Part shown: positions 1-64,000 of the stretch, piece by piece
Position numbering within the stretch: position 1 is the first letter of the stretch
How the letters are laid out: the number at the start of each line of letters is the position of its first letter
The notes under the pieces: model-generated
Databases searched by the model: none
The model's input: the letters and a program-made list of their open reading frames with translations, nothing else
What the model was told of the DNA's origin: nothing
Assembly: GCA_963756595.1 (NCBI GenBank)
Contig: CAVWOZ010000057.1
Location: 24,707-88,706, forward strand
Length of the DNA stretch: 64,000 nt
Reading direction: 5' to 3'
From: an uncultured Acidobacteriota bacterium
Lineage (GTDB): Bacteria; Acidobacteriota; Thermoanaerobaculia; Multivoradales; UBA5704
Program-made: the position numbers and the translations under genes

Positions 1-577
1 GTGTTCTCGGCCGCCGAGTCGCGGCAGATCCTCGCCGCCGGCGTCCGCCACGGCCTCCTGCCGCGCCTTCATGCCGACGAGTTCGTCGATTCCGGGGGGG
101 CCGAGCTGGCCGCCGAGCTGGGCGCCTTCTCGGCGGACCACCTGATGGCCGTCTCGCCGGCCGGCGTCGAGGCGCTCGCCGGCTCGGGGGTCACCGCCGT
201 GCTCCTCCCCGGCACCAGCTTTTTCCTGCGCAAGCACGTCTACGCCCCGGCCCGGCGCCTCGTCGAAGTCGGGGGTGCCGGTCGCCCTCGCCACCGACTG
301 CAACCCCGGCTCGTCGTTCACCGAGTCGATGCCGATGGTGGTGGTGCTCGCCGTCTTCGAGCTCGGCCTGACGGTCGAGGAGAGCCTGACGGCGGCCACC
401 CTCAACTCCGCCTGCTGCCTGGGGCTGGGCGGCGAGGTCGGCTCGATCGAGGCGGGGAAGCGGGCGGACCTCGTCCTGCTCGACGCTCCCAACCTCCTCC
501 ATCTGGTCTACCACTACGGGATCAATCCGGTCGCCGCCGTGGTGAAGGGGGGGAGGGTGGTGCGGCGGGCGGTTTGA
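1..577 (+). CDS. hutI: Imidazolonepropionase HutI, C-terminal part. The gene starts upstream of the window and carries a +1 frameshift in a GGGGG run near position 275.
   Basis: Frame 1 (1-270) and frame 2 (275-577) together give the HutI C-terminus, including ...VPVALATDCNPGSS...KRADLVLLDAPN... Removing one G from gtcgggggtgcc restores VEVGVPVALATDCNPGSS. Stop TGA at 575-577. Confidence 0.75.
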
Positions 578-638
578 AGTACAATCCACCCTTCCGAGAT
601 TCGCGCTCCAGCTGTCGACTCCACCAGGAGGCTCGACC

Positions 639-1166
639 TTGCGACCCCAAAACCCCAACCGCCCTCTCCTCCTCTCGCTCTGCGCCCTGGCGCTTTCCGC
701 CGGTCCGGCCCTCGCCGCGACCGGACCCTCGGCCCAGACATCGCAGGCATCGCAGACGGTGCAGGCCGTCCACGACACCCGCGACGGTACCCGCGGCATC
801 AGGGCTCATGCGGTCGTGGACTCCCGGGAGGTGGTCACCTCGTCGGGTCTCCATTACGTCGATCTGCGGGTCGGCGACGGCGACGAGGCGGCGTCCGGCA
901 AGATCCTCGAGGTCCACTACGTCGGCTGGCTCAGCGACGGCACCCGCTTCGACTCGACGCGCGACCGCGACCGCCCGCTGACCTTCCGGCTCGGCGCCGG
1001 CGACGCCCTCAAGGGGTGGGACGAAGGGCTGGTCGGCATGAAGGTGGGGGGGCGGCGCAAGCTGGTGATCCCCCCCGGCCTCGGCTTCGGCCGCCAGGGG
1101 GTGGGGAGCGTCGTCCCTCCGAACGCCACCCTCTACTACGAATTCGAGCTGCTCGGAGTGCGGTAA
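639..1166 (+). CDS. FKBP-type peptidyl-prolyl cis-trans isomerase, exported (signal peptide; FkpA/FklB-like).
   Basis: TTG start with an AGGAGG RBS 8 nt upstream. N-terminal signal LLLSLCALALSAGPALAA. FKBP domain motifs GWDEGLVGMKVGGRRKLVIPPGLGFG...VVPPNATLYYEFELLGV. Confidence 0.85.
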   Translation: MRPQNPNRPLLLSLCALALSAGPALAATGPSAQTSQASQTVQAVHDTRDGTRGIRAHAVVDSREVVTSSGLHYVDLRVGDGDEAASGKILEVHYVGWLSDGTRFDSTRDRDRPLTFRLGAGDALKGWDEGLVGMKVGGRRKLVIPPGLGFGRQGVGSVVPPNATLYYEFELLGVR

Positions 1167-1238
1167 GCTCGCGGGCCACGGACGGCGGGAGCGGGACGAT
1201 CCCCTCTGCCGCCACTACCTCGAGAGGAGCCCCATCCC

Positions 1239-1613
1239 ATGGCAGAGCAGGAAGTCACCACCCCGTCGGGCCTCAAATACACGGATCTCCAGGTCGGCGA
1301 CGGCGCCGAGGCCAAGGCCGGCCAGCAGGTCAGCGTGCACTACACCGGCTGGCTCGAGAACGGCACCAAGTTCGACTCCAGCCTCGACCGCCCGATCCCC
1401 TTCAACCAGGACCGCCCGGCCACTTTCGACTTCGCCCTCGGCGGCGGCCAGGTGATCCGCGGCTGGGACGAAGGGGTCGCCGGGATGAAGGTCGGCGGCA
1501 AGCGGCGCCTCACCATCCCCGCCGCCCTCGGCTACGGCGCCCGCGGCGCCGGCGGCGTCATCCCGCCGAACGCGACGCTGATCTTCGAGGTCGAGCTGCT
1601 GGGGGTGAAGTAG
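1239..1613 (+). CDS. FKBP-type peptidyl-prolyl cis-trans isomerase, cytoplasmic, 124 aa.
   Basis: [50 protein letters not shown]. Tandem paralogue of the preceding gene. Confidence 0.85.
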
Positions 1614-1640
1614 GATCCGGAAAGCGGGCGACCGCAGGTC

Positions 1641-1775
1641 GCCCGGGTGCCTTTTTCCTCCCCCGTACTCGGGGGAGGCCAGGAGGGGGCGTTCCGGAGG
1701 CCGGCCCGCTTCCTTGGTTGGAGCGCTGCGAACCCCCTCCTAACCTCCCCCGAGTACGGGGGAGGAACAAAGCTC
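1641..1775. repeat. MITE-like element, copy A (~135 bp, with terminal inverted repeats).
   Basis: tttttcctcccccgtactcgggggagg ... cctcccccgagtacgggggaggaa. Near-identical to the copy at 47193-47333. The two ends are reverse complements of each other. Confidence 0.7.
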
Positions 1776-1782
1776 TCTTCGC

Positions 1783-2268
1783 TCAGGACAACCGGCGTTT
1801 TATATCGCTTGCCTCGCCTCCCGGCGGCACCGGCCGATTGACCAGGGAAGGCGCCGTCACCACCGGCACCGCCTCCAGCTCCTTCTCCTTCTTCTTCGCC
1901 TCCAGCTTCTCCGACTTGACCTCCTGGCGCAGCCGGGCGAAGGAGCTCATGTAGACGTTCGCCACCGCCACCAGGGCGAAGAAGGCGATGACGTACCCGC
2001 GCCAGTCGTCGAGGAGCAGGCGATAGCGGGTGAGGAAGAGGAAGAGCACCGTCACGTAGTGGCTGAAGCAGTACTCGCAGGTGAAGAGGTAGAAGAACTT
2101 GCGGGCCAGCAGGGAGCGGCAGCTCTTGGAGCGCTCGGCACAGAACTCGCGAGGCTCGCGGAAGATCTCCTCGTGCGTCACCGTCCACGCCACGCAGGCG
2201 ATCGGGATCGCCAGCAGGACGAGCCACACGATCTGCTGCAGCCATTGGGTGCTGAGGGGTGGATTCAT
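1783..2268 (-). CDS. Small integral membrane protein of unknown function, 161 aa.
   Basis: ATG (cat at 2266-2268). The hydrophobic segments QIVWLVLLAIPIACVAW and YVTVLFLFL plus VIAFFALVAVANVYM are followed by a lysine/glutamate-rich charged tail. No recognised family. Confidence 0.5.
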   Translation of the reverse strand: MNPPLSTQWLQQIVWLVLLAIPIACVAWTVTHEEIFREPREFCAERSKSCRSLLARKFFYLFTCEYCFSHYVTVLFLFLTRYRLLLDDWRGYVIAFFALVAVANVYMSSFARLRQEVKSEKLEAKKKEKELEAVPVVTAPSLVNRPVPPGGEASDIKRRLS

Positions 2269-2334
2269 GGCGGAATCCTCCTGCAAGAGCGGGGCCCTCC
2301 ACCGGCGTTCGATGGCCGCTGATAAGCTGACCGC

Positions 2335-3309
2335 GTGAAACCCAAGGCGAAGGTCCTGATCCGAGTCCTGCTCCTGCTGGCGGTCGCCGGCGGCGTGGCG
2401 TGGTGGTTCTTCTTCCGTCCCAAGCCGGACCCGCGGCTCGTCCTCTCGGGCTCGATCGAGGCGAACACGGTCGAGGTCGGCTCGCTCCTCGGCGGACGGG
2501 TGGCGAGCGTCGACGTCAAGGAGGGGGACGTGGTCCGCGCCGGCCAGACGCTGGTGACCTTCGAGGCCGACCTGCGCGACCTCGAGATCGCCCAGCAGCG
2601 CGCGGTGGTCCAGCAGGCCGAGGCGGACCTCGCGCGGGTGAAGCGGGGGCCGCGCCCGGAGGATCGGCGCCAGGCCGAGATCAACTGGCAGAGCGCCGAG
2701 ACCGACCGCAAGCGCTTCGAGGCGCTGGTCAAGGCCGGCGCGATCAGCCAGCGCGACTACGACGCCACCCAGGTCAAGGCGGCGAACGCCCACGAGACCT
2801 ACCTCGCGGCCACCCGCGGCGGCCGGCCGGAGGAGGTCGCCGCCGCGGACGCCACCCTGGCCCAGGCGCGCGAGCGCCTCGCCTTCCTCACCCGGCAGCA
2901 CCAGGAGCTGGTGGTCGCCGCCCCGGCCTCCGGCGTCGTCGAGGTGCTCAACCTCCGCCCGGGCGATCTGGTGGCCGCCAACCAGCCGGTGGCGACCCTC
3001 CTCGAGGCGGACCAGATCTGGGTGCGGGTCTACGTCCCCGAGACCCAGCTCGGCCGGGTGCGCATCGGCCAGGGCGCCGCCGTCCACGTCGACACCTTCC
3101 CGCACCGCGCCTTCCCCGGGCACGTGGTCGAGGTCCGCACCCAGGCCGAGTACACGCCGCGCAACATCCAGACCCTCGACCAGCGCAGCGATCAGGTCTT
3201 CGGCGTCAAGGTGGCGATCGACCCCACCCCGGAGCTGAAGCCCGGCATGGCGGCGATCGTCACCCTGGCCGAGCCGGGCTCAGCCGCAGCGCCGGGCGCG
3301 CCGCGATGA
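2335..3309 (+). CDS. HlyD-family periplasmic adaptor (membrane fusion protein) of an efflux ABC system.
   Basis: N-terminal TM anchor, a coiled-coil region, then beta-barrel motifs typical of HlyD/YhiI. The stop overlaps the ATG of the downstream ABC ATPase (ATGA). Confidence 0.8.
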
Positions 3310-4337
3310 GCGAGGCCGCCCCCGCTCCAGCCGTCCTCGCCCCGCCTGTCGCCGGCGCGGACGCGGATGCGGACACGGACGTCGACTACGGCATCCTCGC
3401 CGAGGGGGTCTCCCGCGACTTCGGCAAGTTCCGCGCCCTCGACAAGGTCTCGCTCCGCGTGCCGCGCGGCGAGATCTATGGCCTCCTGGGGCCGAACGGC
3501 TCGGGGAAGTCGACGCTGATCCGCATCCTCTGCGGCCTGCTGTCTCCCACCGAGGGGAAGGCGGCGGTCGACGGGCTCGACGTCACCCGCCACGGCGAGG
3601 AGATCCGCCGCCGCATCGGCTACGTGCCGCAGAAGTTCTCGCTCTACGAGGACCTCTCGGTGCTCGAGAACCTCGACTTCTTCGCCGACGTCTACGGCCT
3701 CAAGGGGCCGGTCCTCAAGGAGCGCCGCGAGTGGGCGATCGAGCTGACCGGCATCGGCCCGTACCGCACCCGGCTGGCCGGCCAGCTCTCGGGCGGTTGG
3801 AAGCAGCGCCTGTCGCTCGCCGCCGCCGTGATGCACCGGCCGCGCGTCCTCTTTCTCGACGAGCCCACGGCCGGCATCGATCCGGTCGCCCGCCGCGAGC
3901 TGTGGAACCTCCTCTTCGACCTCGCGGCGCAGAACGTCACCCTCCTCGTCACCACCCACTACATGGACGAGGCCGAGCGCTGCGGCAAGGTGGGGTACAT
4001 CTACCTCTCGCGCATGCTGGTCGAGGGGAAGCCGGACGAGCTCACCCACCTCGCCGAGGTCACCCCCGAGGGGACGCGGCGGATCGAGGCGGCCTGCGAG
4101 CAGGGGGCCGCGGCGCTGATGGGAAAGGCGCGCGCCAAGCCCTGGGTGCAGGACGTCACCATCTTCGGCAACGCCCTCCACCTGCTGGTGGACGCGAGCC
4201 GCGACGACGCCGAGATCGAGCGCGAGCTGACAGAAGCCGCCGGCTCGCCGGTGCACGTGCGGCCGATCGCCCCTTCGCTCGAGGACGTCTTCGTGCGCCT
4301 CACCCGCCTCCAGACCCTGCCTCACGAAAGGGGACCG
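3306..4337 (+). CDS. ABC transporter ATP-binding protein (ABC-2 / YhiH-like). It reads in frame into the permease with no stop codon.
   Basis: Walker [13 protein letters not shown] signature LSGGWKQRL, Walker [14 protein letters not shown]-loop TTHYMDEA. Confidence 0.8.
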
Positions 4338-5445
4338 ATGAGAGGCTTCGGCGCCATCCTTCGCAAGGAGGGGTTGCAGATGATCCGCGACCGGGCGACG
4401 CTCCGCTTCTCGCTCGCCATCCCGATCTTCCAGCTCGTCCTCTTCGGACTGATCGACACCAACGTCCGGCACGTGCCGACGGTGGTCTTCGACCAGAGCC
4501 GGAGCGCCGAGAGCCGGGCGCTGATCGACGACTTCGTGAACACCAGCTACTTCGAGGTGGTGGGCTACGCGCCGTCGCGCGCCGCCCTCCGCGAGCAGAT
4601 CGTGGCCGGCCGCGCCTCGGTGGGGATCGAGGTCCCCCCCGACTTCGACGAGAAGCGGCAGCGCGGCCAGTCGGCGAACTTCCTGGTGCTGATCGACGGC
4701 TCGGACTCGAGCATCTCGGCGCAGGCCTTGGGCGCCGCCAACGGCGTCGGCGCTCAACCAGTCGCTCGAGGAGATCCGCGCCAAAATCGGGGTCAGCGAT
4801 TTTCCCCTGGAGGCGCGGCCCACGCTCCTCTTCAACCCCGACTCGCGGAGCGCCAACCTGCTGATCCCCGGGCTCGTCGCCATCCTGCTCACCTTCTCGG
4901 GGACCCTCCTCTCCGCCTACGCCATCGTGCGCGAGCGCGAGCGCGGCACCCTCGAGCAGCTGATGGTCACCCCGGCCTCGCCGCTCGCCGTGGTGCTCGG
5001 CAAGATCCTGCCCTACCTCGCGCTCTCCTTCGTGCAGCTCTGCTTCGTGCTGGCCCTGATGACCTTCGTCTTCAAGGTGCCGATCCACGGCAGCCTGCCG
5101 CTGCTGCTGGGGCTCTCGCTCGTCTACCTCTTCGCCCTGCTGTCGCTGGGGCTCCTGGTCTCCTCGCGGGCGAAGACGCAGATGGAGGCGACGCAGCTCG
5201 CGCAGATCATCCTCCTCCCCTCGATCATGCTCTCCGGCTACATCTTCCCCCTCTCCTCGCTGCCGGCCCCCCTGCGCGTCGTCTCGCAGATCCTCCCCGC
5301 CACCCACTTCATCGCCATCTCGCGAGGGATCATCATCCGCGGCGCCACCTTCCAGGACCTCTGGAGCCACGTCGCCGCCCTCCTGGTGATCGCCGCCGTC
5401 CTGGTCGCGGGAAGCGCGCGGGCGTTCCAGAAGACGATTTCGTAG
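4338..5445 (+). CDS. ABC-2 type transporter permease (YhhJ-like), with a frameshift near 4745.
   Basis: [37 protein letters not shown]... in frame 3 up to ~4745. It continues in frame 1 as ...[15 protein letters not shown]...[39 protein letters not shown]... through to 5445. Confidence 0.7.
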
Positions 5446-5469
5446 GGGGCCAGGTCGTCAGGAGGATTC

Positions 5470-5700
5470 GCCAGCCCCGAAGGGGCGAAAGCATAGAGCC
5501 TGGGGCGTGAGCCCCAGGGAACCGGCCTCCCGACCTTCCAAAGCCCCGAAGGGGCGGCAGCAGACCCTGCCCGGAATGGTCTGCTGCCGCCCCTTCGGGG
5601 CTGGGGTCAAATGGCGCGCACGAACCTGGGGCTTACGCCCCAGGCTCTACGCTGCCGCCCCTTCGGGGCTGGCGGTGTGCCCGTCGGGCATTTTCCAGAT
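5470..5700. repeat. Cluster of GC-rich hairpin (REP-like) repeats in the intergenic region.
   Basis: Four copies of (a/c)gccccgaaggggc(g/t) in both orientations. Additional stem-loops: cctggggcGTGAgccccagg (GNRA loop), cctggggcttacgccccagg, and cagcagaccctgcccggaatggtctgctg. Confidence 0.55.
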
Positions 5701-5932
5701 CCTGCTCAAGCTCTTCGGGTTTCTCGCCGAAAGGCGAAAGGCCGTGCTGTCCCAGCAGGAACAGGAAGGTCGTCCTGGGTACCCCGGCCAGCTTGGCGGC
5801 CAAGCCCGAGCTGAGCCTCCCCAATTCGTAGAATTTGACCGCGAGAAGCAGGCGAGCCTCGGCCTCGAACTCGTCCGGTTCCTCTTGCAGGGCTTGGAGA
5901 ATCTCCGGCGGATAGGGGATGGTCAGGTTCAT
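5633..5932 (-). CDS. UPF0175-family small HTH protein (antitoxin-like).
   Basis: MNLTIPYPPEILQALQEEPDEFEAEARLLLAVKFYELGRLSSGLAAKLAGVPRTTFLFLLGQHGLSPF is the typical UPF0175 fold. Its 3' end runs into the hairpin repeats. Confidence 0.6.
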   Translation of the reverse strand: MNLTIPYPPEILQALQEEPDEFEAEARLLLAVKFYELGRLSSGLAAKLAGVPRTTFLFLLGQHGLSPFGEKPEELEQDLENARRAHRQPRRGGSVEPGA

Positions 5933-5992
5933 GGTCGTCACGCTTTCTCGAAGGGTAACACCGCCTCCATATACTCGACAGAGGAGAACACG

Positions 5993-6208
5993 ATGCCTGA
6001 GATAGTGATCCAGCTGGACGATGAGACCGCCGAGCGGCTGCGAAAGGCTTCCGAGAAGGATGGGATCAGTCCCTCGGCTTGGGTGAAGCAAGCGATCCGG
6101 CTCCGGCTCCACGACAAGCTTCCCGACTCCTTCTTCGCAGTCCTGGGCACCTGGGAGGACAGCCGAAGCACGGAAGAGATCCTGCGGGATCTCCGGACTT
6201 CCGGTTAA
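5993..6208 (+). CDS. Ribbon-helix-helix-like small protein (putative antitoxin), 71 aa.
   Basis: MPEIVIQLDDETAERLRKASEKDGISPSAWVKQAIRLRLHD.. has the RHH beta-strand then helix pattern. Divergent from the UPF0175 gene. Confidence 0.5.
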   Translation: MPEIVIQLDDETAERLRKASEKDGISPSAWVKQAIRLRLHDKLPDSFFAVLGTWEDSRSTEEILRDLRTSG

Positions 6209-6254
6209 CCCGGCCCGATCCTTGCTCCCCTCCCCAGGGCAAGGAGGAACTGCC

Positions 6255-6488
6255 TTGCCAAACTCAAGATCCGCCAACACTTACGACCCCCTCGATCCCC
6301 GCCGCGACCGCGATCCCCGGGAGCCGACCGACGATCCGGCGCGCGAGGAGCCGCTGGACAATCCCGACGAGGACCCTTTGGAGCAGCCGCCCGTCGGCGA
6401 CCCCGGGGAGGCCCCGGAGGACGAGCCGGTCCGGCGCGACCCGGATTCGAAGGAGCCTCCGATGCAGATGACGCCGGTGAGGAGCTGA
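6255..6488 (+). CDS. Small acidic, proline- and aspartate-rich protein (predicted disordered).
   Basis: AAGGAGG RBS 7 nt upstream of TTG 6255. Sequence is NTYDPLDPRRDRDPREPTDDPAREEPLDNPDEDPLEQPPVGDPGEAPEDEP... Low complexity. The opposite-strand ORFs here are high-GC artefacts. Confidence 0.3.
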   Translation: MPNSRSANTYDPLDPRRDRDPREPTDDPAREEPLDNPDEDPLEQPPVGDPGEAPEDEPVRRDPDSKEPPMQMTPVRS

Positions 6489-6515
6489 CCGCCCGGCCCT
6501 GCTAGAGTACCCGCC

Positions 6516-7334
6516 ATGTTCGGCCGCCCGCGCTCCGGCTCCACCCTCTGCCCCTCCTGCGGCAAGCTGGTCGGGGTCAACGACGACGTCTGCCTCAATT
6601 GTGGCCGCAAGCGGCCCGGGATGTGGGGGCTGACGTCGCTCCTGCGCGGGGTGGGGAAGGACATGGGGCTGGTGCAGGCGGTGATCGTGGGGAACGCGCT
6701 CCTCTACGTCGCCATGCTGCTCTTCGACCCCGGGAACATCGGAATGTCGGGGCTGTTCAACCTGCTGGCTCCGAGCCCCCGCGCCCTGATCCGCTTCGGG
6801 GCCGCCGGCGCCATCCCCGTCTTCGCGCTGGGGCACTGGTGGAGCCTCCTCTCCGCCGGCTGGCTCCACGCGAGTCTCCTCCACATCGGCTTCAACCTCT
6901 ACTGGATCCGCTTCCTCGCTCCCGAGACGGCGGAGCATTACGGCCCGTCGCGCACGGTGATCATCTACTCGATCTCCTCGATCACCGGTTTCCTGGCCAG
7001 CAGCCTGTTCGGCTCGCAGCTCACCGTGGGAGCCTCGGCGCCGATCCTCGGCCTCCTCGGCGCGCTCGTCTACTTCAGCCGCCGCACCGGCAACAGCCAC
7101 GTGGGGCGCATGGCGTGGACCTATGCCATCTTCATGATCGTGATGGGATTCTTCGGAGCGCGCACGGACAACTTTGCCCACATCGGCGGCTTTCTCGGCG
7201 GCTTCCTCGCCGGCGTTCTGCTCGACCCCCGCAAGAACGAGACGGGGAACCACACCCTGGCCGCGCTGGTCTGCCTGCTCCTCACCGTGGCCTCGGTCGT
7301 GGCCTCGCTGGTGGTGCCGCTGCCGATGCGGTAG
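6516..7334 (+). CDS. Rhomboid-family intramembrane serine protease with an N-terminal zinc-ribbon.
   Basis: CPSCG...CLNCG zinc ribbon. Six TM segments. Catalytic GASAP (Ser) and AHIGGFLGG (His) motifs. Confidence 0.85.
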   Translation: MFGRPRSGSTLCPSCGKLVGVNDDVCLNCGRKRPGMWGLTSLLRGVGKDMGLVQAVIVGNALLYVAMLLFDPGNIGMSGLFNLLAPSPRALIRFGAAGAIPVFALGHWWSLLSAGWLHASLLHIGFNLYWIRFLAPETAEHYGPSRTVIIYSISSITGFLASSLFGSQLTVGASAPILGLLGALVYFSRRTGNSHVGRMAWTYAIFMIVMGFFGARTDNFAHIGGFLGGFLAGVLLDPRKNETGNHTLAALVCLLLTVASVVASLVVPLPMR

Positions 7335-7420
7335 CGGTTTCCCGGGAAATTCGTGGCGCCGCCCCGGTTTTGTCCCGCGGGAGCGTCACGCTCCCCCGGT
7401 TCTCGTTTTGGAAGACCTGT

Positions 7421-7865
7421 TCAATGTCACGTTGCACAGGTTCCACGTTCCGGAAAACCTGTGCTTCGTTCCGTTGCGCAGGTTCACCGTTCCGAAGAAC
7501 TTGTGCAACGTCCCGATGCCCGACGTCAACGTTCGGATGCACGGGTGCATCGTCACGATGCACAAGTTCCCCGGTCTGAAGAACCAGTGCAACGTCACGA
7601 TGCACAGGTTCCCCGGTCTGAAGAACGAGGTCAACGTCACGCTGCACAAGTTCACCCTTTGGCGGAACCAGGTCAACGTGACGTTTCCCTGGGTCAACGT
7701 TCGAGAGCACCAGGGAATCGTCCCGCGGAACCACTTCCACGGTCCGTGGAACCTGTGCAACGTCTCGTTGCACAGGTGCATCGGCCCGCTGCACTTGGTC
7801 AACGTCACGCTTCCCCGGCGCAACGGCCGGAAGCACCGGGTCAACGTCACGTTTCACCGGGTCGC
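7421..7865. repeat. Degenerate 42-bp tandem repeat array, about 10 units.
   Basis: Units resembling caacgtcacgatgcacaggttccccggtctgaagaaccagtg. Open in three or more frames on both strands. A partial copy recurs at about 10160-10215. Confidence 0.8.
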
Positions 7866-8000
7866 CAGATCGTGGCACAGGGCGGGAGCTTGTAACCTTT
7901 CGACCCTGGAGCCCGCCTGTGACTGGCGGAGGCTGAGCAGTCCCTGGAATGGCCCAGCTCTGCGCGGCCCCTTCTTCGGTCCAAGCCGAAAGGAGCGTTT

Positions 8001-8252
8001 ATGATGTCTGGAAATCTCGTCACCCGTTCCACGTTGTTCGCTCTTCTGCTGGTGATGCTCGCGGCCGTGTTCATGCTGCTGACGCCGAAGCCCGCCATGG
8101 CCTGCCCGGTCGGTTTCAACCCAACGACGTCAACCATCTACTACACCGATGCGAGCGAAACGAAGATCTCCTGTACGGCGGGAGGCTGCGACAACAAGAC
8201 CTGCACCCCCACACCCTATTTCCGGACCGTTCACCTTTGCTGCTCCGCCTGA
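8001..8252 (+). CDS. Small secreted cysteine-rich protein (83 aa precursor; signal peptide plus ~50 aa mature part with 6 Cys).
   Basis: AGGAG RBS 5 nt upstream of ATG. Signal peptide MMSGNLVTRSTLFALLLVMLAAVFMLLTPKPAMA. Mature part CPVGFNPTTSTIYYTDASETKISCTAGGCDNKTCTPTPYFRTVHLCCSA. Confidence 0.6.
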   Translation: MMSGNLVTRSTLFALLLVMLAAVFMLLTPKPAMACPVGFNPTTSTIYYTDASETKISCTAGGCDNKTCTPTPYFRTVHLCCSA

Positions 8253-8261
8253 GGATGGTTG

Positions 8262-8345
8262 AAGACCGGGCGGTGTTCTGTGCGCGTCGTCCGAAGGGGC
8301 GAAAATCTGATGAGCCGGGTGCTTTAGCACCCGGTCTCGGCTGGT
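8262..8345. repeat. REP-like hairpin repeat, partial copy.
   Basis: gtgcgcgtcgtccgaaggggcgaaaatctgatgagccgggtgctttagcacccggtctcgg matches the family found at 9255, 9950, 31188 and 31320. Confidence 0.7.
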
Positions 8346-8435
8346 GGTGCTGCTGCCGATGCGGTAAGACGGGGCGGAGGCGCGCGACGCTGGGGGAAAG
8401 GCGGCGCAACCCGGGGCGATGGCAATTCTTCTCAG

Positions 8436-8750
8436 GGACGGACCTCTCCCTGACGAGTACGCCGTCATCCCTCGCGGGGACGGGCCTCTCCCCGGCGGGG
8501 ATGGAGAGATTCATCGCAGGTACGGGCCTGTCCCTGGCAGGGACACCCCTTTCCCCGGGTTGTTGAGGCCTTGCCCCGGGTTGTTGAGGCCTTTCCCCGA
8601 GTTGTTGAGGCCTTGCCCCGAGTTGTTGAGGCCTTGCCCCGAGTTGTTGAGGCCTTGCCCCACGATGCCGAGACGTTGCCCCGGGTTGTCGAGCCTTCGC
8701 CTCGTGATGTCGAGGCTTCCCCCCGTGATGTCGAGCCTTCTCCCTCGCGG
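8436..8750. repeat. 21-bp tandem repeat array, about 15 units. Five are perfect copies of ccccg(g/a)gttgttgaggccttg.
   Basis: 8560-8665 holds five near-identical 21-mers. Degenerate units sit on both sides. All frames are open. Confidence 0.8.
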
Positions 8751-8794
8751 GTCCGCGGCTCCCCGAGACAGCGGCGCGCTCCTGCGATGCTAAA

Positions 8795-9217
8795 ATGCTC
8801 GTTCCCATGGACAACACGTATGAATTCGTCGCGCGCCGCGCCTCGGTCCGGCTGGCCGCGAGCCTGGACCCGAACCTCCCCGCGTTCACCGAGCGAGCCC
8901 TTGCCGAGGACGGCGCTCCTCGCGCAACCACCCGCTCCGCTTTCGACATAACCACCGGCATCGCCCTCTCGTCCCTCCTCCTGAACGTCGTCAAGTTCGG
9001 CTGGGACGCCTACCGGAGCCTCCAGAGTGACCGGGAGAAGGAAAAAGAGAAGAAGGAAAAGGCCGAGGCGGACGACCGCGAGCTTCGCCAGTTGCTCATC
9101 CGCCGGATGCGGCTGAATCTGGGTGAGCCCCGCAGCCTCACGGCCGCGCAACGTGACCTGCTTCTCGAGGCCGTGGCCGAGGAGATTTTAGTTTCCGAGG
9201 ACTCCGGGCGGCGATGA
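8795..9217 (+). CDS. Hypothetical protein (charged, coiled-coil-like C-terminus).
   Basis: ORF of 140 aa, ...DREKEKEKKEKAEADDRELRQLLIRRMRLNLGEPRSLTAAQRDLLLEAVAEEIL... No strong RBS. Confidence 0.35.
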   Translation: MLVPMDNTYEFVARRASVRLAASLDPNLPAFTERALAEDGAPRATTRSAFDITTGIALSSLLLNVVKFGWDAYRSLQSDREKEKEKKEKAEADDRELRQLLIRRMRLNLGEPRSLTAAQRDLLLEAVAEEILVSEDSGRR

Positions 9218-9254
9218 GCAGCCGCGGAAGGGCTCCCGCTTGGGTGAACAGCTC

Positions 9255-9420
9255 ACTGCACTCGGCGGGCCGGCGGCTTGTGCGCGTCGCTACAAGACAC
9301 CCTGGAAAGTTCCTCACCGCGCGCCCCGAAGGGGCGAAAATTTGATTAGCCGGGTGCTTTAGCGCCCGGTCTCGGACGTTCCCTATCCCACCCGCCCCGA
9401 GGGGGCGGTGCTCTTCGCGT
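9255..9420. repeat. REP-like hairpin repeat, full ~165 bp copy.
   Basis: cactgcactcggcgggccggcggcttgtgcgcgtcgctacaag...cgccccgaaggggcgaaaatttgattagccgggtgctttagcgcccggtctcggacgttccctatcccacccgccccgagggggcggtgctc. Confidence 0.75.
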
Positions 9421-9504
9421 AGAATTCGCCAATCGCCTCATCGACCCATCTAAGGAGGAACGGTGCGGTCGAGCATTGCAAGGCAGCAGGCGAGGGCCAC
9501 GAGC

Positions 9505-9877
9505 TATGAGCAAGACCGATACTACGCGGGTGACCGTGAAGCCTGGTGAGGAGCTGCCTCGCGGCGAGACCGATTGGGCGCGCGTGAATGCGATGACGGA
9601 TGAGGAGGTGATGGCGGCGGCCGTCTCCGATCCCGATGCCCAGCCGCTTGACCCGGAGGCCTTAGCGAAGATGCGCCGGGTCTCTCCCGTGAAGGTCCTG
9701 CGGCAGCGGCTCGGCATGACCCAAACCGACTTCGCGGAAGCCTTCCGGCTGCCCGTCAGCACCTTGCGGGATTGGGAGCAGCATCGCAGCATTCCCGATG
9801 CACCCGCCCGCGCGTTGCTGCGAGCGATCGACCGTGATCCCGAGACGATGCGACGCCTGCTGTCCGAGGCGGCTTGA
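9505..9877 (+). CDS. HTH DNA-binding protein, antitoxin-like (XRE / COG2944-type HTH with an N-terminal BrnA/DUF4415-like region).
   Basis: ...DEEVMAAAVSDPDAQPLDPEALAKMRRVSPVKVLRQRLGMTQTDFAEAFRLPVSTLRDWEQHRSIPDAPARALLRAIDRDPETM. Flanked by direct REP-like copies. Confidence 0.6.
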
Positions 9878-9949
9878 ACCTCTGGGAGCCGGGTCCATGG
9901 AGAAGTGCTGGGAGAAGTGCCACCCTCTTGGCGGCGGCAGGTGAAAAGC

Positions 9950-10118
9950 CAACTGCACTCGACGGGCCGGCGGCTTGTGCGCGTCGCTACAAGCCATCTT
10001 GGAAGGTTCCCCACCGCGCGCCCCGAAGGGGCGAAAATTTGATTAGCCGGGCGCTTTAGCGCCCGGTATCGGACGTTCCCTATCCCATCCGCCCCGAGGG
10101 GGCGGTGCTCTTTGCGCG
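9950..10118. repeat. REP-like hairpin repeat, full copy in direct orientation to the 9255 copy.
   Basis: Identical in more than 90% of positions to 9255-9420. Confidence 0.75.
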
Positions 10119-10268
10119 AGCCTGAGGAAGAGCGTAAGCCCGGGGAAGTGCCACCCCGGTCCGAGAACCATGGCAACGTCTCGTTGCACCTATGCCTCAG
10201 TCCGCGAAACCTGGGAAACGTCACCCTACCTGGCGAGCACCTACATCCATCCCGCTGGAATGCTTATC

Positions 10269-11765
10269 CTATACTGACTCCCAGGTGAGCGGTAGTGTCC
10301 TTGGATGGTCGATTTCCCCATGATACGCTCTTACAAACAGCTTAATCCAGCGCTGCGCAAAATCGCCCATGTCTTCGTCATCGATAAGTCGCGGCCTATA
10401 AGCTTCCTGCTGCACGCCCATCGCTGGCCCCATCGCCTTAAGCGCGGTATACGTGCTGTCTAATGCGTATGGCTGAAAGCCACCACTACCGCCAAGGAAG
10501 GGTGAATCCATATATCCAACCTCCCACCAGCGATACTGATCGCCACTGACTCGTGCATACCAGAGCGATGCGCCCCACACGTAGTGTGAAGCTTCATTCT
10601 GCGTGACGTTGATAGTTGCTCCCGTAATAATGTCCCACTCGCGACGCTCCACTCCGTCATATCCATAGGACGAGTCAGTCGAGAGCTTTTTGATGTCTAG
10701 CCGAGCCGATCCAAGGATTGCTCGCCAGCCGCTCGTTCCTCTGCCTGGTCTCTCAATCGTCACCGATGGTGCGTCCCGCTCAATTGCTGTGAGTAGGTGT
10801 TCAATCACCTCGGTAAGCGCCCGGGATGCATCTCGCGCTAGTTGGGCTCTCCGCTCTATCTCTACGCGGCGTTTCTCCGTCTCTGATTCCTGTGCGGCCT
10901 GCCGTGCAGCCTCCAGGGCGCCTGCTTGAGCAAGTGTAGAAAACGCGCCTGGGGAGGGTTTGGCCTTGTCTTGGTCGGCGAGGAACTCCTCGAACAGTTT
11001 GATTGCACGTTCGCGCGTTGGCCGTGCTTCCGGCGCTTTGCGCAGCATCATCGTCAGCGCAGAGCGCAGGCGGGGATGCACACCCGACAGGTTGGGTGGC
11101 GGCGCTTCGAGATGCTGGCGCCGCAACTGGTCTAGAGAGCCTGAGAAGGGTGGCGCTGCGGTCAAAAGTCCATAGCCGATGCACCCAAGCGCGTAGATAT
11201 CCGTTGCAGCAGAAGCTCGCAAGGTCTGCCACTGCTCCGGAGCAGCATACGAAGGAGTAAGGCATTCCTTGAGGGTGTGCAGCGAAGTCGACTCTTCGAC
11301 AAAGCGCGCTATCCCGAAGTCCGCAATCTTCCAGCGTCCTTCATGCCAGAGCACGTTTGGCGGCTTCAAATCACGATGCACAATATCAGGCACCTCTGAG
11401 AGCCCACGCAGGATGTCGAGCAACGCTCGTGCCGCGGCCTCCTCTCCTAAAGAACCGATCGCATTGAGCTTGTCTTGTAGGCTCTCTGCGGCACAGGCCA
11501 TGACCACAAAGTAACGCGCTGAATCGGGGTCTAGGCCGGAGTCATGCATGGGGATGACGTGCTGAAAGGACTTGCCCGCAAGGTGCTGCGCAATGGAGAG
11601 TTCCCGATGGGCAGCTTGGTTTGCGCTAATCTCCAGCCGTTTCACTGCCACCTCGTGCCCATCCTCATCTTGACCAAGAAACACAGCTCCAAAGCCGCCG
11701 GGAGTTCCAAGCGGCCTAGTCTCATCCACTAGCCAGCGGCGGGCCTGTAGCTGAATTGTTCGCAT
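10269..11765 (-). CDS. Ser/Thr protein kinase (Hanks-type) with a coiled-coil linker and a ~170-aa uncharacterised C-terminal domain. Lies in a low-GC patch.
   Basis: GxGxxG-like GTPGGFGAVF, VAVK, HRDLKPPNVL, DFG, APE. The C-terminal region ...DSSYGYDGVERREWDIITGATINVTQNEASHYVWGASLWYARVSGDQYRWWEVGYMD... has no recognisable family. Local GC is about 55% against about 70% in flanking DNA. Confidence 0.85.
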   Translation of the reverse strand: MRTIQLQARRWLVDETRPLGTPGGFGAVFLGQDEDGHEVAVKRLEISANQAAHRELSIAQHLAGKSFQHVIPMHDSGLDPDSARYFVVMACAAESLQDKLNAIGSLGEEAAARALLDILRGLSEVPDIVHRDLKPPNVLWHEGRWKIADFGIARFVEESTSLHTLKECLTPSYAAPEQWQTLRASAATDIYALGCIGYGLLTAAPPFSGSLDQLRRQHLEAPPPNLSGVHPRLRSALTMMLRKAPEARPTRERAIKLFEEFLADQDKAKPSPGAFSTLAQAGALEAARQAAQESETEKRRVEIERRAQLARDASRALTEVIEHLLTAIERDAPSVTIERPGRGTSGWRAILGSARLDIKKLSTDSSYGYDGVERREWDIITGATINVTQNEASHYVWGASLWYARVSGDQYRWWEVGYMDSPFLGGSGGFQPYALDSTYTALKAMGPAMGVQQEAYRPRLIDDEDMGDFAQRWIKLFVRAYHGEIDHPRTLPLTWESV

Positions 11766-11945
11766 TGCGTCAGTATAGTCGACTCGAAGACTCCGAGAAA
11801 AATCTGCAGCGAGAAGCATCTGTTCCAGGAAGTCCAGTTACTACCTGCGCCGCCTTCAAGAGATTCGGAGTTATCGATATCCCACTCGCTACACCGCGCA
11901 CGCAGCCCGGCCGGCCCCGGCCCGACCGGCAGCCCCCCAACCCCC

Positions 11946-12590
11946 CTACCCCGGCAAAATCCCCAACTCCTTCGCCCGCCGCCGCACCTGATACGCCTCC
12001 TTGGTCTCCTGGCTGCTGAAACGCTCCTCTTTCCACGGGTCGCCGTAGGTGTGGTAGCCGTTCTCTTCCCAGAAGCCGCGGCGGTCTTCGGACATCAGCT
12101 CGACGCCGTTCACCCATTTGGCGCTCTTCCAGGCGTAGAGGTGGGGGACGACGAGCCGCAGGTGGCCGCCGTGGTCGACTTCGAGGGGCTCGCCGTTGTG
12201 GCGGTCCACGAAGAGGGCGTGCTCGGAGAGGAAGTCCTCGAGGGGGAGGTTGGTGGTGTAGCCGCCGTAGCAGTGGATCATCACGTGCGAGGCCTCGGGG
12301 TCGACGCGGACCTGGCGCAGCACCTCGCGAGTCGCGAACCCCTCCCAGCCGTTGTCGAGGGTGGAGAAGCGGGTGACGCAGTGGAAGTCGGCAGTCACCC
12401 GCACCCGGGGCAGGGCCTGGAGCTCCGCCCAGGAGAAGGTCCGCTCCGCTTCGACAAGGCCGAAGAGGCGCAGCTTCCAGCGCTCGGGGGCGATGTTCGG
12501 CGTGTCGCCGTAGGAGAGGACGGGCCACTTGTTGGTGGCGTACTGCCCGGGGGGGATGCGGTCGTCTCCGGTGTGAGGCGCGTCGTTCAT
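11946..12590 (-). CDS. Sulfite-oxidase-family molybdopterin-binding oxidoreductase (YuiH-like; Moco domain only).
   Basis: ...RVRVTADFHCVTRFSTLDNGWEGF...HLYAWKSAKWVNGVEL... has the conserved Cys in the HCVTRFS motif. Confidence 0.8.
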   Translation of the reverse strand: MNDAPHTGDDRIPPGQYATNKWPVLSYGDTPNIAPERWKLRLFGLVEAERTFSWAELQALPRVRVTADFHCVTRFSTLDNGWEGFATREVLRQVRVDPEASHVMIHCYGGYTTNLPLEDFLSEHALFVDRHNGEPLEVDHGGHLRLVVPHLYAWKSAKWVNGVELMSEDRRGFWEENGYHTYGDPWKEERFSSQETKEAYQVRRRAKELGILPG

Positions 12591-12685
12591 GCTTGCTTGC
12601 TTTCCTGTTTTTATCGTTAAACTATAGTATTGTGGAGGAAGATTCCAGATTCACTGGGTTCGTTCAACGTTCAGGAGACTCATCT

Positions 12686-13023
12686 ATGTCGAGAGGATTT
12701 CGTGGTATCGCCTGCGCCGGCTTGACGGCGGCTGCTCTGTGCCTGCTGTCGGCGGCGCCGGCGGCGGCGTTCTGCTCGTGAAAACCCCCGTCTACAATAC
12801 CGGAACTCTCACCGGGACGGGGAACACCTGCTCGGATGCAGACACGGATCTCAGGGTCATTCTGGATGCCGCGGCCACGTCCAACTGCATGACCATTTAT
12901 GGCCCGAATGCGGACGTCTATTGGTCCAGCTACGTCGTGACCGTGAACTCTTGCCAGCCGAACGGAGTGGGCAAGAAGGAAACGGGCAGCGCCAGCTACC
13001 AGTGCATCTCCTGCTCCGTCTGA
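12686..13023 (+). CDS. Secreted cysteine-containing small protein (~110 aa), with a frameshift near 12775.
   Basis: AGGAG RBS, then ATG 12686. Signal peptide MSRGFRGIACAGLTAAALCLLSAAPAAA. The rest continues in a second frame as ...VKTPVYNTGTLTGTGNTCSDADTDLRVILDAAATSNCMTIYGPNADVYWSSYVVTVNSCQPNGVGKKETGSASYQCISCSV. Confidence 0.5.
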
Positions 13024-13155
13024 ACCGAAGGCACGGAAGCCGATGAGAGGACCGGCTCCGGGGGGAGAGCCCTGGAGCCGGTCGCGGGGCGCATCGTTCA
13101 TGGGCTTGTCTCCTCGCGGGAACTCAAGGGTGCCGGCTCCGTATAGGTAGGATAC

Positions 13156-14400
13156 ATGGCGACCCACCCGATGTTCTCCTGGCGCGGACAGCTCCACGCC
13201 CTGGCCCTGGGGGCGGGGGTCGGCCTCGGGGCGGGCTTCCTCATCTCGCCGGCAACCCGCCCGGGAGCCGCTGGATCTCCTGGATCTACGGCGCCCTGGT
13301 CGGCGTGGGGATCACGGTCATGGCGCGGGCGGTGGTGAGGATCTTCCGGGCCCGCTTCGAGGCGATGTCCCGCCCCCAGGCGATCCTCGCGTTCGCGGCG
13401 CTGTTCGCCGCCAGCGGCGCCGTGGCCTGGGTGCTCGCGGCCCTCAGCCTCAACCTGACGTTCGGGCTCCACATCCCCGTGCTCTCGCGGGGGAACCTGC
13501 TCTCGGTCGGCATCACGGTGGGGCTCGCCGTGACCTGCGGCCTCGCCATCGCGAGCTTCGAGCGGATGAAGGAGCTGCTCGCCGAGAGCGTCGCCCGCCT
13601 CAAGGAGACCGAGTTCGCCGAGCGGGAGCTGCTCCTCGCCCGCGACCTCCAGAGCCGGCTGCTGCCGCCGCCCGAGGTGGCGGGGGAGGGGTACCGCGTG
13701 GCGGCCCGCAACCTCGCGGCGCGGGTGGTGGCGGGGGACTTCTATGACGTCTTCCGGCTGGCGGACGGCGCCGTGGGGCTCGCGGTGGCGGACGTCGCCG
13801 GCAAGGGGATGGCGGCGAGCCTGATCATGGCCTCCGCCAAGGCGCGGCTCCCCCTCCTCGCCGGGGACCGTGCGGCCGAGGCGACGCTGCGCGAGCTCAA
13901 CCGCGCCCTCGCCGCCGAGCTCTCGCCGCGCGAGTTCGTGGCCCTCGCCTTCGTCCGCTACGACCCGGCGACGGGGACGGCTACCCTCGCCAACGCCGGC
14001 CTCCCCGATCCCTACCTGCTCCGAAGGGAGAGCCGCCGCAGCCGCTCGTCGTCCCGGGGCCGCGCCTGCCGCTCGGGGTGCGGCGCGAGGTCGCCTACGA
14101 GGCGCTCAAGCTCCGCCTGGAGCCGGGCGACCGCCTCCTGCTGCTGACCGACGGCCTCGCCGAGGCGCCGACCGCGGCGGGGGAGCCGCTGGGCTACGCC
14201 GCCTTGGCCGCGCTGCTGGCGGCCGGGCCGCACGAGGGGCCCCGCTGGCCTGGATCGACGCCCTCTGCGACCGGGTGCGGCTCGCCACGGGGCCGGTCTT
14301 GGAGGACGACTGGACGGCGCTGCTGCTGGAGCGGGAGGGTAGCCCGGGGCGGCGTCCCCGCCCGGGCAGCCCGGGCAGTCCGAAACGAGAAGCCGGCTGA
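13156..14400 (+). CDS. Membrane-anchored PP2C-type (SpoIIE/RsbU-like) serine phosphatase, with three or more frameshifts.
   Basis: N-terminal TM helices, then GDFYDVFRLADGAVGLAVADVAGKGMAASL... and ...LLLTDGLAEA... The gene must be read across three frames (13156, 13305 and 14078/13870 ORFs). Confidence 0.7.
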
Positions 14401-14430
14401 AGCCGCCTCCGTAGTCGGGGGAGGTCCAGG

Positions 14431-14454
14431 AGCCGGGGTCACCCGGCTTTTCGG
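14431..14454 (+). terminator. Rho-independent terminator downstream of the phosphatase gene.
   Basis: agccggg-gtca-cccggct stem-loop followed by TTTTCGG. Confidence 0.5.
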
Positions 14455-14585
14455 TCGCAGCGTAGCCCGGGCATTCATGCCAGGGGCGGACGGCGTCCGG
14501 CATTCGGCTCTCGGGAATTCGTGACCAAGGAAATCACCTTTACACCCATGCCCCTGTCTGCTAGCTTGAGCGGACGGACCGGACC

Positions 14586-15550
14586 ATGCTCACCACGACC
14601 CCATCCGCCCAGGAGATCCCCTCTCCGTCCTCCGACCGGCGGCGCCCGGTGCGCTTGCTGGAGACGATCGGCAACACCCCCCTGATCGACCTCTCGGCGC
14701 TGACCGGGCGGCCCGAGGTGCGGCTCTACGCCAAGGCGGAGCTGGCGAACCCCGGGGGCTCGGTGAAGGACCGGGCGGCGCTCGCGATGATCCGCGACGC
14801 CGAGCGGCGGGGGCTGTTCGCCGAGGGGCGGCGGCTGCTCGACGCGACCTCCGGGAACACGGGGATCGCCTACGCGATGATCGGCGCGGCGAGCGGCATC
14901 CCGGTGACGGTCTGCCTGCCGGAGAGCGCGAGCCCGGAGCGCAAGAAGATCCTGCTCGCCTTCGGCGCCGAGCTGCGGATCACCGATCCGCTGGCGGGGA
15001 GCGACGGCGCGATCCTCGAGGCGCGGCGGCTGGTGGCGGCGGAGCCCGGGCGCTGGGCGTATCTCGATCAGTATTCGAACCCCGAGAACTGGCGGGCCCA
15101 CTACCGCTCGACCGGCCCGGAGATCTGGAAGCAGACGGCGGGGGAGATCACCCACTTCGTCACCGGACTGGGGACCAGCGGCACCTTCATGGGTGTGGGG
15201 CGGTACTTACGTGAGAAAACGCCGGGGGTCCGGCTGATCTCGGTCGAGCCCGACTCGCCGTTCCACGGCCTCGAGGGGATGAAGCACATGGCCTCGGCGA
15301 TCGTGCCGCCGATCTACGATCCGGCGCTCGCCGACGAGGCCCGCGAGCTGCCGACCGAGGAGGCGTACCGGATGGTCAAGCGGCTGGCGCGCGAGATGGG
15401 GCTGCTGGCCGGGATCTCCGCCGGCTGCAACGTGGCCGCCGCCCTCCAGGTGGCGGCGAGCTCCCGGCGGGCCGGTCCGCCACGATCGTCACCGTGCTCT
15501 GCGACGGCGCGGACAAGTACCTGACCGACCGCTTCTGGGAGGAGGACTGA
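14586..15550 (+). CDS. cysM: CysM-type cysteine synthase (O-phosphoserine/sulfur-carrier dependent), with a frameshift near 15465.
   Basis: PLP lysine motif SVKDRAA. Also GNTGIAYA and GTSGT. The true C-terminus ...TIVTVLCDGADKYLTDRFWEED* is reached only after a frame change. Confidence 0.85.
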
Positions 15551-15552
15551 GC

Positions 15553-16035
15553 ATGAGCCGCCTGGTGATCACCCCCCAGGACCTCGAGGCGATCGGCCGC
15601 CACGGCGAGGCGACCTTCCCGGAGGAGTGCTGCGGCTTCCTGATCGGCCGTGCAGGCGACGCCGAGGGCGGCGAGACGACGACCGTCGTCGAGCGGCTGA
15701 TCCCGGTCGCCAACGAGCGCCAGGACAGCCGCCACAACCGCTACGTGATCGAGCCCGAGACGGTGCTCGCGGCCCACAAGGAGGCGCGCGCGGCGGGCGC
15801 CGACGTGGTGGGTTACTATCATTCGCATCCCGACCATCCGTCGCGGCCGAGCGATTTCGACCGCGAGCATGCCTGGCCAGGACTCTCGTACCTCATCGTC
15901 TCCGTGCAGCAGGGGCGGGCGGCGGATTCGCGCTGCTGGCGCCTCGCCGATGACCGCGACCGGTTCGACGAGGAGACGATCGATCAGGCGGCCGCAACGG
16001 CGGCCGCCGTCAGTTTCGACAAGGAGGCGGTCTGA
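15553..16035 (+). CDS. JAMM/MPN+ metalloprotease (Mec-like; cleaves CysO-cysteine or C-terminal extensions).
   Basis: EECCGFLIG plus the JAMM motif [14 protein letters not shown]. Confidence 0.85.
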
Positions 16036-17504
16036 TGAGCGTCAACATCCAAATCCCCACCCCGCTGCGCCGTTTTACCGCCGAGCTCGGCGAGGTCGCG
16101 GTCGACGGGGCGACCGTCGGCGAGGCGATGAACGACCTCACCCACCGGCATCCGGCGCTCCAGCGTCACCTCTATGCCGACGACGGCGCGCTGCGCAGCT
16201 TCGTGAACCTCTTCCTGAACGACGAGGACGTCCGCCATCTCGCCAAGGATGCGACGCCGCTCAAGGACGGCGACACCCTGACGATCATCCCGTCGATCGC
16301 CGGCGGCGCAAACAGCGCGGGAGGGGCCTTCGGCCTCTTCGAGGAGCGGGACGACGACGAGCTGCCGGGACTCTCGCAGCCCGAGATCCGCCACTACAGC
16401 CGCCACCTGATCCTCCCCGAGGTCGGCACTCTGGGGCAGCGCAAGCTCAAGGCGGCGAGGGTGCTCTGCATCGGCGCCGGCGGCCTCGGCTCGCCGCTCG
16501 GGCTCTACCTGGCGGCGGCGGGGGTGGGGACGCTGGGGATGGTCGACTTCGACGTGGTCGACGAAAGCAACCTCCACCGCCAGGTCCTCTTCGGGCGGGG
16601 CGCGGTGGGGCGGCCGAAGATCCAGGCCGCGGTCGACCGCCTGCGCGACTTGAACCCGCACATCAAGGTCGTCCCCCACGAGGTGCGGCTCGACTCGTCG
16701 AACGCCCTCGAGCTGTTCCGGGATTACGACCTGATCGTGGACGGCACCGACAACTTCCCCACCCGCTACCTGGTCAACGACGCCTGCGTGCTGCTGGGGA
16801 AGCCGAACGTCTACGGCTCGATCTTCCGTTTCGAGGGGCAGGTCTCGGTGTTCTGGGGGGCCAGGGGCCCTGCTACCGCTGCCTGTTCCCCGAGCCGCCG
16901 CCGCCGGGGCTGGTGCCGTCGTGCGCCGAGGGGGGGGTGCTCGGCGTGCTGCCGGGGATCATCGGCTCGCTCCAGGCCAACGAGGTGATCAAGCTGATCG
17001 TGGGCGCCGGCGAGCCGCTGATCGGCCGGCCTGGTCCTCTTCGACGCCCTGAAGCTCAAGTTCCGCGAGCTCAAGCTGCGCAAGAACCCCGACTGCCCGA
17101 TCTGCTCCGAGCACCCGACGCAGACCGCGCTGATCGACTACGAGCAGTTCTGCGGCATCGATCCGTCGGCGGACGCCGTCGAGCAGGCGTTCGAGATGTC
17201 GACCCCCGAGCTCAAGAGCTGGCTCGACGAAGGGCGGCAGGTCACCTTGCTCGACGTGCGCAACCCCCAGGAGTGGGAGATCTGCCGCATCGACGGGGCG
17301 AAGCTGATCCCCCTCCCCGAGATCCAGGACCGCCTGGGCGAGCTCGATCCGGCCGAAACCCTGGTGGTCTACTGCCACCACGGGCCGCGCTCGGGCCGCG
17401 CCATGAACTTCCTGCGCCAGATGGGCTTCTCGCGGGCGATCAACCTCGCCGGGGGGATCGATTCGTGGAGCGAGAGGGTGGATCCGGCGGTGCCGCAGTA
17501 CTGA
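16035..17504 (+). CDS. moeZ: CysO/MoaD-like sulfur carrier fused in frame to a MoeZ-type E1 (ThiF domain plus C-terminal rhodanese). Two frameshifts, near 16860 and 17030.
   Basis: Residues 1-97 form the MoaD/ThiS fold and end in ...[10 protein letters not shown] ~25-aa linker follows, then the ThiF domain (GxGxx[10 protein letters not shown], CxxC pairs) and rhodanese [11 protein letters not shown] 16035 overlaps the mec stop. Confidence 0.75.
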
Positions 17505-17519
17505 GCGGCGGGAACAAGG

Positions 17520-17640
17520 GACCCCAGGGACCCCAGGGACAGCAGGGACCCAGAGACAGCGGGCGGGTTTTTGTCCCTGCAGTCTCTGAAGTCCCTCCGT
17601 CCCTGGTCTCACCTTCCGCAGCACCTCCCCTTCGTGATAA
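17520..17640. terminator. Long imperfect palindrome / terminator-like structure after moeZ.
   Basis: gggaccccagggaccccagggacagcagggacccagagacagcgggcgggtttttgtccctgcagtctctgaagtccctccgtccctgg. The arms are reverse complementary around a TTTTT. Confidence 0.4.
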
Positions 17641-17664
17641 TTCTCCTTCCTCAAAGGAGAATTC

Positions 17665-18161
17665 ATGGACCGCCCCGCCAATCAAGAAGACGCGAAGCTG
17701 ATCCTGCACCTCTACGAGCTGCGCCGCGAGCCCCGGATGCGCGAGGCGCGCGACTGGATCGCCCGCAGCTTCCGGGTGAAGACGATGGAGGAGCTCCAGT
17801 CCCTCTGCCCCCGGGCTCGGACGGCCATACCTCGTTCCGCATGGTCGGCTCCTACTGGGAGATGGTCGCCTCCTTCGTGGTGCACGGCGCCCTGCACCAC
17901 GAGCTGTTCTACGAGAACTGCCAGGAGCTGCTCTTCTTCTGGGAGCGGGTCCGCGAGCTGCTGCCGAAGCTCCGCGAGGCCAATCAGAACCCGGCGTACC
18001 TGAAGAATGTCGAGCGGGTGGCCGGCTCCTGCATCGAGTGGTGGGAGGACCGGGCGCCCGGCGCCCATGCCGTCTTCTCCGCCCGGATCAACCAGATCCC
18101 GCCGGGCGCCGCCCAAAGCCTGAGCCCGCGGCGAATTTCATCCCAGGAGATCGATTCTTGA
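17665..18161 (+). CDS. Hypothetical protein, with a frameshift near 17815.
   Basis: [49 protein letters not shown] continues in a second frame as ...[83 protein letters not shown]... Confidence 0.45.
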
Positions 18162-19803
18162 GCCAGAAGACATGGTGCCTCGCCCTCCCCCTCCTGCTGC
18201 TCTGCGCCGGCGCCGCGCTGGCCCAGCCGCCGCAATCTTCGCAGCCATCGGAAAACTCCCAACGCCGCTCGGCCTCCATCGTCCGACGAGGCCCCCGAGG
18301 CGATGGACCGGCCGCGTTCTCGGCGGGGAGGGCCCCTCGAGCAAGGCCGAGCGGGCCGAGAAAGCCCGCCGCCGCTGAAGGCTGAGGACAAGCTGCGTCA
18401 CCACCCAGCACCACGCGATGATCGGCGGCCAGGACATCCGCTACACGGCCACCGCCGGCACCCTGATCCTGCGCGACGAGGACGGCAAGCCGCAGGCGTC
18501 GATCTTCTTCACCGCCTACACCCGCGACGGCGTCAAGGAGATGGGGAAGCGGCCGATCACCTACACCTTCAACGGCGGCCCGGGCTCCTCGTCGGTCTGG
18601 CTCCACCTCGGCGCCTTCGGTCCGCGCAAGGTGGTGCTGGAGGACGAGGGGTGGGCGCCGCCCCCGCCATACCGCATGGCGGACAACGGCGAGTCGCTGC
18701 TCGACGTCACCGACCTGGTGTTCATCGATCCGGTGACCACCGGCTACAGCCGGGCCATCCCGGGGAAGGACGCCCGCAACTTCTACGGCGTCACCGAGGA
18801 CGCGGAGGCGGTCGGCGAGTTCATCCGCCTCTACACCACCCGCTTCCACCGCTGGTCGCTCCCCGAAGTTCCTGGCCGGCGAGAGCTACGGCACCACCCG
18901 CGCCGCGCGGCTCTCCAACTACCTCCAGCAGAAGCACGGGATCTACCTCAACGGCATCGTGCTCCTCTCCTCGATCCTCAACTTCCAGACCGCCAGCTTC
19001 GCGGTGGGCAACGACCTGCCGTATCCCCTCTTCCTGCCGACCTACACGGCGATCGCCTGGTACCACAAGAAGCTGCCGGCGGACCTCCAGGCGGGGAGCG
19101 TGCAGAAGGCGGTCGAGGAATCGAAGAAGTTCGCCGCGGGGGAGTACACGCTGGCCCTGATGCGCGGCAGCCAGCTCTCGCCGCAGGAGTGGAACGACGT
19201 CGCCGCCAAGGTCGCGCGCTACACCGGCCTCTCGGTCGACTTCGTGAAGCAGGCCAACCTGCGCCCCGAGATCCAAGCCTTCGACAAGGAGCTGCTGCGC
19301 GACCAGCGGCTCACCGTGGGGCGCCTCGACGGCCGCTTCAAGGGGCGGGACCGCGACGCCACCGGCGGGCGGGACGAGTTCGATCCCAGCAACGCCGCGA
19401 TCACCGGGCCGTTCACGGCGACGTTCAACGACTACGTGCGTCAGGACCTCGGCTTCAAGAGCGACCTCCCCTACGAGATCCTCACCGACCGCGTGCGGCC
19501 GTGGAACTACAGCCGCGGAACAGCTACCTGAACGTGGCCGAGGACCTGCGCACGGCGATGAGCCAGAACCCGGCGCTCAAGGTCTTCGTCGCCTGCGGCT
19601 ACTACGACCTCGCGACCCCGCTCTTCGCCGCCGAGTACACCTTCAACCACCTCGGCTTCGAGCCCGACTACGCGCAGCGGATCGGCCTCCACTACTACGA
19701 GGCCGGGCACATGATGTACGTCCGCCGCGCCGACCACCAGCAGCTGAAGAAGGACATCGCGGCATTCATCACCTCGGGAGGCGAGCGGGGGGAGCGGCAA
19801 CTA
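18160..19803 (+). CDS. Peptidase S10 (serine carboxypeptidase) family protein, secreted, with multiple frameshifts.
   Basis: Signal peptide [23 protein letters not shown]. Motifs FNGGPGSSS, GESYGTT (Ser nucleophile), ...YEAGHMMY (His). Must be read across three or more frames (18160, 18418, 18959). Confidence 0.6.
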
Positions 19804-19859
19804 GCCGTCGGATATGCTCCCGCGAGATGCCCATGCCGCTTGGAGAGTCAGCGCCGGCC

Positions 19860-20878
19860 GATGACGCGGGGGGCGCCGGGTCCCCGCCGTCTTCAGGGGC
19901 GACGCGTGGTCCTGCTCGGAGGGCTCGGCTTCCTCGGCCTCAACCTCGTCCCGGAGCTGCTGGACGCCGGGGCCCGGGTGGAGATCGTCAGCCGCTCGCT
20001 CGATCCGCTGGCGCTCTCCTGGCTCGCCCGCCAGGCCGGCGGCTCCCCGGTCGCCGTGCACTTGGGCGACATCCGCGACGCCGAGAAGCTCCCGGTCTGG
20101 CTGCAGGACGCCGACCTGGTGATCAACCTGGCGGGTGAGTCGGGGGCGGTCAAGAGCGCGCGCGACGCGCTGACCGGCCGAGGTCAACGTCGGCGGCCAC
20201 CTCGCCGTGCTGGAGGCGCTGCGGGAGCGCCGCGGCCCGCGCGGGTGGTCTTCATCTCCAGCCGGCTGGTCTACGGCGTGACCGGCTCGGACCCGGTGGA
20301 CGAGGCGCATCCGGTGCGCCCCACCAGCCTGTACGGCCTCCACAAGCTGACCGTGGAGCACTACCACCGTCTCTACTGGGAGCACTTCGGAATCCCCTCT
20401 ACGGTCCTGCGGCTGACCAATCCGTACGGGCCCTTCCAGCTTCCCGACCGGCGGGAGCACGGCATCGTGAACCCTTTCGTCCTCGCCGCTCTGGTGGGGA
20501 GACCATCACCCTCTTCGGCGGCGGGCGGGAGTGCGGGACTACCTGCATGTCTCCGACGTTACGGCGGCGATCCTCGCTGCGCGACGGCGGGAGGCCGTGG
20601 GGAGACCCTCAACGTCGGCTCCGGGGTCTCGGTGAGCCTCCGCGAGGTGGCCCGCCGGATCGTCGAGATCGCCGGCTCCGGCGAGGTCGCGCCGGCCCCT
20701 GGCCCGCGGGGTTCCAGCGGATCGAAACCGGCGATTTCCTCTGCGACATCGGGCGTATCGCGCGCCTCCTCGGCTGGCAGCCGATGACCGACCTCGAGAC
20801 GGGGCTGCGGAGAACGGTCGCGGGTTACCGGGGGCCTCGCCGCGAGGACTGTCCGGTCGTGATCGGCGGCGCGCGATG
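19860..20878 (+). CDS. NAD-dependent epimerase/dehydratase (SDR family), heavily frameshifted.
   Basis: Rossmann motif VVLLGGLGFLG. Catalytic YxxxK in SLYGLHKLTVEHY. The C-terminus ...RIARLLGWQPMTDLETGLRRTVAGYRG. Five or more frame changes. Confidence 0.6.
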
Positions 20879-21069
20879 AAGATCGCCGATCGCTGGCGCG
20901 CCTGCTGCGCCGTGAAACGCTCTCGCCGGCTCTGATGCCGCTGATACCTGTCCGCGCTGATGCCGTCCGGCGAGCCGATCTTCCTCCACCGGCCCACGGC
21001 CACCCTGCCACGGCATCACCCCCGAGGTCTTCCGGGGTTTCCATCAGCTGTCGCGCCCCGTAATCGGAG

Positions 21070-21660
21070 ACCCTGGCGCAGCCGCTATGGGGTCCCGCCG
21101 GACGTAACCTTCGTCGCATATCACAACTACAAGCACGAGTGCCTGATCGAGAGGCGTTACGAAGCCTATGGGATCCGGGACTACGTCGTGTTCGGAAGAG
21201 AGGTCGCGGCGTGGAGTGGGGGCGAAGATCACCCTCGTCCTGGACTATCTGGAGTCCGGCGCCTGCGCCACCCGCTACCTGCTCTGCACGGACGCGGACG
21301 ACGTGCTGATGATCCGCGACCGGCGTCGCTGCTCGACCGCTTTCGCTCCTACTCGTGCGACCTGTTGTTCTGCAACACCTTCATCACTACCCGCCGGACA
21401 AGGGCTGCCGCGACTTCGAGACCCTGAAGCCTACACCATCGGCTCCATGGCCGGCTCAGCGCCGGTGCCTACCTGGCGGAAAAGGAGGCGCTGGCGGGCG
21501 GCCTGCGGGAGCTGGCGGACGCCTACCACCAGAACGCGCCGTGGGCGCTCGAGAACGGCGCGTTCGTGGACCAGCTGGGCCGGCGGGTCCACCACGCCGG
21601 GACTATCCCAAGATCGAGGTCGACTACCGGAGCCTGGTCTTCAAGCGCTACGACGTGTTC
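21070..21660 (+). pseudogene. Possible glycosyltransferase-like gene remnant, multiply frameshifted.
   Basis: The fragments ...TFVAYHNYKHECLIERRYEAYGIRDYVVFGREV..., ...KITLVLDYLESGACATRYLLCTDADDVLMIRD... (DxD-like) and ...DYPKIEVDYRSLVFKRYDVFREVVDRGQYQP lie in three frames. Partly overlaps the opposite-strand FkbM gene end. Confidence 0.25.
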
Positions 21661-21680
21661 CGGGAGGTCGTGGATAGGGG

Positions 21681-22489
21681 TCAGTACCAACCCGTCACCC
21701 GGACTCGGCCGGCGAGGGCCGCCCGTAGCGCCTCGTGCCGCTCCCGGCTCAGCGTCTCGTTCATCTGCCAGTGGAACTCGACGATCAGCTCCTTGACATA
21801 GTCATGGTGCCGTCCGCCAGCATTTTTCAAGGATGGCATGCTCCGCCCCCTCGATATCCATCTTCACGACCAGGTGGTCGTGCCGGTTGAACTTCGCCGA
21901 ACCCAGCGGCTGAAATCGATGCACTTGACGGTGAAGGGGCGGGAGTAATCGACCTTGGCAGCATTGCGGGTATGGTCCGCCAGCAGCGTCGAGCCTCCCT
22001 TGCGGTTCGGTCCCCATGCGGTGGCGAGTAGAAGTCCATCGTGCCGTCGTACACCCACACCGCCTGGGCCAAGAAACGGATCGCGACCCCGGGGTGCCGC
22101 CGACGGGCCTCCTCGACAAAGCCGGCGAGCTCGGGTTGCGGCTCAAAAGCAAAAAACTCGCTCTCCAGCCCACGCTCGATCCGCTCCCCGAGAACCTTGC
22201 AGGTATCGCTTCCGCAGTCCACGAAAATCCTGCGCGGCGCGCGCCGGACCCTTCGCCACAGGTTTGAGAAGAGGTCGCGCAGTCTGAAATGGGTCACGGG
22301 CCGGGCGGTAACGAAACCCTCAGCTCCGGCGACTATATACGATGGCGGCATCGCCCAAGGGCTGTTCCCGACGTCTCTTGACGGGCTCTGAACCAGGGGG
22401 TAGTGAGGGCGTTCCTGAACAGTCGAGGTGGAACAGGACCCGTATTCCAGGAGGAGAATTGCGATGAACAAGAAAAAGCTGACTTCCAT
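21681..22489 (-). CDS. FkbM-family SAM-dependent methyltransferase, with two or more frameshifts.
   Basis: IFVDCGSDTCKVLGERIERGLESEFFAFEPQPELAGFV...AIRFLAQAVWVYDGTMDFYS. After the frame changes come ...VVKMDIEGAEHAILEK... and the C-terminus ...DYVKELIVEFHWQMNETLSREHEALRAALAGRVRVTGWY*. Confidence 0.6.
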
Positions 22490-23334
22490 GCGTTGACCGC
22501 GCTCATCCTTTTCGTGACCTGTAGAGCCCTGGCCCATGCGCAGGCGACCCGCACCTGGGTCTCCGAAGTGGGCGACGAGCAAACCGTGCAGCCGCACGGC
22601 GCCCTGCAAGACGTTCGCGGCGCCATCTCGAAGACCGTCCGGAGGGCGAGATCACCGTCCTCGATCCGGGCGGCTTCGGAGCGGTCACGATCACCAAGTC
22701 GATCACTATCTCCTCCGAAGGCTTCGAGGCCGGCGTGCTGGTCTCGGGTACCAACGGCATGATCGTCAACGCGCGATGCCTCCGAATCGTGGTGCTGCGC
22801 GGCCTCGACATCGAAGGGCTCGGGACCGGCCTGAGCGGTATCCGGGTCCTCACCCTCGGCTCGTGTTCGTCAGAAGTGCACCATCAACGACTTCACCGAC
22901 TCCGGGATCAACTTCGCACCGACCGCCGCCAGCAGCCAGGTCTACGTCAGCGATACGATCGTTCGCAACAACGGAACGTCAGGGCAACGGGGCGGACTTC
23001 GTCCATCCGGGCACGGCCAAGGTGAGCTTCGTACAACGTCCGGATCGAGAATAACGTCGTCGGCCTCAAGGCTCAGGGCTCTACACGACGGTGAACGACA
23101 GCTTCGCCGCGGGGAACGGATTCGCCGGCTTCTCGGCCGCTGGCGTCCCCCCTTTGAACGTCGAGCGCAGCGTCTCGAGCAGAAACGGAACGGGGGTGAT
23201 GTGCAACGGTGGCACGATAGTCCGCCTGGGCAACAAGAGCATCACCGACAACCCGACCGCCACCCGGGGGCACGGGCACCTGCTAGTCGTTCAAGACAAC
23301 GACATCGACATCGCCGTCACCGTCACCGCATTAA
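22465..23334 (+). CDS. Secreted right-handed beta-helix (pectate-lyase-like fold) protein, multiply frameshifted.
   Basis: Signal MNKKKLTSM..TALILFVTCRALAHA. Repeated beta-helix rungs ...ITISSEGFEAGVLVSGTNGMIVNA..., ...VRNNGT.GNGADFVHPGTA..., ...IENNVVGLKAQG..., ...NDSFAAGNGFAGFSAAG..., ...GVMCNGGTIVRLGNKSITDN... Confidence 0.5.
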
Positions 23335-23371
23335 TTTGCAGGAGGGTCTTGCAGCTTGAGCCGTCGCCGCG

Positions 23372-23403
23372 AGGGCGGGCGCATCGCGCCGGCCTTTTTT
23401 CGG
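23372..23403 (+). terminator. Rho-independent terminator.
   Basis: ggcgc-atc-gcgcc stem, then ggccTTTTTTcgg. Confidence 0.55.
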
Positions 23404-23429
23404 TGATCTGCGCACCGCATCGCCCTGCG

Positions 23430-24095
23430 GACTCGCCCACTCCCATTCCGGACATGCCTCACCGCAATGCACCCCAGGTCCACGCGGTCGGCCCGGAGCC
23501 GGCGGCTCACTGCGATCGATTTTGTGAACGCAGAGAACCTCGGCCTCCGCGACCTCTGCGCCAGCGACGCGCTCGACGTCGGGTGCGGGGTCCGTCTTCA
23601 CCCAGGCGATCCTCAATCGCGGCATCCCGATCCGGAGCTGCACCCCAGTGGACGTCTCACCGGCCGCTCATCGAAGACCTGAAGCGCCAGGTCGACGATC
23701 CGCGCGCTTCCTTGTTCGCGCACCGCGCCGCCCCCACACACCTCGGACAACCTGGCGGGGGACGAACACTACTGCGGCATCGGCGAGCTGCCCGTCGAGG
23801 GCACGTTCCACGTCCTCGGGCTGTTCTCGGTGTTCACCCACCTCGAACTCCGTCCGACGCCGATGCCCTGCTCGCCATCCTGCGCCGGCACGCGCGGCCT
23901 GACGGCGCGCTGTTCTTCTGGGCCTTCCTCGACCAGGACGGCACGATCGACGTTTCCAGGACCGGTCCCCCGCCTATCCGCTCTCCTGCGCGTGCTATTC
24001 CGAGCGTCACCTGCGCGAGCTCGTGGCGGCGAACGGCTGGAGCATCTCCCGTTCGAGCCTGCGAAGCCCCGAGCACTTCATTCAGCATCACCTCG
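23430..24095 (+). CDS. Class I SAM-dependent methyltransferase, frameshifted.
   Basis: Motif I ...DALDVGCGV.... The post-II region ...GLFSVFTHLELRPTPMP.LAILRRHARPDGALFFWAFLDQDGTID... lies in different frames. Confidence 0.4.
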
Positions 24096-24794
24096 CTCCG
24101 CCGTCCGCGCAGGCCGGCTCGCCGGCTCCCCGGCCCCGCCGATCACCACCACCAGCTCCCCCTTAATCGAAGGGCGTCCGGAGAGCTCCGCCAGCAGGGT
24201 GGAGAGGGCGCCGCGCAGCATCTCCCCGCGGAGCTGGTCAGCTCGCGGGCGACGGCGGCGGGGCGGTCTCCCAGCTCTTCGCGGGCGTCGGCGAGGCTCG
24301 CCAGCAGGCGGTGGGGGGACTCGAAGAGGATCAGCCAGAGGGCGAGCCGGCCCAGCCGCGTAGAAGGTCCGCCGCTTCCCCGTCTTCGGCGGCGGGAAGC
24401 CAGCGAAGGTGAAGGGGTAGGGGGGGAGGCCGGAGGCGACCAGGGCGGCGACGGGGGCGGCGGGGCCGGGGATCGGCTCGACCCGCGCTCCCGCGGCGAC
24501 CGCCTCGCGCACCAGCACGAGCGGGGTCGGAGAGGAGGGGGGCGCCGGCGTCGCTCGCCAGCGTGATCGCTTCCCCTCGCCAGCTCGCCGAGCAGGCGGG
24601 GGAGGCGCTGGCGCTCGTTGTGCTCGTGGAAGGAGACGAGCGGCTTCTTTATCCCCAGGTGGGAGAGCAGCCGGCCGAAGTGCTGGGAGTCCTTCAGGCC
24701 ACCAGGTCGGCCGACTCGAAGGCGGCGCGGCGCGCGGCGACAGATCGTCGAGGTCGCCGATCGGGGTGGCGACGATCAGGAGCAGGCCGGGCAT
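24078..24794 (-). CDS. rsmI: 16S rRNA (cytidine1402-2'-O)-methyltransferase RsmI, frameshifted.
   Basis: MPGLLLIVATPIGDLDDLSPRAA..., ...REAVAAGARVEPIPGPAAPVAALVASGLPPYPFTFAGF.PPKTGKRR..., ...ELTKLRGEMLRGALSTLLAELSGRPSIKGELVVVIGG. Confidence 0.6.
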   Translation of the reverse strand: MPGLLLIVATPIGDLDDLSPRAAPPSSRPTWWPEGLPALRPAALPPGDKEAARLLPRAQRAPAPPPPARRAGEGKRSRWRATPAPPSSPTPLVLVREAVAAGARVEPIPGPAAPVAALVASGLPPYPFTFAGFPPPKTGKRRTFYAAGPARPLADPLRVPPPPAGEPRRRPRRAGRPPRRRRPRADQLRGEMLRGALSTLLAELSGRPSIKGELVVVIGGAGEPASRPARTAERGDAE

Positions 24795-24838
24795 GGTGCA
24801 TGGTGTCTTTCCGAAAGCGGGGCGACGCCAGCATGGAG

Positions 24839-25675
24839 GCATGAATACCGGCTCGCCCGCCCCGCTCGCTCGCCGCCCTCCTCCTGGCGGGCTTCCCCGC
24901 CGCCGCGCATACCCCGCCAAAACCCGTTCCAAGGTGCAGAAGCGGCCGCGAAGGCGCCGGCCGCCGCCGCTGCCACGGCCGCCGCCCGCCGCAGCCCAGA
25001 GACGCTCAAGGACCGGGTGCTCGCCGTGGTGGACGACGATCCGATCCTCGGCTCCGACGTCGAGCGGGTCGTCCGGCTCGGGCTCGAGACGCCGAAGGCC
25101 GGGGAGGCCCCCGCCGTCTTCCGCCGCCGGGTGCTCGACGAGCTGATCGAGCAGCGGCTGCAGTTTCACGAGATCGACCGCTTCGGCTTCGAGCAGGTGC
25201 CGGTCGACGAGATCCAGCGGCGGGTGGCCGCCATCCGCGCCCGCTTCCCCGACGAGGCGGCGTTCCAGAAGGCCCGAGGAAGTCGGGCTCGACCCCAAGG
25301 GGCTGCGCCAGCTCGTCACTCCGCCAGCTCCTGGTGCTCACCTACGTCGACGAGCGCCTCGGCCCCAGCGTCTTCGTCACGCCGGACGACGTCAACCGCT
25401 ACTACCGCGCCGTGCTGATCCCCGAGATGCAGAAGCGCGGGCAGCCGGCGCCGCCGCTCGACCAGGTGCGCGAGGACATCGCGAGCACTGAAGCAGCAGA
25501 AGATGACGGCGCAGATGGAGAGCTGGACCAAGGGGCTGCCGAGAAGGCGGACGTCCTCCTCTACAGCGCCGACGCGCCGGGCGGCCAGCCGCTGCCGCCA
25601 GTCGTGAAGACGCTGCGGACTCCCGCCAAGAAGGACGCCCCCAAGAAGGACGCCGCCAGGAAGCCGCCGGTCTAG
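24839..25675 (+). CDS. SurA N-terminal-domain periplasmic chaperone-like protein, with two or more frameshifts.
   Basis: ...LKDRVLAVVDDDPILGSDVERVVRLGLE...FRRRVLDELIEQRLQFHEIDRFGFEQVPVDEIQRRVAAIRARFPDEAAFQKA..., then ...QLLVLTYVDERLGPSVFVTPDDVNRYYRAVLIPEM... Lys-rich C-terminus. Confidence 0.5.
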
Positions 25676-25832
25676 AGAGCCCGCGGGTCCGCACCGACCT
25701 GTCGTCCTTTCGATCCCTTCCCGCTCTCCCCTTGTCCGTTTCTCTTGTCCCGTTTCTCTTGCGAGCTGAACCAAGTCTTGTAGAAAGGGGTATGCTGAAA
25801 CATCTCTCATGCAAGAAACCAGCGCCGAGCTT

Positions 25833-26690
25833 CTAGCTCGCCTCCGGCCAGCTCTGGAGGAGATCTTCGCCGCCTATGGGATCTCCGGGGAGCAGGCGCG
25901 CCATATCCTCGAGGAGAGCGTGCTCCTGCTGATCAGCAAGCAATGGGACCGGCAGAACCCGGAGCGCTGGCTTCTGCGGATGGTGTCGAACGCTGCCGCG
26001 AGGCGACGCGGCTCTAGCCCCTGCCCGCGAAGCTCCGCGGAAATCCGTGCTCGAGCCGCAGCCCCGCGAAGGTGTCGCGCAGGAACGTCTCCGGCCGCTT
26101 CGGCAGCTTCCAAGACCTCGGAGGCTCACCCGCTCGATCCGCTCTGCCATCTCCAGGCTCTCCGTCAGCTCCACGTCGTAGATCCCGGCCTCGCGAGCGG
26201 CCTCGAGGAGGAGGCGCAGCTCCGCTTCCAGCCGATGGCGGGGGTGGAGCGGCCCGGGCGGGGTGACGGGGGTCAGCTTGAGGACGGTGGCGATTCCCTC
26301 GGCCGTCAGGCTCTGCGCCGCCCGCAGGCGCGGACCCGGATCGAGCACCGAGGGGAGGGGTACGATCAGCCGCACCGTCACCGCGTGGCGACGGTCGAGC
26401 TCGGTCAGCAGCTCGATCTCCCCCAGGATGCGGGGCGAGGCGGTGGTGATCGCGATCTCCAGCCCGTCCGCGAACGGCAGCAGCTGGCGCAGGGGGCTCT
26501 CGTCCCCGCTGTTGCCATGGGTCGTCGACGGCTCGTAGGGCGCCGCCACGGTGCCGAGCACGATGGGAGCGCGACGGAGGGCGGCGCGTTTGACGCTGCG
26601 TTCCTGGCCGCGGGCGATCGCCTCCGCGGGGTCGGAGCGGAGGCTCGGAGAGAGGACGAAGAGGAGTGGGAACGTCGCTTGGCGAATCAT
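25833..26690 (-). CDS. COG1533 (SplB-like radical SAM 'DNA repair photolyase') homologue, but missing the N-terminal CxxxCxxC region. Has its own sigma70-like promoter.
   Basis: ...PIVLGTVAAPYEPST.....LEIAITTASPRILGEIELLTELDRRHAVTVRLIV...PRLRAAQSLTAEGIATVLKLTPVTPPGPLHPRHRLEAELRLLLEAAREAGI matches the TIM-barrel core of the family. No Cys triad. TTGACA-17-TAAAAA sits upstream of the ATG. The C-terminal ~80 aa may be out of frame. Confidence 0.45.
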   Translation of the reverse strand: MIRQATFPLLFVLSPSLRSDPAEAIARGQERSVKRAALRRAPIVLGTVAAPYEPSTTHGNSGDESPLRQLLPFADGLEIAITTASPRILGEIELLTELDRRHAVTVRLIVPLPSVLDPGPRLRAAQSLTAEGIATVLKLTPVTPPGPLHPRHRLEAELRLLLEAAREAGIYDVELTESLEMAERIERVSLRGLGSCRSGRRRSCATPSRGCGSSTDFRGASRAGARAASPRGSVRHHPQKPALRVLPVPLLADQQEHALLEDMARLLPGDPIGGEDLLQSWPEAS

Positions 26691-26777
26691 GTTACGCTCT
26701 TTTTACGCCGATCCGCCGCCGCTGTCAAGAGGCAATTTCCGCTCCACTCTCGCCCCGACACCGCCTAGACTACACCG

Positions 26778-27865
26778 ATGGATTTTCACCGGGAAGCCTT
26801 CGTCCTCGACGCCCACACCGACGCTCCCACCCGTCTCTGGGAAGAGCCGGCGGATCTCGCCGAGCGGCGGACCGACCGCCACATCGACCTGCCGCGCCTG
26901 CGCGAGGGGGGCGTCGACGCCGTGGTCTTCGCCCTCGACGTCCCCGCGTCGATGGACCCCGAGCGGGGGTGGGCGCACGCCCAGGAGCTCTACCGCCTCT
27001 CGACCGCGGCGTTGATCCCGGGCGAGCTCGTCAGGCGGCGACCGCCCACGACCTCGAGGCGGCGGCGCGCCGCGGCGAGGTGGCGGTGCTCTTCGGGCTC
27101 GAGAACGGCCGGCCGCTGACGGTGCCTGGGGCGGTCGACGACCTGGTGAAGATGGGGGTGCGCTACGTCACCCTCACCCACTGGTCGTCCCACGAATGGT
27201 GCGACGCCTCGACCGACGAGCCGCGCCACGGCGGCCTCTCGCCCGAGGGGGAGCGGATCGTCTGGAAGCTGGGGAAGCTCGGCATCCTCCCCGACGTCTC
27301 GCACGTCTCGGACGACGCCGTCCGTCACACCCTGGAGGCCGCCTCCGGCCCGGTGATCGCGAGCCACAGCTCCGCCCGCGCCCTCTGCGACCACCCGCGC
27401 AACCTGCCGGACGACCTCATCCGCGAGATCGCCCGCTCCGGCGGCCTGGTGATGGCCAACAGCTACCCCGCCTTCGGGGCCCCGAGCCTCCCGCGCCGAC
27501 GCCCGCCGCGGCGACGAGATCAAGGAGGCGATGCGGGAGATGGAGGAGGAGTACTTCCGCGACCCGCACAAGCTCTGGAAGGAGAGGCACCGCCTGGTCG
27601 CCGACCGCCCCTGCCGCCGGTCCCCCTCTCCCTCTTCGTGGACCACATCGTCCACCTGATCGAGAAGGCCGGAGAGGAGCACGTCGGCATCGGCACCGAC
27701 TTCGACGGCATCCCGGACGTCCTCGAAGGACTCGAGGACATCTCGAAGTTCCCCGCCCTCACCACCGCCCTCCTCGACCACGGCGTCGACAAGGCCGGAG
27801 TGAAGCTCATCCTCGGCGGCAACTTCCTGCGCGTGCTGGCGGAGGCGGAGCGGGTGGCGGGGTAG
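26778..27865 (+). CDS. Membrane dipeptidase (peptidase family M19), frameshifted.
   Basis: FVLDAHTDAP...GGVDAVVFAL..., ...VRYVTLTHWSSHEWCDAS..., ...ILPDVSHVSDDAVRHTLE...VIASHSSARALCDHPRNLPDDLIREIARSGGLV..., ...HVGIGTDFDGIPDVLEGLEDISKFPALT... Confidence 0.7.
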
Positions 27866-27889
27866 GGGGCGGGATATTCTGTAGCTGCC

Positions 27890-28540
27890 ATGCTGACCCC
27901 GCTCCTCGATACGCTGCCGCCCTCCCAGCGCCGGCTCTGGAGCGAGCTGGCAGCCGTTCCTCCCGATTTCGTGCTCTACGGCGGCACCGCCCTGGCTCTC
28001 CGGCTGGGGCACCGGACCTCGGAAGACTTCGATTTCTTCTCCAACCAAAGCTTTCAGCCGGACGACCTGGAGCGGAGAATCCCCTTTCTCGCCGGCTCCC
28101 TCGCCTCCAGTCCTCGCCCAACACCCTGGTTTCGCGGGTCGAGCGGAGCGGCCAGTCAAGGTCTCCTTCTTCGGCGGGCTGACGTTGCGACGAGTTCAGG
28201 ACCCGAGAGGGTGGAGGGGCCCGGGTTTCCCGTGGCTTCGTTGCTGGATTTGGCGGCTACCAAGGTCAAGGCCGTTCAGGATCGCGCCGAGGCCAAGGAC
28301 TACATCGACCTGAGCCGGCTACTGGAAGAGGGGGTCGATCTCGCGGGGGCTCTGGGCGCGGCGCGTACCGTCTATGGGCAGGCCTTCAATCCCATTCTCA
28401 GCCTCAAGGCGCTGAGTTACTTCGCGGACGGTGATCTTTCATCGCTTTCCAGTAGCGTTCGATCGCGGTTGACCGGAGCCGTCCGCAGGTCGATCCCGAT
28501 CGCCTCCCCAATTCCGAACCGTGCCCGGGAGGCATCGCGT
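27890..28540 (+). CDS. Nucleotidyltransferase of the AbiEii/AbiGii toxin family (DUF1814). Frameshifted; the 3' end is uncertain.
   Basis: LWSELAAVPPDFVLYGGTALALRLGHRTSEDFDFFS... carries the NTase motif. ...VASLLDLAATKVKAVQDRAEAKDYIDLSRLLEEGVDLAGA... is the typical C-terminal helix of the family. Confidence 0.6.
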
Positions 28541-28541
28541 C

Positions 28542-28810
28542 ATGACCGACTTGGAGACCGTGGCCAAGCGGCTGTTCTGGTGGAAGACGCCGGCCGAGGC
28601 TCTCGAGGATTCGAACCGTTTTTTGGCCCAGGTGATGACCTACGGGACGATCGAGGATCTGGCGGTGGTCAACGGGAGTTTCCGGAGAGCGCTCTGCGGG
28701 AGGTGCTCGCGAATCCCCCCGCGGGCGTCTTCGATCCGCGATCCTGGAGTTACTGGCACGTACGCTTCGGCCTTGAGCCGGGGGAGTTGCCGAGACGGAC
28801 ACTGCCCTGA
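28542..28810 (+). CDS. Small protein (~89 aa) downstream of and overlapping the AbiEii-like gene. Putative partner, with a frameshift near 28680.
   Basis: GGGAGG RBS 10 nt upstream of ATG 28542. MTDLETVAKRLFWWKTPAEALEDSNRFLAQVMTYGTIEDLAVVNG. continues as .FPESALREVLANPPAGVFDPRSWSYWHVRFGLEPGELPRRTLP*. Confidence 0.4.
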
Positions 28811-28989
28811 TTCACTTAATGAAGAAAAATGGCTGGCCCTCCCGCCACCAAAAGCCCTATACCCGCCTACCCCGTATGGATCCCTGCGCACATCCGTAAA
28901 AATGGCGGGTCTGCCGAAGACGGACAGACGCCTGAGTCCTGAGTTTCCCTCACGTGAGATATCCTGCCCTATTTGCACTGCGTGAGCCC

Positions 28990-29470
28990 TTTTACCGGTG
29001 GCTAACTCTGTCGTATTCTTTGTGTTGGAAAAGAGAGCACCCCCCCCCCCCCCCCGTTCCTATCTGTCCTCCCCCCGTTCCGCCCGTCCCAAACTACTCT
29101 ATTAGATGCGCGACGTGATTTCTCCAAACCTAAAGTACCTGAACTGGCTTCTCTTCCGACAAACTGAGTTCTTTCCGACTTCTCCCGACCCTTGGTCATT
29201 GACGATCAAACGTATCTTGCCTCATTTGTTTCCCATTCCCCCTCCCATCTCTCCGAAACCCTCTCCAAACCCTTGACCTCCGATATATATAACTAGGTTT
29301 TAAGACGTTCGTTTCCTCCCTCTGGGGCTGTTGAACCCAAAACCTTGTCTCCCACCGCCCTCCCACCCACCTAAAAACATACGAAAAAAGACGAAACCGC
29401 GCCGTTGAAACTATCTCCCCCCCCCGCTTTCATCTCCTCTTATAATCCGCGCCGAAGCTTACCTCGGCGA
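28990..29470. other. Low-GC (~47%), CT-rich non-coding tract (~480 bp) with a C17 homopolymer (29040-29056). It ends in a hairpin at the stop of the minus-strand HTH gene.
   Basis: Strong strand asymmetry (pyrimidine-rich plus strand). No ORF with an RBS. Motifs include tatatataactagg, ccctcccacccacc, and the hairpin gcgccgaagcttacctcggcgaattacggcgc at 29440-29475. Confidence 0.5.
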
Positions 29471-29471
29471 A

Positions 29472-29680
29472 TTACGGCGCGGCCTCACCCTCCGGCTCGA
29501 AGATCTGTTCGATCGCGACGCCGAAGAGGCGGGCGAGGCTGAAGGCGAGGGGCAGGCTGGGATCGTAGCGCTGGGTTTCAATCGCATTGATCGTCTGGCG
29601 CGAGACGCCGAGGCGCTCGGCGAGCTCGGCCTGGGACCAGTTGCGCTCGGCGCGAAGGAGGCGGAGGCGGTTGGTCAAGC
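29472..29680 (-). CDS. Small XRE-family HTH transcriptional regulator (Cro/C1-type), 69 aa.
   Basis: TNRLRLLRAERNWSQAELAERLGVSRQTINAIETQRYDPSLPLAFSLARLFGVAIEQIF. The TTG start overlaps the upstream stop (cTTGAcc). Confidence 0.7.
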
Positions 29681-30148
29681 GTCGGGGCCTTCGTCGTCGT
29701 GTTCGGCGTCTTTTCCAGAATACCGCCGCGTGCCGAGCCAGGTGCCGGCGCTCCAGGCGAGCATCATGGCGACGGCGACCGCGTACTCGCCGAGCTTGGG
29801 GGCGCCGAGCAATTCGAGCAGCGGATAGAGCAGAGAGACCAAGGCGCCGGCGCCGAAGCCGAGCGCCAGCGCCTCGGTCTGGATCCTGCGCAGCAGCTCG
29901 TCGGCCTGGCGGAGAAAGATCACGTAACGCCGGATCGCCTGAAGGGCGAGGACCCACGCCAGGGCGGAGAGCAGCCACGGCAGCGCGCCGGGGAGCGACG
30001 CCCGCCAGCGGAGCGCCGCCGTGGCGCCCAGGTAGGCGAGCCCCGCGGCGAGCATCCAGAGGGTGAAGCGGCGCTGGTTCCTGGCGTCGCGCGCGGTATA
30101 GAAGCCGTTGCCGCACCCCGGCTCGGGCGAGGTGGGGCTCCCCGTCAT
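29675..30148 (-). CDS. Membrane protein (three predicted TM helices) co-transcribed with the small HTH regulator. DUF2178-like arrangement.
   Basis: ...RRFTLWMLAAGLAYLGATAAL...LPWLLSALAWVLALQAI...ALALGFGAGALVSLLYPLLELLGA... followed by an acidic tail. Confidence 0.5.
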   Translation of the reverse strand: MTGSPTSPEPGCGNGFYTARDARNQRRFTLWMLAAGLAYLGATAALRWRASLPGALPWLLSALAWVLALQAIRRYVIFLRQADELLRRIQTEALALGFGAGALVSLLYPLLELLGAPKLGEYAVAVAMMLAWSAGTWLGTRRYSGKDAEHDDEGPDA

Positions 30149-30486
30149 CCGCCGGATTCCGCCGGCAGCCCGGCGGCGAGCCAGCCCGTGATCCCCGCCG
30201 AGAGGACCTGGACTTCGCGATAGCCCATCTTCTTGGCGCGCCGCGCCGCCAGCGGCGCCTTGCGGCAGAACGGATTCGAACAGTAGAAGACGAGCGCGTG
30301 ATCCCGTTCGACCGGCAGCGCGCTCTCCGGAAACGCCTCGGGGTCGAGGTGGCGGGCTCCCGGAATGTGCGCCTCGCGCCAGCTGCCGGGCGAGTTGACG
30401 TCGAAGATCGCGATCGGCTCGCTCTGCATCCGCCGGCGCAGGGTCGCAGGATCGACGGTCTTCAGTCCCATCAGGCGAGCGATCAT
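30145..30486 (-). CDS. Single-domain rhodanese (sulfurtransferase).
   Basis: ...IAIFDVNSPGSWREAHIPGARHLDPEAF...VFYCSNPFCRKAPLAARRAKKMGYREVQVLSAGITGW. The active-site Cys lies in the CSNPFC loop. Confidence 0.75.
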   Translation of the reverse strand: MIARLMGLKTVDPATLRRRMQSEPIAIFDVNSPGSWREAHIPGARHLDPEAFPESALPVERDHALVFYCSNPFCRKAPLAARRAKKMGYREVQVLSAGITGWLAAGLPAESGG

Positions 30487-30831
30487 GGCTGGGCTTGCCG
30501 GCACGCGGGACGCCGGCCCTCGGCGCGCAGAACGAGCGGGAGCATGACGGAGCTGCCGAGGATCGGGATCATGGCGGCGAATTGCTCGGAGCCGCTCGAC
30601 GCCAGGATTCCGCACGCGATGGAGAAGCCTGCGGCCAGCACCAGAACGATCGGGGACGGCAGGAAACGCCGGCGCTGGACCATGTCGGCGCCGAGGAGCG
30701 CGAGCACCACGAGCGCGGGACAAGCGACGGCGGCCCACAGGGCATGAGGAGCCGCCTTGATCAACACGCTGGCGAGCAGCAGGACGGCGGCACAGAGCAG
30801 GGCAGGACCCAGGTTCGAGAGTGTGGTTTTC
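30483..30831 (-). CDS. Small membrane protein overlapping the rhodanese start (split YgaP-like arrangement).
   Basis: MKTTLSNLGPALLCAAVLLLASVLIKAAPHALWAAVACPALVVLALLGA... gives 3 TM helices. 4-bp overlap ATGA. Confidence 0.5.
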
Positions 30832-30851
30832 ATGGCACAGACTGTAAAGCG

Positions 30852-30883
30852 TCCTTGACGCGATGTCAAGGGTGCTTGACGTC
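30852..30883. promoter_or_regulatory. Operator-like palindrome in the promoter region of the minus-strand membrane/rhodanese/HTH operon.
   Basis: CCTTGACgcgatGTCAAGG is a perfect 7-bp inverted repeat, followed by a third TTGAC half-site (gtgcTTGACgtcc). Confidence 0.35.
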
Positions 30884-31187
30884 CTGTCTATCCGAAGCTG
30901 GTGGGAGTCTTCCTTCCAATTCCTCGAAAGCAGCCTCCCCGTCCAGAAGCTCTCCTCGGTCGGCTTGGTCCAAGCCGATCTGGATCTGGCGGCGGAGTCG
31001 TTCCGTAGGGTTTTCCAGATCATTTCTCGGATCTTGCTTAGTCATGATCCAGAGTGAGTCGAGCTCCCGCGCCCCTGCGCTGTATAGCGTACATCGCTAC
31101 GGCCATGCAGGGAGCGAAGGAGCGGCTCCTCTAGCGGCCAGACGTTTTGTGCGCGTTGCCAAAGGGCATCCTCGCACTGTCCCTTGA

Positions 31188-31425
31188 AGCGTGCCCGAAG
31201 GGGCGAAAATTTGATTAGCCCGGTGCTTTAGCGCCGGGTTCCAGAGGTTTCTCATTTCCATCCGCCCCGAAGGGGCGGTGCATGTGCGCAACATGTTAAT
31301 TGCAGAGATTTGCCTGAAAGGCACCGCCCCTTCAGGGCGGATGAAAAATGTGGTGCTACGATACCGGCGCTAAAGCACCGGGCTAGTCAAATTTTCGCCC
31401 CTTCAGGGCGCGCTGTAGGGAGTCT
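31188..31425. repeat. Two full REP-like repeat copies in inverted orientation (~95 bp each) separated by ~40 bp. Together they form a large composite palindrome.
   Basis: 31188-31285 forward: cccgaaggggcgaaaatttgattagcccggtgctttagcgccggg...ccgccccgaaggggcggtgc. 31320-31425 is its reverse complement. The ORFs 31097-31324 and 31310-31573 are translation artefacts of the repeat. Confidence 0.75.
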
Positions 31426-31597
31426 TCCAGGGGGTCTTTTGGCGACGCGTAGAAAGCGCCAGGCCGTAGACTTTTTGAAGTCTTCCCTGCCTGACGGAGC
31501 CAGAGACCTCCGCATTATTATGCATGACCCTTTCGCTCCCCGCGACAAAGGGCAAGAGCGTGACCACAGGTAGCGAACTTCGGTGCACTACACCAGG

Positions 31598-32562
31598 CTA
31601 CCGCTGTCCCACCGCGGCCGCCACTCCCTCCACCACCCGGGCCATCCGTACGTAATCCAGGGACGCCGCCGTGTCGCCGGGCGTGTGGTAGCTCGGGTTG
31701 CGGACGAACGAGGTGTCGGTGACCATCACGGCGGGAATCCCGAGATCCCAGTAGCTCCGCTGGTCCGAGGCATCGATGCCGGCGTCGCGCGGGGCGATGA
31801 GGCTGACGGCGGGAAAACCCGTGCCCTGGATGGCGAGTTTGGCGTCGCGGGTCAGGCTGCGGTCGGTCCAGCGGCTCACGACGGCGATGAAGTTCCCCCG
31901 GCGCGGGTAGAGCAGGCGGAAGAGGAGGTTGGGGGCGGGTTGCCGCGGGGTGAAGTAGCCGATCATCTCGAGGCAGATCATGCCGCGGACGGTTGCCCCA
32001 GCAGCACTGCTTGCCACTCCCTCGTCCAAGCGGCGCGCTTCCTCTGGAGTAGCCACCAGCTCCACCCGCGTGGACGGCGGCCGGCTGCCGGTTGCCGAGG
32101 AGACGGGCGAGCTCGAGGAGGCCCGCGGCGCCGCTCGCGTTGTCGTCCGCCCCGGGTTGGGTCCGAACTCCCCGAAGGAGTCGTAGTGGGCTCCGACCAC
32201 GAGGAGAGGGCCGGCCGCGGGGCCGAAGTCCGCGACCACGTTGCGGTACGTCCGGCCGCGGATCGCGAACGTCTGATCGAAGACCCTGGCACTTGTTGGC
32301 GCGAAACCCTGCCGGAGGTAGGTCGCCGCCGCGTCGAGGCGCTCCGGGTGGTCGCTGTCCCGCGGGCGAGGTCGGTCAGACGCTGGACGTCGCGCCGCAG
32401 CCGGCTGGGATCGGCGCGGGGGCCGTTCCGGGAGACGCGGACGCCGAACGTCGGCTGGGTGATCGCCACGGCGGCGAGGCCGAAGAGGAGCGCCAGCGCG
32501 GCGGCGGTGGCGAGGAGGATGCGGGCGAGGCTGTGCCAGATGTATCGCATGTAAATCCGCAT
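31598..32562 (-). CDS. M28-family peptidase (aminopeptidase), with a frameshift near 32300.
   Basis: Signal/TM RILLATAAALALLFGLAAVA. ...LLVVGAHYDSF... (zinc ligand His/Asp). ...YHTPGDTAASLDYVRMARVVEGVAAAV. Confidence 0.65.
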
Positions 32563-32628
32563 GGAGATTGGTACGAGAGCCGGCGGTGGTTCATCGCTTG
32601 CGATACTCTCCCACCCCGGAGCTTGCCG

Positions 32629-33812
32629 TGCCCTGGAAACACCTCATCCTGCTCACCCTGCCGCTGTGGATCGTCTGCGGGGCCTGCCTTTCGCTGACGG
32701 CGCGGTCGGTGCTCCACCAGGGGCTGGTCGACGTGCCGGGGCAGACGCTCGCGGAGCGGCTGGACGAGACGTTCCGGACGTTCGACGGCGAGCGGCCGGG
32801 GGTGGCGGTCGGGGTGTCGCGCAACGGCGAGGTGCTCTATCAAGCGGGGCACGGACTTGCCGACCTCGAAAGTGAGCGGCGGATCGATCCGCACACGGCG
32901 TTCCACATCGCCTCGGTCGGCAAGCAGATGACGGCGGCGGCGGTGATGATGCTCGTCGAGCAGGGGAAGGTCCGGCTCGACGCCCCGGCCTCCAGCTATC
33001 TCAAGGAGATGCGCGGCTGGGCGCGCGGGGTCACGGTGCGCGACCTGCTCCAGCACACCGCCGGCATCCCGGACACCTACCAGACGCTCGAGGAGCAGGG
33101 GTCGACCCCGACCGGCCTCGACGCCCTGCGCCTCCTCGCGCGCTGGAAGCGGCTCGACTTCGAGCCGGGGACGCAGTTCCTGTACAGCGATTCGGGGTAC
33201 GACATCCTGGGCGTGCTGATCGAGCGGGTCTCCCATGTCTCCTATCCGCGCTTCATGGAGGAGCACATCCTGCGCCCCGCGGGGATGAGCGAGTCGTTCG
33301 TCTACGACAAGGCGAAGCTGGCCCACGTCAAGCGGGCGCTCGGCTACCAGCGCCAGTTCCTGGCCGGCTGGGAGCTGCGGGACGACAGCCCGCTCAATCT
33401 GCTCTACGGCTCGGGCGGGGTGTACTCGACGGTCGCCGACCTGGCGCGCTACGACCGCGCCCTCTTCGGGGGCACCCTATTGCGCCCGGCGAGCCTCGCC
33501 GAGATGCTCAAGCCGGCCGTGCTCGCGGACGGCACCGTGATCTCCTACGGCTTCGGCTGGTCGGTGAAGACTGACGAGACGACCGGCGAGCACACTTACG
33601 CCCACTCCGGGAACTGGCTGGGGTTCACCTCGTTCTATCTCCACTTTCCCAAGGACGGCTTGGCGGTGGTGATCCTGGCGAACGGCTCGGACGTCGACGC
33701 CGAATCGCTCGCCGCCGCCACCGCCGGGATCTTCCGTGCCTTCGGCAATCCCAAGGTGGGACCGAAGCCCGTTTCCGCGAGCGCGCCGCCCCACGCCGGG
33801 CCGAAGCGTTAA
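32629..33812 (+). CDS. Serine hydrolase of the beta-lactamase / PBP4-like (class C-related) family, exported.
   Basis: Signal peptide. SxxK motif ASVGKQMT. YSDSGY and HSGNWLGF-type motifs. Confidence 0.8.
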
Positions 33813-34279
33813 GGGGCCGACGCCGGCGCCGGTTCCGGCATCCCCTCGAGCCGGCGGATCTCCGCCTTGAGGGCTTCCGGCAGCGGGATCGGACGGCCGG
33901 TCGCGTAGTCGACCCAGACCACGGCGCAGCCGCCGTCCGCCACCCGTTCCCGCGACTCGCGGAAGACGATCTCGTACTCCATCTTGAAGCTGGTGCGGCC
34001 GATCTCGGAGACGCGGACGCCGACGTCGAGCTCGGCCGGCCAGCGGACCTGGCGGCGGAAGTTGAGGTTGGCGCTGACCAGCGCCGGGCCGTGCGTCGGC
34101 GCGGCGGCGTTCTCGCGGCCGTGGATCGCCTCGAAGTAGCTCATGCGGGCCGACTCGCAGTAGGTGAAGTATTTGGCGTTGTTGACGTGCCCGAACGTGT
34201 CGACGTCCCCCCAGCGGACGGCCACCGGCTCGACGAGCGCTGCGACGAAGCTCCCTTCCGGACTCTCACTCATCTCCAT
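33809..34279 (-). CDS. Acyl-CoA thioesterase (4HBT/YbgC hotdog fold).
   Basis: ...VRWGDVDTFGHVNNAKYFTYCESARMSYFEAI..., ...FKMEYEIVFRESRERVADGGCAVVWVDYATGRPIPLPEALK... Confidence 0.75.
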   Translation of the reverse strand: MEMSESPEGSFVAALVEPVAVRWGDVDTFGHVNNAKYFTYCESARMSYFEAIHGRENAAAPTHGPALVSANLNFRRQVRWPAELDVGVRVSEIGRTSFKMEYEIVFRESRERVADGGCAVVWVDYATGRPIPLPEALKAEIRRLEGMPEPAPASAP

Positions 34280-34317
34280 ATCTCCTTGGACGGCTCTCCG
34301 GTATTCTCTCCCGCTGT

Positions 34318-35164
34318 GAGCCCCGCCACCACCCCACCCCGCCCCGCCTACTGGCAGGAGTGGCTCGCCAACCGGCTCTTCTTCCTGATGTCTCCCGGGC
34401 TGACCCGGAGCCCGCAGCCGGAGCCGCCGGACGGCCTCGGGCCCTGGGAGCCGGTGACGATCGAGCGCCGGCGGGGGCGCGGGGTGCTCTCGGGGCACTG
34501 GTTTCCCGCCGGGCCCGGCGCGGGTGACGCGCGCGGGGCGGTGCTGCTCCTCCACCCCTGGCTCCCCTGGGGAAGCTCCTACTTCTTCCGGCGCGGCCGG
34601 TTGCAGGCGCTGCGCGCCGCCGGCTACGACGCGATGACGGTCGACTTTCCCGGCTTCGGCGGCAGCGGACCGCCGGCCGGCTTCCTGGACCGCGACGTCG
34701 AGGACGCCCTCGAGCACCTGCGCCGCCGCAATGGCGATCGCCCCCTCCACGTCTGGGGGGTCAGCTCGGGGGCTTACTGGGCTCACCTGGTGCTGAGCCG
34801 GGGAGAGGGCGCGGACGGCGCGATGTTCGAGGACGTCTCCGCCCACCTGCTCGAGTGGTCGTGGCGGCGGGTTCCCCGCGGGCGCCCGCTCTACCTCGTC
34901 TTCCGTACCTGCCTGCGCCGCCCGTACCGCTATCTCGACCTGCGCCGCCACGCGCCGGCCCTGCGGGTCAAGGCCGCCGCGTACGTGGGGGGCGAAAAAG
35001 ACCCCGGGGTCTGGGCCGACGAGACCCGCGAGCTCGCCCGCCTCGCCGGCGCCCGCTGCCTGATCGTCCCCGGCGCCGACCACCTGGCGGCGATCAAGCT
35101 CGCCAACCAGGAGGTGATCGAGCTGGGGTTGGCGACCTTCCGGGAGGCGGAGAGGGTTTCCTAG
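34318..35164 (+). CDS. Alpha/beta-hydrolase fold protein.
   Basis: GTG start. Nucleophile elbow HVWGVSSGAYWA (GxSxG). ...LIVPGADHLAA... contains the His. Confidence 0.7.
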
Positions 35165-37883
35165 AAGGCCTTCCCCAGACCCGTGCTCGGCCCGAACAGC
35201 ACCGCGTTCAGGAAGATCGGGGTGGTGGCCCGCCAGAACAGCCGGTAGGCGGGGTCCTGCACGAAGAGCACGACGCTCCCCCGGCCGCGCGGCTCGGTGC
35301 CGACGAGGAGCGAGCCGGCGAGGCGCTGCTCGGCCTCGGGCCAGGCGAAGCCGGCGACCACGGGGGAGTCGTCGGCGGCGAGGAGGACGTCCTGGCGCGG
35401 GTCGCCGGTCGCCTTCAGCACGTTCGACCCCTCGTAGAGGACGTCCGGCGAGGCGGCGATCCCCAGGGTGAGCGGGTGCTGCGGCTGCATGCGCGTGGCG
35501 AGCACGGCCCCGGGGGTGAAGATGGGCCGCGAGGCGAGCTGCTTTTCGACCGGGGTCTCGCTGACCTCGGGGTCCTCGGACTGGGAGTCTTCCTTGTCGT
35601 CCTTCTTTTTGGGCGGCGTCCAGCGCTTGATCGAGGTGAGCTCCTTGTCCTGGAGCCAGGTCACGGCGTCGCCGATCGCCACCAGCTCGCCCCCGGCCTT
35701 GATCCAGCCGTCGAGAGCGGTCTTCAGCTTGTCGCCGATCCGGTCGTCGTAGTTTCCGGAGGGGAGGATCAGCACGTCGTAGTCGTTGAGCGGCAGGTTG
35801 CACAGCTGGGCGAGATCGATCCGGTCGTGGTCCACGCCGATCTGGCGGTCGAGCAGGAACCAGAGGAAGCCGAAGGAGGTGGCGTCCACCCCGTCGCCGC
35901 TCACCAGGCCGACGCGCACCGGGCGCACCGCCGGCATCTGGTTCGAGCCGAGGGAGAGCCCCGTCACCTCGTAGGAGGAGGAGAGCGCCTGCGCGGCCAG
36001 CGCATCCTCCTTGAGCAGCCCCTGGAGGACGTCGCGCGTCCCCTCCGGATTGGCGCGCCGCGGAATGAACAGGGTCCCTACCGGATAGCTCGCGCCCCCC
36101 CCTCCCTCCGCCCCTCCGCCGACACGGAGCGGCGCCGTGGCGAGGCGGTAGTGGATCTTGTGCCGCTGCATCGCCGCCGCCAGCCGGTAGGTGGCGATCC
36201 CCTGCGGCGCCACCAGCCAGCCGAGATCGCCGTCTCCGTGGATGCCGACGATCCCGGACGCCACCTCGGCGAGCGGCTTGGCGCCGCCGGCCACGTCGCC
36301 CGCCGCCACCCAGGTCTTGAGGTTGTAGGCGAGGGGGAGCGACCAGGCCGTGATGTCGTAGAACTCGGCGTCGAGGTTCTGCTCCAAGCGCTGCCGCTGG
36401 CGGTCGAGGAACCCCTGGTTCATCGGCGAGTCGATCTCGAGCAGCGCCGTGATCAGGTTGCCGAGCGGCTGCGCGGTCGACACCGCGTAGGTGCCGGCGG
36501 CGAAGCGGTGGGGCTGCGCCTCGCCGGCGGGCTTCCGGGCGAGCGGGCGGACGGGGATCTCCGTCCCTTCGGCGAGCTGGCGCACGTGCACGCCGTGGAA
36601 GGCGAGGAGGTCGGCGAGCGCGCGCGCCTCCGGTTGGTCGGCGGGCCAGAGGTAGGTCTTCCCCGGCTCGCTCCCCGGCCGGGCACGGTTGGCGGCGAAG
36701 TCCTCGAGGAGCTTGCGGCTGTTGCGGGCCGCGGTGCGCACGGTGGCGAGCGCGGTCGTCAGGTGCCGGGCCACGCGGTCCGCGAGGGTGAGCACCGAGC
36801 CGTCGGGCAGCGCCACCGCCGAGCCGGCCCGGCCGCCCCCGGCCACCTCGTAGGTCATGCCGACGGCGCCCCGCAGGCTCGGGTAGGAGTCGCCGTAGCC
36901 GGGGTAGAAGAGGTCGTAGTTCTCTTCTTTGTAGTAGATCCACCCCTGATGGTCGAAGGCGGCGGCGTTCGAGCGCCCGAAGGTGTCGAGCCAGCCGAGG
37001 ATGCGGCGGTCGATCTGCGGATTGATCGGCTCGGACGGCGGCGGGAAGAAGTAGGACGACTCGGTCCCCATCTCGTGGAAGTCGACGTAGACCTGCGGCT
37101 CCCAGGAGCGGTAGGCGGCGATCCGCTGGCGGGTCTCCGGCTGGCTCGCCCACGCCCAGTCACGGTTGAGGTCGATCACGTAGTGGTTCTGCCGCCCCCC
37201 GGCCAGGGCTCGAAGTGCTCGGCGGCGGTGCGCCGCGGATTGGCCTCGTCGCCCAGGCGCTGCTTGAAGCCGTTGACGTAGCGCTCGCGGCCGTCCGGGT
37301 TCTGCAAGGGGTCGATCAGCACCACGACGTCCTTCAGCATCTCAGCCGCCGGCCCGGTGCCGGCGGCGAGCGCCCAGGCGGCGCCCATCGCCGCCTCGGC
37401 CGAGGAGGTCTCGTTGCCGTGGACGCCGTAGGCGAGCCAGACGACCACCGGCGTGCGGCGGACGATCCGCTCCCGCTCCCCCGCGGCCAGCCCGGCGGGC
37501 TCGGCGAGGCGGAGCGAGTCGCGGCGGATCTCCTCCAGCCGCTCGAGGTTCTCCGGGGTGGAGACGGCGACCAGCTTGAGCGGCCGCCCCTCGCAGGTCT
37601 TGCCGTACTCCCACATCTTGACCCGCGGCGTGGCGGCGTCCAGCGCCTCGAAGTAGGCGACGATCCGGTCCCACGAGGTGAAGCGCGATCCCAGCGGATA
37701 GCCGAGGAAGGCGTCGGGGCGGGGGAGGTGCTCGTCCGCCGCCGGCAGGTCGACCGTCTCGCCGTGCGACAGCGGCGCGAGGAGGCCGGCAGAGCCGGGA
37801 GCCGACGCCGGCGCTGCGGCGAACGTGGCTACGGTTCCAAGGAGGGCGAGCACGGAGATCAGAAACGAGGTCTTGCGGACCAT
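35161..37883 (-). CDS. M14-family zinc carboxypeptidase (large, secreted), with a frameshift near 37190.
   Basis: Signal MVRKTSFLISVLALLGTVATFAAAP. HGNETSS.E (zinc-binding HxxE). ...DLNRDWAWASQPETRQ...DFHEMGTESSYFFPPPSEP... ~900 aa read across two frames. Confidence 0.7.
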
Positions 37884-37981
37884 GGATGGAAGCCTCTCCA
37901 AGCCCTGCCGGCAAATCGCCGCGGGCAGCAGGAATTCAGGCCCGCGCGGGCGGCGGGCGATTCGATCGGACCGGGGATGGA

Positions 37982-39397
37982 TCACGACGAGACCAGGCTC
38001 TCGGACGAGATGTTCAGCCGCTTCATCATCTCGTGCAGCGTGGTGGGCTTGACCTGCAGCAGCTCGGCCGCCCGCTTCTGGACGCCGCCGCACGACTGCA
38101 GGGCGCGGATGATGATCTGCCGCTCGTACTGGCTGACCGCGTCCTTGAAGGGGATGCCGTTGGGGGGGAGCGCCGAAAGGCCGCCGTTCCCCGCGCCGCC
38201 GTAGCCGGGGGCGACCCCGAAGAGCTCGCCGCGCGAGCGCACCGAGCCGGGGAGGAGCTCCTCGGTCAAGGTCTCGCCGGTCGACAGCACCACGGCGCGC
38301 TCGATGGCGTTCTCGAGCTCGCGCACGTTCCCCGGCCAGTGGTAGTCGAGGAGGAGCTCCATGGCGCGCGGCGCGATGTCGCGGATCGCCTTCTCGTTCT
38401 CGCGCGCGTAGTAGGCGAGGAAGCTCTGGGCGAGGAGGGGGATGTCCTCGCTACGCCGGCGCAACGGCGGCAGATTCACGGTGATCACGTTCAGCCGGTA
38501 GTAGAGGTCCTCGCGGAAGGTCCCCTGCTGCACCGACCCCTCGAGGTCGGCGTTGGTGGCGGCGATGATCCGCACGTCGACCTTGATGGTGTCGAGCCCG
38601 CCCACCCGCATGAACTCGCGCTCCTGGATCACCCGCAGCAGCTTCGCCTGGGTGTCGAGCGGGATGTTGCCGATCTCGTCGAAGAAGATCGAGCCGCCGT
38701 CGGCCATCTCGAAGAGCCCCTTCTTGCTGGCGATCGCGCCGGTGAAGGCGCCGCGCAGGTGGCCGAAGAGGTTGCTCTCGAGGAGGTCGGCGGGCATCGA
38801 CCCCGAGTTGACGGTGACGAAGGGGCCGCTGGCGCGCCGCGAATGGTGATGGACGGCCTTGGCCACCAGTTCCTTGCCGGTGCCGCTCTCGCCGAGGACC
38901 AGGATGTTGCTCTTCGACGGCGCGGCGAGCTGGATCAGCTCGTAGACCTGCTGCATCGGCTTGCTCTTGCCGATGATGTTGTCGAACGCGAAGCGCTGGC
39001 GCAGCTGCTCCTTGAGCGAGCGGTTCTCGGCGGTCAGGCGGCGCTGCTCGAGCCCCTTCCTGAGGGTGATCACCACCTCCTCGTTCTTGAACGGCTTCGG
39101 GATGTAGTGGAACGCCCCTTCGCGCATGGCGCCGATGGCGCTCTCGATCGACGAGAAGGCGGTGATCACCACCACCACCTGGTCGGCGTCGCGGCGGCGG
39201 ATCTCGCGCATCACCTCCATGCCGTGCATGCCGGGGAGCATGAGGTCGAGGAGGACGAGGTCGACCTCCTCCCGTTCCAGGATCGCCAGCCCCTCCTCGC
39301 CGGTGCCGGCGGTGAGCGGAGTGTGCCCCTCCTTGCGGATGAGCACGGTCAGGATGTCCTGGAGAACCTCTTCGTCGTCGATGATGAGGATGTTCAT
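37982..39397 (-). CDS. Sigma-54-dependent Fis-family response regulator (NtrC-like): REC, AAA+ and HTH domains.
   Basis: [16 protein letters not shown]...D54-like [19 protein letters not shown] Walker A. GAFTGA motif. ESNLFGH. C-terminal Fis HTH. Confidence 0.9.
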
Positions 39398-42177
39398 GCC
39401 AGGGATGTGGTCGCCGGCGGGTGCCGCGGCAGCTCCACCACGAAGCAGGCGCCCTTCCCCGGCCGGCTCTCCACCCGCAGGTCGCCTCCGTGCCGCCGCA
39501 CGATGTCGTAGCTGATCGAGAGGCCGAGCCCGGTCCCGCCGCTGTTGAGCTTGGTCGAGTAGAAGGGCTGGAAGATCATCTCGAGCTTCTCGGGGGCGAT
39601 GCCGGGGCCGCTGTCGCAGAAGCGCGCGGTCACCCACGGGCCGTTCGCCGCCAGGCTGACGGCGAGCTTCCCGCCCGTCCCGCCCGTCGACTCGATGGCG
39701 TCGATCGCATTGAGCACCAGGTTGGTGAACACCTGCTGCAGCTCGCCGTCGCAGCCGTGGACGAACAGCGGCTCGGCGGGGAGGTCCCACGTGACCTCGA
39801 TCCGCCGCTTGACCATGCGGTCGCCCAGCAGGTCGAGCGACTCGGAGAGCAGCGGGGCGATCTCCACCGTCTTCGGCTCGTTCTGCCGGCGGCGGGCGAA
39901 CTCCAGGAGGTTGTTGACGATCCGCGCGGCGCGGAAGGTCTGGCGCTCCACCTTCTTGAGGATCGCATAGTGCGGGTCGTCCGGCGAGGTGTCGTCGAGC
40001 AGCATCTGGGCGTAGCTCGAGATGCCGGTGATCGGCGTGTTGACCTCGTGCGCCACGCCGGCCGCCAGCATGCCGAGGGCGGCGAGGCGGTCCTTCTCGC
40101 GCAGCGCGTTCTCCATCGCCACCCGCTCGGAGACGTCGTGCACCACCAGCACGTAGAGCCCCTGCCGCCAGCCACGGTCGAAGGCGGCGAGCGAGAGCTG
40201 GAGGTGGTGCTCGGTCCCCGCGGCATCGCACCAGCTCACCTCGATCGGCCCCTCGCCGGGCGCGGGGATCGGCTCGACCGGCAGCGTCTCCTCGAGGCTG
40301 CGGCCGATCAGCTCCGCGCGCTGCCCGGCGCCGAAACCGGCGAGCTGGGCGAAGGCGCCGTTGACCGAGACCAGCCGGCGGTCGCCGTCGAGCACCGCGA
40401 TGCCGGCCGGGGAGGACTCGAAGATCCCCTCGGTGTAGCGCTGGAGCTGCTCGACCTCCTCGAGGCGGACCTGGAGCTGGCCGACGAGCTGGGCGTTCTC
40501 GATGGCGAGCGCCGCCTGGTCGAGCAGGTGGCGGATCAGCGCCGTGTCCTCGCTGTTGAGCGGCGCGTGGTCGCGCCGGAAGCCGGTGAGGACGATGCCG
40601 ATCCCCCGCCCGCGGATGGAGAGCGGGAAGGCGTAGCGGTAGCCGGCGACGAACAGGCGGGTGGAGAGCGACAGCGGCTCGCCGGGCATGGCGATGCCGG
40701 AGAGCGGCAGAAAGCTGCGCCCCCAGAGCTCGGCGCCGAGGGCGTCGAGCGCCAGTCGCGGCGGCAGGTCGGCCTCCGGGCGGACGGCGAGCAGCGTCTC
40801 CCCCTGCGCGAGGTAGAGGTTGGCGCGCTCGAGCGAGACGCCGTCGCCGATGCGGTCGAGGAGCGCCGCGCAGAGCTTTCCGAGGTCGCGCTCGTGGAGC
40901 ATCTCGCGGCCGAACCCGGTGAGCGCCTGGCGCTTGCCGAAGGTGTCGCGGTAGTGGAGGCGCTCGAGGGTCGAGGAGATCGCCGACCGCGTCGGCACCA
41001 GGAGGCTCGCGATGCCGAGGCCGGAGACGAACGACAGCAGGTTGCGGGCGAGCGACATCTGCTCGGAGATCCCGCGGTCGACCGCCAGGTTGATCAGCGA
41101 GAAGCCGATGATCCCCAGCAGCAGCGTCAGCGTCCAGGAGATCGTGTCGCGTACGATCACCTCGATGTCCCACAGCTTGTAGCGCAGGATGGCGTAGGCG
41201 AAGGTGAGCGGCACGAGGGCGAGCGGCACCACGGCGAGTGCACTCAAAGCCATCGGCACGGCGAGATTCAGCGCCGTCGGCACGTAGTAGAGGAGCAGGA
41301 ACGGCAGGTAGCCGCCGCCGACGCCGTAGGCGATCCATTGCAGCTGCCGGTGCTGCTCCCAGGAGCCGCCGCGCCGGAAGCGCCGGAAGAGGATCACGAC
41401 CGCGGCCAGCGCGAAGACGGCGAAATGGACCATCTGGAGGCGGTCGAAGGCGCCGACGCGCGCCACGGTCGGCCGGCCGAAGATGAACCGGCCGTTGAAC
41501 AGCATCTCGTCGAGCGCGAGGGCGCACAGGACGGCCGCGGGGAGATAGAGGAACGGGATCAGCCGCCGGAAGCGCTCGCTCCCCGCCAGGACGGTCGGGA
41601 ACACCAGGAAGAGGTGGACCGTCAACGCCGGCAGGAAAATGTACGCTAACGCGTCGAACAGGCTGGTGGCCTTGTAGAGCACGTCCACCGGCGGCGTGGC
41701 GCTCAGCAGGTAGAGGATCGCCGAGGTCAGGCACCACAGGTAGAACAGGAAGCTCTGGCGCCCGGCGTGGCGGACCAGCGTGAACAGGCCGACGCCGAGA
41801 TAGGCGGCGCCGATCACCGCCAGGATCAGATAGGCGAGGTCGAAGCGCACCGCCGGCCGCACGTAGCGGACCTGGCTGAGCTGCTCGCCGCGCATCACGG
41901 TGAGCTCGCTCGCCGGACGCTCCTCGAGGCGCTGGACGAGCTGGCCGCGGCTCGCCACCTCGCCGCCGTTGACCAGCAAGATCTGGTCGCCCCGCCTCAA
42001 TTCCGACTTCGGCGTGTAGACCTGGACGACGTCAAAGCCGCCCCCCTTGGCCACCGCCTCGAAGCCGAGCGGCTGGAACGCCTGCACCGTGCGATAAACG
42101 CTCAACCCCCCCAGGCCCACGGCGAGGAAGGCGAGCGCCAAGGCAAGCGCCAGGCGAAAGATGCGGGCTCCGGTCAT
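39394..42177 (-). CDS. Large sensor histidine kinase with an N-terminal PDZ-like region, a multi-TM sensor module, GAF, PAS, HisKA and HATPase domains.
   Basis: Six to eight TM helices between residues ~110 and 330. H-box AAGVAHEVNTPIT. N, G1 and G2 boxes NLVLNAIDA...DSGPGI...GGTGLGLSI. Overlaps the RR start by 4 bp. Confidence 0.85.
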   Translation of the reverse strand: MTGARIFRLALALALAFLAVGLGGLSVYRTVQAFQPLGFEAVAKGGGFDVVQVYTPKSELRRGDQILLVNGGEVASRGQLVQRLEERPASELTVMRGEQLSQVRYVRPAVRFDLAYLILAVIGAAYLGVGLFTLVRHAGRQSFLFYLWCLTSAILYLLSATPPVDVLYKATSLFDALAYIFLPALTVHLFLVFPTVLAGSERFRRLIPFLYLPAAVLCALALDEMLFNGRFIFGRPTVARVGAFDRLQMVHFAVFALAAVVILFRRFRRGGSWEQHRQLQWIAYGVGGGYLPFLLLYYVPTALNLAVPMALSALAVVPLALVPLTFAYAILRYKLWDIEVIVRDTISWTLTLLLGIIGFSLINLAVDRGISEQMSLARNLLSFVSGLGIASLLVPTRSAISSTLERLHYRDTFGKRQALTGFGREMLHERDLGKLCAALLDRIGDGVSLERANLYLAQGETLLAVRPEADLPPRLALDALGAELWGRSFLPLSGIAMPGEPLSLSTRLFVAGYRYAFPLSIRGRGIGIVLTGFRRDHAPLNSEDTALIRHLLDQAALAIENAQLVGQLQVRLEEVEQLQRYTEGIFESSPAGIAVLDGDRRLVSVNGAFAQLAGFGAGQRAELIGRSLEETLPVEPIPAPGEGPIEVSWCDAAGTEHHLQLSLAAFDRGWRQGLYVLVVHDVSERVAMENALREKDRLAALGMLAAGVAHEVNTPITGISSYAQMLLDDTSPDDPHYAILKKVERQTFRAARIVNNLLEFARRRQNEPKTVEIAPLLSESLDLLGDRMVKRRIEVTWDLPAEPLFVHGCDGELQQVFTNLVLNAIDAIESTGGTGGKLAVSLAANGPWVTARFCDSGPGIAPEKLEMIFQPFYSTKLNSGGTGLGLSISYDIVRRHGGDLRVESRPGKGACFVVELPRHPPATTSLA

Positions 42178-42254
42178 AAAGACATGCAGAGAATAAAAGA
42201 AGACCCTCGGGGTCTATCGGGCGAAGAAGCACTTTCTATGCCATCGCAACGACA

Positions 42255-42655
42255 TTTTGAACACCCCCTAAGTGCCGATTTTGCCATGGTTTTCGAGGTG
42301 CAACTCCAGAAAAGCGGAGACGCTCCGGTTTTTTGGATTCAAGCGCTTGGTGAAGGAGGGCGAGAGCCTGGAGAGGAGTTTTGAGAAGTGCTTGAGAAGT
42401 GCCAGGCACTTCTTGAAGAAGACCCTGGCACTTCTCGGAGGCAGATCGAACGAGCCCTAGGTTGCGCTGTGCGCAACGTCAGCGTTGGCGGTGCGCGCAG
42501 CGCAACCTACGAATACGCAGAGCGCAGGGCCCTCCCTCTCCCGGTTGGGTGGGAGGCGGTGGGAGAGGGACCGAGGGTGAGGGCCTTCGCAGGGCACGAG
42601 GGCTCGAAGGCCCTCAAGACCTCGAAGACAACCGGCCGTTGGATTCTGCGGGGGA
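42255..42655. other. Highly structured intergenic region with four or more strong stem-loops (possible terminators, leader or ncRNA).
   Basis: gagaagtgccagg...cctggcacttctc, ggttgcgctgtgcgc...gcgcgcagcgcaacc, tccctctccc...gggagaggga, gagggccttcg...cgaaggccctc. Confidence 0.45.
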
Positions 42656-42660
42656 ACGGC

Positions 42661-44655
42661 CTAGAACTTGACCGCGATGCCGCCGAGGATGCGCCGGCGG
42701 GTGCCGTCGGAGGCGAGGCCGGTCGAGGGATCGAAGCCGCGGCTGAGCTCCATGTTGAGCTGCACGGCCCAATCGGAGGCGAGGTTCATCAGGAAGTTGA
42801 GGTTCTGATTGACCATCACCTGGAGGCGCTGGAGGCTGACCTGGGAGGCGGTCCGCCCCGCCGCGTCGCCGACCGGATCGAGCCCCTGCTCGAGACGGTG
42901 GAAGGCGACGAAGATCCCTGTCTTGCTGCCGAGGAACTTGGTGTCGAGCGAGGTCACCAGATAGCGCACCCGATTCTCGTACGGCAGGCCGTCCGCGGCC
43001 ACGAACACGCCGCCGCCGCCGGAGGCGAGGCTCGAGTCGAGCTTGGTGACGACGCTCTTCGCGAACTTGTGCTTGAAGCCGACCCGCAGCTCGGGGAGCT
43101 GATCGCCGCGCACCAGGTAGAGGCTCTCGGCGCGGTCGAAGAAGTCGTCGCTGAAGTAGAGGCGGAGGGTGTCGCCCACCTTGTGCTGCACGGCGCCGAA
43201 GGTGAGCGAGTCGTCCCCCACCTTGCGGGAGAGGTTCACCTGATAGCACGACTCGCTCCCCTGCTCGCAGAGGTCGCGCTGCTGGAAGAGGGTGGGGAGG
43301 AAGTCAGGGGTGGTCGGCTGGTCGCGGTAGACGCGGTGGGCGGCCGAGGTTTCGAGCTGCCAGTCCGAGCCGAGCTGAAGCACCACGCCCCCCTGGGGAG
43401 TGAGCGCCAGGGTGCCGTCCGACAGCGTGCTGTAGAGGCCGTACTCGAGCAGCACGGCCGGCTCGACGCGCAGGCCGCCGCGGCTGAACAGGTCGACGCT
43501 CGCGAGGTCCTGCTGCTGCTCGTAGAGCTTGCTCGCCGAAGCGTTCAGGCGCTCGGCGTCGCCGGGGCCGAACTGGCGGTCGCGGTAGCGCAGGCCGGCC
43601 TGGAGCGTGTTGCGGTCGCTGAAGGTCTCGATATAGGAGGCCTCGATCGCCAGGCTCCGCGACTGCCCCGGGATGGCCAGCGGATCGATCGCCGACTGGT
43701 GGTGGAAGTTGTCCTCGGCGGTGTAGTGGCCGGCAATCTCGGAGCGGCCGCTCTCGCCGATCGCCTGCGAATAGTTGAACCCGTAGTGCTCGAAGTCGAC
43801 CGGCGTGCCGATGCCGGATTCGCTACGGCCCGACATCCGGTTGCTCGACGAAACGAAGCTCAGCCGGCTCCCCGGTCCGTGCGCGACGTCGAGCGCCACG
43901 CTGGTCGTCTGGCCGGTGCCTAGCGCAGCTCCGCCGCCGGGCTGGAACGACCCGTCGGGGCTGAGCTGGGAGAAGCGCCCTTGCAGGTCGACCTGGGTCT
44001 GCCCGAGCTGCCCCTTGAGGCCGAGGCTGGCGCCCGACATCTGGCCGCCGCTGTTGGCGATCGAGTCGACCCCCGTCAGGGCCTGCATCTCGGCCTGGAA
44101 ATTGGAGGCCAGCGCACCCGCCAAGGTGCCGGCGGCGATCTGCGTCCTGGACGTTCCGCCGCCCGTCGGGCTCAGCCGGAAGGGGGGGAGCTCCGGCGTC
44201 GGCGAGATCATGCCGCTCGCGATCGCCTCGGAGGTCTCGATGTCGCGCAGCACGTCGCCCGGCACACGGGCCCGGATCGCCCAGAAGTCGTCCTCGTCCC
44301 GCCCGCGCCCGGCCTGGCGCTCAGCGAGTTGGACCTCGAGCTTCTGGTAGGCCTGGGCGGTGGTGCGCTTGAGCGGGATCATCGCCGGCACGAACCCGGC
44401 CTTGTGAGCGATGATCTTGTAGAGGCCGGCGGGAAGGTCGGGGAAAAGGAAATTTCCCTTGCTGTCCGTCAACGCCTTGGTCCAGGAGAGGTCGGCGAGC
44501 TGGATGGCGTAGAGGTGGACGGAAGAGAGCGGGTTGGCGTCGCCGATCACCCGGCCGCCGACGCCCGCGACGTGGACCTCGGCACGCAGGGTTCCGCCCA
44601 GGCCCAACAGGGTCAGGACGAAAAGCAGTGGCACGCTCTTGCGCAGGACTGGCAT
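42661..44655 (-). CDS. Outer-membrane beta-barrel protein with an N-terminal carboxypeptidase-regulatory-like (CarbopepD_reg) domain. TonB-dependent-receptor-like or Omp family.
   Basis: Signal peptide VPLLFVLTLLGLGGTLRA. GRVIGDANPLSSVHLYAIQLADLS...TDSKGNFLFPDLPAGLYKIIAHKAGF. Gly/Ser-rich beta-strands. C-terminal ...LGGIAVKF with terminal Phe. Confidence 0.7.
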   Translation of the reverse strand: MPVLRKSVPLLFVLTLLGLGGTLRAEVHVAGVGGRVIGDANPLSSVHLYAIQLADLSWTKALTDSKGNFLFPDLPAGLYKIIAHKAGFVPAMIPLKRTTAQAYQKLEVQLAERQAGRGRDEDDFWAIRARVPGDVLRDIETSEAIASGMISPTPELPPFRLSPTGGGTSRTQIAAGTLAGALASNFQAEMQALTGVDSIANSGGQMSGASLGLKGQLGQTQVDLQGRFSQLSPDGSFQPGGGAALGTGQTTSVALDVAHGPGSRLSFVSSSNRMSGRSESGIGTPVDFEHYGFNYSQAIGESGRSEIAGHYTAEDNFHHQSAIDPLAIPGQSRSLAIEASYIETFSDRNTLQAGLRYRDRQFGPGDAERLNASASKLYEQQQDLASVDLFSRGGLRVEPAVLLEYGLYSTLSDGTLALTPQGGVVLQLGSDWQLETSAAHRVYRDQPTTPDFLPTLFQQRDLCEQGSESCYQVNLSRKVGDDSLTFGAVQHKVGDTLRLYFSDDFFDRAESLYLVRGDQLPELRVGFKHKFAKSVVTKLDSSLASGGGGVFVAADGLPYENRVRYLVTSLDTKFLGSKTGIFVAFHRLEQGLDPVGDAAGRTASQVSLQRLQVMVNQNLNFLMNLASDWAVQLNMELSRGFDPSTGLASDGTRRRILGGIAVKF

Positions 44656-44799
44656 CTTACCGACTCCCACTGCCGGGAATTTACGCCCCCCGGGTTCACG
44701 CTGTCAAATGCCGGGCTACCCTATTGACGAACGTCGATGTTGAATCCACGAGTCTCTCCCTCGGGAACGGCGGGGAGGCCGGGGAGTATTCCAGCCCTC

Positions 44800-47166
44800 C
44801 TACTCCACCTTGTACGTCACCCCGTCCGACCGCCCGAGGTCGTCGGTCACCACCAGCCGGTGCTCGCCGCGGACCGAGGCGAGGAAGCGCCCGCCTGCCG
44901 CCGCGGCCTCGGTGGTCGCCACCAGGGTGCCGTCCTGGTACCAGTAGAGGTGCCGCGCGCCGGGTGAGGCCTGGGCGACCAGGGCGATCCGCTGGAAGTC
45001 GACGGGGGAGTCCCGCCGCAGCCGGTAGGGAGTCGTCGCGTCCGGCGAGACGATGCGCGGCGGATCGCCGTCCGGCACCCCCTCGCAGGCCGGGCTCAGG
45101 CGGGGGATCTCCTGCACCGGGTTCCCCTGCGACCGCCACCAGGCGACCAGCTCGGGGGGATAGAGGAGGAAGGAACGCAATTCGTGGGGCCGCCGGCTCA
45201 CGCAGTCGCCGGAGAGGAGCTCGCCGGTCTTCGCGTCGACCAGCATCCGGCGGTGGATGGTGCAGGCGGTGAGCCGCGACTTGCCGGGAAGATAAGGAAT
45301 GCGCACCCGCTCCGGGCAGGACGGCCCGGGCAGCTGATGGCTGAGGGCGCAGACCTCGATCTCGTCGCGCTCCAGCCCTTCCTCTTTCACCGGCCCGCGG
45401 CCGCCGCTCTCGAGCGCCCGGAAGAGGTCGAAGAGGAGGGGGCCGGCGTGCTGGCTCCCGGAGATCCCCTTCCGCGGCTTGCCGTCGAAGTTCCCCACCC
45501 AGACGCCGATCGTCATCCGCGACGAGAAGCCGACCGCCCAGGCGTCGCGATGGCCGTAGGAGGTGCCGGTCTTCCACGCCACCCCCGGCACGTCGCGGGT
45601 GAGATCCCACGCCTCCGGCAGGTCGGGGCGGCGGACGTTGGTGAGGATCTCGGTCACCGCCCGTGCCGCCTCGGGGGAGAAGAGGATGACGGGGTCCGGA
45701 GGCGAAGGGGATTCGGTCTCCATCTCGAGAAGGCGCACCGGCCGGTGCCTCCCCCCCTCCGCCAGGGTGGCGTAGAGGTTCACCAGGTCGAGCAGGCGCA
45801 CCTCCCCGGCGCCCAGCACCAGGGGGAGGCCGTAGGAGGCCACAGGCCGGTCGAGGGTCGAGAGCCCGCCCTGCCGCAACAGATGGTGGAACTCGGGGAG
45901 GCCGACCTCGGCGAGGAGGCGGATGGCGCAGGCGTTCAGCGAGGTGATCAGCGCCTCGCGCACGGTGACCCGGCCGCGGTAGCGCTCGTCGTAGTTCTCC
46001 GCCACGTAGCCGCCGAAGTCGGTGGGGATGTCCAGGATGTAGGAGTCCGGCACCAGCCGCCCCTGGTCGATCGCCATCGCGTAGAGGAACGGCTTCAGGG
46101 TCGAGCCGGGGGAGCGCCGGGCGATCGCGCCGTTCACCTGGCCGTGGAAGTAGCTCTCGCGGAACCCTCCCGAGCCGACCATCGCCCGCACGCCGCGGGT
46201 CGCGTTGTCGATCACCACCACGGCGGCGTTGCCGATCCCCTGGTCGCGCAGCTCGCGGATGCGCCGCGCCACCTGCGCCTCGGCGATCTCCTGGGTGGCG
46301 CGGTCGAGGGTGGTGCGGATCCGCGCCGGCGTCCCTTCCCCTGAAAACTGCGCCGCCACCATCTCGGTGAAGTGCGGAGCGGCGAACGGCGGCCGGCGGC
46401 GGACTTGGGGGAGCGGCTCGCGCCGGGCGGCGTCGAGCTCCCGGCGCGAGAAGACGCCGCGCGAGGCGAGCTGGCCGAGCACCCGGTCGCGGGCGGCGCG
46501 GGCCGCCTTGGGGTGCGTGGTCGGATCGAACCGCCGCGGCGAGCGGGGGAGGGCGGTGAGCAGGGCGATCTCGCCGAGCGAGAGCTGGTCCGGGTCCTTC
46601 CCGAAGTAGAACCACGCCGCCGCCCCCACCCCTTCGACGTTGCCGCCGTAGGGGGTGAGGTTGAGGTACATCTCGAGGATGCGGTCCTTGCCGAACCGCC
46701 GCTCGAGCTGGAGGGCCCGGAAGCTCTCGCGCAGCTTGGACCCCAGGTTCCGCCGCCCCGGATCGGCCATCCGCGCCACCTGCATGGTGATCGTCGACGC
46801 CCCGGACACCACCTGCCGCCGCCGCAGGTTGGACCCCACGGCGCGCAGCACCGCCAGCGGATCGATCCCGCCGTGCCGATAGAAGCGCTGGTCCTCGGAG
46901 GCCACCAGCGCCTTCCGCACCTCGGGAGGGAGCTCCGCGAGCCGCACCGGCAGCCGCCACCGCTGGTCCGCCGGCAGGAAGAACCGCAAAGGCTCCCCCG
47001 CCCGGTCCGCCACCACCCGCGCCGCCGGCCGCTCCAGCCGCTCCCAGGGGAACGGAAAGAGGAGGTCCAGCGTCCGGAACCAGAGGTACGGCGAGGCGAG
47101 GAGGATCGCGGCGGCGAGGGCCAGGGCGATCCGGCGGCGGTGGGTGTAGGTTGTGTCCATCGTCAT
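44800..47166 (-). CDS. pbpC: Penicillin-binding protein 1C (bifunctional transglycosylase/transpeptidase).
   Basis: N-terminal TM. GT51 motifs EDQRFYRHGGID and GASTITMQ. TPase SxxK (GSTLKPF), SLN, KTG(T). C-terminal PbpC-specific domain. Confidence 0.85.
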   Translation of the reverse strand: MTMDTTYTHRRRIALALAAAILLASPYLWFRTLDLLFPFPWERLERPAARVVADRAGEPLRFFLPADQRWRLPVRLAELPPEVRKALVASEDQRFYRHGGIDPLAVLRAVGSNLRRRQVVSGASTITMQVARMADPGRRNLGSKLRESFRALQLERRFGKDRILEMYLNLTPYGGNVEGVGAAAWFYFGKDPDQLSLGEIALLTALPRSPRRFDPTTHPKAARAARDRVLGQLASRGVFSRRELDAARREPLPQVRRRPPFAAPHFTEMVAAQFSGEGTPARIRTTLDRATQEIAEAQVARRIRELRDQGIGNAAVVVIDNATRGVRAMVGSGGFRESYFHGQVNGAIARRSPGSTLKPFLYAMAIDQGRLVPDSYILDIPTDFGGYVAENYDERYRGRVTVREALITSLNACAIRLLAEVGLPEFHHLLRQGGLSTLDRPVASYGLPLVLGAGEVRLLDLVNLYATLAEGGRHRPVRLLEMETESPSPPDPVILFSPEAARAVTEILTNVRRPDLPEAWDLTRDVPGVAWKTGTSYGHRDAWAVGFSSRMTIGVWVGNFDGKPRKGISGSQHAGPLLFDLFRALESGGRGPVKEEGLERDEIEVCALSHQLPGPSCPERVRIPYLPGKSRLTACTIHRRMLVDAKTGELLSGDCVSRRPHELRSFLLYPPELVAWWRSQGNPVQEIPRLSPACEGVPDGDPPRIVSPDATTPYRLRRDSPVDFQRIALVAQASPGARHLYWYQDGTLVATTEAAAAGGRFLASVRGEHRLVVTDDLGRSDGVTYKVE

Positions 47167-47192
47167 CTTCGTTTTCTCGATGCTAAAGCTCC

Positions 47193-47333
47193 CTCCCGGG
47201 AGTCTTTTTCCTCCCCTGTACTCGGGGGAGGCCGGGAGGGGGCGTTCCGGAGTCCGGCACGCTTCCTTGTTCGGGAGGTTGAGGCCCCCTCCTGGCCTCC
47301 CCCCGAGTACAGGGGAGGAAAAAGACTCCCGGC
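47193..47333. repeat. MITE-like element, copy B, in the pbpC-yfhM intergenic spacer.
   Basis: ctcccgggagtctttttcctcccctgtactcgg ... ccgagtacaggggaggaaaaagactcccgg are perfect ~30-bp terminal inverted repeats. The internal sequence matches copy A at 1641-1775. Confidence 0.8.
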
Positions 47334-47472
47334 CCGGGCCTACCGTGCATCGTAGGGCCCCCCTCTTCTCCCGGAGGTCGGTGGGAGGCGGGGAGAAGAG
47401 GGCCGGGGTGATGAGGGCCGCCCCGCAGGGGCGGTGCTGCATCGTTCCCGTGCGCCTCTTCCTACCTTCCCC

Positions 47473-50400
47473 CTACCGCGTCTTGACCTCCATCGTCCCC
47501 CGCTCGCCCACCGCCCGCAGGGCTGGGTTGTACATCGCCTCCACCTCGACGGGCGGCAGCCGGAACTGCCCTGGGGCCACCGCGCGCACCAGGGTGTAGA
47601 ACGTCTGCCAGCTGTCGGCCGGCAGGTCCACGAAGAGGAGGATGCGGTCGTCGCGCAGGTCCATCGAGCGCGGCTGGAGGTTGGCGTCGGTCACCCAGGG
47701 GAGCTGCTCGGTGCTCGACAGGCGCGGGTTCTCGACCTCCAGCCCCGAGGGGAGGAGATTGACGATCACCACGTTCTGCACCCCGCCGGAGACGCTGCGC
47801 ACCCGCGTCTTGATGGCCACCAGATCCCCCTGCCGCACGGCGTTCAGATCCACCGGCTTGCCGTCGCGGTCGAGGAACTGGCGCTCGATCTGGAGCCCCT
47901 CGCTCGCCGGCCTGAAGGCGTCGTCGGTCGGCACGCCGCGGGTGAGGACGCTGTAGAACGCCGCTCCCGGCTTGTACCCGGCATTCATCTGGAGGCGGAT
48001 CGCGCCGGCTCCCAGGATCGGCGGGAAGGTCACCGTCCGGTTATCGAACGTCCCGATCTTCTTGCCGCCCACGAACAGCGTGCCGCTGTACGGCGGCTGC
48101 TTGGCCTGCTTCTGGAGGAACTGGCCGATCGCCAGCAGCGTGAAGCTCTCCTCCTGGGTGGTCCACCAGTAGTCCGTCTTGGCGTCGCGCGCCAGCCGGT
48201 CGACCAGGGCGGGGATCTGCGGGCTCCGCGGATCGGCGTCGAGTAGGGCGAGCAGCAGCAGCGCCCGGTTGCGGATCGCCGAGTCGAAGTTGCCGCCGGT
48301 CTGCCGCTGGATCTCCTGCACGGCCCCCACGTTCGCCGCCAGGCTGGCCGTCGCCCGCGGGTTCCCTGCCGCGGCGTAGGCCGCGGCGAGCATCGCCCGC
48401 GACTCAGCCGAGAGCTCCTTGGCGTGCTTCTGGCGCACGAAGTCCATGGTGCCGAGGTCGCCCTTGCCGGCCCGCGACAGCACGTAGAGGCCGTAGACCG
48501 TGCGTTGCAGCTCCTCGCTGCCGTACGTTCCCTTGGCCTTCACCTCGCCGGCGAGCCAGGTCAGGGCGTTGCGGTAGAGGCCGTCCTCCACCGGATGCCC
48601 GGCCCGCCGCGCCTCGACCAGGAAGTGGGTGGCGTAGACGCTCCCCCACGGATGCACCTGCTGCTCCCCCTGCCAGAGGGAGAAGCCGCCCCCGGGGAGC
48701 TGCATGGTGGCGATCCGCCGGATGCCGGCCTGCACCAGCACCGCCGGGTCCGCATGCCCCTTCTTCGGATCGAGCAACCCCGGATCGAGCGCCTTGGCGA
48801 TGTCCCCCACGTAGATCAGCGGGAAGGCGCTCGACGTCGTCTGCTCCAGGCAGCCGTAGGGATAGTGGAGCAGGTGCTCGAGCTTCCCGGCGAACTGCAC
48901 GAGGGGGATCGGGCTCACCCGCACCGTCCGGCGCAGCGTCTCCGGCCGGAAGCGGTCGAGATCCTTGCCGGCGAGGTCGAGGGTCGCGGCGTTCATCCCG
49001 CCGACCTCCTCGACCGGCAGCTCCGGCAGATCGGCGCGGATCGAGACGTTGGTGGTCGACCGCGACTGCTCGCCGTTCCCCGCCGCCGTCGCCAGGAAGG
49101 CGACGTTCCCCGCGCCGTTGCCGGTCTTCACCGTGAAGTAGACCGTCTTCTCGCGGCCGGCCGGGATCTCGACGGATTGCGTCCCCTTCTCGATCTTGAC
49201 CGGCCCTTGAGCGGACAGCCCGACCGTGATCGCCCCCGGCTTCCCGGTGTCGTTCCGCACCGTGACCGGCACCTGGAGGGTCTCGCCGAACGACAGGATG
49301 CGCGGCAGGGTGGGGAGGAGGACCAGCGGATCGCGCACCCGGGTGAGGCGGAACGACGAGCCGAAGCGGTCGTCCGCGATCGCCACCGCCATGATCCGCA
49401 GCGCCCCCTGGAACTCCGGCACCTTGAAGGCGACCTTGAGGTTGCCGTCCTTGTCCGCCGTCCGCGGGCCGGACCAGAAGACGACCGGTTCGGTGCGGCG
49501 GATCCCCTCCGTCCGCACGTACTGGCTCATCCCCTCCGCCCCCTCGCCGCCGCCGGGCGCCAGGCTCTTGAGCTCAGGGAGGAGGAGGCTGAAGGTGTCG
49601 TAGGAGATCACCCCCAGCGCCAGCCGGCGGTAGAAGAAGTCGAACGGCTCCGGCGTCTTCTGGGCGATCAGCTGGAGGATCCCCTCGTCGACCGCGGCCA
49701 CCGTCACCACCGCGTTGGGGACGGTCTTGACCGCGATCGCCAGCTCACGCCCCGGCCGCATCTGGTCCGGCGCCGTGATCACGGGGGCCAGGTGGTTCGA
49801 GGTCCGGTTCACCGGGAGCGGCACCGCTCCGAACGCCCGCCCCGCCGAGCCGGCCTCGAGGTCGCCGACCTTGCGCACCAGCGTCGCCGTGACGTAGGCG
49901 TTCGGCCGGTACTCCCCCTTGATCGGCACCTGGATCTTCGCCGTGTTCCCCTTCATCTCATAGATCTGCGTGTCGAGCACCCGGTCGCGCTCGACGGTCA
50001 GCAGCAGCTTGCCCGGGAACGGCGCCCGCACCTGCACGGTCGCCGTGTCCCCCGCCGCGTACTCCGTCTTGTCGAGGTCGAGCTCCAGCCGCGACGGGTT
50101 CTTGATCGCCCACGGCGAGGTCCCCCACCCCGAGGCGTAGAACTCGACCTCGGACGACGCCTGCGACTCGGCGTCGGTCAGCACCACCCGGTAGCTGCCG
50201 TAGGCGCGCGGGGTGAGGTCGAAGCCGCCGCGCGTCTTGCCGCGGGCGATGGTCTTCGAGGCGATCAGCACCGGATCGCGCGTCGTCTCGTAGCGCCAGC
50301 CGCCGGCCGGGGTCTTGCGCAGCACGGTGTTCCAGCGGTCCTCGAAGAGGTCGGCCCGCAACGCCCCCGACGCGGTCTCCTTGCCGTCCGGCGTCACCGC

Positions 50401-52982
50401 CACGTACTCGAACCCCGCCGGCTGCCCCGGCGTGGCGAACCCTTCCTCCGGAGTGGTCCCGCCGCCGGCCCGCCGCAGCCCGACGTAATACGGATAGGGA
50501 TGCACCTGGAGGCGCTGCATCGCCGCCACCCCGCGCCCCCCCTGCTCCTGGACCCGCGCCGTGATCACCGCCTCGAGCGACGAGGGGACCGGCGCCCCGG
50601 CCGGCATCTCGACCTTGAACTTGGAGCCCCCCTCGTCGTCCAGCTTGCCGGTGGTGGAGAGCACTTCCTTGTCGTCCAGCTTGCGGTCGGCGTTCCGGAA
50701 CGAGAACGTCTCGTACCCCTTGGGGGCGAACGTCGAGTCGGCGAGCCGCACCCGCGTCTCGACCGGCAGCCCCGCCGCCGGCGCCCCGAACAGGTAGCTC
50801 GAATTCACCTGGTACTCGAGCGTCTGCCCCGGCCCGATGTTCGCCTTGGGCGGCACGATCGCCACCGAGATCCGGTCCGGCACGAACTCCTCGACGTGGA
50901 ACCGGTACTGGCCGATCACCTTCTGCGCCACCTCCAGCTCCAGCGTGTGCACGCCGGTCAGCGAATAGGCGGGAAGGGCGAGCTCGAAGGGGGCCAAGCC
51001 CTTGTCGCCGATCATCAAACGCCGCGTCTCGATCTCTCGCCCCTGCGGATCGCGGTGGCGCAGCAGCGCCGGCATCGTGGGGGGGATGTGGAGCGCGCCG
51101 TCGCGCACCACCGTCAATCCCTTCAGGGTCTCCCCCGGCCGGTAGAGATCGCGCTCGCCGTAGAGGAACGCCGTGTACCCCTCCCCCGCGGCCTCGGCGC
51201 CGCCGACGTCGAGCCCGGTCGAGTCGATGGTCATCGTATGGAGGAGGAGGAAGGTGAAGTCGTCCCCCTTCTCGATCGTCACCATGTAGGGGGTCCCCTT
51301 GGCGAGCGCCTTGGGATCGGCTTTTCCGGAAATAGTCCTCCACACCCCCGTCCCGTCCGTCCGCCCGGAGGCCATCACCTGGTTCTGGTCCGAGATCAGG
51401 GTGACCTTGGCGTCTCCCACCGCCGCGAGGTCCTTGAGCGACGACACCCAGACCAGGAATTCCCCCGCCGGCCCGCGCTTGGCCACGGCGCCGAGGTCGG
51501 TCAGCAGCAGCCAGCGCTGCGCCGCCTCCTCCGAATCCGGCTGCCCCACCGAGACGCGGTAGAGGCCGGGCTCCTTGGTATTGATCCACTTGTCGAGGGC
51601 GAGCGGGAAGGTCCGCTTCTTGTTCTTGCCGCCGCCGACGTTCAGCGTCACCTCCTTGAGGCGGTCGCCGAGGGCGTGCTGGAGCTCGCCGACGTAGCCG
51701 CTCTCCTCCTCGAAGAAGCCGCCGTACGTGAAGAGGAAGAAGAGGTTGTTGAGATAGACGCGGTCGATCGTCATCTTGACCTTGGGGACGTTAACCGCCT
51801 CCATGGCCACGGCATGCTTGCCGCCGGACCACAGGAACATCCCCTGGCTCTGGAAGCCGACCGTGGGGTCGAGGTCCGGCAGGTCGACCTCCTGCTCGAA
51901 CGGCTTCTGGAGCACCGCCTCGTCGGTGGCGGGCATCCCCTGGGCGATCTTCAGCGTGTAGCTCTCGCCGGGGGTCATCTCGCCGGTGATCGAGAGCTCC
52001 GTGCGGTCGGCGGCGAAGCGCGGTTTGTTGTTGCCGCCCGGCGCCGGCTCGATCGTCACGTACTTCTCCGCCACGGCGGCCGAGACCGGGGAGGAGAAGG
52101 TGACCTTGAGCGTCGACTCGCGCGGCCCCGGCTGCGTCTCCACCTTGCGCACGGCGAGCTGCGTGCTCGAGCCGACCGCGATCTCCTTCCTGTACTCCTC
52201 GCCGAGCGGCACGTTCCCCTGCGCCGGGGTGAGGGATGGGGCGATCGTCAGCTCGATCTTCCGCTCCTCCTTCCGCTTCTGCACCGGCTCCGTGCGGTAG
52301 CCCACGACCTGGCTGTTGTACTCCGTCTCCAGGGTGACCGCCGTCCCCCCCGGCTTGTCCGGATCGGCCAGCTTGACCAGGGGAGCGAGCGTCTTGGGAT
52401 CGACCGCGTAGTTGAACCGCAGCTCCCCCCGGAACACCACCTTCCCCTTCCCCTCGAGCGCCGGCTCCTCGAGGACGGTCACCTCCTCGACCAGGAACTT
52501 GTCCGTCTTGACCGTGAGCTCCGTCTCGCCGCTGAACACCTGCGTCCCGCTCACCACCTTCGCCGGATCGAGCTCCACCTTGTACTCGCTGGCCACCGGC
52601 AGCCCACCGCTCGGCGTGAACCGTAAAGCATTGGTGTCCTGCCACTTCCAGGACCCGCCCAACGCCGGAAAGATCTTCGCCGGAGCCGGATCGAGCACCT
52701 CCCCCACCTTCCCCTGTCCCAAAGGCTTGTCGAACAAGACATCGAAGTACTGCCGCCCCTGCCGGTCCACCACCACATCAAACACCGAAACCGTCTCCCC
52801 CCCTTCGCCCCCGCCTTGAACTTCGCGAGCGCCTTGGAGAGGGGGGCGCGGAAGGCGTAGGCGGACATGGAGAGGAAGAGGAGGGCGAGGACGCCGATGA
52901 GGACGTCCTTCCAGTGGAGGCGGCGGAGGGCGGCGAGGAGCCGGGACGGGAGGTTTTCCCGCGTTGAGAGGGTAGGGGTCAT
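47473..52982 (-). CDS. yfhM: Bacterial alpha-2-macroglobulin (YfhM-like), ~1835 aa, with a frameshift near 52800.
   Basis: N-terminal signal-anchor MTPTLSTRENLPSRLLAALRRLHWKDVLIGVLALLFLSMSAYA. Thioester motif CLEQ in ...PYGCLEQTTSSAFPLIY... MG domains throughout. Classic pbpC-yfhM pairing. Confidence 0.85.
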
Positions 52983-53542
52983 GGCGGACGCTCCTAAGGG
53001 ATGGGGGTGGATGCTACAGGAAGTGCGTGGTCTGGGAGGGAGAGAGATTCTACGGCAGGCATATTAGGTCAGGCCAAGTCAGGGGGAGATTTTCGCGGAG
53101 GTCCTTGAATTTCTTCGCGTCCGCGAGTTTACCGACCGAGACTTCGCTGCTGGATAGGGGTCCCAACTTGGTGGCCGTTCCCGTATGACAGCCAGAGGCT
53201 CGGGATAGCTACATGGCGACTTCTATCTCCCTCGAGCTAAACGCCAGACCACCCATAGCGTTAGTGTGTGGTTCACAAAAGAACGTTGTATGAATTGGTG
53301 ATGAAGAAGGGAGCAAGCTGCTGTTCTTACCTAGTTGGACAGGCCCTTTCCTCCTTACATCAGGTCGAGGATTCGGCGTCGTCAAATAGACGAATGCGCA
53401 TGTGCGTTACCCAACTCGGGCAAGGTCTTGAATTGGCGGGCATCTCCAAGTAATATGCGAGAATAAACAAGCGCCGCGGAGTCCTAGGGTTTGTTGGGGG
53501 ACAACTTGTCTAACTGGTTCAGGCTTTCGCTATGAGGTAGCC

Positions 53543-54571
53543 GTGACGACACCGAGAGTGCAGCTCCCTGAAGAGGCAGCGATCCTGTTTAGAGAAGCTC
53601 TCCATCCGAGTCCTGCCGAGAATGCGCTGCTTGAGCTTGACAAGCTCTATCAATTCCTTAAGAAGGCCTTTGCTCCGGGCCCGTCAGAAAAGCACAACCC
53701 TGATAGATTTGATGTATTGCTAAATTTGGCTCTCCATAATCCCCCCGACCCGGAAAAAGGGGCTAAGATCCTTGATCTGGGTTCCGGTGACTGCCTTCTT
53801 CTGGAGAAATTACTCAAAAGTCATAAAAAGAAGAAACACTATAAAAAGCCGTTGCGATATGTTGCAATTGATCGGATTTATAGCTCTGAGAATCCTCGAT
53901 GGAAGAGTTTAGAGAGGCAAGCTAAGGTCTGCGACAGGTCATGCTTCGCCTGCCTAAAGCTTATTAATTTTGACATGCATCAACATGAAATTCTAAGTTG
54001 TATTCTTGGAGGCTTGGGGGAGACGTTCAATATAATCTATCTGTCCAACGTCCTTCACGAAATTGACCCTTCGGGTTTGTTCAATATCCTAAATGTCATA
54101 GCGAGGTACCTCGACCAAGATGGAAGAATTGTTGTCTTAGATCCGGCCGTCGAGTGGTGCTTGGCTCCATGGCCAGATAACGTTTCCATCGAGCACGTCA
54201 AGGTTGAATGGGAGGCGGAAGCCGTCTGGTATTCAGCAGAGACTATTACCGAAGTCTTAGAAGCCGCCGGATTCAGTGTCTCCGATCCTACGGAGGCAGA
54301 GCGTACGTCAAATCTGTGGCAAGTCGTTGGGACGGTGCACCCTAGCCGCGAAGCTTCCTGTTCCGAAGCGCATAAGATAATTGAGGCTTTTGTCTCCTCT
54401 CAGCTCGAGACAGAGGCAGAGAAGTGTGTAGACCTTAGGCATCATGTTAAGGCAGGTTTCGTTAATTCGGGGAACATGACTCCTGAGTTGGTCTCAAAAT
54501 TTATGGAATTCTTCTGCGTCTGCGCATCCCAGCATCGAAGGCTTGAAGTTCTCAGAAAGCTATCACAATGA
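53543..54571 (+). CDS. Class I SAM-dependent methyltransferase (low-GC island gene 1).
   Basis: Motif I ILDLGSGDCLL. Motif II/III ...IYLSNVLHEIDP..., ...DGRIVVLDP... GC about 47%. Its stop overlaps the next ATG (ATGA). Confidence 0.7.
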   Translation: MTTPRVQLPEEAAILFREALHPSPAENALLELDKLYQFLKKAFAPGPSEKHNPDRFDVLLNLALHNPPDPEKGAKILDLGSGDCLLLEKLLKSHKKKKHYKKPLRYVAIDRIYSSENPRWKSLERQAKVCDRSCFACLKLINFDMHQHEILSCILGGLGETFNIIYLSNVLHEIDPSGLFNILNVIARYLDQDGRIVVLDPAVEWCLAPWPDNVSIEHVKVEWEAEAVWYSAETITEVLEAAGFSVSDPTEAERTSNLWQVVGTVHPSREASCSEAHKIIEAFVSSQLETEAEKCVDLRHHVKAGFVNSGNMTPELVSKFMEFFCVCASQHRRLEVLRKLSQ

Positions 54572-56115
54572 AAGCCATTAGCTCTATATTCTCAGAATTC
54601 ACGGAATTGTATGCGTCTATCTCTGGGGATGCAAGTTTAAGTTCTCACGATATAAGATCAAAGGTACTTGCCCAAAAAAATCTTTTCACTGCGGCGTCGA
54701 GGATAATACTTCAATCTCGGGGCGACGTGGTCAAGAATTTAACACCTGCCGAGTGTAAGTCCTATGCCGAGCTTAAAGCAGTTCTGCTTTTAAGTGTCGG
54801 AAACGAGAAAGATCAAAAATCTATAGTGGACGTAATGAAAAAAGAACTCTCGCTCATGCTTCGTCTCGATTCCGTTGCTTCTAGAGAGATCGGAGGAGTT
54901 TTGCTCGGTTGCTTGATATTGGGATTGGATGACCTTCCATCGGAAACCGTTGCGCATATTTTAGAGTTTCTGGCTGCTGCTTCAGGACGTCAAGAAGGTG
55001 TCCGCTCCACGATTAGAAGTCCAGAATCGGGAATATCAAGGGAAGTTTCCTTTCGCCTTTCTCAGCTCCTCAATCTAGGTCTGGCCAGCGAGGTTTTTTC
55101 CTTTCTGGATTTTGCCGAAACAGTACCCAAAGTCTCTTTAAGTGAGTTGATGGATGCATCTGTCTTGGCGGTGGGATCGAGAAAGGGAGGAGTCGGAAAA
55201 TCAACCATAATCATGGCTATTCTGCTATGGTATTTAGGAGCTGCCAGTGGAGAGGTTTGTGTTGTCGATTTCGACGTGACCGGGCCGGTATGGCAGTATC
55301 TCCTTTCTCCGGATGGTCGATCTAACGTTGGTGAGCCCATCCCCTACCTCAACACGCTGTTCAACATAGAGCAGTCAGACAAAAGCTTTAATTTCGGGGC
55401 TCCTGGAGCCGCGGAAGTCCTCGCGTGTGTTGCTCCGATTACTTTGCCGCGCGTCGGGAAGAATATTGGCTTACTAACTCTCGCTGATTGGCCGAGAACC
55501 AACAGGTACCTAGTGCAAGCGATTTCAAACAATCGGACTTCATTCATAGAATTTCTTGACGCGCTAATCTCTGGGCTCTCCACTAGGTATAAGCTAATTC
55601 TGATCGACAATTCGCCAGGATTTGACCCTCACTCACTCTTGACGTTAGTTTATGTTGGACAACTGCCGAGAGGCTGCCCGGTTATTATCAGCACTCCGTT
55701 CATCCCAGATATCCGAGGAACTCTATTGGAGCTAGGGGATTTGAGGCTAGTTCCTATGAGGCGGCCTCCGGTGTGGTTTGTAAATAAGGCTAATCAGCGC
55801 GTCAGAGATTTCTTTGGTGCCCCGCATAACCTATTAGAGATAGCCGAGGAAACGCGCTCCTACGCCGAGTTTCTACCTGAAGCCCCGATTCTTGGTCGTG
55901 CCTTAAATCAGTCAAGGGTTAAACTGAGTACGGTTACTCTTCCTTTCGATGCTGACTTGGTTGGCCAAGGGGGGCTAATGGAGTCGGGAGTGTTAGAGGA
56001 TGAGTCAATCGGTAAATTTACATCCTCGGATTTCTTCAGACACTTAAAAGGTCTCATGGGCGCCGAAGGGTCACCCCTAGCGGCGTGGGATACCCTTCTG
56101 AGGGGAGCTCTATGA
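54568..56115 (+). CDS. ParA/MinD-family P-loop ATPase (deviant Walker A) with a ~200-aa N-terminal domain of unknown function (island gene 2).
   Basis: VGSRKGGVGKSTI is the deviant Walker A (KGGxGK[ST]). LILIDNSPGFD is the Walker B-like segment. N-terminal residues 1-190 match no known family. Translationally coupled on both sides. Confidence 0.65.
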   Translation: MKAISSIFSEFTELYASISGDASLSSHDIRSKVLAQKNLFTAASRIILQSRGDVVKNLTPAECKSYAELKAVLLLSVGNEKDQKSIVDVMKKELSLMLRLDSVASREIGGVLLGCLILGLDDLPSETVAHILEFLAAASGRQEGVRSTIRSPESGISREVSFRLSQLLNLGLASEVFSFLDFAETVPKVSLSELMDASVLAVGSRKGGVGKSTIIMAILLWYLGAASGEVCVVDFDVTGPVWQYLLSPDGRSNVGEPIPYLNTLFNIEQSDKSFNFGAPGAAEVLACVAPITLPRVGKNIGLLTLADWPRTNRYLVQAISNNRTSFIEFLDALISGLSTRYKLILIDNSPGFDPHSLLTLVYVGQLPRGCPVIISTPFIPDIRGTLLELGDLRLVPMRRPPVWFVNKANQRVRDFFGAPHNLLEIAEETRSYAEFLPEAPILGRALNQSRVKLSTVTLPFDADLVGQGGLMESGVLEDESIGKFTSSDFFRHLKGLMGAEGSPLAAWDTLLRGAL

Positions 56116-57479
56116 ACGTAGACTTTGGGTTGAGCCTATCTTTCTTTCTAATATATGCGGCCATTGCGGTGATTATCGGCATCTTCGCTTCCCGAAAGGA
56201 GAGCGAAGAGGACTTTATGATCGCCGATCGTAAGGTGGGCGGCATTCAGATGGTCGCGACCATGACAGCTGGAGTGTTTGATGGTGCTGCGCTATCGATC
56301 TATATTGCCTATGTTTACCAGTTTGGTTTTTCGGCGCTGTGGTTTTTTGTAGGAATTTCCCTGGGCTTTTTACTGTTCCGCCAGCTTGCGTCCAAGATAA
56401 AGGTAAAAGCCGATTCAATGGGCGTTTATTCCATGCCTGAATACTTTTATAGGTTATTCGGTTCCAGGAACGGCGTTATGTTCTCGATTTTCCTCTGCCT
56501 CCAGTTTTTTGTGTACCTGGTGGTTAATTTTATAATAAGCGGCAAGGTGCTGGCCCAAATATTCCCCTTCCTTGGCTATGGTGGCTCAGTTGTAGTCGGA
56601 GGCTGTATTATTTTGAGCTATCTTCTTATGGCAGGGTTTAAGGCAGTTGTGCGGACTGATTTCTACCAATTTCTGATTATGATATTGATGACAGTTTGTG
56701 TTGGGTATTATTTGAGCAGGAAATCGGAAATTAGAGTAACCGATTTAGATCTCTCAGGGATGGGGGTCGGCAATACTCTCGGATTCCTCGTACTGGCGGG
56801 TTTGGGTGTGCTTGTGGCTCCAGACCTTTGGCAGCGGGTATTCGCGGCCAAAGATCAAAAGAATCTCAGAAGGGGGTTTGGTTATGGAGCGTTGATTCTG
56901 CCTCTTCTGGCCATAATCGTTACCACCGTAGGGCTGGCCACCAAGCGGGCCAATTTGAACATTCAGCCCGAAGATGCTTTGGTTGCGGGATTTTCACGAC
57001 TACTCCCATATGGAATTAAAGAATTTGGCCTCGTTCTTCTCTACGCGGTCGCACTATCGTCTTCAGACACTGTGACTTTCGTTGTCTCTAGTATAATAAC
57101 GAGAGACTTGAAGAACTACACCAGTCGCTTCACCGACGAATCAATGAAGAAAATGACGCGGTTTTCTATGATTGGCTTTGTGATCTTGGCTCTGGCAATA
57201 GCGGTCGTGTACCAGAAAATTCTCGCACTCGCATTTTCTCTGTTGAGCTTAAATCTGGCATTGTTCCCCGTAGTTTTCGGGTCCTTCTTTTGGCGCTTGA
57301 ACAGGTCTGCCGTCTTCTGGAGCTTGGTTGTCACTCTCCTCTTTGTGATTACACTGAGCGTTGCTAGCTCGTTGACTCCAGAAACCGCTACGCTTTCGCT
57401 GCCCGTAGCCCTTATTTCACTCCTAATATTTCAGTTTCTTCCTCGTCTATATGAGCGTGTGCGCGCGCGCCTTTCTTAG
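56112..57479 (+). CDS. Sodium:solute symporter (SSS) family transporter (island gene 3).
   Basis: AGGGGAG RBS. ...DFMIADRKVGGIQMVATMTAGVFDGAALS... is the SSS signature. About 13 TM helices. Confidence 0.75.
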   Translation: MNVDFGLSLSFFLIYAAIAVIIGIFASRKESEEDFMIADRKVGGIQMVATMTAGVFDGAALSIYIAYVYQFGFSALWFFVGISLGFLLFRQLASKIKVKADSMGVYSMPEYFYRLFGSRNGVMFSIFLCLQFFVYLVVNFIISGKVLAQIFPFLGYGGSVVVGGCIILSYLLMAGFKAVVRTDFYQFLIMILMTVCVGYYLSRKSEIRVTDLDLSGMGVGNTLGFLVLAGLGVLVAPDLWQRVFAAKDQKNLRRGFGYGALILPLLAIIVTTVGLATKRANLNIQPEDALVAGFSRLLPYGIKEFGLVLLYAVALSSSDTVTFVVSSIITRDLKNYTSRFTDESMKKMTRFSMIGFVILALAIAVVYQKILALAFSLLSLNLALFPVVFGSFFWRLNRSAVFWSLVVTLLFVITLSVASSLTPETATLSLPVALISLLIFQFLPRLYERVRARLS

Positions 57480-57533
57480 GTTGGCATAAGGTTGGCATAT
57501 CGCGCTTGTACGTCTTGACAAGGTTGTCGTGGG

Positions 57534-58877
57534 TTATCGTGCGTATTCAAGAACCTCCAGCCCATTGAGGGAGAGAAGTTCGGCGCGCACAGCCTTCAAG
57601 GTTTCCAGATCAACATTTGTATGGTTCTGAAGGAATAAATTTCTCATATCATCTGAGTCATAGAAGAAAGGGTTGGAGATCCAAGGCTTCTTCTGATCGA
57701 TGTCCTGAGTGAATGGAGCCCATAAGGGGCTCCCTGGCAAGGGGAGAACGATGTTGCAGTAGCAGCGAACTCCGGGAAATGATCGAAGTTCAGCGAACAA
57801 AGAACGTGTTTCTTCGATACTCTCCAGATCCTCTCCGATCAATCCGATTACAAAGGAAGCGTAAATGCCGATGCCTCGTGAGCAAAGGCTTTCCACTGCG
57901 GACAGTATTCGCTCGCGGGTGTAGAATTTACCGTTCATTTTGAGTATTCTAGGTGAGCCGGATTCAATGCCGAGTAAGGCTTGGTCAATATTGACAGCCG
58001 CCATAAGTTCGGCGGAGCTATCGTTTATATCTCGGACATCGGCGAACACATGCATCCTGAAGTCCAGATCGGAAAGGTGGTCAGTGAAGTAGTGGAGGTA
58101 ATCATTAGTCCATGCGCGCTGCACCCAGGTATCAGACATATCGAGGATGTAATCAACATCATAGAGTTCGATGAGGGTGCGAATTTCATGGCCAAAGAGA
58201 TTGATGTCTCGCTCCCTCCAGCCCGTCTTGTCAATGCGAGCGCAAAAACTGCATGCTCGTGGACAACCGCGCCGTGAGTAAAGATTGGTGGGCCGCTCGC
58301 AAATGATGTTTTTCATCGTATTGGACAGGGCAAATTGAGAAATGTAATCCTCCGGAATAAGTCCGCCGATAGTCCTGTCTATAAAGGGCACGACAGATAG
58401 GTCTTCCTTAATAGATTCCGTGTAGCGAACCTGGCCTTCATTTTTAAATGCGAGATTAGGAACTGCCCGAAGATCTAGTCGCTGCGGATTCGCTGACTTA
58501 GTCAATGCTCTGATAGCTGGTTCCCCATCGCCGACGACAACGGCGTCTATGTCCGGATGCGACGCCAGTACCGCTGCATTAGCCGTTGCCGCTTGGCCAC
58601 CTGATATTACGAGTGCTCCAGACCGTCGTGCCTGGGCAGCTATTCTCCCGGCAGAGGAGGCCGAAAGGATGGTATAGGCTAGGCCTACAATGTCGGCGCT
58701 TCCATCGAGCCGCTCTAAAATGGTAGAGAGGGATAGCAGTGTTCCGTCGAGAATTTCTACCTCATATAGATCTCTATTGGCTGCCGCAGCTACAGAGAGT
58801 AGATCGACTGGCATGTACCATTTGTCGACTAGATACTCTGGTGAATCTAGGGGGGCCTTTATCAGTTGGAGTTTCAT
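57534..58877 (-). CDS. B12-binding-domain radical SAM protein (class B rSAM; methyltransferase-like), island gene 4, convergent.
   Basis: N-terminal cobalamin-binding-like domain (...ADIVGLAYTILSAS...VISGGQAATA...). Radical SAM core CPRACSFC (CxxxCxxC), ...ILDMSDTW..., ...ALLGIESGSPRILKMN... Confidence 0.8.
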   Translation of the reverse strand: MKLQLIKAPLDSPEYLVDKWYMPVDLLSVAAAANRDLYEVEILDGTLLSLSTILERLDGSADIVGLAYTILSASSAGRIAAQARRSGALVISGGQAATANAAVLASHPDIDAVVVGDGEPAIRALTKSANPQRLDLRAVPNLAFKNEGQVRYTESIKEDLSVVPFIDRTIGGLIPEDYISQFALSNTMKNIICERPTNLYSRRGCPRACSFCARIDKTGWRERDINLFGHEIRTLIELYDVDYILDMSDTWVQRAWTNDYLHYFTDHLSDLDFRMHVFADVRDINDSSAELMAAVNIDQALLGIESGSPRILKMNGKFYTRERILSAVESLCSRGIGIYASFVIGLIGEDLESIEETRSLFAELRSFPGVRCYCNIVLPLPGSPLWAPFTQDIDQKKPWISNPFFYDSDDMRNLFLQNHTNVDLETLKAVRAELLSLNGLEVLEYAR

Positions 58878-59085
58878 GTGGCGTCCCTTTCAGGGTAGGG
58901 AGGTTAGAGTACGCCCTAGAATACCTCAACTGCCGCGTCCTGGCTCGTTCACTCTCATTCCGGGGAGGTCGCCGGGTGCTCTCCTGCTGTCGGCCTCCGC
59001 CAGAAATCCAGTAAGCGTACGGTGAACCCCATGTCGGCCCGGTCGGGTCCCACGCCGTCCGGAGGGCGGGGGCGGTCAGGCGGCC

Positions 59086-59225
59086 TGTGGGGCGACCTGG
59101 GAGAGCTTCCAGGCCTGCGGGGTGAGCTCAGCGAGGGCGGCCGGGGAGTGGGTGGGGAGCCGCTCCAGGACGTCGCGCAGGTAGGCGTAGGGGTCGATCT
59201 TCAGCCTGGCGCCCGGAAGAGGCGC
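59086..59225 (-). pseudogene. Remnant of an IS66-family transposase (C-terminal ~45 codons only).
   Basis: The reverse strand reads ...ARLKIDPYAYLRDVLERLPTHSPAALAELTPQAWKLSQVAPQAA*, matching the conserved IS66 TnpC C-terminus (DPxAYLxDVLERL...ELLP..W). A tandem 15-bp duplication lies immediately upstream. Confidence 0.55.
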
Positions 59226-59489
59226 CCGGGAAGAGGTGCCACCCGAAAAGTTGAAGGTAGCCGCGCTTCGGCCGGCGACCGCGGCTGAAAATGGGGGGCG
59301 AGGTGATCGTCGCGGGCTTCTTGGGCGATGGTGGGGTCGCTGGGGCGCGGTTTAGAGGCGATTTGCCGGGTCGGCGACCTCGAATGCGCGGTTTCCGGGC
59401 TCGTCTGGACACACGTATCCCAGGGCTCTCTGTCCCGAGAGCTGGGATGTGGGGAGTCTTCAAGCCGCGACGGCGATCCGCCGCCTATC

Positions 59490-60550
59490 CGCCCACGAAG
59501 GGCAGCGGCGGCGGGAAGCAGCCCATGGGGAAGGGCGGGTCGCGGTGCCCGGCGCGGAGCTTCTCGGCGGCGCTCCGGTAGGCGGCGACGAAGAGGAAGT
59601 AGGCGTTGCGCAGCTCGCGGCGGACGGCGCGGCTCGCGGCGTGGACGGCCGGCGCGGGCGAGCGCTTGGTCTTGAGGGGACGACTTTCGGGGCTCTGGGC
59701 CAGGATGGCCGCGGGACCGAGGGCCGGCACTCCGGTCCGCTCCCGGCGGTCGGCGGCTTCCGCTTCGATCTCCGACACCATGGCGACGGCGAGCTCCTGC
59801 CGCTTCTCCGGCGGGAGGTGCTTCCAGCAGGGGAGGGGAGCGAGCTCCAGGGTTTCGCGGGTCGCATACTGGTAGGTGCCGAAGGACTCGCCGCGGCGGC
59901 GGGCGAGGTACTCCTGGGTGCGGTCGAACCACCAACCCTCGAGAGTCTTGCCGGTGGTCAGAGCCTCGACGCAGTGGACTCCCGGCCAGTCCCGAAGGCG
60001 TTCGACCAGATTCTCCTTGCAGCCGTGGCTGAGGACGTACCGGAGTCGCGCGATCTGCGCCTCGGGCTCGTCGCTGATCTAGATCGCCTGGTACCGGCGG
60101 CCGAAGATCTTCTCCCGCCAACCGGTCAGCCGGCCGATCTCGCGGGCGACCTTGGAGAGGAAGTAATTCGCCGGAGAGCTCCAGGACCCCCCGGGGCACG
60201 GAGGGACCCTCGTCTCCGGGGTGGCGGACGACGATTCCATGGACCGGCGCGGGAAGGGGCACGACGCTGACGACCGGCGTCGTGCGGAGATATCCGACCC
60301 CCCAGGGGCGCCAGCTCATCGGCGGCAAGCTCTTTTCCTGACCCGCGACGAACCAGCGCAACTCCAAGGGCAGACGGAGCAGCCCATCGCCCGGCCCGCC
60401 CGGTCCCATCGCGGCGTCGAGGACCGGCGCGTTGAGCGGGGGCGCCGCCTCGAGCTCGGTTGGATTTCCCAGCGCTCCGGCCTTGCCGACCGGGAAGACC
60501 TCGAGAGTGTCCGTCTGGAGAAGGTAGACCTGACCCTCAGCGTCGGCCTG
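59490..60550 (-). CDS. Hypothetical protein (possibly mobile-element-associated), frameshifted near 60100.
   Basis: ...QVYLLQTDTLEVFPVGKAGALGNPTELEAAPPLNAPVLDAAMGPGG...MSWRPWGVGYLRTTPVVSVVPLPAPVHGIVVRHPGDEGPSVPRGVLELSGE then .NYFLSKVAREIGRLTGWREKIFGRRYQAI.ISDEPEAQIARLRYVLSHGCKENLVERLRDWPGVHCVEALTTGKTLEGWWFDRTQEYLARRRGESFGTYQYATRETLELAPLPCWKHLPPEKRQELAVAMVSEIEAEAADRRERTGVPALGPAAILAQSPESRPLKTKRSPAPAVHAASRAVRRELRNAYFLFVAAYRSAAEKLRAGHRDPPFPMG... Confidence 0.35.
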
Positions 60551-61036
60551 GACCTTCTGCGGTTGGAGCCGAGTAGCCCTCTCTCGCCCGGCTCGCGGTG
60601 CCGCTTTTCGACCTGCGCCCGCTGGATCGCGGTCTCTCCCCTCCGCTCCCGCGTCTCCTCCCCCTGAAATTTTGCTTCCGGGAATCAGGGGGAGCATGCC
60701 GCCCCTCGTTTTTCGGTCCCTCCCCTCGTTCCCGGCTCGCTCCCTCTGATTCCCTGTCTTCGGGAATGAGGGGGAGCTGACGAAAAACGAGAGGGAGGGT
60801 CCGGGGAGTCAGGGGGAGCGGCTGAAAGATAGAGGGGAGGTCATCGGGAACGAGAGGGGGGAGGCGAAAAACTGGGTACTGGGTCTTTTTGAAATTTGGG
60901 CGGGTGGGGCCGGCCCCCATCTGCGCCAGGGTAAGCCCGGCTCCGTTGGGCCACCTGCCCGGTGAGCGCGGACTATACGTTTGTATAGTTTGGGTGTAAG
61001 ATCGGGAGGTGCGGTACGTTGTAGGGCAAGCCCCCC

Positions 61037-61226
61037 GGTGAACCGCGAGAGAGCCTTTGCGCTGTACTGCGAGGCCCTCCGGGAAGGCGGCTTGCTGGTC
61101 GTAGTGTTCGCGTCCCTAGACGCTTGGTTCGGCAAAGCGACCCTCGGCGTCATTGTTTGGATCTTATCCGGGATCGCGCTGCTGTACGCGGGGATCCGGT
61201 TGGACCCGGAGGTGCGAAAGAAATGA
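61037..61226 (+). CDS. Small membrane protein (2 TM), ~63 aa.
   Basis: ...EGGLLVVVFASLDAWFGKATLGVIVWILSGIALLYAGIRLDPEVRKK. Its stop TGA overlaps the ATG of the next small ORF. Confidence 0.3.
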
Positions 61227-61321
61227 ATCTCTTCTACGTGTTCCTGCCCTTGGCCCTGCTGGCGGCGCTCGCCTTCTTCGACGGCTACCTGCCCTATATC
61301 CGGAGCCAGCGGAAGAAGTAG
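61223..61321 (+). CDS. 32-aa single-TM peptide.
   Basis: MNLFYVFLPLALLAALAFFDGYLPYIRSQRKK. GGAGG lies upstream. Translationally coupled to the preceding small ORF. Confidence 0.3.
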   Translation: MNLFYVFLPLALLAALAFFDGYLPYIRSQRKK

Positions 61322-61385
61322 GGCGGATACTGAAGCGTCCCTTGCCGGCCCCGAACGCGGGGCCGGCCCCGTCTACGGCTCCCCG

Positions 61386-62255
61386 CTACGCCTCCCGCTT
61401 CTTGTAAGGTCCCCGCTTCTTCGGCGCCTCGACCGGCAGCAGCGCGACGATCTCCGCGATCGACCAGAGGTGCGGGGTGACCCCGGCCGCCATCGCGGGC
61501 GAGCAGCGGATGGTGGAGTGAATCCGCGCAAAATTGTAGTGCATAAAGAATATAGCAAGAGCCGCGCAGTGGTTCTCCAGCTTTTTGCTGTGGGCGTTCG
61601 TCAGGCGGGTGTAGCGCCGGAGCCCCATCCGCATGGACAGGTTCGCCCGCTCGACGTAGGACGTCGACACCCGCGCCGACTCAGGGTTGCCTGAGATAGC
61701 ATGCTTCTGCGCTCCGATGCACTGCGCCGGGGAGTAGCGCGTCTCTCCGCCCGGGGCAGGCGCGTAGATCTTCTGAAGCATGGCGTAGTCAACGTCTCCG
61801 CCGAAAGCGTCCAGGACGGCGCCCACGTAGACTTTCAGGCCGTCGCTCGTGATCTGAACCCGGTTCGCGAGCCGGCCCGCGAGATCCTGCATGAACTCGG
61901 TGGCGGTGCCGGCGTCGCGGGGACCGACCATGTAGGACGGAATCAGCTTCGTGTCGGCATCGATCGCCGTAAACGTCCAGACGTCGCCAAAGCCGAAGGT
62001 TCCCTTCTTCTCTTCGGGAACGTTCTTGGCCTTGGCGTAGCAGAACGCCCAAATTTCATCAACTTCTAAGGTTTTGCACGGCAGGTCGTGAAACGCTTGG
62101 TCCATGTAGGCCGCGCACACCGGCCCGAGATCCGCGATGAGCTTGGTCACGGCACCCTTGGAGGCGCCCGTCATCCGGCAGGTCGAGCGGATGCCGACCC
62201 CTTCGACCAGGGCGGCGATGATGGTGGCTTGACGCTTCGGTTCCATGCGGTTCAT
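61386..62255 (-). mobile_element. IS1595-family DDE transposase gene. The IS boundaries are not resolved.
   Basis: ...EVDEIWAFCYAK...WTFTAIDADTKLIPSY...ITSDGLKVY... (DDE). The C-terminal ...HSTIRCSPAMAAGVTPHLWSIAEIVALL is typical of IS1595/ISSod11-like transposases. Confidence 0.7.
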
Positions 62256-62426
62256 GATGACCTATTATGCGTGAGCAAGGAGGAAATGTCCAGCGTTATA
62301 AGGCGGAATTTTTGAGATTCATAGATTTCCCCGTCCGCCCTCGCTAAAATGTGCCGGGTGTGGAATCTTACCCTCCAGCTCTCCGCGGGGCGTGATAGGC
62401 GGAGCTTCCGCCGGGAAGGCGCAACT

Positions 62427-62984
62427 ATGGACGATCCGAGTGAACGCATCAGATCATCTGTTCGGAAGTTTTACGAAAAGGATCAAGCCGCTGCCGATGA
62501 GAAACGAGCATCCGACGTGCTCCGCGTATCGGGGCAGCAAGCGCGGGATAACTTTGCGAGTGACGTAGAGAACGTGATTCTGCCGACCCTTCACCGCATG
62601 AAAGACGATATCGACTCAGAATCGCCTGAGAGCGTTACCTGGGGGGTAGCGAGGGACCGAAGGGTAGGCGCTCTTCGAGCCGAGATTTCTTCACCACAAG
62701 GCAAAGACCGAGTAACTTTTTTGCTCATCGGCGGGCCCCGGCACGCCGGCTTGGTTTTCACCCTGAATGCCGCGGAAGGATGCGTTCGGATTACTTGCGA
62801 CTCATTTGAGTGGGAGACTACCAAGAAGAACGTCCCTTACCGCTACCGAAGGCAAGTGGAGGTTAGCGACGGAACCGGAAGGGAAGCTAGGACCATTGTC
62901 AATATGCCCTTGCACCAAATCAATATAAGCAGAGTCGAGGAAGTCGTCGCGGCGTTCATTGATGAAGTGCTTGGGGCGGCCTAG
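62427..62984 (+). CDS. Hypothetical protein (185 aa), lower GC (~52%).
   Basis: GGAAGG RBS, then ATG 62427. MDDPSERIRSSVRKFYEKDQAAADEKRASDVLRVSGQQARDNFASDVENVILPTLHRMKDDIDSESPESVTWGVARDRRVGALRAEISSPQGKDRVTFLLIGG... Confidence 0.45.
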   Translation: MDDPSERIRSSVRKFYEKDQAAADEKRASDVLRVSGQQARDNFASDVENVILPTLHRMKDDIDSESPESVTWGVARDRRVGALRAEISSPQGKDRVTFLLIGGPRHAGLVFTLNAAEGCVRITCDSFEWETTKKNVPYRYRRQVEVSDGTGREARTIVNMPLHQINISRVEEVVAAFIDEVLGAA

Positions 62985-63045
62985 GGGGCCGAAGAGACGG
63001 AATGGTCAGCCTTGATTGCTTCCCCTCCCGTCGTATTTTCCCTCG

Positions 63046-63279
63046 CTACGCGGATTCCTTCTCCCATCGCTTCCGGGCGGCCTTCTGAGCGCTCGCCGAC
63101 CGCTCAGCGGCGGTCAGCTTCTCCGCCCGGGCGTTGCCTCCCTTGAGGCCGCCCTTGCGGCCCGCCGCCGCTTTGGGGGATAGCGTTTCGACGTGCGCGG
63201 CGGGTGGCGCGTCGAGGTGGGCGGCTTGCTGCGCGATGCGGAAGGCGACTTGGGTGAAATCGGGCTTTGGTTTCTTCAT
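63046..63279 (-). CDS. Small basic protein (KGG-repeat / histone-like tail), 77 aa.
   Basis: GGAGA RBS. MKKPKPDFTQVAFRIAQQAAHLDAPPAAHVETLSPKAAAGRKGGLKGGNARAEKLTAAERSASAQKAARKRWEK. Confidence 0.4.
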   Translation of the reverse strand: MKKPKPDFTQVAFRIAQQAAHLDAPPAAHVETLSPKAAAGRKGGLKGGNARAEKLTAAERSASAQKAARKRWEKESA

Positions 63280-63335
63280 GGCATCTCCAGTATAAGGCAC
63301 GGGGGCGGCCCGTCCAGGCGCCGCCCCCGTGGTGG

Positions 63336-63800
63336 TCAGACGGACTCGCGAGTGTGACGGGTGATGACCTGCCCAGCGTTCGGCAGTTCATCCCGCAGGA
63401 TGGCAGCGACCAGCTCCGCCGCTAGGGAGCGGCATTGCCGGGAAGATCGAAGCGTCGCGATGACCTTGGCGCCGGGGACGTGTACCAGCGTGAAGAAGCA
63501 ACTCCGATCGTCTCGGCGGTCGTCGTCGCCTCTAAAGTAGGCAAGGGGGTAGGAAACCATGCCGTTGACGTTCAACCGCTCCCCGTTCGCCATGGTGACG
63601 TCAAAGCGACCCCGCCGCCAGCCTAACGGGATAGGCTTCCCCGCCCGCTGTACCGCCTCTATGTGGCGATCGGCAGCAACGGCTAACCAAGTGCCTACCG
63701 CCCGATGACCTTCCCCGTGGGCGGCCCGCTGCCAGCGTGCGGCCTGTCCATCGCTGGCCCAAACGGAGAAGCTGACCCGCTTGACCGCCGTCACTGCCAA
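63336..63800 (-). CDS. Ribbon-helix-helix (CopG-like) N-terminal domain fused to a ~100-aa unknown C-terminal domain.
   Basis: VKRVSFSVWASDGQAARWQRAAHGEGHRAVGTWLAVAADRHIEAVQRAG shows the RHH pattern. The C-terminal part is ...FDVTMANGERLNVNGMVSYPLAYFRGDDDRRDDRSCFFTLVHVPGAKVIATL... Confidence 0.4.
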   Translation of the reverse strand: MAVTAVKRVSFSVWASDGQAARWQRAAHGEGHRAVGTWLAVAADRHIEAVQRAGKPIPLGWRRGRFDVTMANGERLNVNGMVSYPLAYFRGDDDRRDDRSCFFTLVHVPGAKVIATLRSSRQCRSLAAELVAAILRDELPNAGQVITRHTRESV

Positions 63801-63985
63801 TACTCCGAGTACTTCTCCTGGAACTCCTGCGCGGCGTCGATCGCCCGCTGTAGATCTCCGGCGGGGTCTCTAGGCTCGCCGTAGGGTACGGAGCGGAAGG
63901 GCGCGGGGAGGTATTGAACCGCGTTCCTTGCCGCCTGGAAGAGGGCGCCAAGCTTCTGCTTCTCCTCGATCCGGAGGGCGATCAT
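63791..63985 (-). CDS. Small protein (64 aa), first gene of a three-gene minus-strand cluster at the window edge.
   Basis: MIALRIEEKQKLGALFQAARNAVQYLPAPFRSVPYGEPRDPAGDLQRAIDAAQEFQEKYSEYWQ. Overlaps the downstream gene by 10 bp. Confidence 0.3.
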   Translation of the reverse strand: MIALRIEEKQKLGALFQAARNAVQYLPAPFRSVPYGEPRDPAGDLQRAIDAAQEFQEKYSEYWQ

Positions 63986-64000
63986 GTCCCGCCTCTTGGC

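Follow-up and report, generated by a model that had tools for sequence, protein, structure and literature searches.

The window analysed here (the whole 64,000-nucleotide stretch of DNA) carries a gene for a Hanks-type Ser/Thr kinase within a variable gap between two convergent backbone genes, which encode a rhomboid protease and a molybdopterin-binding oxidoreductase (Table 1). The gap also holds a helix-turn-helix (HTH) gene, two small ORFs and repeats, and marks a site in the source genome where the insert between two conserved genes varies, an insertion hotspot. The oxidoreductase gene lies upstream of the kinase gene on the same strand and is 82-86% identical in Thermoanaerobaculaceae MAGs. 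The first in-frame ATG upstream of the kinase start, at 11819, would give a longer ORF (10269..11819, minus strand) of 516 aa. Homologues are 485-505 aa long and align from M19 with a coverage of 96-97%, so the start at 11765, giving 498 aa, is likely.

Table 1. Coordinates of the kinase gene, its encoded domains and the surrounding features in the window.
Feature	Position	Strand	Basis and remarks
Rhomboid protease gene, conserved left flank	6516..7334	+	Pfam Rhomboid E 5e-25; GC3 0.945; syntenic in relatives
Variable gap between rhomboid and molybdopterin oxidoreductase genes	7335..11945	.	4.6 kb; comparison with relatives
42/21-nt tandem repeat array	7413..7856	+	
Small Cys-rich, signal-peptide-like ORF	8001-8252		
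21-nt tandem repeat array	8506..8765	+	
177-nt dispersed repeat, copy 1	9243..9419	+	Family D3; 93% identity between copies
HTH_3/MqsA-like small gene	9476..9877	+	Pfam; convergent with kinase; bracketed by the two 177-nt repeats
177-nt dispersed repeat, copy 2	9940..10116	+	Between HTH gene and kinase 3' end
Kinase coding sequence	10269..11765	-	498 aa + stop; ORF list
Undescribed alpha/beta C-terminal domain, residues 332-498 (167 residues)	10272..10772	-	AlphaFold2 model
Long connecting helix, residues 274-331 (58 residues)	10773..10946	-	AlphaFold2 full-length model
Hanks-type Ser/Thr kinase domain, residues 1-268	10962..11765	-	Pfam PF00069; conserved motifs
Molybdopterin-binding oxidoreductase gene, conserved right flank	11946..12590	-	Pfam Oxidored_molyb E 2.9e-40
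Second Cys-rich ORF	12739-13023		
SpoIIE/PP2C-family phosphatase gene	13251..14394	+	Pfam SpoIIE; split over three reading frames in the window

The kinase gene is foreign and was acquired horizontally. Its GC content is 57.7% and its GC3 58.9%, compared with a mean GC of 66.5% for the window and with 68-75% GC and 89-97% GC3 in backbone genes. A previous reading made from the sequence only (the sequence-only reading) had put the contrast at about 55% against about 70%, which is roughly right, and the contrast in GC3 is much stronger. The kinase was found at the same site in none of 29 related Thermoanaerobaculia loci, and close homologues (83% and 71% identity) occupy unrelated loci. The GC3 anomaly, the absence of the kinase from this site in relatives and the dispersed homologues together identify the gene as an import, and so bear out the horizontal acquisition that had been suggested and the variable presence among relatives by which it was to be checked. 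The spacing between the two flanking genes is about 100 bp in the tightest four relatives (L013, L017, L020, L021), about 600 bp in L014 and L018, and 3.85 kb in L015 and L016, where it is filled by GntR/ABC-transporter cargo. Since relatives hold such a cassette at this position, the hotspot takes any cargo.

The gene is intact, recently imported and encodes a soluble protein kinase. As the sequence-only reading had stated, the protein has no membrane anchor: a search for membrane segments found none, the maximum Kyte-Doolittle 19-residue mean of 1.22 indicating that the protein lacks a transmembrane helix. It also has no FHA domain and no PASTA domain, Pfam giving no PASTA match. A scan for promoters and terminators around the gene found nothing above chance. 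The kinase domain matches Pfam PF00069 (Pkinase) with 124.9 bits against a gathering cutoff of 31.7 (E 4.8e-36), the match spanning residues 37-273 in 516-aa numbering. The Gly-rich loop, VAIK Lys, alphaC Glu, HRD, DFG and APE elements are each present (GGFG, K42, E55, H130-R131-D132, K134, N137, D149-F150-G151, APE 175-177, D189 and R248 in the 498-aa numbering), and this complete motif set is conserved in alignments of 33 and 110 sequences. Judged by these motifs the kinase is catalytically complete, in line with the complete Hanks kinase described before. It is an RD kinase with conserved T160, S161 and T164 in the activation loop, and it bears a family-specific N-terminal beta extension with conserved W11 and D14. 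The closest solved kinases are StkP, PknB and PknA (E ~1e-21, residues 22-256 only).

The kinase domain is followed by a segment (residues 269-331) of which the length is fixed at 60-64 residues family-wide and the mean pairwise identity is 33%. The AlphaFold2 model of the full-length protein (pLDDT 89, pTM 0.78) places a single continuous helix at 274-331, and the helix sequence is poorly conserved. The coiled-coil of about 60 aa proposed previously corresponds to this single modelled helix. Prediction of the C-terminal part alone, one of the checks that had been suggested, gave a confident alpha/beta model (pLDDT 91.3, pTM 0.89). The core of this domain contains the motifs WDV..GA.I.V.Q, W.ASLWY, YRW.EV.Y and P..IDDE...F..RW, with conserved or nearly invariant residues at W377, D378, Q389, R412, W413, E415, Y418, D462-D463-E464, R472 and W473; segments 332-376 and 419-432 are variable by entropy and length profile.

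The description of a domain of about 170 aa with no recognisable family proved accurate. Its 167 residues gave no match in Pfam, NCBIfam, PADLOC or PHROGs, and no match to PDB sequences with either a single sequence or a 30-sequence profile. The best Foldseek hit of the model against PDB and BFVD had an E of 0.18, and TM-scores did not exceed about 0.3. The term orphan does not fit, for the domain is conserved in hundreds of protein clusters; it is unannotated but not an orphan. Conservation of its core is close to that of the kinase (entropy about 1.5 bits), whereas in many defence proteins the part that senses a phage protein evolves fast. A conserved ligand, host factor or intramolecular interface explains this conservation better.

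Searched alone, the C-terminal domain matches 529 clusters at E<=1e-3, nearly all of them as the last part of a kinase about 490 aa long, and the family thus numbers at least 529 clusters at 50% identity clustering. Its patchy distribution takes in at least six bacterial phyla, plasmids and a single archaeal MAG (Asgard), with full-length homologues sharing about 45% identity across phyla. Full-length copies occur in ten plasmid records, with plasmids of Streptomyces, Rhodococcus and Variovorax among the carriers, and five IMG/VR viral contigs hold a family member, while the 50,697 GenBank phage records searched contain no full-length copy. One protein fragment joins the C-terminal domain to an N6-methylase-like region. 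In another protein (P0143) an Mrr_cat nuclease replaces the kinase ahead of the domain, an apparent effector swap given little weight because P0143 is a singleton, on a 4-kb contig, and possibly a chimera. These comparisons define a large, so far undescribed family with a fixed layout: the RD Hanks kinase comes first, then 60-64 residues of linker that include the helix, and last the conserved alpha/beta domain, two segments of which are variable. A literature search found no description of a family with this kinase-helix-C-domain layout and no experiment on any member.

The kinase gene spreads from genome to genome on its own, with no partner gene conserved beside it. Among 491 flanking ORFs at 73 loci no neighbour family was found in more than four loci, the most recurrent being integrases (4 loci), HsdM (3) and IS200 transposases (3), which agrees with the earlier view of a standalone gene. 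It lands repeatedly in defence islands, restriction-modification (R-M) operons, integrative elements and plasmids. The homologue P0106, found at loci L005 and L006 and on two further contigs similar to them, lies in the order hsdR-kinase-hsdM-x-hsdS with a gap of 8 nt to hsdM, and another copy directly follows the BREX gene brxL (pglZ-brxL-kinase) and precedes an integrase element. Further contexts combine nSTAND with MmeI; DUF2971 with AbiEi/AbiEii and a T4SS; two TIR proteins with a relaxase and RES; PIN toxins with a primase; and an integrase with transposases. As raw counts, bona fide defence genes lie within one or two genes of the kinase in 5 of 11 annotated contexts, defence or mobile-element genes occur in 8 of the 11, and three are essentially housekeeping. 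Pfam tallies of neighbours are led by ResIII/DEAD, Phage_integrase, TIR_2, Y1_Tnp, Methylase_S, Eco57I and PIN, with single matches to SIR2 and SMODS; the PADLOC tally of neighbours is redundant (many models per protein) and was used only qualitatively.

The surroundings of the window copy are of another kind. PADLOC, also among the suggested checks, gave only generic matches for the kinase and no match for its neighbours, including the HTH gene. The sequence-only reading had pointed to an HTH antitoxin-like gene, to repeats and to small secreted Cys-rich proteins nearby. The HTH_3/MqsA-like gene is confirmed by Pfam and the repeats are present as two tandem arrays and a duplicated 177-nt element, and of the two Cys-rich ORFs the first is signal-peptide-like. 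The HTH gene lies 390 bp from the 3' end of the kinase gene. Among 106 kinase loci, no counterpart was found beside the kinase except in L003, which has the same sequence as the window; the other match is weak, covers 64 residues and lies 6.5 kb from the kinase in L005. The HTH gene was therefore rejected as an antitoxin partner on adjacency and on orientation, and is a neighbour, not a partner, of the kinase. The neighbourhood is not a recognised defence island: PADLOC matches none of the neighbours, and the HTH gene is not carried along with the kinase. The SpoIIE phosphatase gene, which shows frame changes relative to an intact 418-aa copy in L003, was considered as a cognate phosphatase and discarded, since it is a backbone gene that adjoins the oxidoreductase gene in relatives without the kinase. 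The kinase has no cognate phosphatase, and the absence of an FHA partner noted before stands.

Several known kinase systems invite comparison. Stk2 of Staphylococcus epidermidis is described as a single-gene Ser/Thr kinase mediating abortive infection (Depardieu et al. 2016, cited in PMC9519451). Like the window protein it is a cytoplasmic Hanks kinase with a non-kinase region encoded by one gene, but the kinase fold alone is common to both and their C-terminal domains are unrelated; the PADLOC Stk2 model scores 55 bits and aligns only through positions 118-309 of its 500, short of a full-length match. PD-T4-6, a single-gene Ser/Thr kinase defence of E. coli (Vassallo et al. 2022, PMC9519451), is likewise a standalone kinase gene, and its label also catches housekeeping PASTA kinases (PMC11514479). 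The best PADLOC model of that group, PDLC04042, scores 137 bits over profile positions 1-262 of 292 and protein residues 19-270 only, and longer PD-T4-6 models (e.g. of 510 positions) align over the kinase part only; taken together, the matches of this group cover residues 19-340 only. The best-scoring defence kinase model is mad6 of the methylation-associated defence system (PADLOC, 156 bits); the NCBIfam counterpart NF047741 scores 104 bits in the kinase region only, far under its cutoff of 460 bits, and no other mad genes lie near the window kinase, the neighbours being the HTH gene, the oxidoreductase, the rhomboid and small ORFs. Among the 25 PADLOC models listed, none extends past about residue 350 (516-aa form) into the C-terminal domain. 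The BREX PglW model NF033442 reaches 42 bits against a cutoff of 990, and the window region holds no BREX genes, only one homologue lying after brxL. Sequence comparison thus does not support membership of Stk2, PD-T4-6, MAD6 or PglW beyond the common kinase fold, and the earlier label Stk2-type is retained as an analogy only.

The window kinase shares RD-kinase chemistry and activation-loop threonines with PknB, StkP and PknA. It differs from them in lacking a transmembrane segment and PASTA repeats and in being accessory and mobile, not core, and the PknB/Stk1 PASTA kinase model NF033483 gives 121 bits against a cutoff of 450. Abortive-infection genes are also known as accessory members of type I R-M operons, for example that of the anticodon nuclease PrrC. 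The position of P0106 between hsdR and hsdM and the fusion fragment with an N6-methylase-like region resemble this arrangement, but the effector here is a kinase instead of a nuclease, R-M embedding is seen for one protein (P0106) and is not the rule, and the window copy has no R-M genes nearby.

The reading we favour, and give about an even chance, is that a member of this family is a one-protein conflict module, most likely anti-phage and of the abortive-infection type, combining sensor and kinase in a single gene. It draws on the homologues beside defence and mobile genes, the foreign origin of the gene, its intact kinase, the want of a conserved partner, the tight and widespread family with plasmid-borne copies, and the C-terminal domain with its conserved core, variable segments and linker of fixed length. 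The strong conservation of that core, the three housekeeping contexts and the generic nature of the PADLOC kinase matches count against it. The single-gene phage defence proposed from the sequence finds backing in homologues beside hsdR/hsdM, brxL, nSTAND/MmeI, AbiE and TIR genes, and none in the window neighbourhood, which is free of defence genes. The same protein might instead be an accessory signalling or stress kinase, with a C-terminal domain whose ligand is a conserved small molecule or a component of the cell, and with a kinase that tunes host physiology, carried as niche-adaptive cargo with no part in phage or mobile-element conflict. The highly conserved core, with polar and aromatic residues that look like a ligand site or a fixed interface, would suit such a role, as would the housekeeping contexts and the GntR/ABC-transporter cassette in the same hotspot of relatives. 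We judge it unlikely, given a patchy spread over at least six bacterial phyla at about 45% identity, no substrate or regulator gene conserved nearby, and the recurrence of copies in or beside R-M, BREX, Abi and TIR genes and mobile elements.

Quite unlikely, in our view, is a kinase that serves the mobile element and, by phosphorylating host proteins, helps a plasmid, integrative element or prophage to counter defence, take over the host or become established. The phage T7 kinase, described in PMC13645617 as broadly disarming defences, sets a precedent, and the plasmid-borne full-length copies, the viral contigs and the copies adjoining integrases, relaxases, T4SS coupling proteins and primases point the same way. 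However, GenBank phage records lack full-length copies, the close embedding of P0106 between hsdR and hsdM would be odd for an anti-restriction gene, no element genes were found around the copies in the window and in L008, and defence genes commonly ride on such elements too. Set against the favoured defence reading, an element-serving role explains the copies on plasmids and integrative elements just as well. Kinase toxins such as HipA exist, and the nearby HTH gene could in principle be a MqsA/HigA-like antitoxin forming an addiction module with the kinase. This is very improbable, as the two genes are convergent with a 177-nt repeat between them, the HTH gene has a repeat of its own on either side and accompanies the kinase nowhere beyond the sequence identical to the window, the 73 loci show no conserved partner, and the kinase is of the Hanks and not the HipA type.

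If the family is indeed a single-gene conflict module, the C-terminal domain would be its sensing or regulatory part and the rigid helix would transmit the signal or enforce dimer geometry. A trigger would release the kinase, probably via autophosphorylation of activation-loop T160/S161/T164, and the active kinase would phosphorylate host or phage proteins, so that the infection or the cell is stopped. The logic attributed to Stk2, from infection cue to kinase to mass phosphorylation and arrest, is common to this scheme. A bolder version, possible but rather doubtful, is that the C-terminal domain represents a sensor fold not seen before and that the family, with its range of at least six bacterial phyla, plasmids and an Asgard archaeal MAG, forms a new and phylogenetically broad class of immune kinases made of one protein. 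Its core would then read a conserved infection cue and not a variable phage protein, perhaps as a guard that senses when an R-M or BREX system next to it is lost or inhibited, and the fixed-length helix would couple sensing to kinase activation. Few cases of kinase-based bacterial immunity are known (Stk2, PD-T4-6 and kinases inside BREX, MADS and Mokosh). The family offers a compact (about 490 aa), widespread protein of a single fixed architecture, a sensor-like domain modelled with confidence (pLDDT 91) and described in no database, and natural contexts suggesting links to restriction systems. Were it phage-protective, it would add to the known sensor folds and make signal-to-kinase coupling open to study in a tractable system; were it not, an unannotated domain family deserving a name would still remain.

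Immediately 3' of the stop codon of the kinase gene, at 10165-10230, is an extra unit of the 42/21-nt array. The second copy of the 177-nt repeat contains a match to Rfam RF01687 (Acido-Lenti-1) at gathering score (10019-10066), and the core of the first copy (9326-9369) is a sub-threshold copy of the same core. The Acido-Lenti-1-like core pattern occurs four times in the window against an expectation of zero.

The kinase open reading frame encodes 516 aa when counted from the first ATG. Full-length homologues are 485-505 aa long and their alignment begins at the second Met, so that the likely gene is 10269-11765 (498 aa), the extent given by an earlier sequence-only reading, whose observation on this gene is confirmed and sharpened. 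The protein has a single protein-kinase domain (Pfam, E 4.8e-36), and all Hanks motifs (GGFG, K42, E55, HRD 130-132, K134, N137, DFG 149-151, APE 175-177, D189 and R248 in the 498-aa numbering) are present and are kept across the 33 and the 110 homologues aligned. The enzyme belongs to the RD kinases and has T160, S161 and T164 conserved in its activation loop; its nearest solved relatives are the kinase domains of StkP, PknB and PknA. Besides the kinase domain, Pfam and NCBIfam revealed no known domain, PASTA and FHA included, and the protein lacks a hydrophobic segment (maximum 19-residue hydropathy 1.22). The full-length AlphaFold2 model, built on the 110-sequence alignment (pLDDT 89, pTM 0.78), predicts a kinase followed by an unbroken helix (274-331) and then a beta-rich domain.

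The C-terminal domain had been called an orphan with no recognisable family. The latter holds in every library tried, with zero matches in Pfam, NCBIfam, PADLOC and PHROGs, none to PDB sequences using a single sequence or a profile, and a best Foldseek match to PDB and BFVD no better than E = 0.18. It is not an orphan: among 1.84 billion cluster representatives the domain alone matches 529 clusters at E<=1e-3 and 201 at E<=1e-10, and is an unnamed domain family. In nearly all matches the domain closes a kinase of ~490 aa, at its extreme C-terminus. Of the shorter matches inspected, most begin within the kinase and look like fragments. A literature search found no paper on this kinase/C-domain family. 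Modelled alone, the C-terminal 200 residues reach a pLDDT of 91.3 and a pTM of 0.89. Mean pairwise identity is 57% in the kinase region, 44% in the C-terminal domain and 33% in the linker, and the segment containing the linker (269-331) keeps a constant length of 60-64 residues across the family. Within the domain, conservation of the core (377-418 and 458-492) equals that of the kinase, and segments 332-376 and 419-432 are variable in sequence as well as length. Two proteins from the domain search have other partners. In P0143, a singleton from a 4-kb contig, a Mrr_cat restriction-endonuclease domain replaces the kinase and is followed by the same linker and C-domain, and in P0202 the C-domain precedes an N6-methylase-like region with the motif DCTCGTGTF.

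The source organism is a Thermoanaerobaculia (Acidobacteriota) MAG, and the molybdopterin oxidoreductase gene adjoining the kinase is 82-86% identical to those of Thermoanaerobaculaceae MAGs. The kinase gene has 57.7% GC and 58.9% GC3, compared with a GC3 of 89-97% in surrounding backbone genes. The gene order JAB - CysM - (SpoIIE) - oxidoreductase -> <- rhomboid is kept in ~25 related loci, with an oxidoreductase-rhomboid distance of ~100 bp in four and ~600 bp in two. The distance is 3.85 kb in L015 and L016, loci of related MAGs; in L015 (10640-14490) the cargo is a GntR regulator, ABC transporter genes, a membrane protein and a DinB-like ORF, with the kinase absent, and in L016 gap size and kinase absence were the features checked. 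In the window, the gap measures 4.6 kb (7335-11945) and is occupied by the kinase and an HTH gene, together with two small ORFs and repeats. The gap is a general insertion hotspot. Since the kinase is absent from this site in all 29 Thermoanaerobaculia loci, and the neighbourhoods of its nearest homologues (83% and 71% identical) are unrelated, it is a recent insertion into this variable hotspot. A SpoIIE phosphatase gene 1.5 kb from the kinase is part of the backbone and is not the kinase's own. It is broken over three reading frames in the window and intact (418 aa) in L003 (ERZ25039594), a second metagenome contig; the break reflects either a pseudogene or indel errors of long-read assembly. 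Over the compared stretch (5438-21462), identity between L003 and the window is essentially 100% from 5438 to ~13000, kinase island included, and only 87-96% from ~13300 onward, marking either a strain recombination boundary or an assembly chimera.

Among the named sources of family members are Desulfovermiculus, Anaerolineae, Pirellulales, a Hodarchaeota MAG and Thermoanaerobaculia, and also plasmids of Streptomyces, Rhodococcus and Variovorax. In six Streptomyces plasmid records (H1-H3, H5-H7) the gene lies within ~4-14 kb of one record end; linear topology was confirmed for H1 (CP109147.1) only. Full-length copies occur on five IMG/VR contigs and on none of the GenBank phage records. Of the neighbour families at 73 loci (491 flanking ORFs), none is shared by more than four loci; the commonest are tyrosine integrases, type I HsdM and IS200 transposases. 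Eleven contexts were annotated with Pfam: hsdR-kinase-hsdM-x-hsdS, with an 8-nt gap between kinase and hsdM; pglZ-brxL-kinase followed by an integrase/primase element; an nSTAND NTPase with a MmeI-type enzyme; DUF2971, AbiEi/AbiEii and T4SS genes; two TIR proteins with a methylase, a TrwC relaxase and a RES toxin; PIN toxins with an AAA protein and an AEP primase; an integrase with transposases; DUF3800 with a Mut7-C PIN protein, DUF559 and PemK; and three of the 11 that are essentially housekeeping. In raw Pfam counts over the three nearest ORFs per side, ResIII/DEAD helicases, integrases, TIR_2, IS200, Methylase_S, Eco57I and PIN lead, with one match each for SIR2 and SMODS.

The analysis shows a mobile, single-gene family of intact kinases that carry a conserved domain not described before, and its genes often lie among those of defence systems and mobile elements. 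The kinase is inferred to be a conflict protein, most likely anti-phage, that would combine sensor and effector, the C-domain regulating the RD kinase by way of the rigid helix. The proposal of single-gene phage defence is supported in part: the family is standalone, mobile and often placed among defence genes, but the genes adjoining the kinase in the window are not defence genes. The C-domain core is also conserved beyond what is typical of phage-protein sensors, a further point against an anti-phage role. The competing readings are an ordinary accessory signalling kinase and a kinase serving its element in anti-defence or establishment; a toxin-antitoxin pair of kinase and HTH gene is nearly excluded. 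The suggested Stk2-type link stays an analogy: the Stk2 model, like those of mad6, PD-T4-6, MkoA and PglW (PADLOC, NCBIfam), matches the kinase fold only, with defence-kinase scores far under the cutoffs wherever these exist. The PD-T4-6 label also catches housekeeping PASTA kinases (PMC11514479). The kinase may function in the manner of Stk2 or PD-T4-6, but support for membership of either is limited to the shared kinase fold. It makes a good defence candidate that can be tested directly, rather than a demonstrated system.

The surroundings are repeat-rich, as had been described, with tandem arrays and a 177-nt repeat. The repeats termed REP-like are indeed dispersed; their identity is the Rfam Acido-Lenti-1 RNA motif (RF01687), the core of the 177-nt repeat. 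This core is present four times in the window, where zero copies are expected. Because it surrounds both the HTH gene and a small RHH/UPF0175 gene pair, it behaves here as a repeated, possibly mobile element. No obvious toxin partner was seen for either member of that pair.

Features of the window
Feature	Position	Strand	Remark
Kinase ORF	10269-11819	-	516 aa from first ATG
42/21-nt tandem arrays	7413-7856
Lone 42/21-nt unit	10165-10230		just past kinase stop codon
21-nt array	8506-8765
177-nt repeat, two copies	9243-9419, 9940-10116		on both sides of HTH gene
Acido-Lenti-1 (RF01687)	5473-5518, 5625-5670, 10019-10066	-, +, -	Rfam
Acido-Lenti-1, sub-threshold	8291-8334, 9326-9369, 31195-31238
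UPF0175 antitoxin-like and RHH/CopG ORFs	5633-6208	-, +	close together; UPF0175 E 3.4e-23
27-nt duplication	7307-7333, 8340-8366		1,033 bp apart, 96% identity
Small Cys-rich ORF	8001-8252
SpoIIE/PP2C phosphatase gene	13251-14394
AbiEii-type nucleotidyltransferase toxin gene	27890-28810	+	Pfam E 1.8e-18
Compositional island	~53000-59000		47-52% GC vs ~70%

A copy of the final 27 nt of the rhomboid gene lies downstream, and the 42-nt tandem arrays fall between the two copies, as does the small Cys-rich ORF; this looks like a target duplication from an insertion. The AbiEii-type gene, 16 kb from the kinase in a patch slightly low in GC, has weak PADLOC AbiEii matches and is a predicted, separate toxin-antitoxin or abortive-infection gene. 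The window's strongest compositional island encodes a class I methyltransferase, a ParA-like P-loop protein, an SSF-type transporter and a B12-binding radical SAM enzyme, and looks like foreign biosynthetic cargo rather than defence.

What the first reader, a model, noticed from the sequence alone, without database searches (positions are those of the whole stretch)
28990..29470. 480-bp CT-rich, low-GC non-coding tract with a C17 homopolymer between convergent genes
In a ~70% GC genome this segment is about 47% GC. It is extremely pyrimidine-rich on the plus strand, so G/A-rich on the minus strand. It contains a 17-nt poly-C run at 29040-29056, and further C/G-tracts such as ccctcccacccacc and cccccccgc. 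It has no credible ORF.

It lies between the 3' ends of the AbiEii-like module and the HTH/membrane/rhodanese operon, and ends in a hairpin at the HTH gene stop. Possible interpretations:
- a structured or G-quadruplex-forming ncRNA, transcribed from the minus strand as G-rich RNA;
- a hypermutable homopolymer, as in phase variation;
- an integration scar marking the edge of the adjacent mobile TA module.
Basis: seen in the sequence. Interest (0 to 1): 0.6.

Follow-up and report, generated by a model that had tools for sequence, protein, structure and literature searches.

The report
Garbled assembly of a strain-specific insert
The odd C/T-rich "non-coding" tract is most likely not real DNA: it looks like a long-read assembly error that squeezed a 1.9-kb, gene-carrying, strain-specific insert into 643 garbled bases.

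Summary
The tract exists as described, but the numbers are off. The C-run is 16 nt (29040-29055), GC is 52%, and pyrimidines make up 64% of the + strand.

A second contig (L001) is 100.000% identical to the window on the HTH side, over 1,598 and 2,261 nt. Where the window has 643 nt (28812-29454), L001 has 1,919 nt of balanced, ~50% GC DNA. That DNA encodes a ~290-aa HEPN-like protein with 388 database homologues, plus a 95-aa ORF.

The parts of the window tract that can be aligned are copies of this insert. They show 0 substitutions and 30 separate 1-4-nt deletions. The deletions are base-specific: 29% of minus-strand C is lost against 4-9% of the other bases. This bias creates the strand skew.

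The stretches that cannot be aligned are each about 22% as long as their L001 counterparts. The C16 run lies in one of them.

The adjacent 3 kb carries 12 single-base deletions that frameshift genes which are intact in the relatives. Three relatives have an empty site with an 11-17 nt spacer, so the insert varies between lineages.

There is no Rfam hit, no folding signal and no conservation.

Verdict: a consensus artefact at a site that varies between related genomes, not a real feature (confidence about 0.85). Low interest.

The parts
28812..29454 (.). The tract proper: 643 nt standing where the sister contig L001 has a 1,919-nt insert (L001 3920-5838). The flanks are identical to L001 up to these exact positions.
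   Evidence: blastn and exact-match anchors; global alignment with 644/645 bases matched in order, 0 mismatches and 1,277 L001 bases missing.
29106..29219 (-). Block B: a deletion-riddled copy of the 3' half of the HEPN-like gene (L001 4955-5081, encoding ...MTKGREKSERTQF...WRNHVAH...).
   Evidence: z = 23 against shuffles; 0 mismatches and 16 bases missing in 13 gaps; weak tblastn match to P0001 residues 210-270.
28903..29031 (.). Block D: a deletion-riddled copy of L001 5402-5549 (spacer plus the 3' end of the 95-aa ORF). The recognisable copy continues weakly to about 28862.
   Evidence: z = 20; 0 mismatches, 22 bases missing in 17 gaps and 1 extra base; anchors; continuation seen.
29220..29454 (.). 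Interval A: 235 nt where L001 has 1,035 nt (ratio 0.227). Minus strand is 40% G and 12% C. Origin cannot be shown by alignment. Holds the C9 run (29417-29425) and one hairpin arm.
   Evidence: z about 1 against shuffles; no other source in the window or loci.
29032..29105 (.). Interval C: 74 nt where L001 has 320 nt (ratio 0.231). Minus strand is 55% G. Holds the C16 run.
29040..29055 (+). C16 homopolymer (G16 on the minus strand). L001 has no homopolymer here, only about 20 scattered G's within roughly 75 nt.
28812..28902 (.). Interval E: 91 nt where L001 has 289 nt. The first ~41 nt (28862-28902) are still a recognisable copy. The remaining 50 nt face 233 nt of L001 (ratio 0.215).
   Evidence: (z = 6).
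29450..29469 (-). 8-bp hairpin just downstream of the HTH stop. The arm at 29462-29469 is real sequence shared with L001. Five of the eight bases of the other arm are tract sequence. No U-run follows.
29472..29678 (-). HTH_3 (XRE-type) regulator, 68 aa, last gene of the rhodanese-membrane protein-HTH operon. 100% identical to L001.
28542..28810 (+). 89-aa gene downstream of AbiEii, intact in L001, L024, L025 and L026. Frameshifted in the window by a single-base deletion near 28673.
27890..28545 (+). AbiEii-family nucleotidyltransferase gene. It is 219 aa and intact in L001 and in all 9 members of its 90% cluster. In the window it is broken by single-base deletions and read through as a false 306-aa ORF.
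26778..27865 (+). Peptidase M19 gene. It is 363 aa and intact in L001 and 12 other cluster members. In the window it is split over at least two frames by single-base deletions.

Best explanation
The tract is most likely a consensus or assembly artefact, not sequence that exists in any cell.

**What is really at the site (shown).** Genomes very close to the window carry a 1.9-kb insert of about 50% GC, squeezed between the 89-aa gene of the AbiEii module and the HTH gene. It encodes a ~290-aa HEPN-domain protein and a 95-aa ORF. More distant relatives have an empty site there.

**How the artefact arose (inferred).** The window's contig was probably built from long, error-prone reads. Over this strain-variable insert the consensus was badly supported. 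This could be because it rests on one or a few poor reads from one strand, or because reads with and without the insert were merged in a collapsed strain bubble. Either way, most columns were dropped.

**What remains (shown).** An in-order subsequence of the true insert:
- About 87% of bases are kept in two stretches.
- The three intervening stretches are each about 22% as long as their L001 counterparts.
- Minus-strand C is lost preferentially and G is kept.

That bias produces the C/T richness on the + strand, the lower GC, the loss of every ORF and the C16 run.
For: 1. L001 (ENA ERZ25039594 contig_90811) is 100.000% identical to the window over 29455-31052 and 32602-34862. It has 1,919 nt where the window has 643 nt.
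2. L001's version is the genuine one. It is one reading frame (with a single in-frame TGA) that is 70% identical over 286 aa to P0001. It belongs to a family of 388 homologues whose C-terminal half hits Pfam HEPN.
3. The alignable parts of the tract (B and D, 260 nt) show 0 substitutions, 30 separate gaps of 1-4 nt and 1 extra base. They score z = 20-23 against shuffles.
4. Genuine divergence in this lineage is the opposite kind: 442 substitutions against 35 gaps in 7.3 kb for the window against L003.
5. The losses are base- and strand-specific. Minus-strand C is lost at 29%, against G 4%, T 7% and A 9%. C depletion and G enrichment are seen in all five blocks.
6. The three unalignable intervals are shortened by nearly the same factor: 0.227, 0.231 and 0.215.
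7. The adjoining 25800-28811 has 12 single-base deletions, 0 insertions and 7 mismatches against L001. These frameshift M19, AbiEii and the 89-aa gene, which are intact in L001, L024 and L026 and in 9- and 15-member protein clusters.
8. Of the 44 bases missing from the window in 24135-28811, 38 are present in both L001 and L026.
9. The site varies between related genomes. The spacer is 11 nt between the two stop codons in L026 (11-17 nt in L024, L025 and L026), and L026 comes from the same sample as L001. L003 lacks the whole AbiEii module.
10. Another probable homopolymer frameshift lies elsewhere in the window, at a run of seven C (G on the gene's strand) at 52797-52803 in an alpha-2-macroglobulin gene.
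11. Related MAGs (L003 = MFD04580.bin) come from Nanopore-only Flye plus one round of Medaka (PMC12313526).
12. Long-read metagenome assemblers are documented to produce haplotyping errors at variable sites, regions supported by one or no read, and unsupported indels that break ORFs (bioRxiv 10.1101/2025.04.22.649783).
Against: - No reads were available, so the artefact is inferred from comparison, not seen in a pile-up.
- I do not know the sequencing platform or assembler of the window's own contig. It is an NCBI record of 110,908 bp.
- Intervals A and C, which hold the C16 and C9 runs, cannot be shown to derive from L001 (z about 1). They could be real, unrelated sequence.
- I have no verified mechanism for why G is kept and C dropped.
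- The errors are oddly local: 3.9 kb on the other side is error-free against L001.
- No near-identical strain with an empty site was found. The empty sites are in relatives of 88-93% identity.
Confidence: 0.85

Rival explanations
1. Partly real. The window's strain carries a genuinely shorter or rearranged variant of the insert. Intervals A, C and the unrecognisable part of E would be real sequence that replaces parts of the L001 insert, but the whole region was read at very low consensus quality.
For: - Intervals A and C show no significant similarity to L001.
- L001 and the window also differ by clean large indels elsewhere (31053-31990 and 32053-32601), so structural variation between them is real.
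Against: - The three intervals shrink by the same factor of about 0.22.
- They share the same C-depleted, G-enriched bias as the demonstrably corrupted blocks, which points to one process acting on one template.
- Even under this reading the verifiable parts carry about 13% deletions, so the C16 run and the composition cannot be trusted.
Confidence: 0.08
2. Real relic. The insert was eroded in vivo by many small deletions, leaving a pseudogenised, G-rich (minus strand) remnant.
For: - Bacterial genomes have a known deletional bias (general knowledge).
- The order and orientation of the remnants are preserved.
Against: - It needs at least 30 independent micro-deletions in 300 nt with no substitution at all, and none in 3.9 kb of identical flank.
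- No known biological process removes C from one strand only.
- The neighbouring essential-looking genes carry the same kind of single-base deletions.
Confidence: 0.04
3. A G-rich, G-quadruplex-forming or otherwise structured ncRNA transcribed from the minus strand downstream of the HTH gene.
For: Two canonical G4 motifs lie on the minus strand (29040-29055 and 29351-29368), out of 7 on that strand in the whole window.
Against: - No Rfam match.
- Folding z = -0.47.
- No promoter-like site.
- No conservation in any of six related loci.
- The sequence is probably not real.
Confidence: 0.015
4. A hypermutable poly-C/G contingency tract that drives phase variation.
For: A 16-nt homopolymer is far beyond chance, with 0.002 expected.
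Against: - It is not inside or upstream of any gene.
- It lies between two 3' ends.
- There is no homopolymer at the homologous place in L001.
- It sits in the most corrupted interval.
Confidence: 0.015

Closest known systems
Haplotyping errors, single-read-supported regions and 'non-existent sequences' in long-read metagenome assemblies (Trigodet et al., bioRxiv 10.1101/2025.04.22.649783)
   Same: - The location is a variable site flanked by conserved sequence.
- The contig sequence matches neither real allele (filled or empty).
- Nearby indels break ORFs.
- metaFlye-type pipelines are named as prone to unsupported indels.
   Different: - That study used PacBio HiFi and diagnosed errors from read mappings, which I could not do.
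- The paper does not describe the deletion-only, base-specific 'subsequence' pattern seen here.
Low-quality stretches ('glitches' or junk) of raw nanopore reads, and the deletion-dominated errors of unpolished long-read consensus (my own knowledge, not tested)
   Same: Deletion-dominated, strand-specific errors, low-complexity output and spurious homopolymers.
   Different: - The platform of the window's contig is unknown.
- A constant ~22% length ratio (4.5-fold shortening) and near-exclusive retention of G are not a documented signature that I can cite.
AbiEii (nucleotidyltransferase) and HEPN toxin-antitoxin or defence islets: the real biology under the artefact
   Same: - L001 and relatives carry an AbiEii-family gene (Pfam PF08843, E = 7e-20; PADLOC AbiEii) plus an overlapping 89-aa gene.
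- In L001 only, there is also a HEPN-like gene with an Rx4H motif (RNHVAH). All of this is inserted between convergent housekeeping genes.
   Different: - No AbiEi antitoxin gene is present upstream.
- The HEPN-like gene has an in-frame stop in L001.
- No function was tested.
- None of this is encoded intact in the window.
Contingency loci (poly-G/C phase-variation tracts of Neisseria, Haemophilus and Campylobacter; my own knowledge)
   Same: A long G/C homopolymer.
   Different: The run is not in a coding region or promoter, is not present in the sister contig, and has no associated gene.

Membership tests
Long-read consensus or haplotyping artefact | Lies at a site that is polymorphic (insert present or absent) among related genomes, with conserved flanks. 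| tested here: met
   Filled site in L001, empty site (11-17 nt) in L024, L025 and L026, whole module absent in L003. No empty site was found in a near-identical strain.
Long-read consensus or haplotyping artefact | Differs from the genuine sequence by indels, mostly deletions, rather than substitutions. Genes are frameshifted while relatives have them intact. | tested here: met
   Blocks B and D have 0 mismatches and 30 gaps. The adjacent 3 kb has 12 deletions and 0 insertions. M19, AbiEii and the 89-aa gene are intact in L001, L024 and L026.
Long-read consensus or haplotyping artefact | The contig sequence is not supported by the reads (clipping, zero or single-read coverage). | not testable with these tools
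   No reads are available and the source sample of the window is not identified.
Long-read consensus or haplotyping artefact | The assembly was made from error-prone long reads. | tested here: inconclusive
   L003 comes from the Nanopore-only Microflora Danica MAG set. L001 and L026 have Flye-style contig names. The window's own record (110,908-bp NCBI contig) could not be identified.
Structured ncRNA (any Rfam family) | Match to a covariance model, or conserved structure with covariation. | tested here: not met
   No match at the gathering threshold. The best hit in the tract at E up to 10 is noise (13.6 bits for a human lncRNA model). Folding z is -0.47 and +0.85. No homologous copies exist to test covariation.
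G-quadruplex-forming element | Four or more G-runs of at least 3 with short loops on one strand. | tested here: met
   Motifs at 29040-29055 and 29351-29368 on the minus strand. The sequence criterion is met, but it is meaningless if the sequence is an artefact.
Phase-variable contingency locus | A homopolymer inside a reading frame or a promoter spacer of a gene. | tested here: not met
   The run lies between two 3' ends, with no ORF or promoter-like site.
Phase-variable contingency locus | Tract length varies among close relatives or reads. | tested here: not met
   The only near-identical relative (L001) has no homopolymer at all at the homologous position. Read-level variation is not testable.
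Intrinsic terminator (for the hairpin at the HTH stop) | A GC-rich stem-loop followed directly by a U-run. | tested here: not met
   The stem is present but is followed by GGAUUAUAAG. The terminator scan does not report it, and one arm is absent from L001.

The most novel reading that the evidence does not exclude
The sequence is real. In the window's strain the HEPN-gene insert would have been eroded by a strand-asymmetric, base-specific micro-deletion process with no substitutions. Candidates would be repair of modified or damaged bases, or G4-associated slippage. The result would be a G-rich relic with a G16 run. A milder version: the base-specific loss reports a real DNA modification of this insert that derails base-calling.
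Probability: 0.04. Interest if true: 0.7.

Novelty: not a real feature. Interest (0 to 1): 0.08.

Why it matters
- **As biology: very little.** The tract should not be annotated as an ncRNA, G4 element, phase-variation tract or scar.
- **As quality control: useful.** It flags window 25.8-29.5 kb as locally unreliable. The apparent pseudogenes there (M19 peptidase, AbiEii, the 89-aa gene) are most likely intact in reality.
- **As a warning for sequence-only scans.** An extended strand-skewed, ORF-free, homopolymer-bearing patch at a strain-variable site in a long-read MAG can be a consensus artefact.
- **The real locus underneath is ordinary.** It is an AbiEii-type module plus a strain-specific HEPN-gene insert between convergent housekeeping genes.

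Tried and rejected
- **Rfam**, at gathering threshold on the whole window and at E up to 10 on 28500-29800: nothing relevant.
- **tRNA/tmRNA scan**: none.
- **Promoter and terminator scan**: no promoter; terminator-like hits at chance level.
- **Internal and tandem repeats**: only short chance-level pairs and the homopolymer.
- **Small ORFs** in the tract: low-complexity, no Pfam hit.
- **RNA folding** of both strands: not better than shuffles.
- **Deriving intervals A and C from L001.** I tried global and local alignment, with C stripped from both sequences, and short-word BLAST against the window and all loci. None was significant. Their origin stays unproven.
- **Exact 35-mers of the tract in IMG/VR**: no match.
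- **Window-wide test for frameshifts at homopolymers**: too noisy in this GC-rich DNA to use.
- **Blend of L001-like and L026-like haplotypes?** Mismatches split 71 to 62, which is uninformative.

Full report
**1. Observation**

The region is in the sequence roughly as described. Window 28811-29471 (661 nt) lies between two converging 3' ends. One is the TGA of a + strand 89-aa gene at 28808-28810. The other is the TAA of the - strand HTH gene at 29472-29474. It has no credible ORF: all candidates are at most 65 aa, low-complexity and without a Pfam hit.

It is the most extended composition outlier of the window:
- GC skew is -0.38 to -0.50 over about 400 nt, against a window sd of 0.12.
- The maximum 300-nt pyrimidine fraction is 0.677, against a mean of 0.504 and sd of 0.043.

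- The C-run is 16 nt (29040-29055), not 17.
- GC of 28990-29470 is 51.8%, not 47%.
- The window GC is 66.5%.
- Pyrimidines are 64.0%.

The run is not chance, since 0.002 runs of at least 16 are expected. The window's next-longest homopolymer, C9 at 29417-29425, is also in the tract.

**2.

- Rfam gives nothing for the tract, at the gathering threshold or at E up to 10.
- There is no tRNA or tmRNA and no sigma-70-like promoter. Terminator-like hits are at the chance rate.
- Folding energy is no better than dinucleotide shuffles on either strand: z = -0.47 on the minus strand and +0.85 on the plus strand.
- The minus strand does contain two canonical G4 motifs.
- The hairpin next to the HTH stop is real in this sequence (8 pairs, 29450-29469). 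It has no U-run, and five of the eight bases of one arm lie in the tract.

**3. The key comparison**

An exact look-up of the neighbouring 157-aa membrane protein returned L001, which is ENA ERZ25039594 contig_90811 (31.6 kb).

L001 is 100.000% identical to window 29455-31052 (1,598 nt) and 32602-34862 (2,261 nt). It is 96.5% identical to 24135-28811. Between window positions 28811 and 29455, however, it has 1,919 nt where the window has 643 nt.

L001's 1,919 nt are compositionally balanced (A .23, C .28, G .25, T .24; about 50% GC) and coding:
- One frame from about 4320 to 5189, with a single in-frame TGA, is 70% identical over 286 aa to P0001.
- It belongs to a family of 388 homologues of about 290 aa. 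Their C-terminal half reaches the Pfam HEPN threshold in several members and carries RNHVAH, an Rx4H motif.
- A 95-aa ORF follows on the other strand.

L001 therefore holds the genuine sequence. The window holds a shortened version of it.

**4. The nature of the shortening**

A global alignment places 644 of the 645 window bases in order on L001 with no mismatch. On its own this proves little, because a shuffled tract also embeds. I therefore tested sub-blocks against shuffles:

| Block | Window | L001 | Result |
|---|---|---|---|
| B | 29103-29228 | 4944-5085 | z = 23 |
| D | 28898-29031 | 5402-5556 | z = 20 |
| E | 28811-28897 | 5557-5839 | z = 6 |
| A | 29229-29455 | 3919-4943 | z about 1 |
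| C (holds C16) | 29032-29102 | 5086-5401 | z about 1 |

Local alignments and alignments with C stripped from both sequences did not rescue A or C.

In B and D together there are 0 substitutions, 30 separate gaps of 1-4 nt (38 bases) and 1 extra base. The losses are base-specific. On the minus strand 29% of C is lost, against 4% of G, 7% of T and 9% of A. All five blocks are depleted in C and enriched in G on that strand. This is what makes the + strand C/T-rich and G-poor, lowers the GC and destroys the ORFs.

The C16 run faces an L001 stretch with about 20 scattered G's. In the forced global alignment, which is not statistically supported for this interval, the G's line up and nearly everything else is skipped.

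Using exact-match anchors, the three unalignable intervals are shortened by almost the same factor:
- 235/1035 = 0.227
- 74/320 = 0.231
- 50/233 = 0.215

This argues for one process acting on one template, rather than for unrelated real sequence.

**5. The neighbourhood shows the same fault at a lower dose**

Against L001, window 25800-28811 has 12 single-base deletions, no insertion and 7 mismatches. These deletions break three genes:
- The M19 peptidase gene, a single 363-aa ORF in L001.
- The AbiEii gene, 219 aa in L001 and a false 306-aa read-through ORF in the window.
- The 89-aa gene.

The intact lengths are the rule elsewhere. All 9 members of the AbiEii 90% cluster are 219 aa, and 13 of 15 M19 members are 363 aa.

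In a three-way alignment, 38 of the 44 bases missing from the window in 24135-28811 are present in both L001 and L026. The window is therefore the odd one out.

Genuine divergence in this lineage looks quite different: 442 substitutions against 35 gaps in 7.3 kb for the window against L003.

Elsewhere in the window, an alpha-2-macroglobulin gene appears split at a run of seven C (G on the gene's strand) at 52797-52803. Its signal/TM N-terminus lies in another frame. This is the classic long-read homopolymer error.

**6. The site varies between related genomes**

- L024 (JGI, 89.7 kb), L025 (JGI) and L026 (ENA ERZ25039594 contig_90810, the same sample as L001 and the adjacent contig number) are 88-93% identical to the window.
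- All three have M19, AbiEii, the 89-aa gene and then the HTH gene. The spacer is 11 nt between the two stop codons in L026 and 11-17 nt across the three loci.
- L003, an Acidobacteriota MAG (MFD04580.bin.1.42), lacks even the AbiEii module. Its M19 and HTH stops are about 6 bp apart.

The locus therefore exists in at least three real states: no module, module only, and module plus the 1.9-kb HEPN insert. The window's 643 nt match none of them.

**7. Mechanism**

- Shown: the tract is an in-order, deletion-only, base-biased reduction of the L001-type insert. It is flanked by deletion-type frameshifts and sits at a site that varies between related genomes.
- Inferred: it arose during assembly or polishing of long, error-prone reads. 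Either the insert was covered by one or a few poor reads from one strand and never corrected, or reads with and without the insert were piled up in a collapsed strain bubble so that most columns fell below the consensus threshold.

The Microflora Danica MAGs, to which L003 belongs, are Nanopore-only. They were assembled with Flye --meta --nano-hq and polished with one round of Medaka (PMC12313526). L001 and L026 have Flye-style names.

Long-read metagenome assemblers are documented to produce haplotyping errors at variable sites flanked by conserved sequence, regions supported by one or no read, and unsupported indels that corrupt ORFs, notably with metaFlye (bioRxiv 10.1101/2025.04.22.649783).

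I could not identify the window's own record. It is a 110,908-bp NCBI contig. I could not see reads, so the mechanism is unverified. I also cannot explain why G in particular is retained.

**8. Rivals**

- A genuinely shorter variant of the insert read at low quality is possible (about 0.08). The sequence would still be untrustworthy.
- A real in-vivo relic (about 0.04) needs dozens of micro-deletions with no substitution and none in 3.9 kb of identical flank.
- The ncRNA/G4 and phase-variation readings (about 0.015 each) lack any support beyond the raw motifs.

**9. Verdict**

This is not a real feature, with confidence about 0.85, and interest is low. Read mapping or junction k-mer counts would settle it.

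Noticed in passing
window 5473-5518 (-), 5625-5670 (+), 10019-10066 (-): Three matches to the Rfam Acido-Lenti-1 sRNA (52.8, 51.9 and 37.0 bits; gathering score 37). Two form a divergent pair about 150 nt apart. This fits the Acidobacteriota origin suggested by L003.
   Followed up: no
window 52797-52803 (genes 47473-52785 and 52551-52982, - strand): A 1,770-aa bacterial alpha-2-macroglobulin ORF lacks its N-terminus. A 60-aa signal/TM-like N-terminus (MTPTLSTRENL...AKFKAGAKGG) lies just upstream in another frame. The two frames meet at a run of seven C (G on the gene's strand). This is probably a homopolymer indel error rather than a pseudogene.
   Followed up: partly
window 25800-28811: Twelve single-base deletions relative to L001 frameshift the M19 peptidase, AbiEii and 89-aa genes. 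These apparent pseudogenes are probably assembly errors.
   Followed up: yes
window 30884-31610 and 31053-32601: A 727-nt stretch of 55-60% GC (30884-31610) is absent from L003. L001 lacks 31053-31990 and 32053-32601, which include most of an M28 peptidase gene, but keeps the 62 nt between them. This is either a second strain-variable spot or a collapse in L001's assembly. The small ORFs at 31097-31324 and 31310-31573 have no Pfam hit.
   Followed up: partly
window 53000-58700: A large low-GC block (down to 39% GC, against 66% for the window). It has ORFs for a class I methyltransferase, a ParA/MinD-like P-loop protein, a sodium:solute symporter-family protein and a B12-binding radical SAM enzyme. 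It is probably a horizontally acquired cluster.
   Followed up: partly
L001 3914-4170: The genuine insert starts, right after the HTH stop, with several copies of a motif around AAGCTTYCCTGGC / TGYAAGCTTCYCT (3914, 3934, 4093, 4154). These could be binding sites or terminal repeats of the inserted element. None is recognisable in the window.
   Followed up: no
L001 4320-5189 (+), and P0001-P0120: A widespread family (388 hits) of ~290-aa proteins with a C-terminal HEPN-like domain (Rx4H motif RNHVAH) and an N-terminal half not covered by any Pfam model. Here it sits next to an AbiEii-family nucleotidyltransferase module that has no AbiEi gene upstream and an overlapping 89-aa gene downstream, which could be an unconventional partner.
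   Followed up: partly
window 24135 and leftwards versus L001 10543 onwards: Synteny between the window and L001 ends at window 24135. Window 24135-25800 is much more diverged from L001 (substitution-rich, partly matching L026) than 25800-28811. This suggests recombination between strains or a chimeric contig.
   Followed up: partly

Follow-up and report, generated by a model that had tools for sequence, protein, structure and literature searches.

A rare methyltransferase, MinD/ParA-type ATPase and SSF transporter module on a low-GC island of an uncultured Acidobacteriota bacterium and its possible role in transport-coupled methylation

Introduction

Deviant Walker-A ATPases of the SIMIBI class (MinD, FlhG, FleN, ParA, McdA and BcsQ) share a KGGVGKS Walker A motif, a DxD switch I and a DxxPG switch II, and MinD-type systems work with partners such as MinC/MinE, ParB, FlhF, McdB or BcsR/E. 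MinD and FlhG also have membrane-targeting helices. In the ArsA–ArsB system, a deviant Walker-A ATPase adjoins, and is translationally coupled with, a secondary transporter, which provides a precedent for the docking of such an ATPase on a carrier. Class B radical SAM methylases (MgmA/MJ0865, PhpK, HpnJ/HpnR, GenK-type and PoyC-type) consist of a B12-binding N-terminal domain and a CxxxCxxC core. The defence systems BREX, DISARM, MADS and PDC-M28, in turn, bring together a methyltransferase and an ATPase on mobile islands.

Here we describe a low-GC island within a 64,000-nucleotide stretch of DNA (the window) from an uncultured Acidobacteriota bacterium, in which an earlier note, made from the sequence letters, had pointed out an operon of a methyltransferase (MT23), a ParA-like ATPase (ParAL) and a sodium:solute symporter (SSF), together with a B12-binding radical SAM enzyme (rSAM). 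ParAL has the three SIMIBI motifs and its near-C-terminal amphipathic helix recalls those of MinD and FlhG; likewise, its gene is coupled with that of a secondary transporter, as in ArsA–ArsB. However, it is only 11–18% identical to the described SIMIBI members, has a HEAT-like N-terminal domain of ∼195 aa that is not seen there, and is consistently paired with a methyltransferase and an SSF transporter. The rSAM has the class B architecture and weak similarity to many of the class B methylases, but falls under all the family cutoffs, in a small clade of its own. Unlike BREX, DISARM and MADS, the island has no PglZ, helicase, nuclease or other defining gene of these systems, MT23 has no DNA-methyltransferase catalytic motif, and the transporter and the radical SAM enzyme are foreign to such systems.

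Results

The island is a foreign segment that abuts an IS66 remnant

The features of the island are listed in Table 1. GC content over this segment (6028 bp) compares with 68.6% for positions 1–52982 and 65.1% for 59011–64000, and the lowest 6-kb value to its left is at least 62.5%. The earlier note had put the fall at about 70% to about 47% over roughly 6 kb; the drop is there, but 47% is a local minimum and the mean is 49%. It begins, as claimed, at the start of the gene that the note called yfhM, an alpha-2-macroglobulin gene whose ATG lies at 52982. A comparison of codon usage, suggested in the note, gave GC3 values of 0.47–0.54 for the four island genes and 0.96 for the adjacent macroglobulin gene. 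At the right border, the IS66 terminal inverted repeat occurs once in the window and is followed by a minus-strand IS66 C-terminal element (PF13817, E 3e-10). The IS66 remnant noted earlier is therefore real, but, given the terminal repeat at 59011, the island ends near 59010 and not at 58930. The deviant composition and codon usage (49% against 69% GC, GC3 ∼0.5 against 0.96), with an IS66 end directly abutting the segment, confirm that it is foreign and horizontally acquired.

Table 1. Coordinates of the features in the window
Feature	Position	Strand	Remarks
Low-GC foreign segment (island)	52983..59010	.	49.1% GC within 65–69% GC background
Left arm, non-coding, 560 bp, presumed operon promoter region	52983..53542	.	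Neither a conserved ORF nor an Rfam match
MT23, class I SAM-dependent methyltransferase, 342 aa	53543..54571	+	Pfam Methyltransf_23, 34.7 bits (cutoff 27)
ParAL, 515 aa: aa 1–195, predicted alpha-solenoid (HEAT-like); aa 198–515, MinD/ParA-type deviant Walker-A ATPase	54568..56115	+	
SSF, sodium:solute symporter family transporter, 455 aa	56112..57479	+	Pfam SSF, 63.5 bits (cutoff 22.8)
Convergent-gene spacer: GC-rich hairpin, then T-run, terminator-like	57455..57533	.	
Class B (B12-binding) radical SAM enzyme (rSAM), 447 aa	57534..58877	-	B12-binding and Radical_SAM (Pfam)
IS66 remnant: terminal inverted repeat GTAAGCGTACGG at 59011 and last 42 transposase codons (59076–59204)	59011..59204	-	

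An IS1-family transposase lies 2.4 kb beyond the IS66 end. For the island itself we found no integrase or transposase of its own, no flanking direct repeats and no tRNA target (the window has no tRNA and a single IS66 end), whereas other copies of the module do have integrase, Tn7 genes or tRNA. No riboswitch or other RNA in or near the island matched Rfam, and one tRNA was the only match in 10 related loci. Two candidates in the high-GC DNA to the right were rejected: the 498-aa ORF at 59201–60697 (minus strand) is not a gene but an Arg/Pro-rich out-of-frame product, and the impression of a Y1/REP-type transposase at 59485–60200 (minus strand) found no support from Pfam or PDB.

A chimeric or contaminant join, with the four genes coming from another organism, would also give a drop in GC, and the earlier note had named this as a way in which its reading could fail. 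ENA contig_8766 stops at 52960, essentially at the left border, and in the short-read assembly (Logan ERR11718634) the island is a separate 6.3-kb contig (6287 bp); the lack of flanking direct repeats and of a second IS66 end points the same way. However, the Logan contig includes the first ∼390 bp past the right junction, and the ENA contig covers this junction (island, IS66 remnant and high-GC DNA to 64000 and beyond) at 99.8% identity and extends 23 nt into the macroglobulin ORF across the left border. Moreover, a strain-variable insertion would be expected to leave contig breaks at both borders, and other copies of the module likewise lie within host DNA of different GC. As three assemblies contain the right junction and two the left one (the latter by 23 nt only), a contig chimera is unlikely, and we regard an assembly artefact as the source of the island as very improbable.

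All four ORFs of the island are present and intact. The ATGA overlaps at 54568–54571 and 56112–56115 are evident from the sequence itself, which bears out the translational coupling of the first three genes; the SSF gene has a second open start upstream, a GTG at 56085. Each of the four proteins has a Pfam match above cutoff, in agreement with the families assigned earlier. These calls, and those of NCBIfam, are at the superfamily level only, and the searches matched no PADLOC system and no curated NCBIfam family above its cutoff.

The module recurs in two forms

Conservation of the gene neighbourhood was examined, as the earlier note had advised, and the arrangement is not a one-off. About 10 independent metagenomic loci, with host GC of 32–69%, keep the order methyltransferase, ParA/MinD-like ATPase and SSF transporter. 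In variant A, the type found on the island, the fourth part is the class B radical SAM enzyme. In variant B, two paralogous helical proteins (B315 and B249) and a second methyltransferase (BMT25) replace it. The radical SAM gene converges on the operon here, as had been described, but is co-directional with it in every other variant-A locus. The B12-radical SAM chemistry to which the earlier note had pointed is not an invariant core of the module, because the second form has no radical SAM enzyme.

Identity of ParAL among the ∼10 loci is only 21–47%, and the best-conserved component is the SSF (56–71%). The start and stop codons of MT23 and ParAL overlap in 8 of the 10 loci carrying MT23. The trees of these two proteins are concordant with each other and discordant with those of SSF and rSAM; the variant-B locus L005 groups with the variant-A loci L003 and L008. 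L003 has a non-orthologous SSF (28% identity) yet the closest rSAM (58%). At L001 the two parts of the module are 7 kb apart, a winged-helix protein takes the place of MT23 at L013, and L011 has no SSF within 2 kb. Gene orders and trees thus indicate that the parts have been shuffled yet kept together, in a conserved co-occurrence. Module GC is 3–9 points under that of its flanks at the other loci and 20 points under it here.

Among solved proteins, BMT25 is closest to CalS10, DesVI and TylM1, which are NDP-aminosugar N,N-dimethyltransferases, and by this similarity it is a small-molecule-type, aminosugar-N-methyltransferase-like enzyme. B315, B249 and B354 match no family in NCBIfam or Pfam even at E 10, and sequence searches of the PDB yielded no useful match for B315 and noise only for B249. 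That the fourth parts of variants A and B are equivalent is our assumption, since B315 and B249 have no recognisable fold. We had the impression that their acidic motifs resemble the Asp-rich motifs of isoprenoid synthases or SQS-PSY, and mention this as a lead only.

MT23 is of the small-molecule type

SAM motif I (ILDLGSGDC) and an acidic post-I motif (Y-V-A-I-D) place MT23 in class I. In a 9-sequence family alignment L-D-L-G..G, Y.A.D, N.LHE and WEA.A are invariant, and a helical C-terminal extension of ∼75 aa is conserved (motif F..CASQ.RR.E). Neither the N6A/N4C motif (D/N/S)PP(Y/F/W) nor the C5 motifs PCQ/ENV of DNA methyltransferases occur in MT23 and its eight aligned homologues; the position equivalent to the DNA amino-methyltransferase motif reads L-S-N-x-L-H-E. 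On this motif pattern, MT23 is classed as a small-molecule-type methyltransferase. A word search returned two homologues only, PDB searches with the single sequence and with a profile gave no useful match, and the predicted structure, made from a 2-sequence alignment, has a pLDDT of 44.

ParAL is a rare MinD/ParA-type ATPase with a predicted helical-repeat domain

ParAL matches the ParA family of Pfam with 30.9 bits (cutoff 27.1). Its motifs are SRKGGVGKS, DFD and IDNSPG, and S-R-K206-G-G-V-G-K211-S, D234/D236 and D347-N-S-P-G do not vary among 13 homologues, that is, the signature lysine and the switch I/II aspartates of deviant Walker-A ATPases are present. The predicted structure has the ParA/MinD fold. 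Among curated ATPase families, ParAL is below every NCBIfam cutoff (minD_bact, 18.5 bits against 212.9), including that of the 'KGGVGR-motif variant AAA ATPase' NF047398 (34.4 bits against 90; the motif here is KGGVGK). The N-terminal ∼190 aa had been described as a domain of unknown function, and indeed no sequence family matched; the structure prediction proposed for this domain gave a model of an alpha-solenoid, HEAT-like. The near-C-terminal helix is conserved and moderately amphipathic (muH 0.45–0.88, net charge about 0 to +2).

The family is extremely rare, with 13 proteins among 5.8 billion. No member was found in 185,579 species genomes (one P-loop-only match), IMG/VR or PLSDB, and the island DNA and B249 also had no match in PLSDB. 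Three loci with distant ParA-like proteins (L016–L018) have no other component of the module. None of the cognate partners of MinD-type ATPases (ParB/centromere, MinC/E, FlhF, McdB, BcsR/E) is encoded in any locus examined.

ParAL could also be a metal-cluster carrier or maturation factor of the Mrp/NBP35/ApbC type serving the rSAM, in which case the module would be an ordinary cofactor-dependent metabolic operon. This is hardly probable. The family matches of ParAL are limited to the P-loop (aa 198–251), it has no CxxC cluster-binding motif (the sole invariant Cys is C231), and it co-evolves with MT23 and not with rSAM. Variant B largely refutes the proposal, since ParAL is equally conserved there in the absence of an Fe-S enzyme.

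The radical SAM enzyme belongs to a small clade

This enzyme is probably a methylase, although membership of class B does not prove it. It has both class B domains (PF02310, 36 bits, cutoff 32.1; PF04055, 55.6 bits, cutoff 29.5) and a CxxxCxxC motif reading CPRACSFC. Nineteen curated class B families of NCBIfam matched, all below cutoff, and the next-nearest relatives of the enzyme likewise lie outside the curated subfamilies. With 40% identity as the lower limit, only ∼7 representative clusters out of 1.84e9 proteins fall in this clade, which accompanies the module in 5 of 5 variant-A loci. Hence the clade is described here, by its sequence distribution, as a small module-specific one of cobalamin-dependent radical SAM enzymes.

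The best score was with TIGR04014, the MCR glutamine methylase family (68.5 bits against 360, E 4.7e-19), the RiPP families ApyD and rSAM_ocin_1 were also among the best curated relatives, and the closest PDB entry is 9CCB (E 1.4e-9), which is MgmA (PMC11796369). These best curated or solved relatives are protein or peptide C-methyltransferases, and would fit a RiPP or protein-modification cluster in which rSAM and the methyltransferase methylate a ribosomal peptide or protein that the transporter exports. However, the matches are far under the family cutoffs, and phosphonate, hopanoid and lipid methylases score similarly. The scan for a RiPP precursor in 52990–53540 and the 57480–57533 spacer, which the earlier note had proposed, was negative: no conserved small ORF common to the loci is present in the upstream region or the spacer, and an all-against-all comparison of 20–130-aa ORFs from 11 loci gave no precursor gene outside the large genes. 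The module also has no leader peptidase, RRE or ABC exporter, and variant B has no rSAM. Moreover, SSF proteins are importers of small solutes. This explanation is weakened already and we consider it quite improbable.

The transporter resembles a housekeeping family of CPR bacteria and DPANN archaea

The SSF protein belongs to family TC 2.A.21 (TIGR00813 superfamily, E 2.4e-20). It is far below the cutoffs of the PutP and PanF equivalogs, and a PDB sequence search gave no useful match. Over its full length it is ∼62% (60–66%) identical to an unnamed, large housekeeping subfamily of CPR bacteria and DPANN archaea, and because of this identity both probably transport the same class of substrate. 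The module copies, however, cluster separately, in small groups outside the main CPR/DPANN cluster, and the CPR/DPANN genes lie amid central-carbon and nucleotide genes (PfkB-family kinase, PPDK, PGM) without ParAL, MT23 or rSAM. In Parcubacteria, the SSF gene is 5 bp downstream of a ribokinase-family kinase gene, amid glycolysis and pentose-phosphate genes, and the closest PDB entry of this kinase is the MJ0406 nucleoside kinase; in Woesearchaeota it adjoins phosphoglucomutase. The neighbourhoods are not uniform. From these neighbours of ∼62% identical homologues in other phyla, our guess is that the substrate may be sugar- or nucleoside-like.

Copies of the module lie on mobile and defence-type islands

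The surroundings of the other copies were as follows. A Tn7-like element and RM genes flank L005; an integrase, a PLD-SNF2 helicase, HNH and PAPS reductase flank L014; and L003 lies on a tRNA-linked island with phage-like genes, MoxR-vWA, an excisionase and a tRNA. L006 has a MORC-like ATPase and a phosphoesterase, and L013 an E2-E1 fusion. The neighbours of L001 are ordinary (AspRS and a decarboxylase). Judged by these flanking genes, the module is repeatedly found on mobile or defence-type islands of unrelated bacteria.

An undescribed anti-phage or anti-MGE system is thus possible, though doubtful, in which MT23 and ParAL would act as sensor or switch and the transporter with rSAM or the variant-B trio as effector (through an antiviral metabolite, or collapse of ion gradients or metabolite pools on infection). 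The flanks argue for it, as 5 of the 6 loci with informative flanks are amid defence or MGE genes, as do the extreme rarity, the patchy spread over hosts of 32–69% GC and the modular swapping of parts known from many defence systems. For all the window proteins, PADLOC-DB v2 gave nothing but domain-fragment matches (mad2, E 9e-5; PDC-M28B, E 2e-5 over 52 aa; PDC-M51A, 20 aa). The weak match to the candidate PDC-M28B fits an immune role, but is P-loop-only, and those to mad2 and PDC-M28B cover just the generic SAM-binding fold or the P-loop. No component is in any PADLOC v2 model, and the variant-B proteins showed no system membership. Furthermore, the module has no nuclease, protease, TIR, SIR2 or other usual effector, MT23 lacks DNA-methyltransferase motifs, IMG/VR contains no copy, and the neighbours of L001 are not defence genes. 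The sample of flanks is small, and metabolic cargo also rides on mobile islands. To our knowledge, defence systems do not include a secondary transporter that is, as here, highly conserved and apparently functional. Biochemically, this proposal overlaps with one of transport coupled to methylation; it differs in committing to immunity.

Discussion

Every protein of the module belongs to a known superfamily, and most likely the module is an accessory transport-and-modification operon. Its composition appears to be new: no described system was found in the searched libraries or literature, no paper that we found describes this gene combination, and none of the characterised pathways or defence systems searched matched, consistent with the earlier view of an unusual gene mix.

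We tentatively favour the reading that the island is a copy, acquired recently, of a rare mobile cassette coupling transport to methylation, membrane-organised by ParAL, with a role in conflict or defence or in niche adaptation. The cassette would have two parts that are co-selected within one module. In part 1, MT23 would be co-translated with ParAL, which bears the HEAT-like scaffold at its N-terminus. Part 2 would be the SSF with a second methylating activity, rSAM here and BMT25 with two helical proteins in variant B. Part 2 may also exist alone, because module-type SSF is found on some long contigs where the ParAL search gave no match. The SSF may carry a polar compound, similar to a sugar or nucleoside, through the membrane, inwards or outwards. 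From gene order, gene overlap and the moderately amphipathic helix, we infer that ATP-bound ParAL docks via its C-terminal helix at the membrane or the transporter, and that its helical-repeat domain holds the methyltransferase(s) there in a complex. The transported compound would be methylated twice (by ordinary SAM methylation and radical C-methylation), on entry or before exit. The outcome could be an accessory trait, either in conflict or defence (e.g. by a modified metabolite) or as a niche-adaptive pathway of uptake and modification.

A more specific version, which we think unlikely, is an immune or conflict system that acts by small-molecule chemistry. Here the MinD-like switch with its HEAT scaffold would control a transporter-linked methylating pair, which would turn a sugar or nucleoside, either imported or of the cell itself, into a C-, N- or O-methylated antimetabolite (e.g. 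a C-methylated nucleoside chain terminator) that blocks replication of a phage or competitor. The rSAM version and that with two helical proteins and a methyltransferase would be alternative chemistries to the same end.

If the transport-methylation cassette is functional as a unit, it would be a self-contained transferable pathway in which radical and conventional methylation are joined to a secondary transporter, and its cobalamin-dependent radical SAM enzymes would form a new clade. It would also give a MinD/ParA-type ATPase a role without precedent, apart from DNA segregation, division and the flagellar or cellulose machinery, and so widen the known uses of these ATPases. With its repeated siting in Tn7-like, integrase-borne and defence-rich islands, the module is a credible candidate for a defence or competition trait that works by chemistry. 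Finally, the SSF belongs among the most conserved membrane proteins common to CPR bacteria and DPANN archaea, and the module offers a tractable handle on its substrate.

A foreign 6-kb insertion in the window

The GC profile of the window drops from ∼0.70 to 0.43–0.51 across roughly 53,000–58,900. We measured 49.1% GC for the island (6028 bp), compared to 68.6% for the 53 kb on its left and 65.1% for the 5 kb on its right, and the lowest 6-kb value to the left was at least 62.5%. The GC drop described in the earlier note was therefore borne out. The GC3 of the four island genes is 0.47–0.54, as against 0.96 in the adjoining macroglobulin gene. These genes encode a SAM methyltransferase (MT23), a MinD/ParA-type ATPase with an N-terminal HEAT-like domain (ParAL), a sodium:solute symporter (SSF) and a class-B radical SAM enzyme (rSAM). 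All four ORFs are present as the note gave them, both ATGA start/stop overlaps are legible in the sequence, and its gene-family calls were upheld by Pfam for all four proteins: Methyltransf_23 (above cutoff), SSF, B12-binding with Radical_SAM, and a ParA-type P-loop limited to residues 198–251 of the 515-residue ParAL. The island had also been said to end at an IS66 remnant. An IS66 terminal repeat agrees with this, and only the end itself had to be corrected, from 58930 to ∼59010. The neighbours of the module in the window are IS66 and IS1-family remnants and a series of small unassigned ORFs. The island is a foreign 6-kb insertion, and the rare module that it carries is intact.

The GC drop could also have come from a chimeric contig. 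The island proteins, however, recur in two further assemblies (ENA and Logan). ENA ERZ25039594 contig_8766 matches 52960–64000 of the window with 99.77% identity. The alignment contains ten indels, and the ATPase of this contig is truncated by one of them; the contig stops at 52960. A 6287-bp contig of the Logan short-read assembly ERR11718634 corresponds to about 53112–59398. The matching sequence in these assemblies independently supports the right junction, while support for the left junction is confined to the 23 nt by which contig_8766 reaches past it into the macroglobulin ORF. We consider a chimeric origin very unlikely. Assembly breaks at both borders are consistent with an insertion that varies between strains. 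Contig ends at 52960, 53112 and 59398 are expected if only a part of the population has the island, or if coverage shifts at the GC step.

Other features were observed in the flanking DNA. The signal-anchor N-terminus of the macroglobulin (MTPTLSTRENLPSRLLAALRRLHWKDVLIGVLALLFLSMSAYA...) is out of frame with its 1770-aa body, and the frame switches at a homopolymer run. This break next to the insertion may be a sequencing error in the homopolymer; otherwise it is a frameshift, genuine or phase-variable. On the right, a gene judged real by GC3 periodicity and translation, without a Pfam or PDB match, is interrupted by an in-frame stop and changes frame further upstream, and is therefore probably a pseudogene. 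A 498-aa ORF was rejected as a spurious Arg/Pro-rich read-through. The IS1-family transposase gene is intact in the window and split into three ORFs by indels in contig_8766, so that of the two assemblies the window's is the better polished. Short G-rich direct and inverted repeats cluster in the non-coding stretch that separates the degraded gene from the IS1 element; they may represent the end of an IS or a REP-like sequence.

Coordinates of the island, its surroundings and selected features of related loci
Feature	Locus	Position	Strand	Remark
Low-GC island	Window	52983–59010
MT23	Window	53543–54571	+
ParAL	Window	54568–56115	+
SSF	Window	56112–57479	+
rSAM	Window	57534–58877	−
ATGA overlaps	Window	54568–54571; 56112–56115
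Alpha-2-macroglobulin, bacterial, 1770 aa	Window	ATG at 52982	−	Left neighbour of island; Pfam
Macroglobulin signal-anchor N-terminus	Window	52785–52982	−
C7 run	Window	52797–52803		G7 on coding strand
IS66 terminal repeat, canonical	Window	59011		GTAAGCGTACGG; single occurrence in window
IS66 transposase, last 42 codons	Window	59076–59204	−	PF13817, E 3e-10
Probable pseudogene	Window	59485–60200	−
498-aa ORF	Window	59201–60697	−	Rejected
G-rich repeats	Window	60680–60870		GGGAATCAGGGGGAGC ×3; 24-nt inverted arms 60702–60725 / 60771–60794
IS1-family transposase, 289 aa	Window	61386–62255	−	NCBIfam NF033558, E 9e-15, under cutoff; Pfam DDE_Tnp_IS1, E 2e-5
B315/B249 genes	L007	4117–5810
B315/B249 genes	L005	13128–14735
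B315/B249 genes	L001	11011–12688
B315/B249 genes	L013	12768–14466
Winged-helix protein, 271 aa	L013	9023–9838
Convergent phosphatidyltransferase and polyprenyl synthase genes	L011	3351–5134	−
HTH_17 gene and tRNA gene	L003	19849–20541		tRNA gene 20469–20541, −

The module recurs with shuffled parts

Among 5.8 billion proteins, the ParAL search recovered no more than 13 relatives; these are 33–47% identical, except for one truncated copy of the window's ATPase itself at 100%. JGI metagenomes provided six extra loci. No relative was found in IMG/VR, and none in 185,579 species-representative genomes except for one P-loop-only match. When genes were called at all the loci and mapped onto the window proteins by BLASTP, we observed a single architecture: MT23–ParAL–SSF, then either of two endings. 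Variant A finishes with rSAM (window, L003/L004, L006, L008 and L014/L015), and variant B in two helical proteins, B315 and B249, together with a methyltransferase, BMT25 (L005, L007 and L013). MT23 and ParAL overlap stop-to-start in 8 of the 10 loci having MT23. The rSAM gene is convergent only in the window and co-directional in all other variant-A loci; in L014 it is placed before SSF. In L001, which likewise has the variant-B ending, the two module halves lie 7 kb apart, and a ∼310-aa XRE-type HTH gene precedes SSF in L001 and L010. The MT23 slot upstream of ParAL is held in L013 by a winged-helix protein (HTH_27/MarR-like, with weak Csa3-type PADLOC matches), which suggests that the partner of ParAL can be a DNA-binding protein. 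L011 has no SSF within 2 kb of MT23–ParAL. In place of SSF, this locus has convergent genes for a CDP-alcohol phosphatidyltransferase and a polyprenyl synthase, which may be coincidental host genes or may hint at a lipid/isoprenoid link.

Identity matrices showed that ParAL and MT23 co-evolve, forming, for example, the groups L001/L007/L010 and L003/L005/L008, whereas the groupings of SSF and rSAM differ from these. The variant-B locus L005 groups with variant-A loci. In L003, rSAM is the nearest to that of the window (58%), but SSF is only 28% identical and is a non-orthologous replacement. Individual parts have been swapped between the copies, yet parts of these kinds always stay together. 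These comparisons are strong evidence for a functional unit with two sub-modules, MT23 with ParAL and SSF with tailoring enzymes. The module is conserved, its parts being shuffled but co-selected.

Hosts of the module range from 32% to 69% GC. Its own GC is typically 3–9 points under that of the flanks and 20 points under in the window, which makes the window copy the least ameliorated. Of the well-flanked loci, L005 has a Tn7-like TnsABC-TniQ set upstream of the module, and on the downstream side a type I/IIG restriction-modification system. In L014, a tyrosine integrase is upstream, while the downstream genes encode a PLD-SNF2 helicase, an HNH nuclease, an MTase-HIT fusion and a PAPS reductase. 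The neighbours in L003 (Myxococcota) are phage-like genes, a bpMoxR-vWA conflict system, an excisionase-type HTH and a tRNA; in L006, a MORC-like HATPase_c_3 protein with a metallophosphoesterase; and in L013, a prokaryotic E2-E1 fusion with HTH genes. Those in L001 are ordinary. The habitat of the module is mobile or conflict islands. The L003 island is bounded by the excisionase-type HTH_17 gene and the tRNA gene.

The ATPase and its methyltransferase partner

The signature-lysine Walker A, DxD and DNSPG motifs of ParAL are invariant among its homologues. A conserved helix near the C-terminus at residues 485–498, S-x-(L/F)-F-(R/K)-x-F, is amphipathic (muH 0.45–0.88 vs a protein mean of 0.25–0.29). 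It recalls the membrane-targeting helices of MinD and FlhG, a likeness that is only suggestive. The proposal that ParAL is an Fe-S carrier is contradicted: variant B is without any Fe-S enzyme, the ParAL alignment has no CxxC motif, and ParAL co-evolves with MT23, not with rSAM.

MT23 has LDLGxG, YxAxD and LSNxLHE motifs and a conserved helical C-terminal extension with the motif F..CASQ.RR.E. A DNA-methyltransferase motif is absent from the family alignment, and a PDB sequence search returned no useful relatives. By its sequence, MT23 is a class I methyltransferase of small-molecule or protein type.

The transporter and the tailoring enzymes

SSF is the best-conserved component, with 52–73% identity among module copies. 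Unexpectedly, it is also ∼60–66% identical to a very large family (>420 matches with E<1e-20; proteins P0014–P0133 and loci L024–L032), mostly from CPR bacteria (Parcubacteria, Nomurabacteria, Moranbacteria) and DPANN archaea (Woesearchaeota, Nanoarchaeia), with at least 60% identity maintained in the family across two domains of life. Clustering placed about 100 of the top 120 matches in a single tight group and the module copies in small separate ones. In Parcubacteria, the SSF gene lies 5 bp after a ribokinase-family kinase in an apparent operon among glycolytic and pentose-phosphate genes; this kinase has the MJ0406 nucleoside kinase as its nearest solved relative, with ribokinases and fructokinases next. 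The Woesearchaeota gene is between purD and phosphoglucomutase, and elsewhere the gene is downstream of a PPDK-like gene or in an uninformative context. It is reasonable to infer that the SSF substrate is polar and sugar- or nucleoside-like.

The rSAM protein has a B12 domain and a CxxxCxxC motif, and scores under every curated family cutoff; its best matches are the MCR glutamine C-methyltransferase family, MJ_1487, PhpK, BchE and HpnJ, and its nearest solved structure is MgmA (9CCB, E 1.4e-9). Against 1.84 billion representatives, only about seven clusters reached at least 40% identity before a sharp drop in score, and the next relatives beyond these clusters are likewise without family assignment. 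B315 and B249 are mutually paralogous (hhalign probability 76%, E 2.4e-5) and have no Pfam or PDB match. Their invariant acidic motifs, Y-x-x-D-x-x-x-E and then E-(I/L)-E-D-D-L-x-S-x-x-E-D-x-R-R-G-x-F-N, resemble, as judged by eye only, the Asp-rich metal-binding motifs of class I isoprenoid and squalene/phytoene synthases. The nearest solved relatives of BMT25 are the NDP-aminosugar N,N-dimethyltransferases CalS10, DesVI and TylM1, plus ToxA (E 6e-8 to 1e-5).

Possible role of the module

The module proteins match no PADLOC model beyond generic fragments, and Rfam has no element at the island and only one tRNA at the related loci. The earlier note had proposed a RiPP precursor scan, in which no small ORF was found to be conserved between the loci. 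The module was on no plasmid in PLSDB (queried with ParAL, the island DNA and B249), and we found no paper describing this gene combination. We found no described system of this composition; conservatively, the module is of the kind of accessory operons that combine a transporter with tailoring enzymes, here borne by a mobile island and partnered by a SIMIBI ATPase.

The family and fold assignments of the proteins are observed, and all the mechanistic steps are those that we infer. The symporter would handle a polar small molecule. The MinD-like ATPase, via its HEAT-like domain and amphipathic helix, would organise the co-translated methyltransferase at the membrane, and perhaps likewise the second methylating enzyme, so that the cargo would be methylated by two chemistries. 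We hold this joint reading tentatively. As for its role, an accessory uptake-and-modification or production pathway has a chance a little short of even, and a dedicated defence function is rather unlikely; what probability remains falls to other roles. Immunity by chemical means, through production of a methylated sugar or nucleoside antimetabolite, appears improbable. Because the gene combination recurs, the finding is of more interest than one odd operon.
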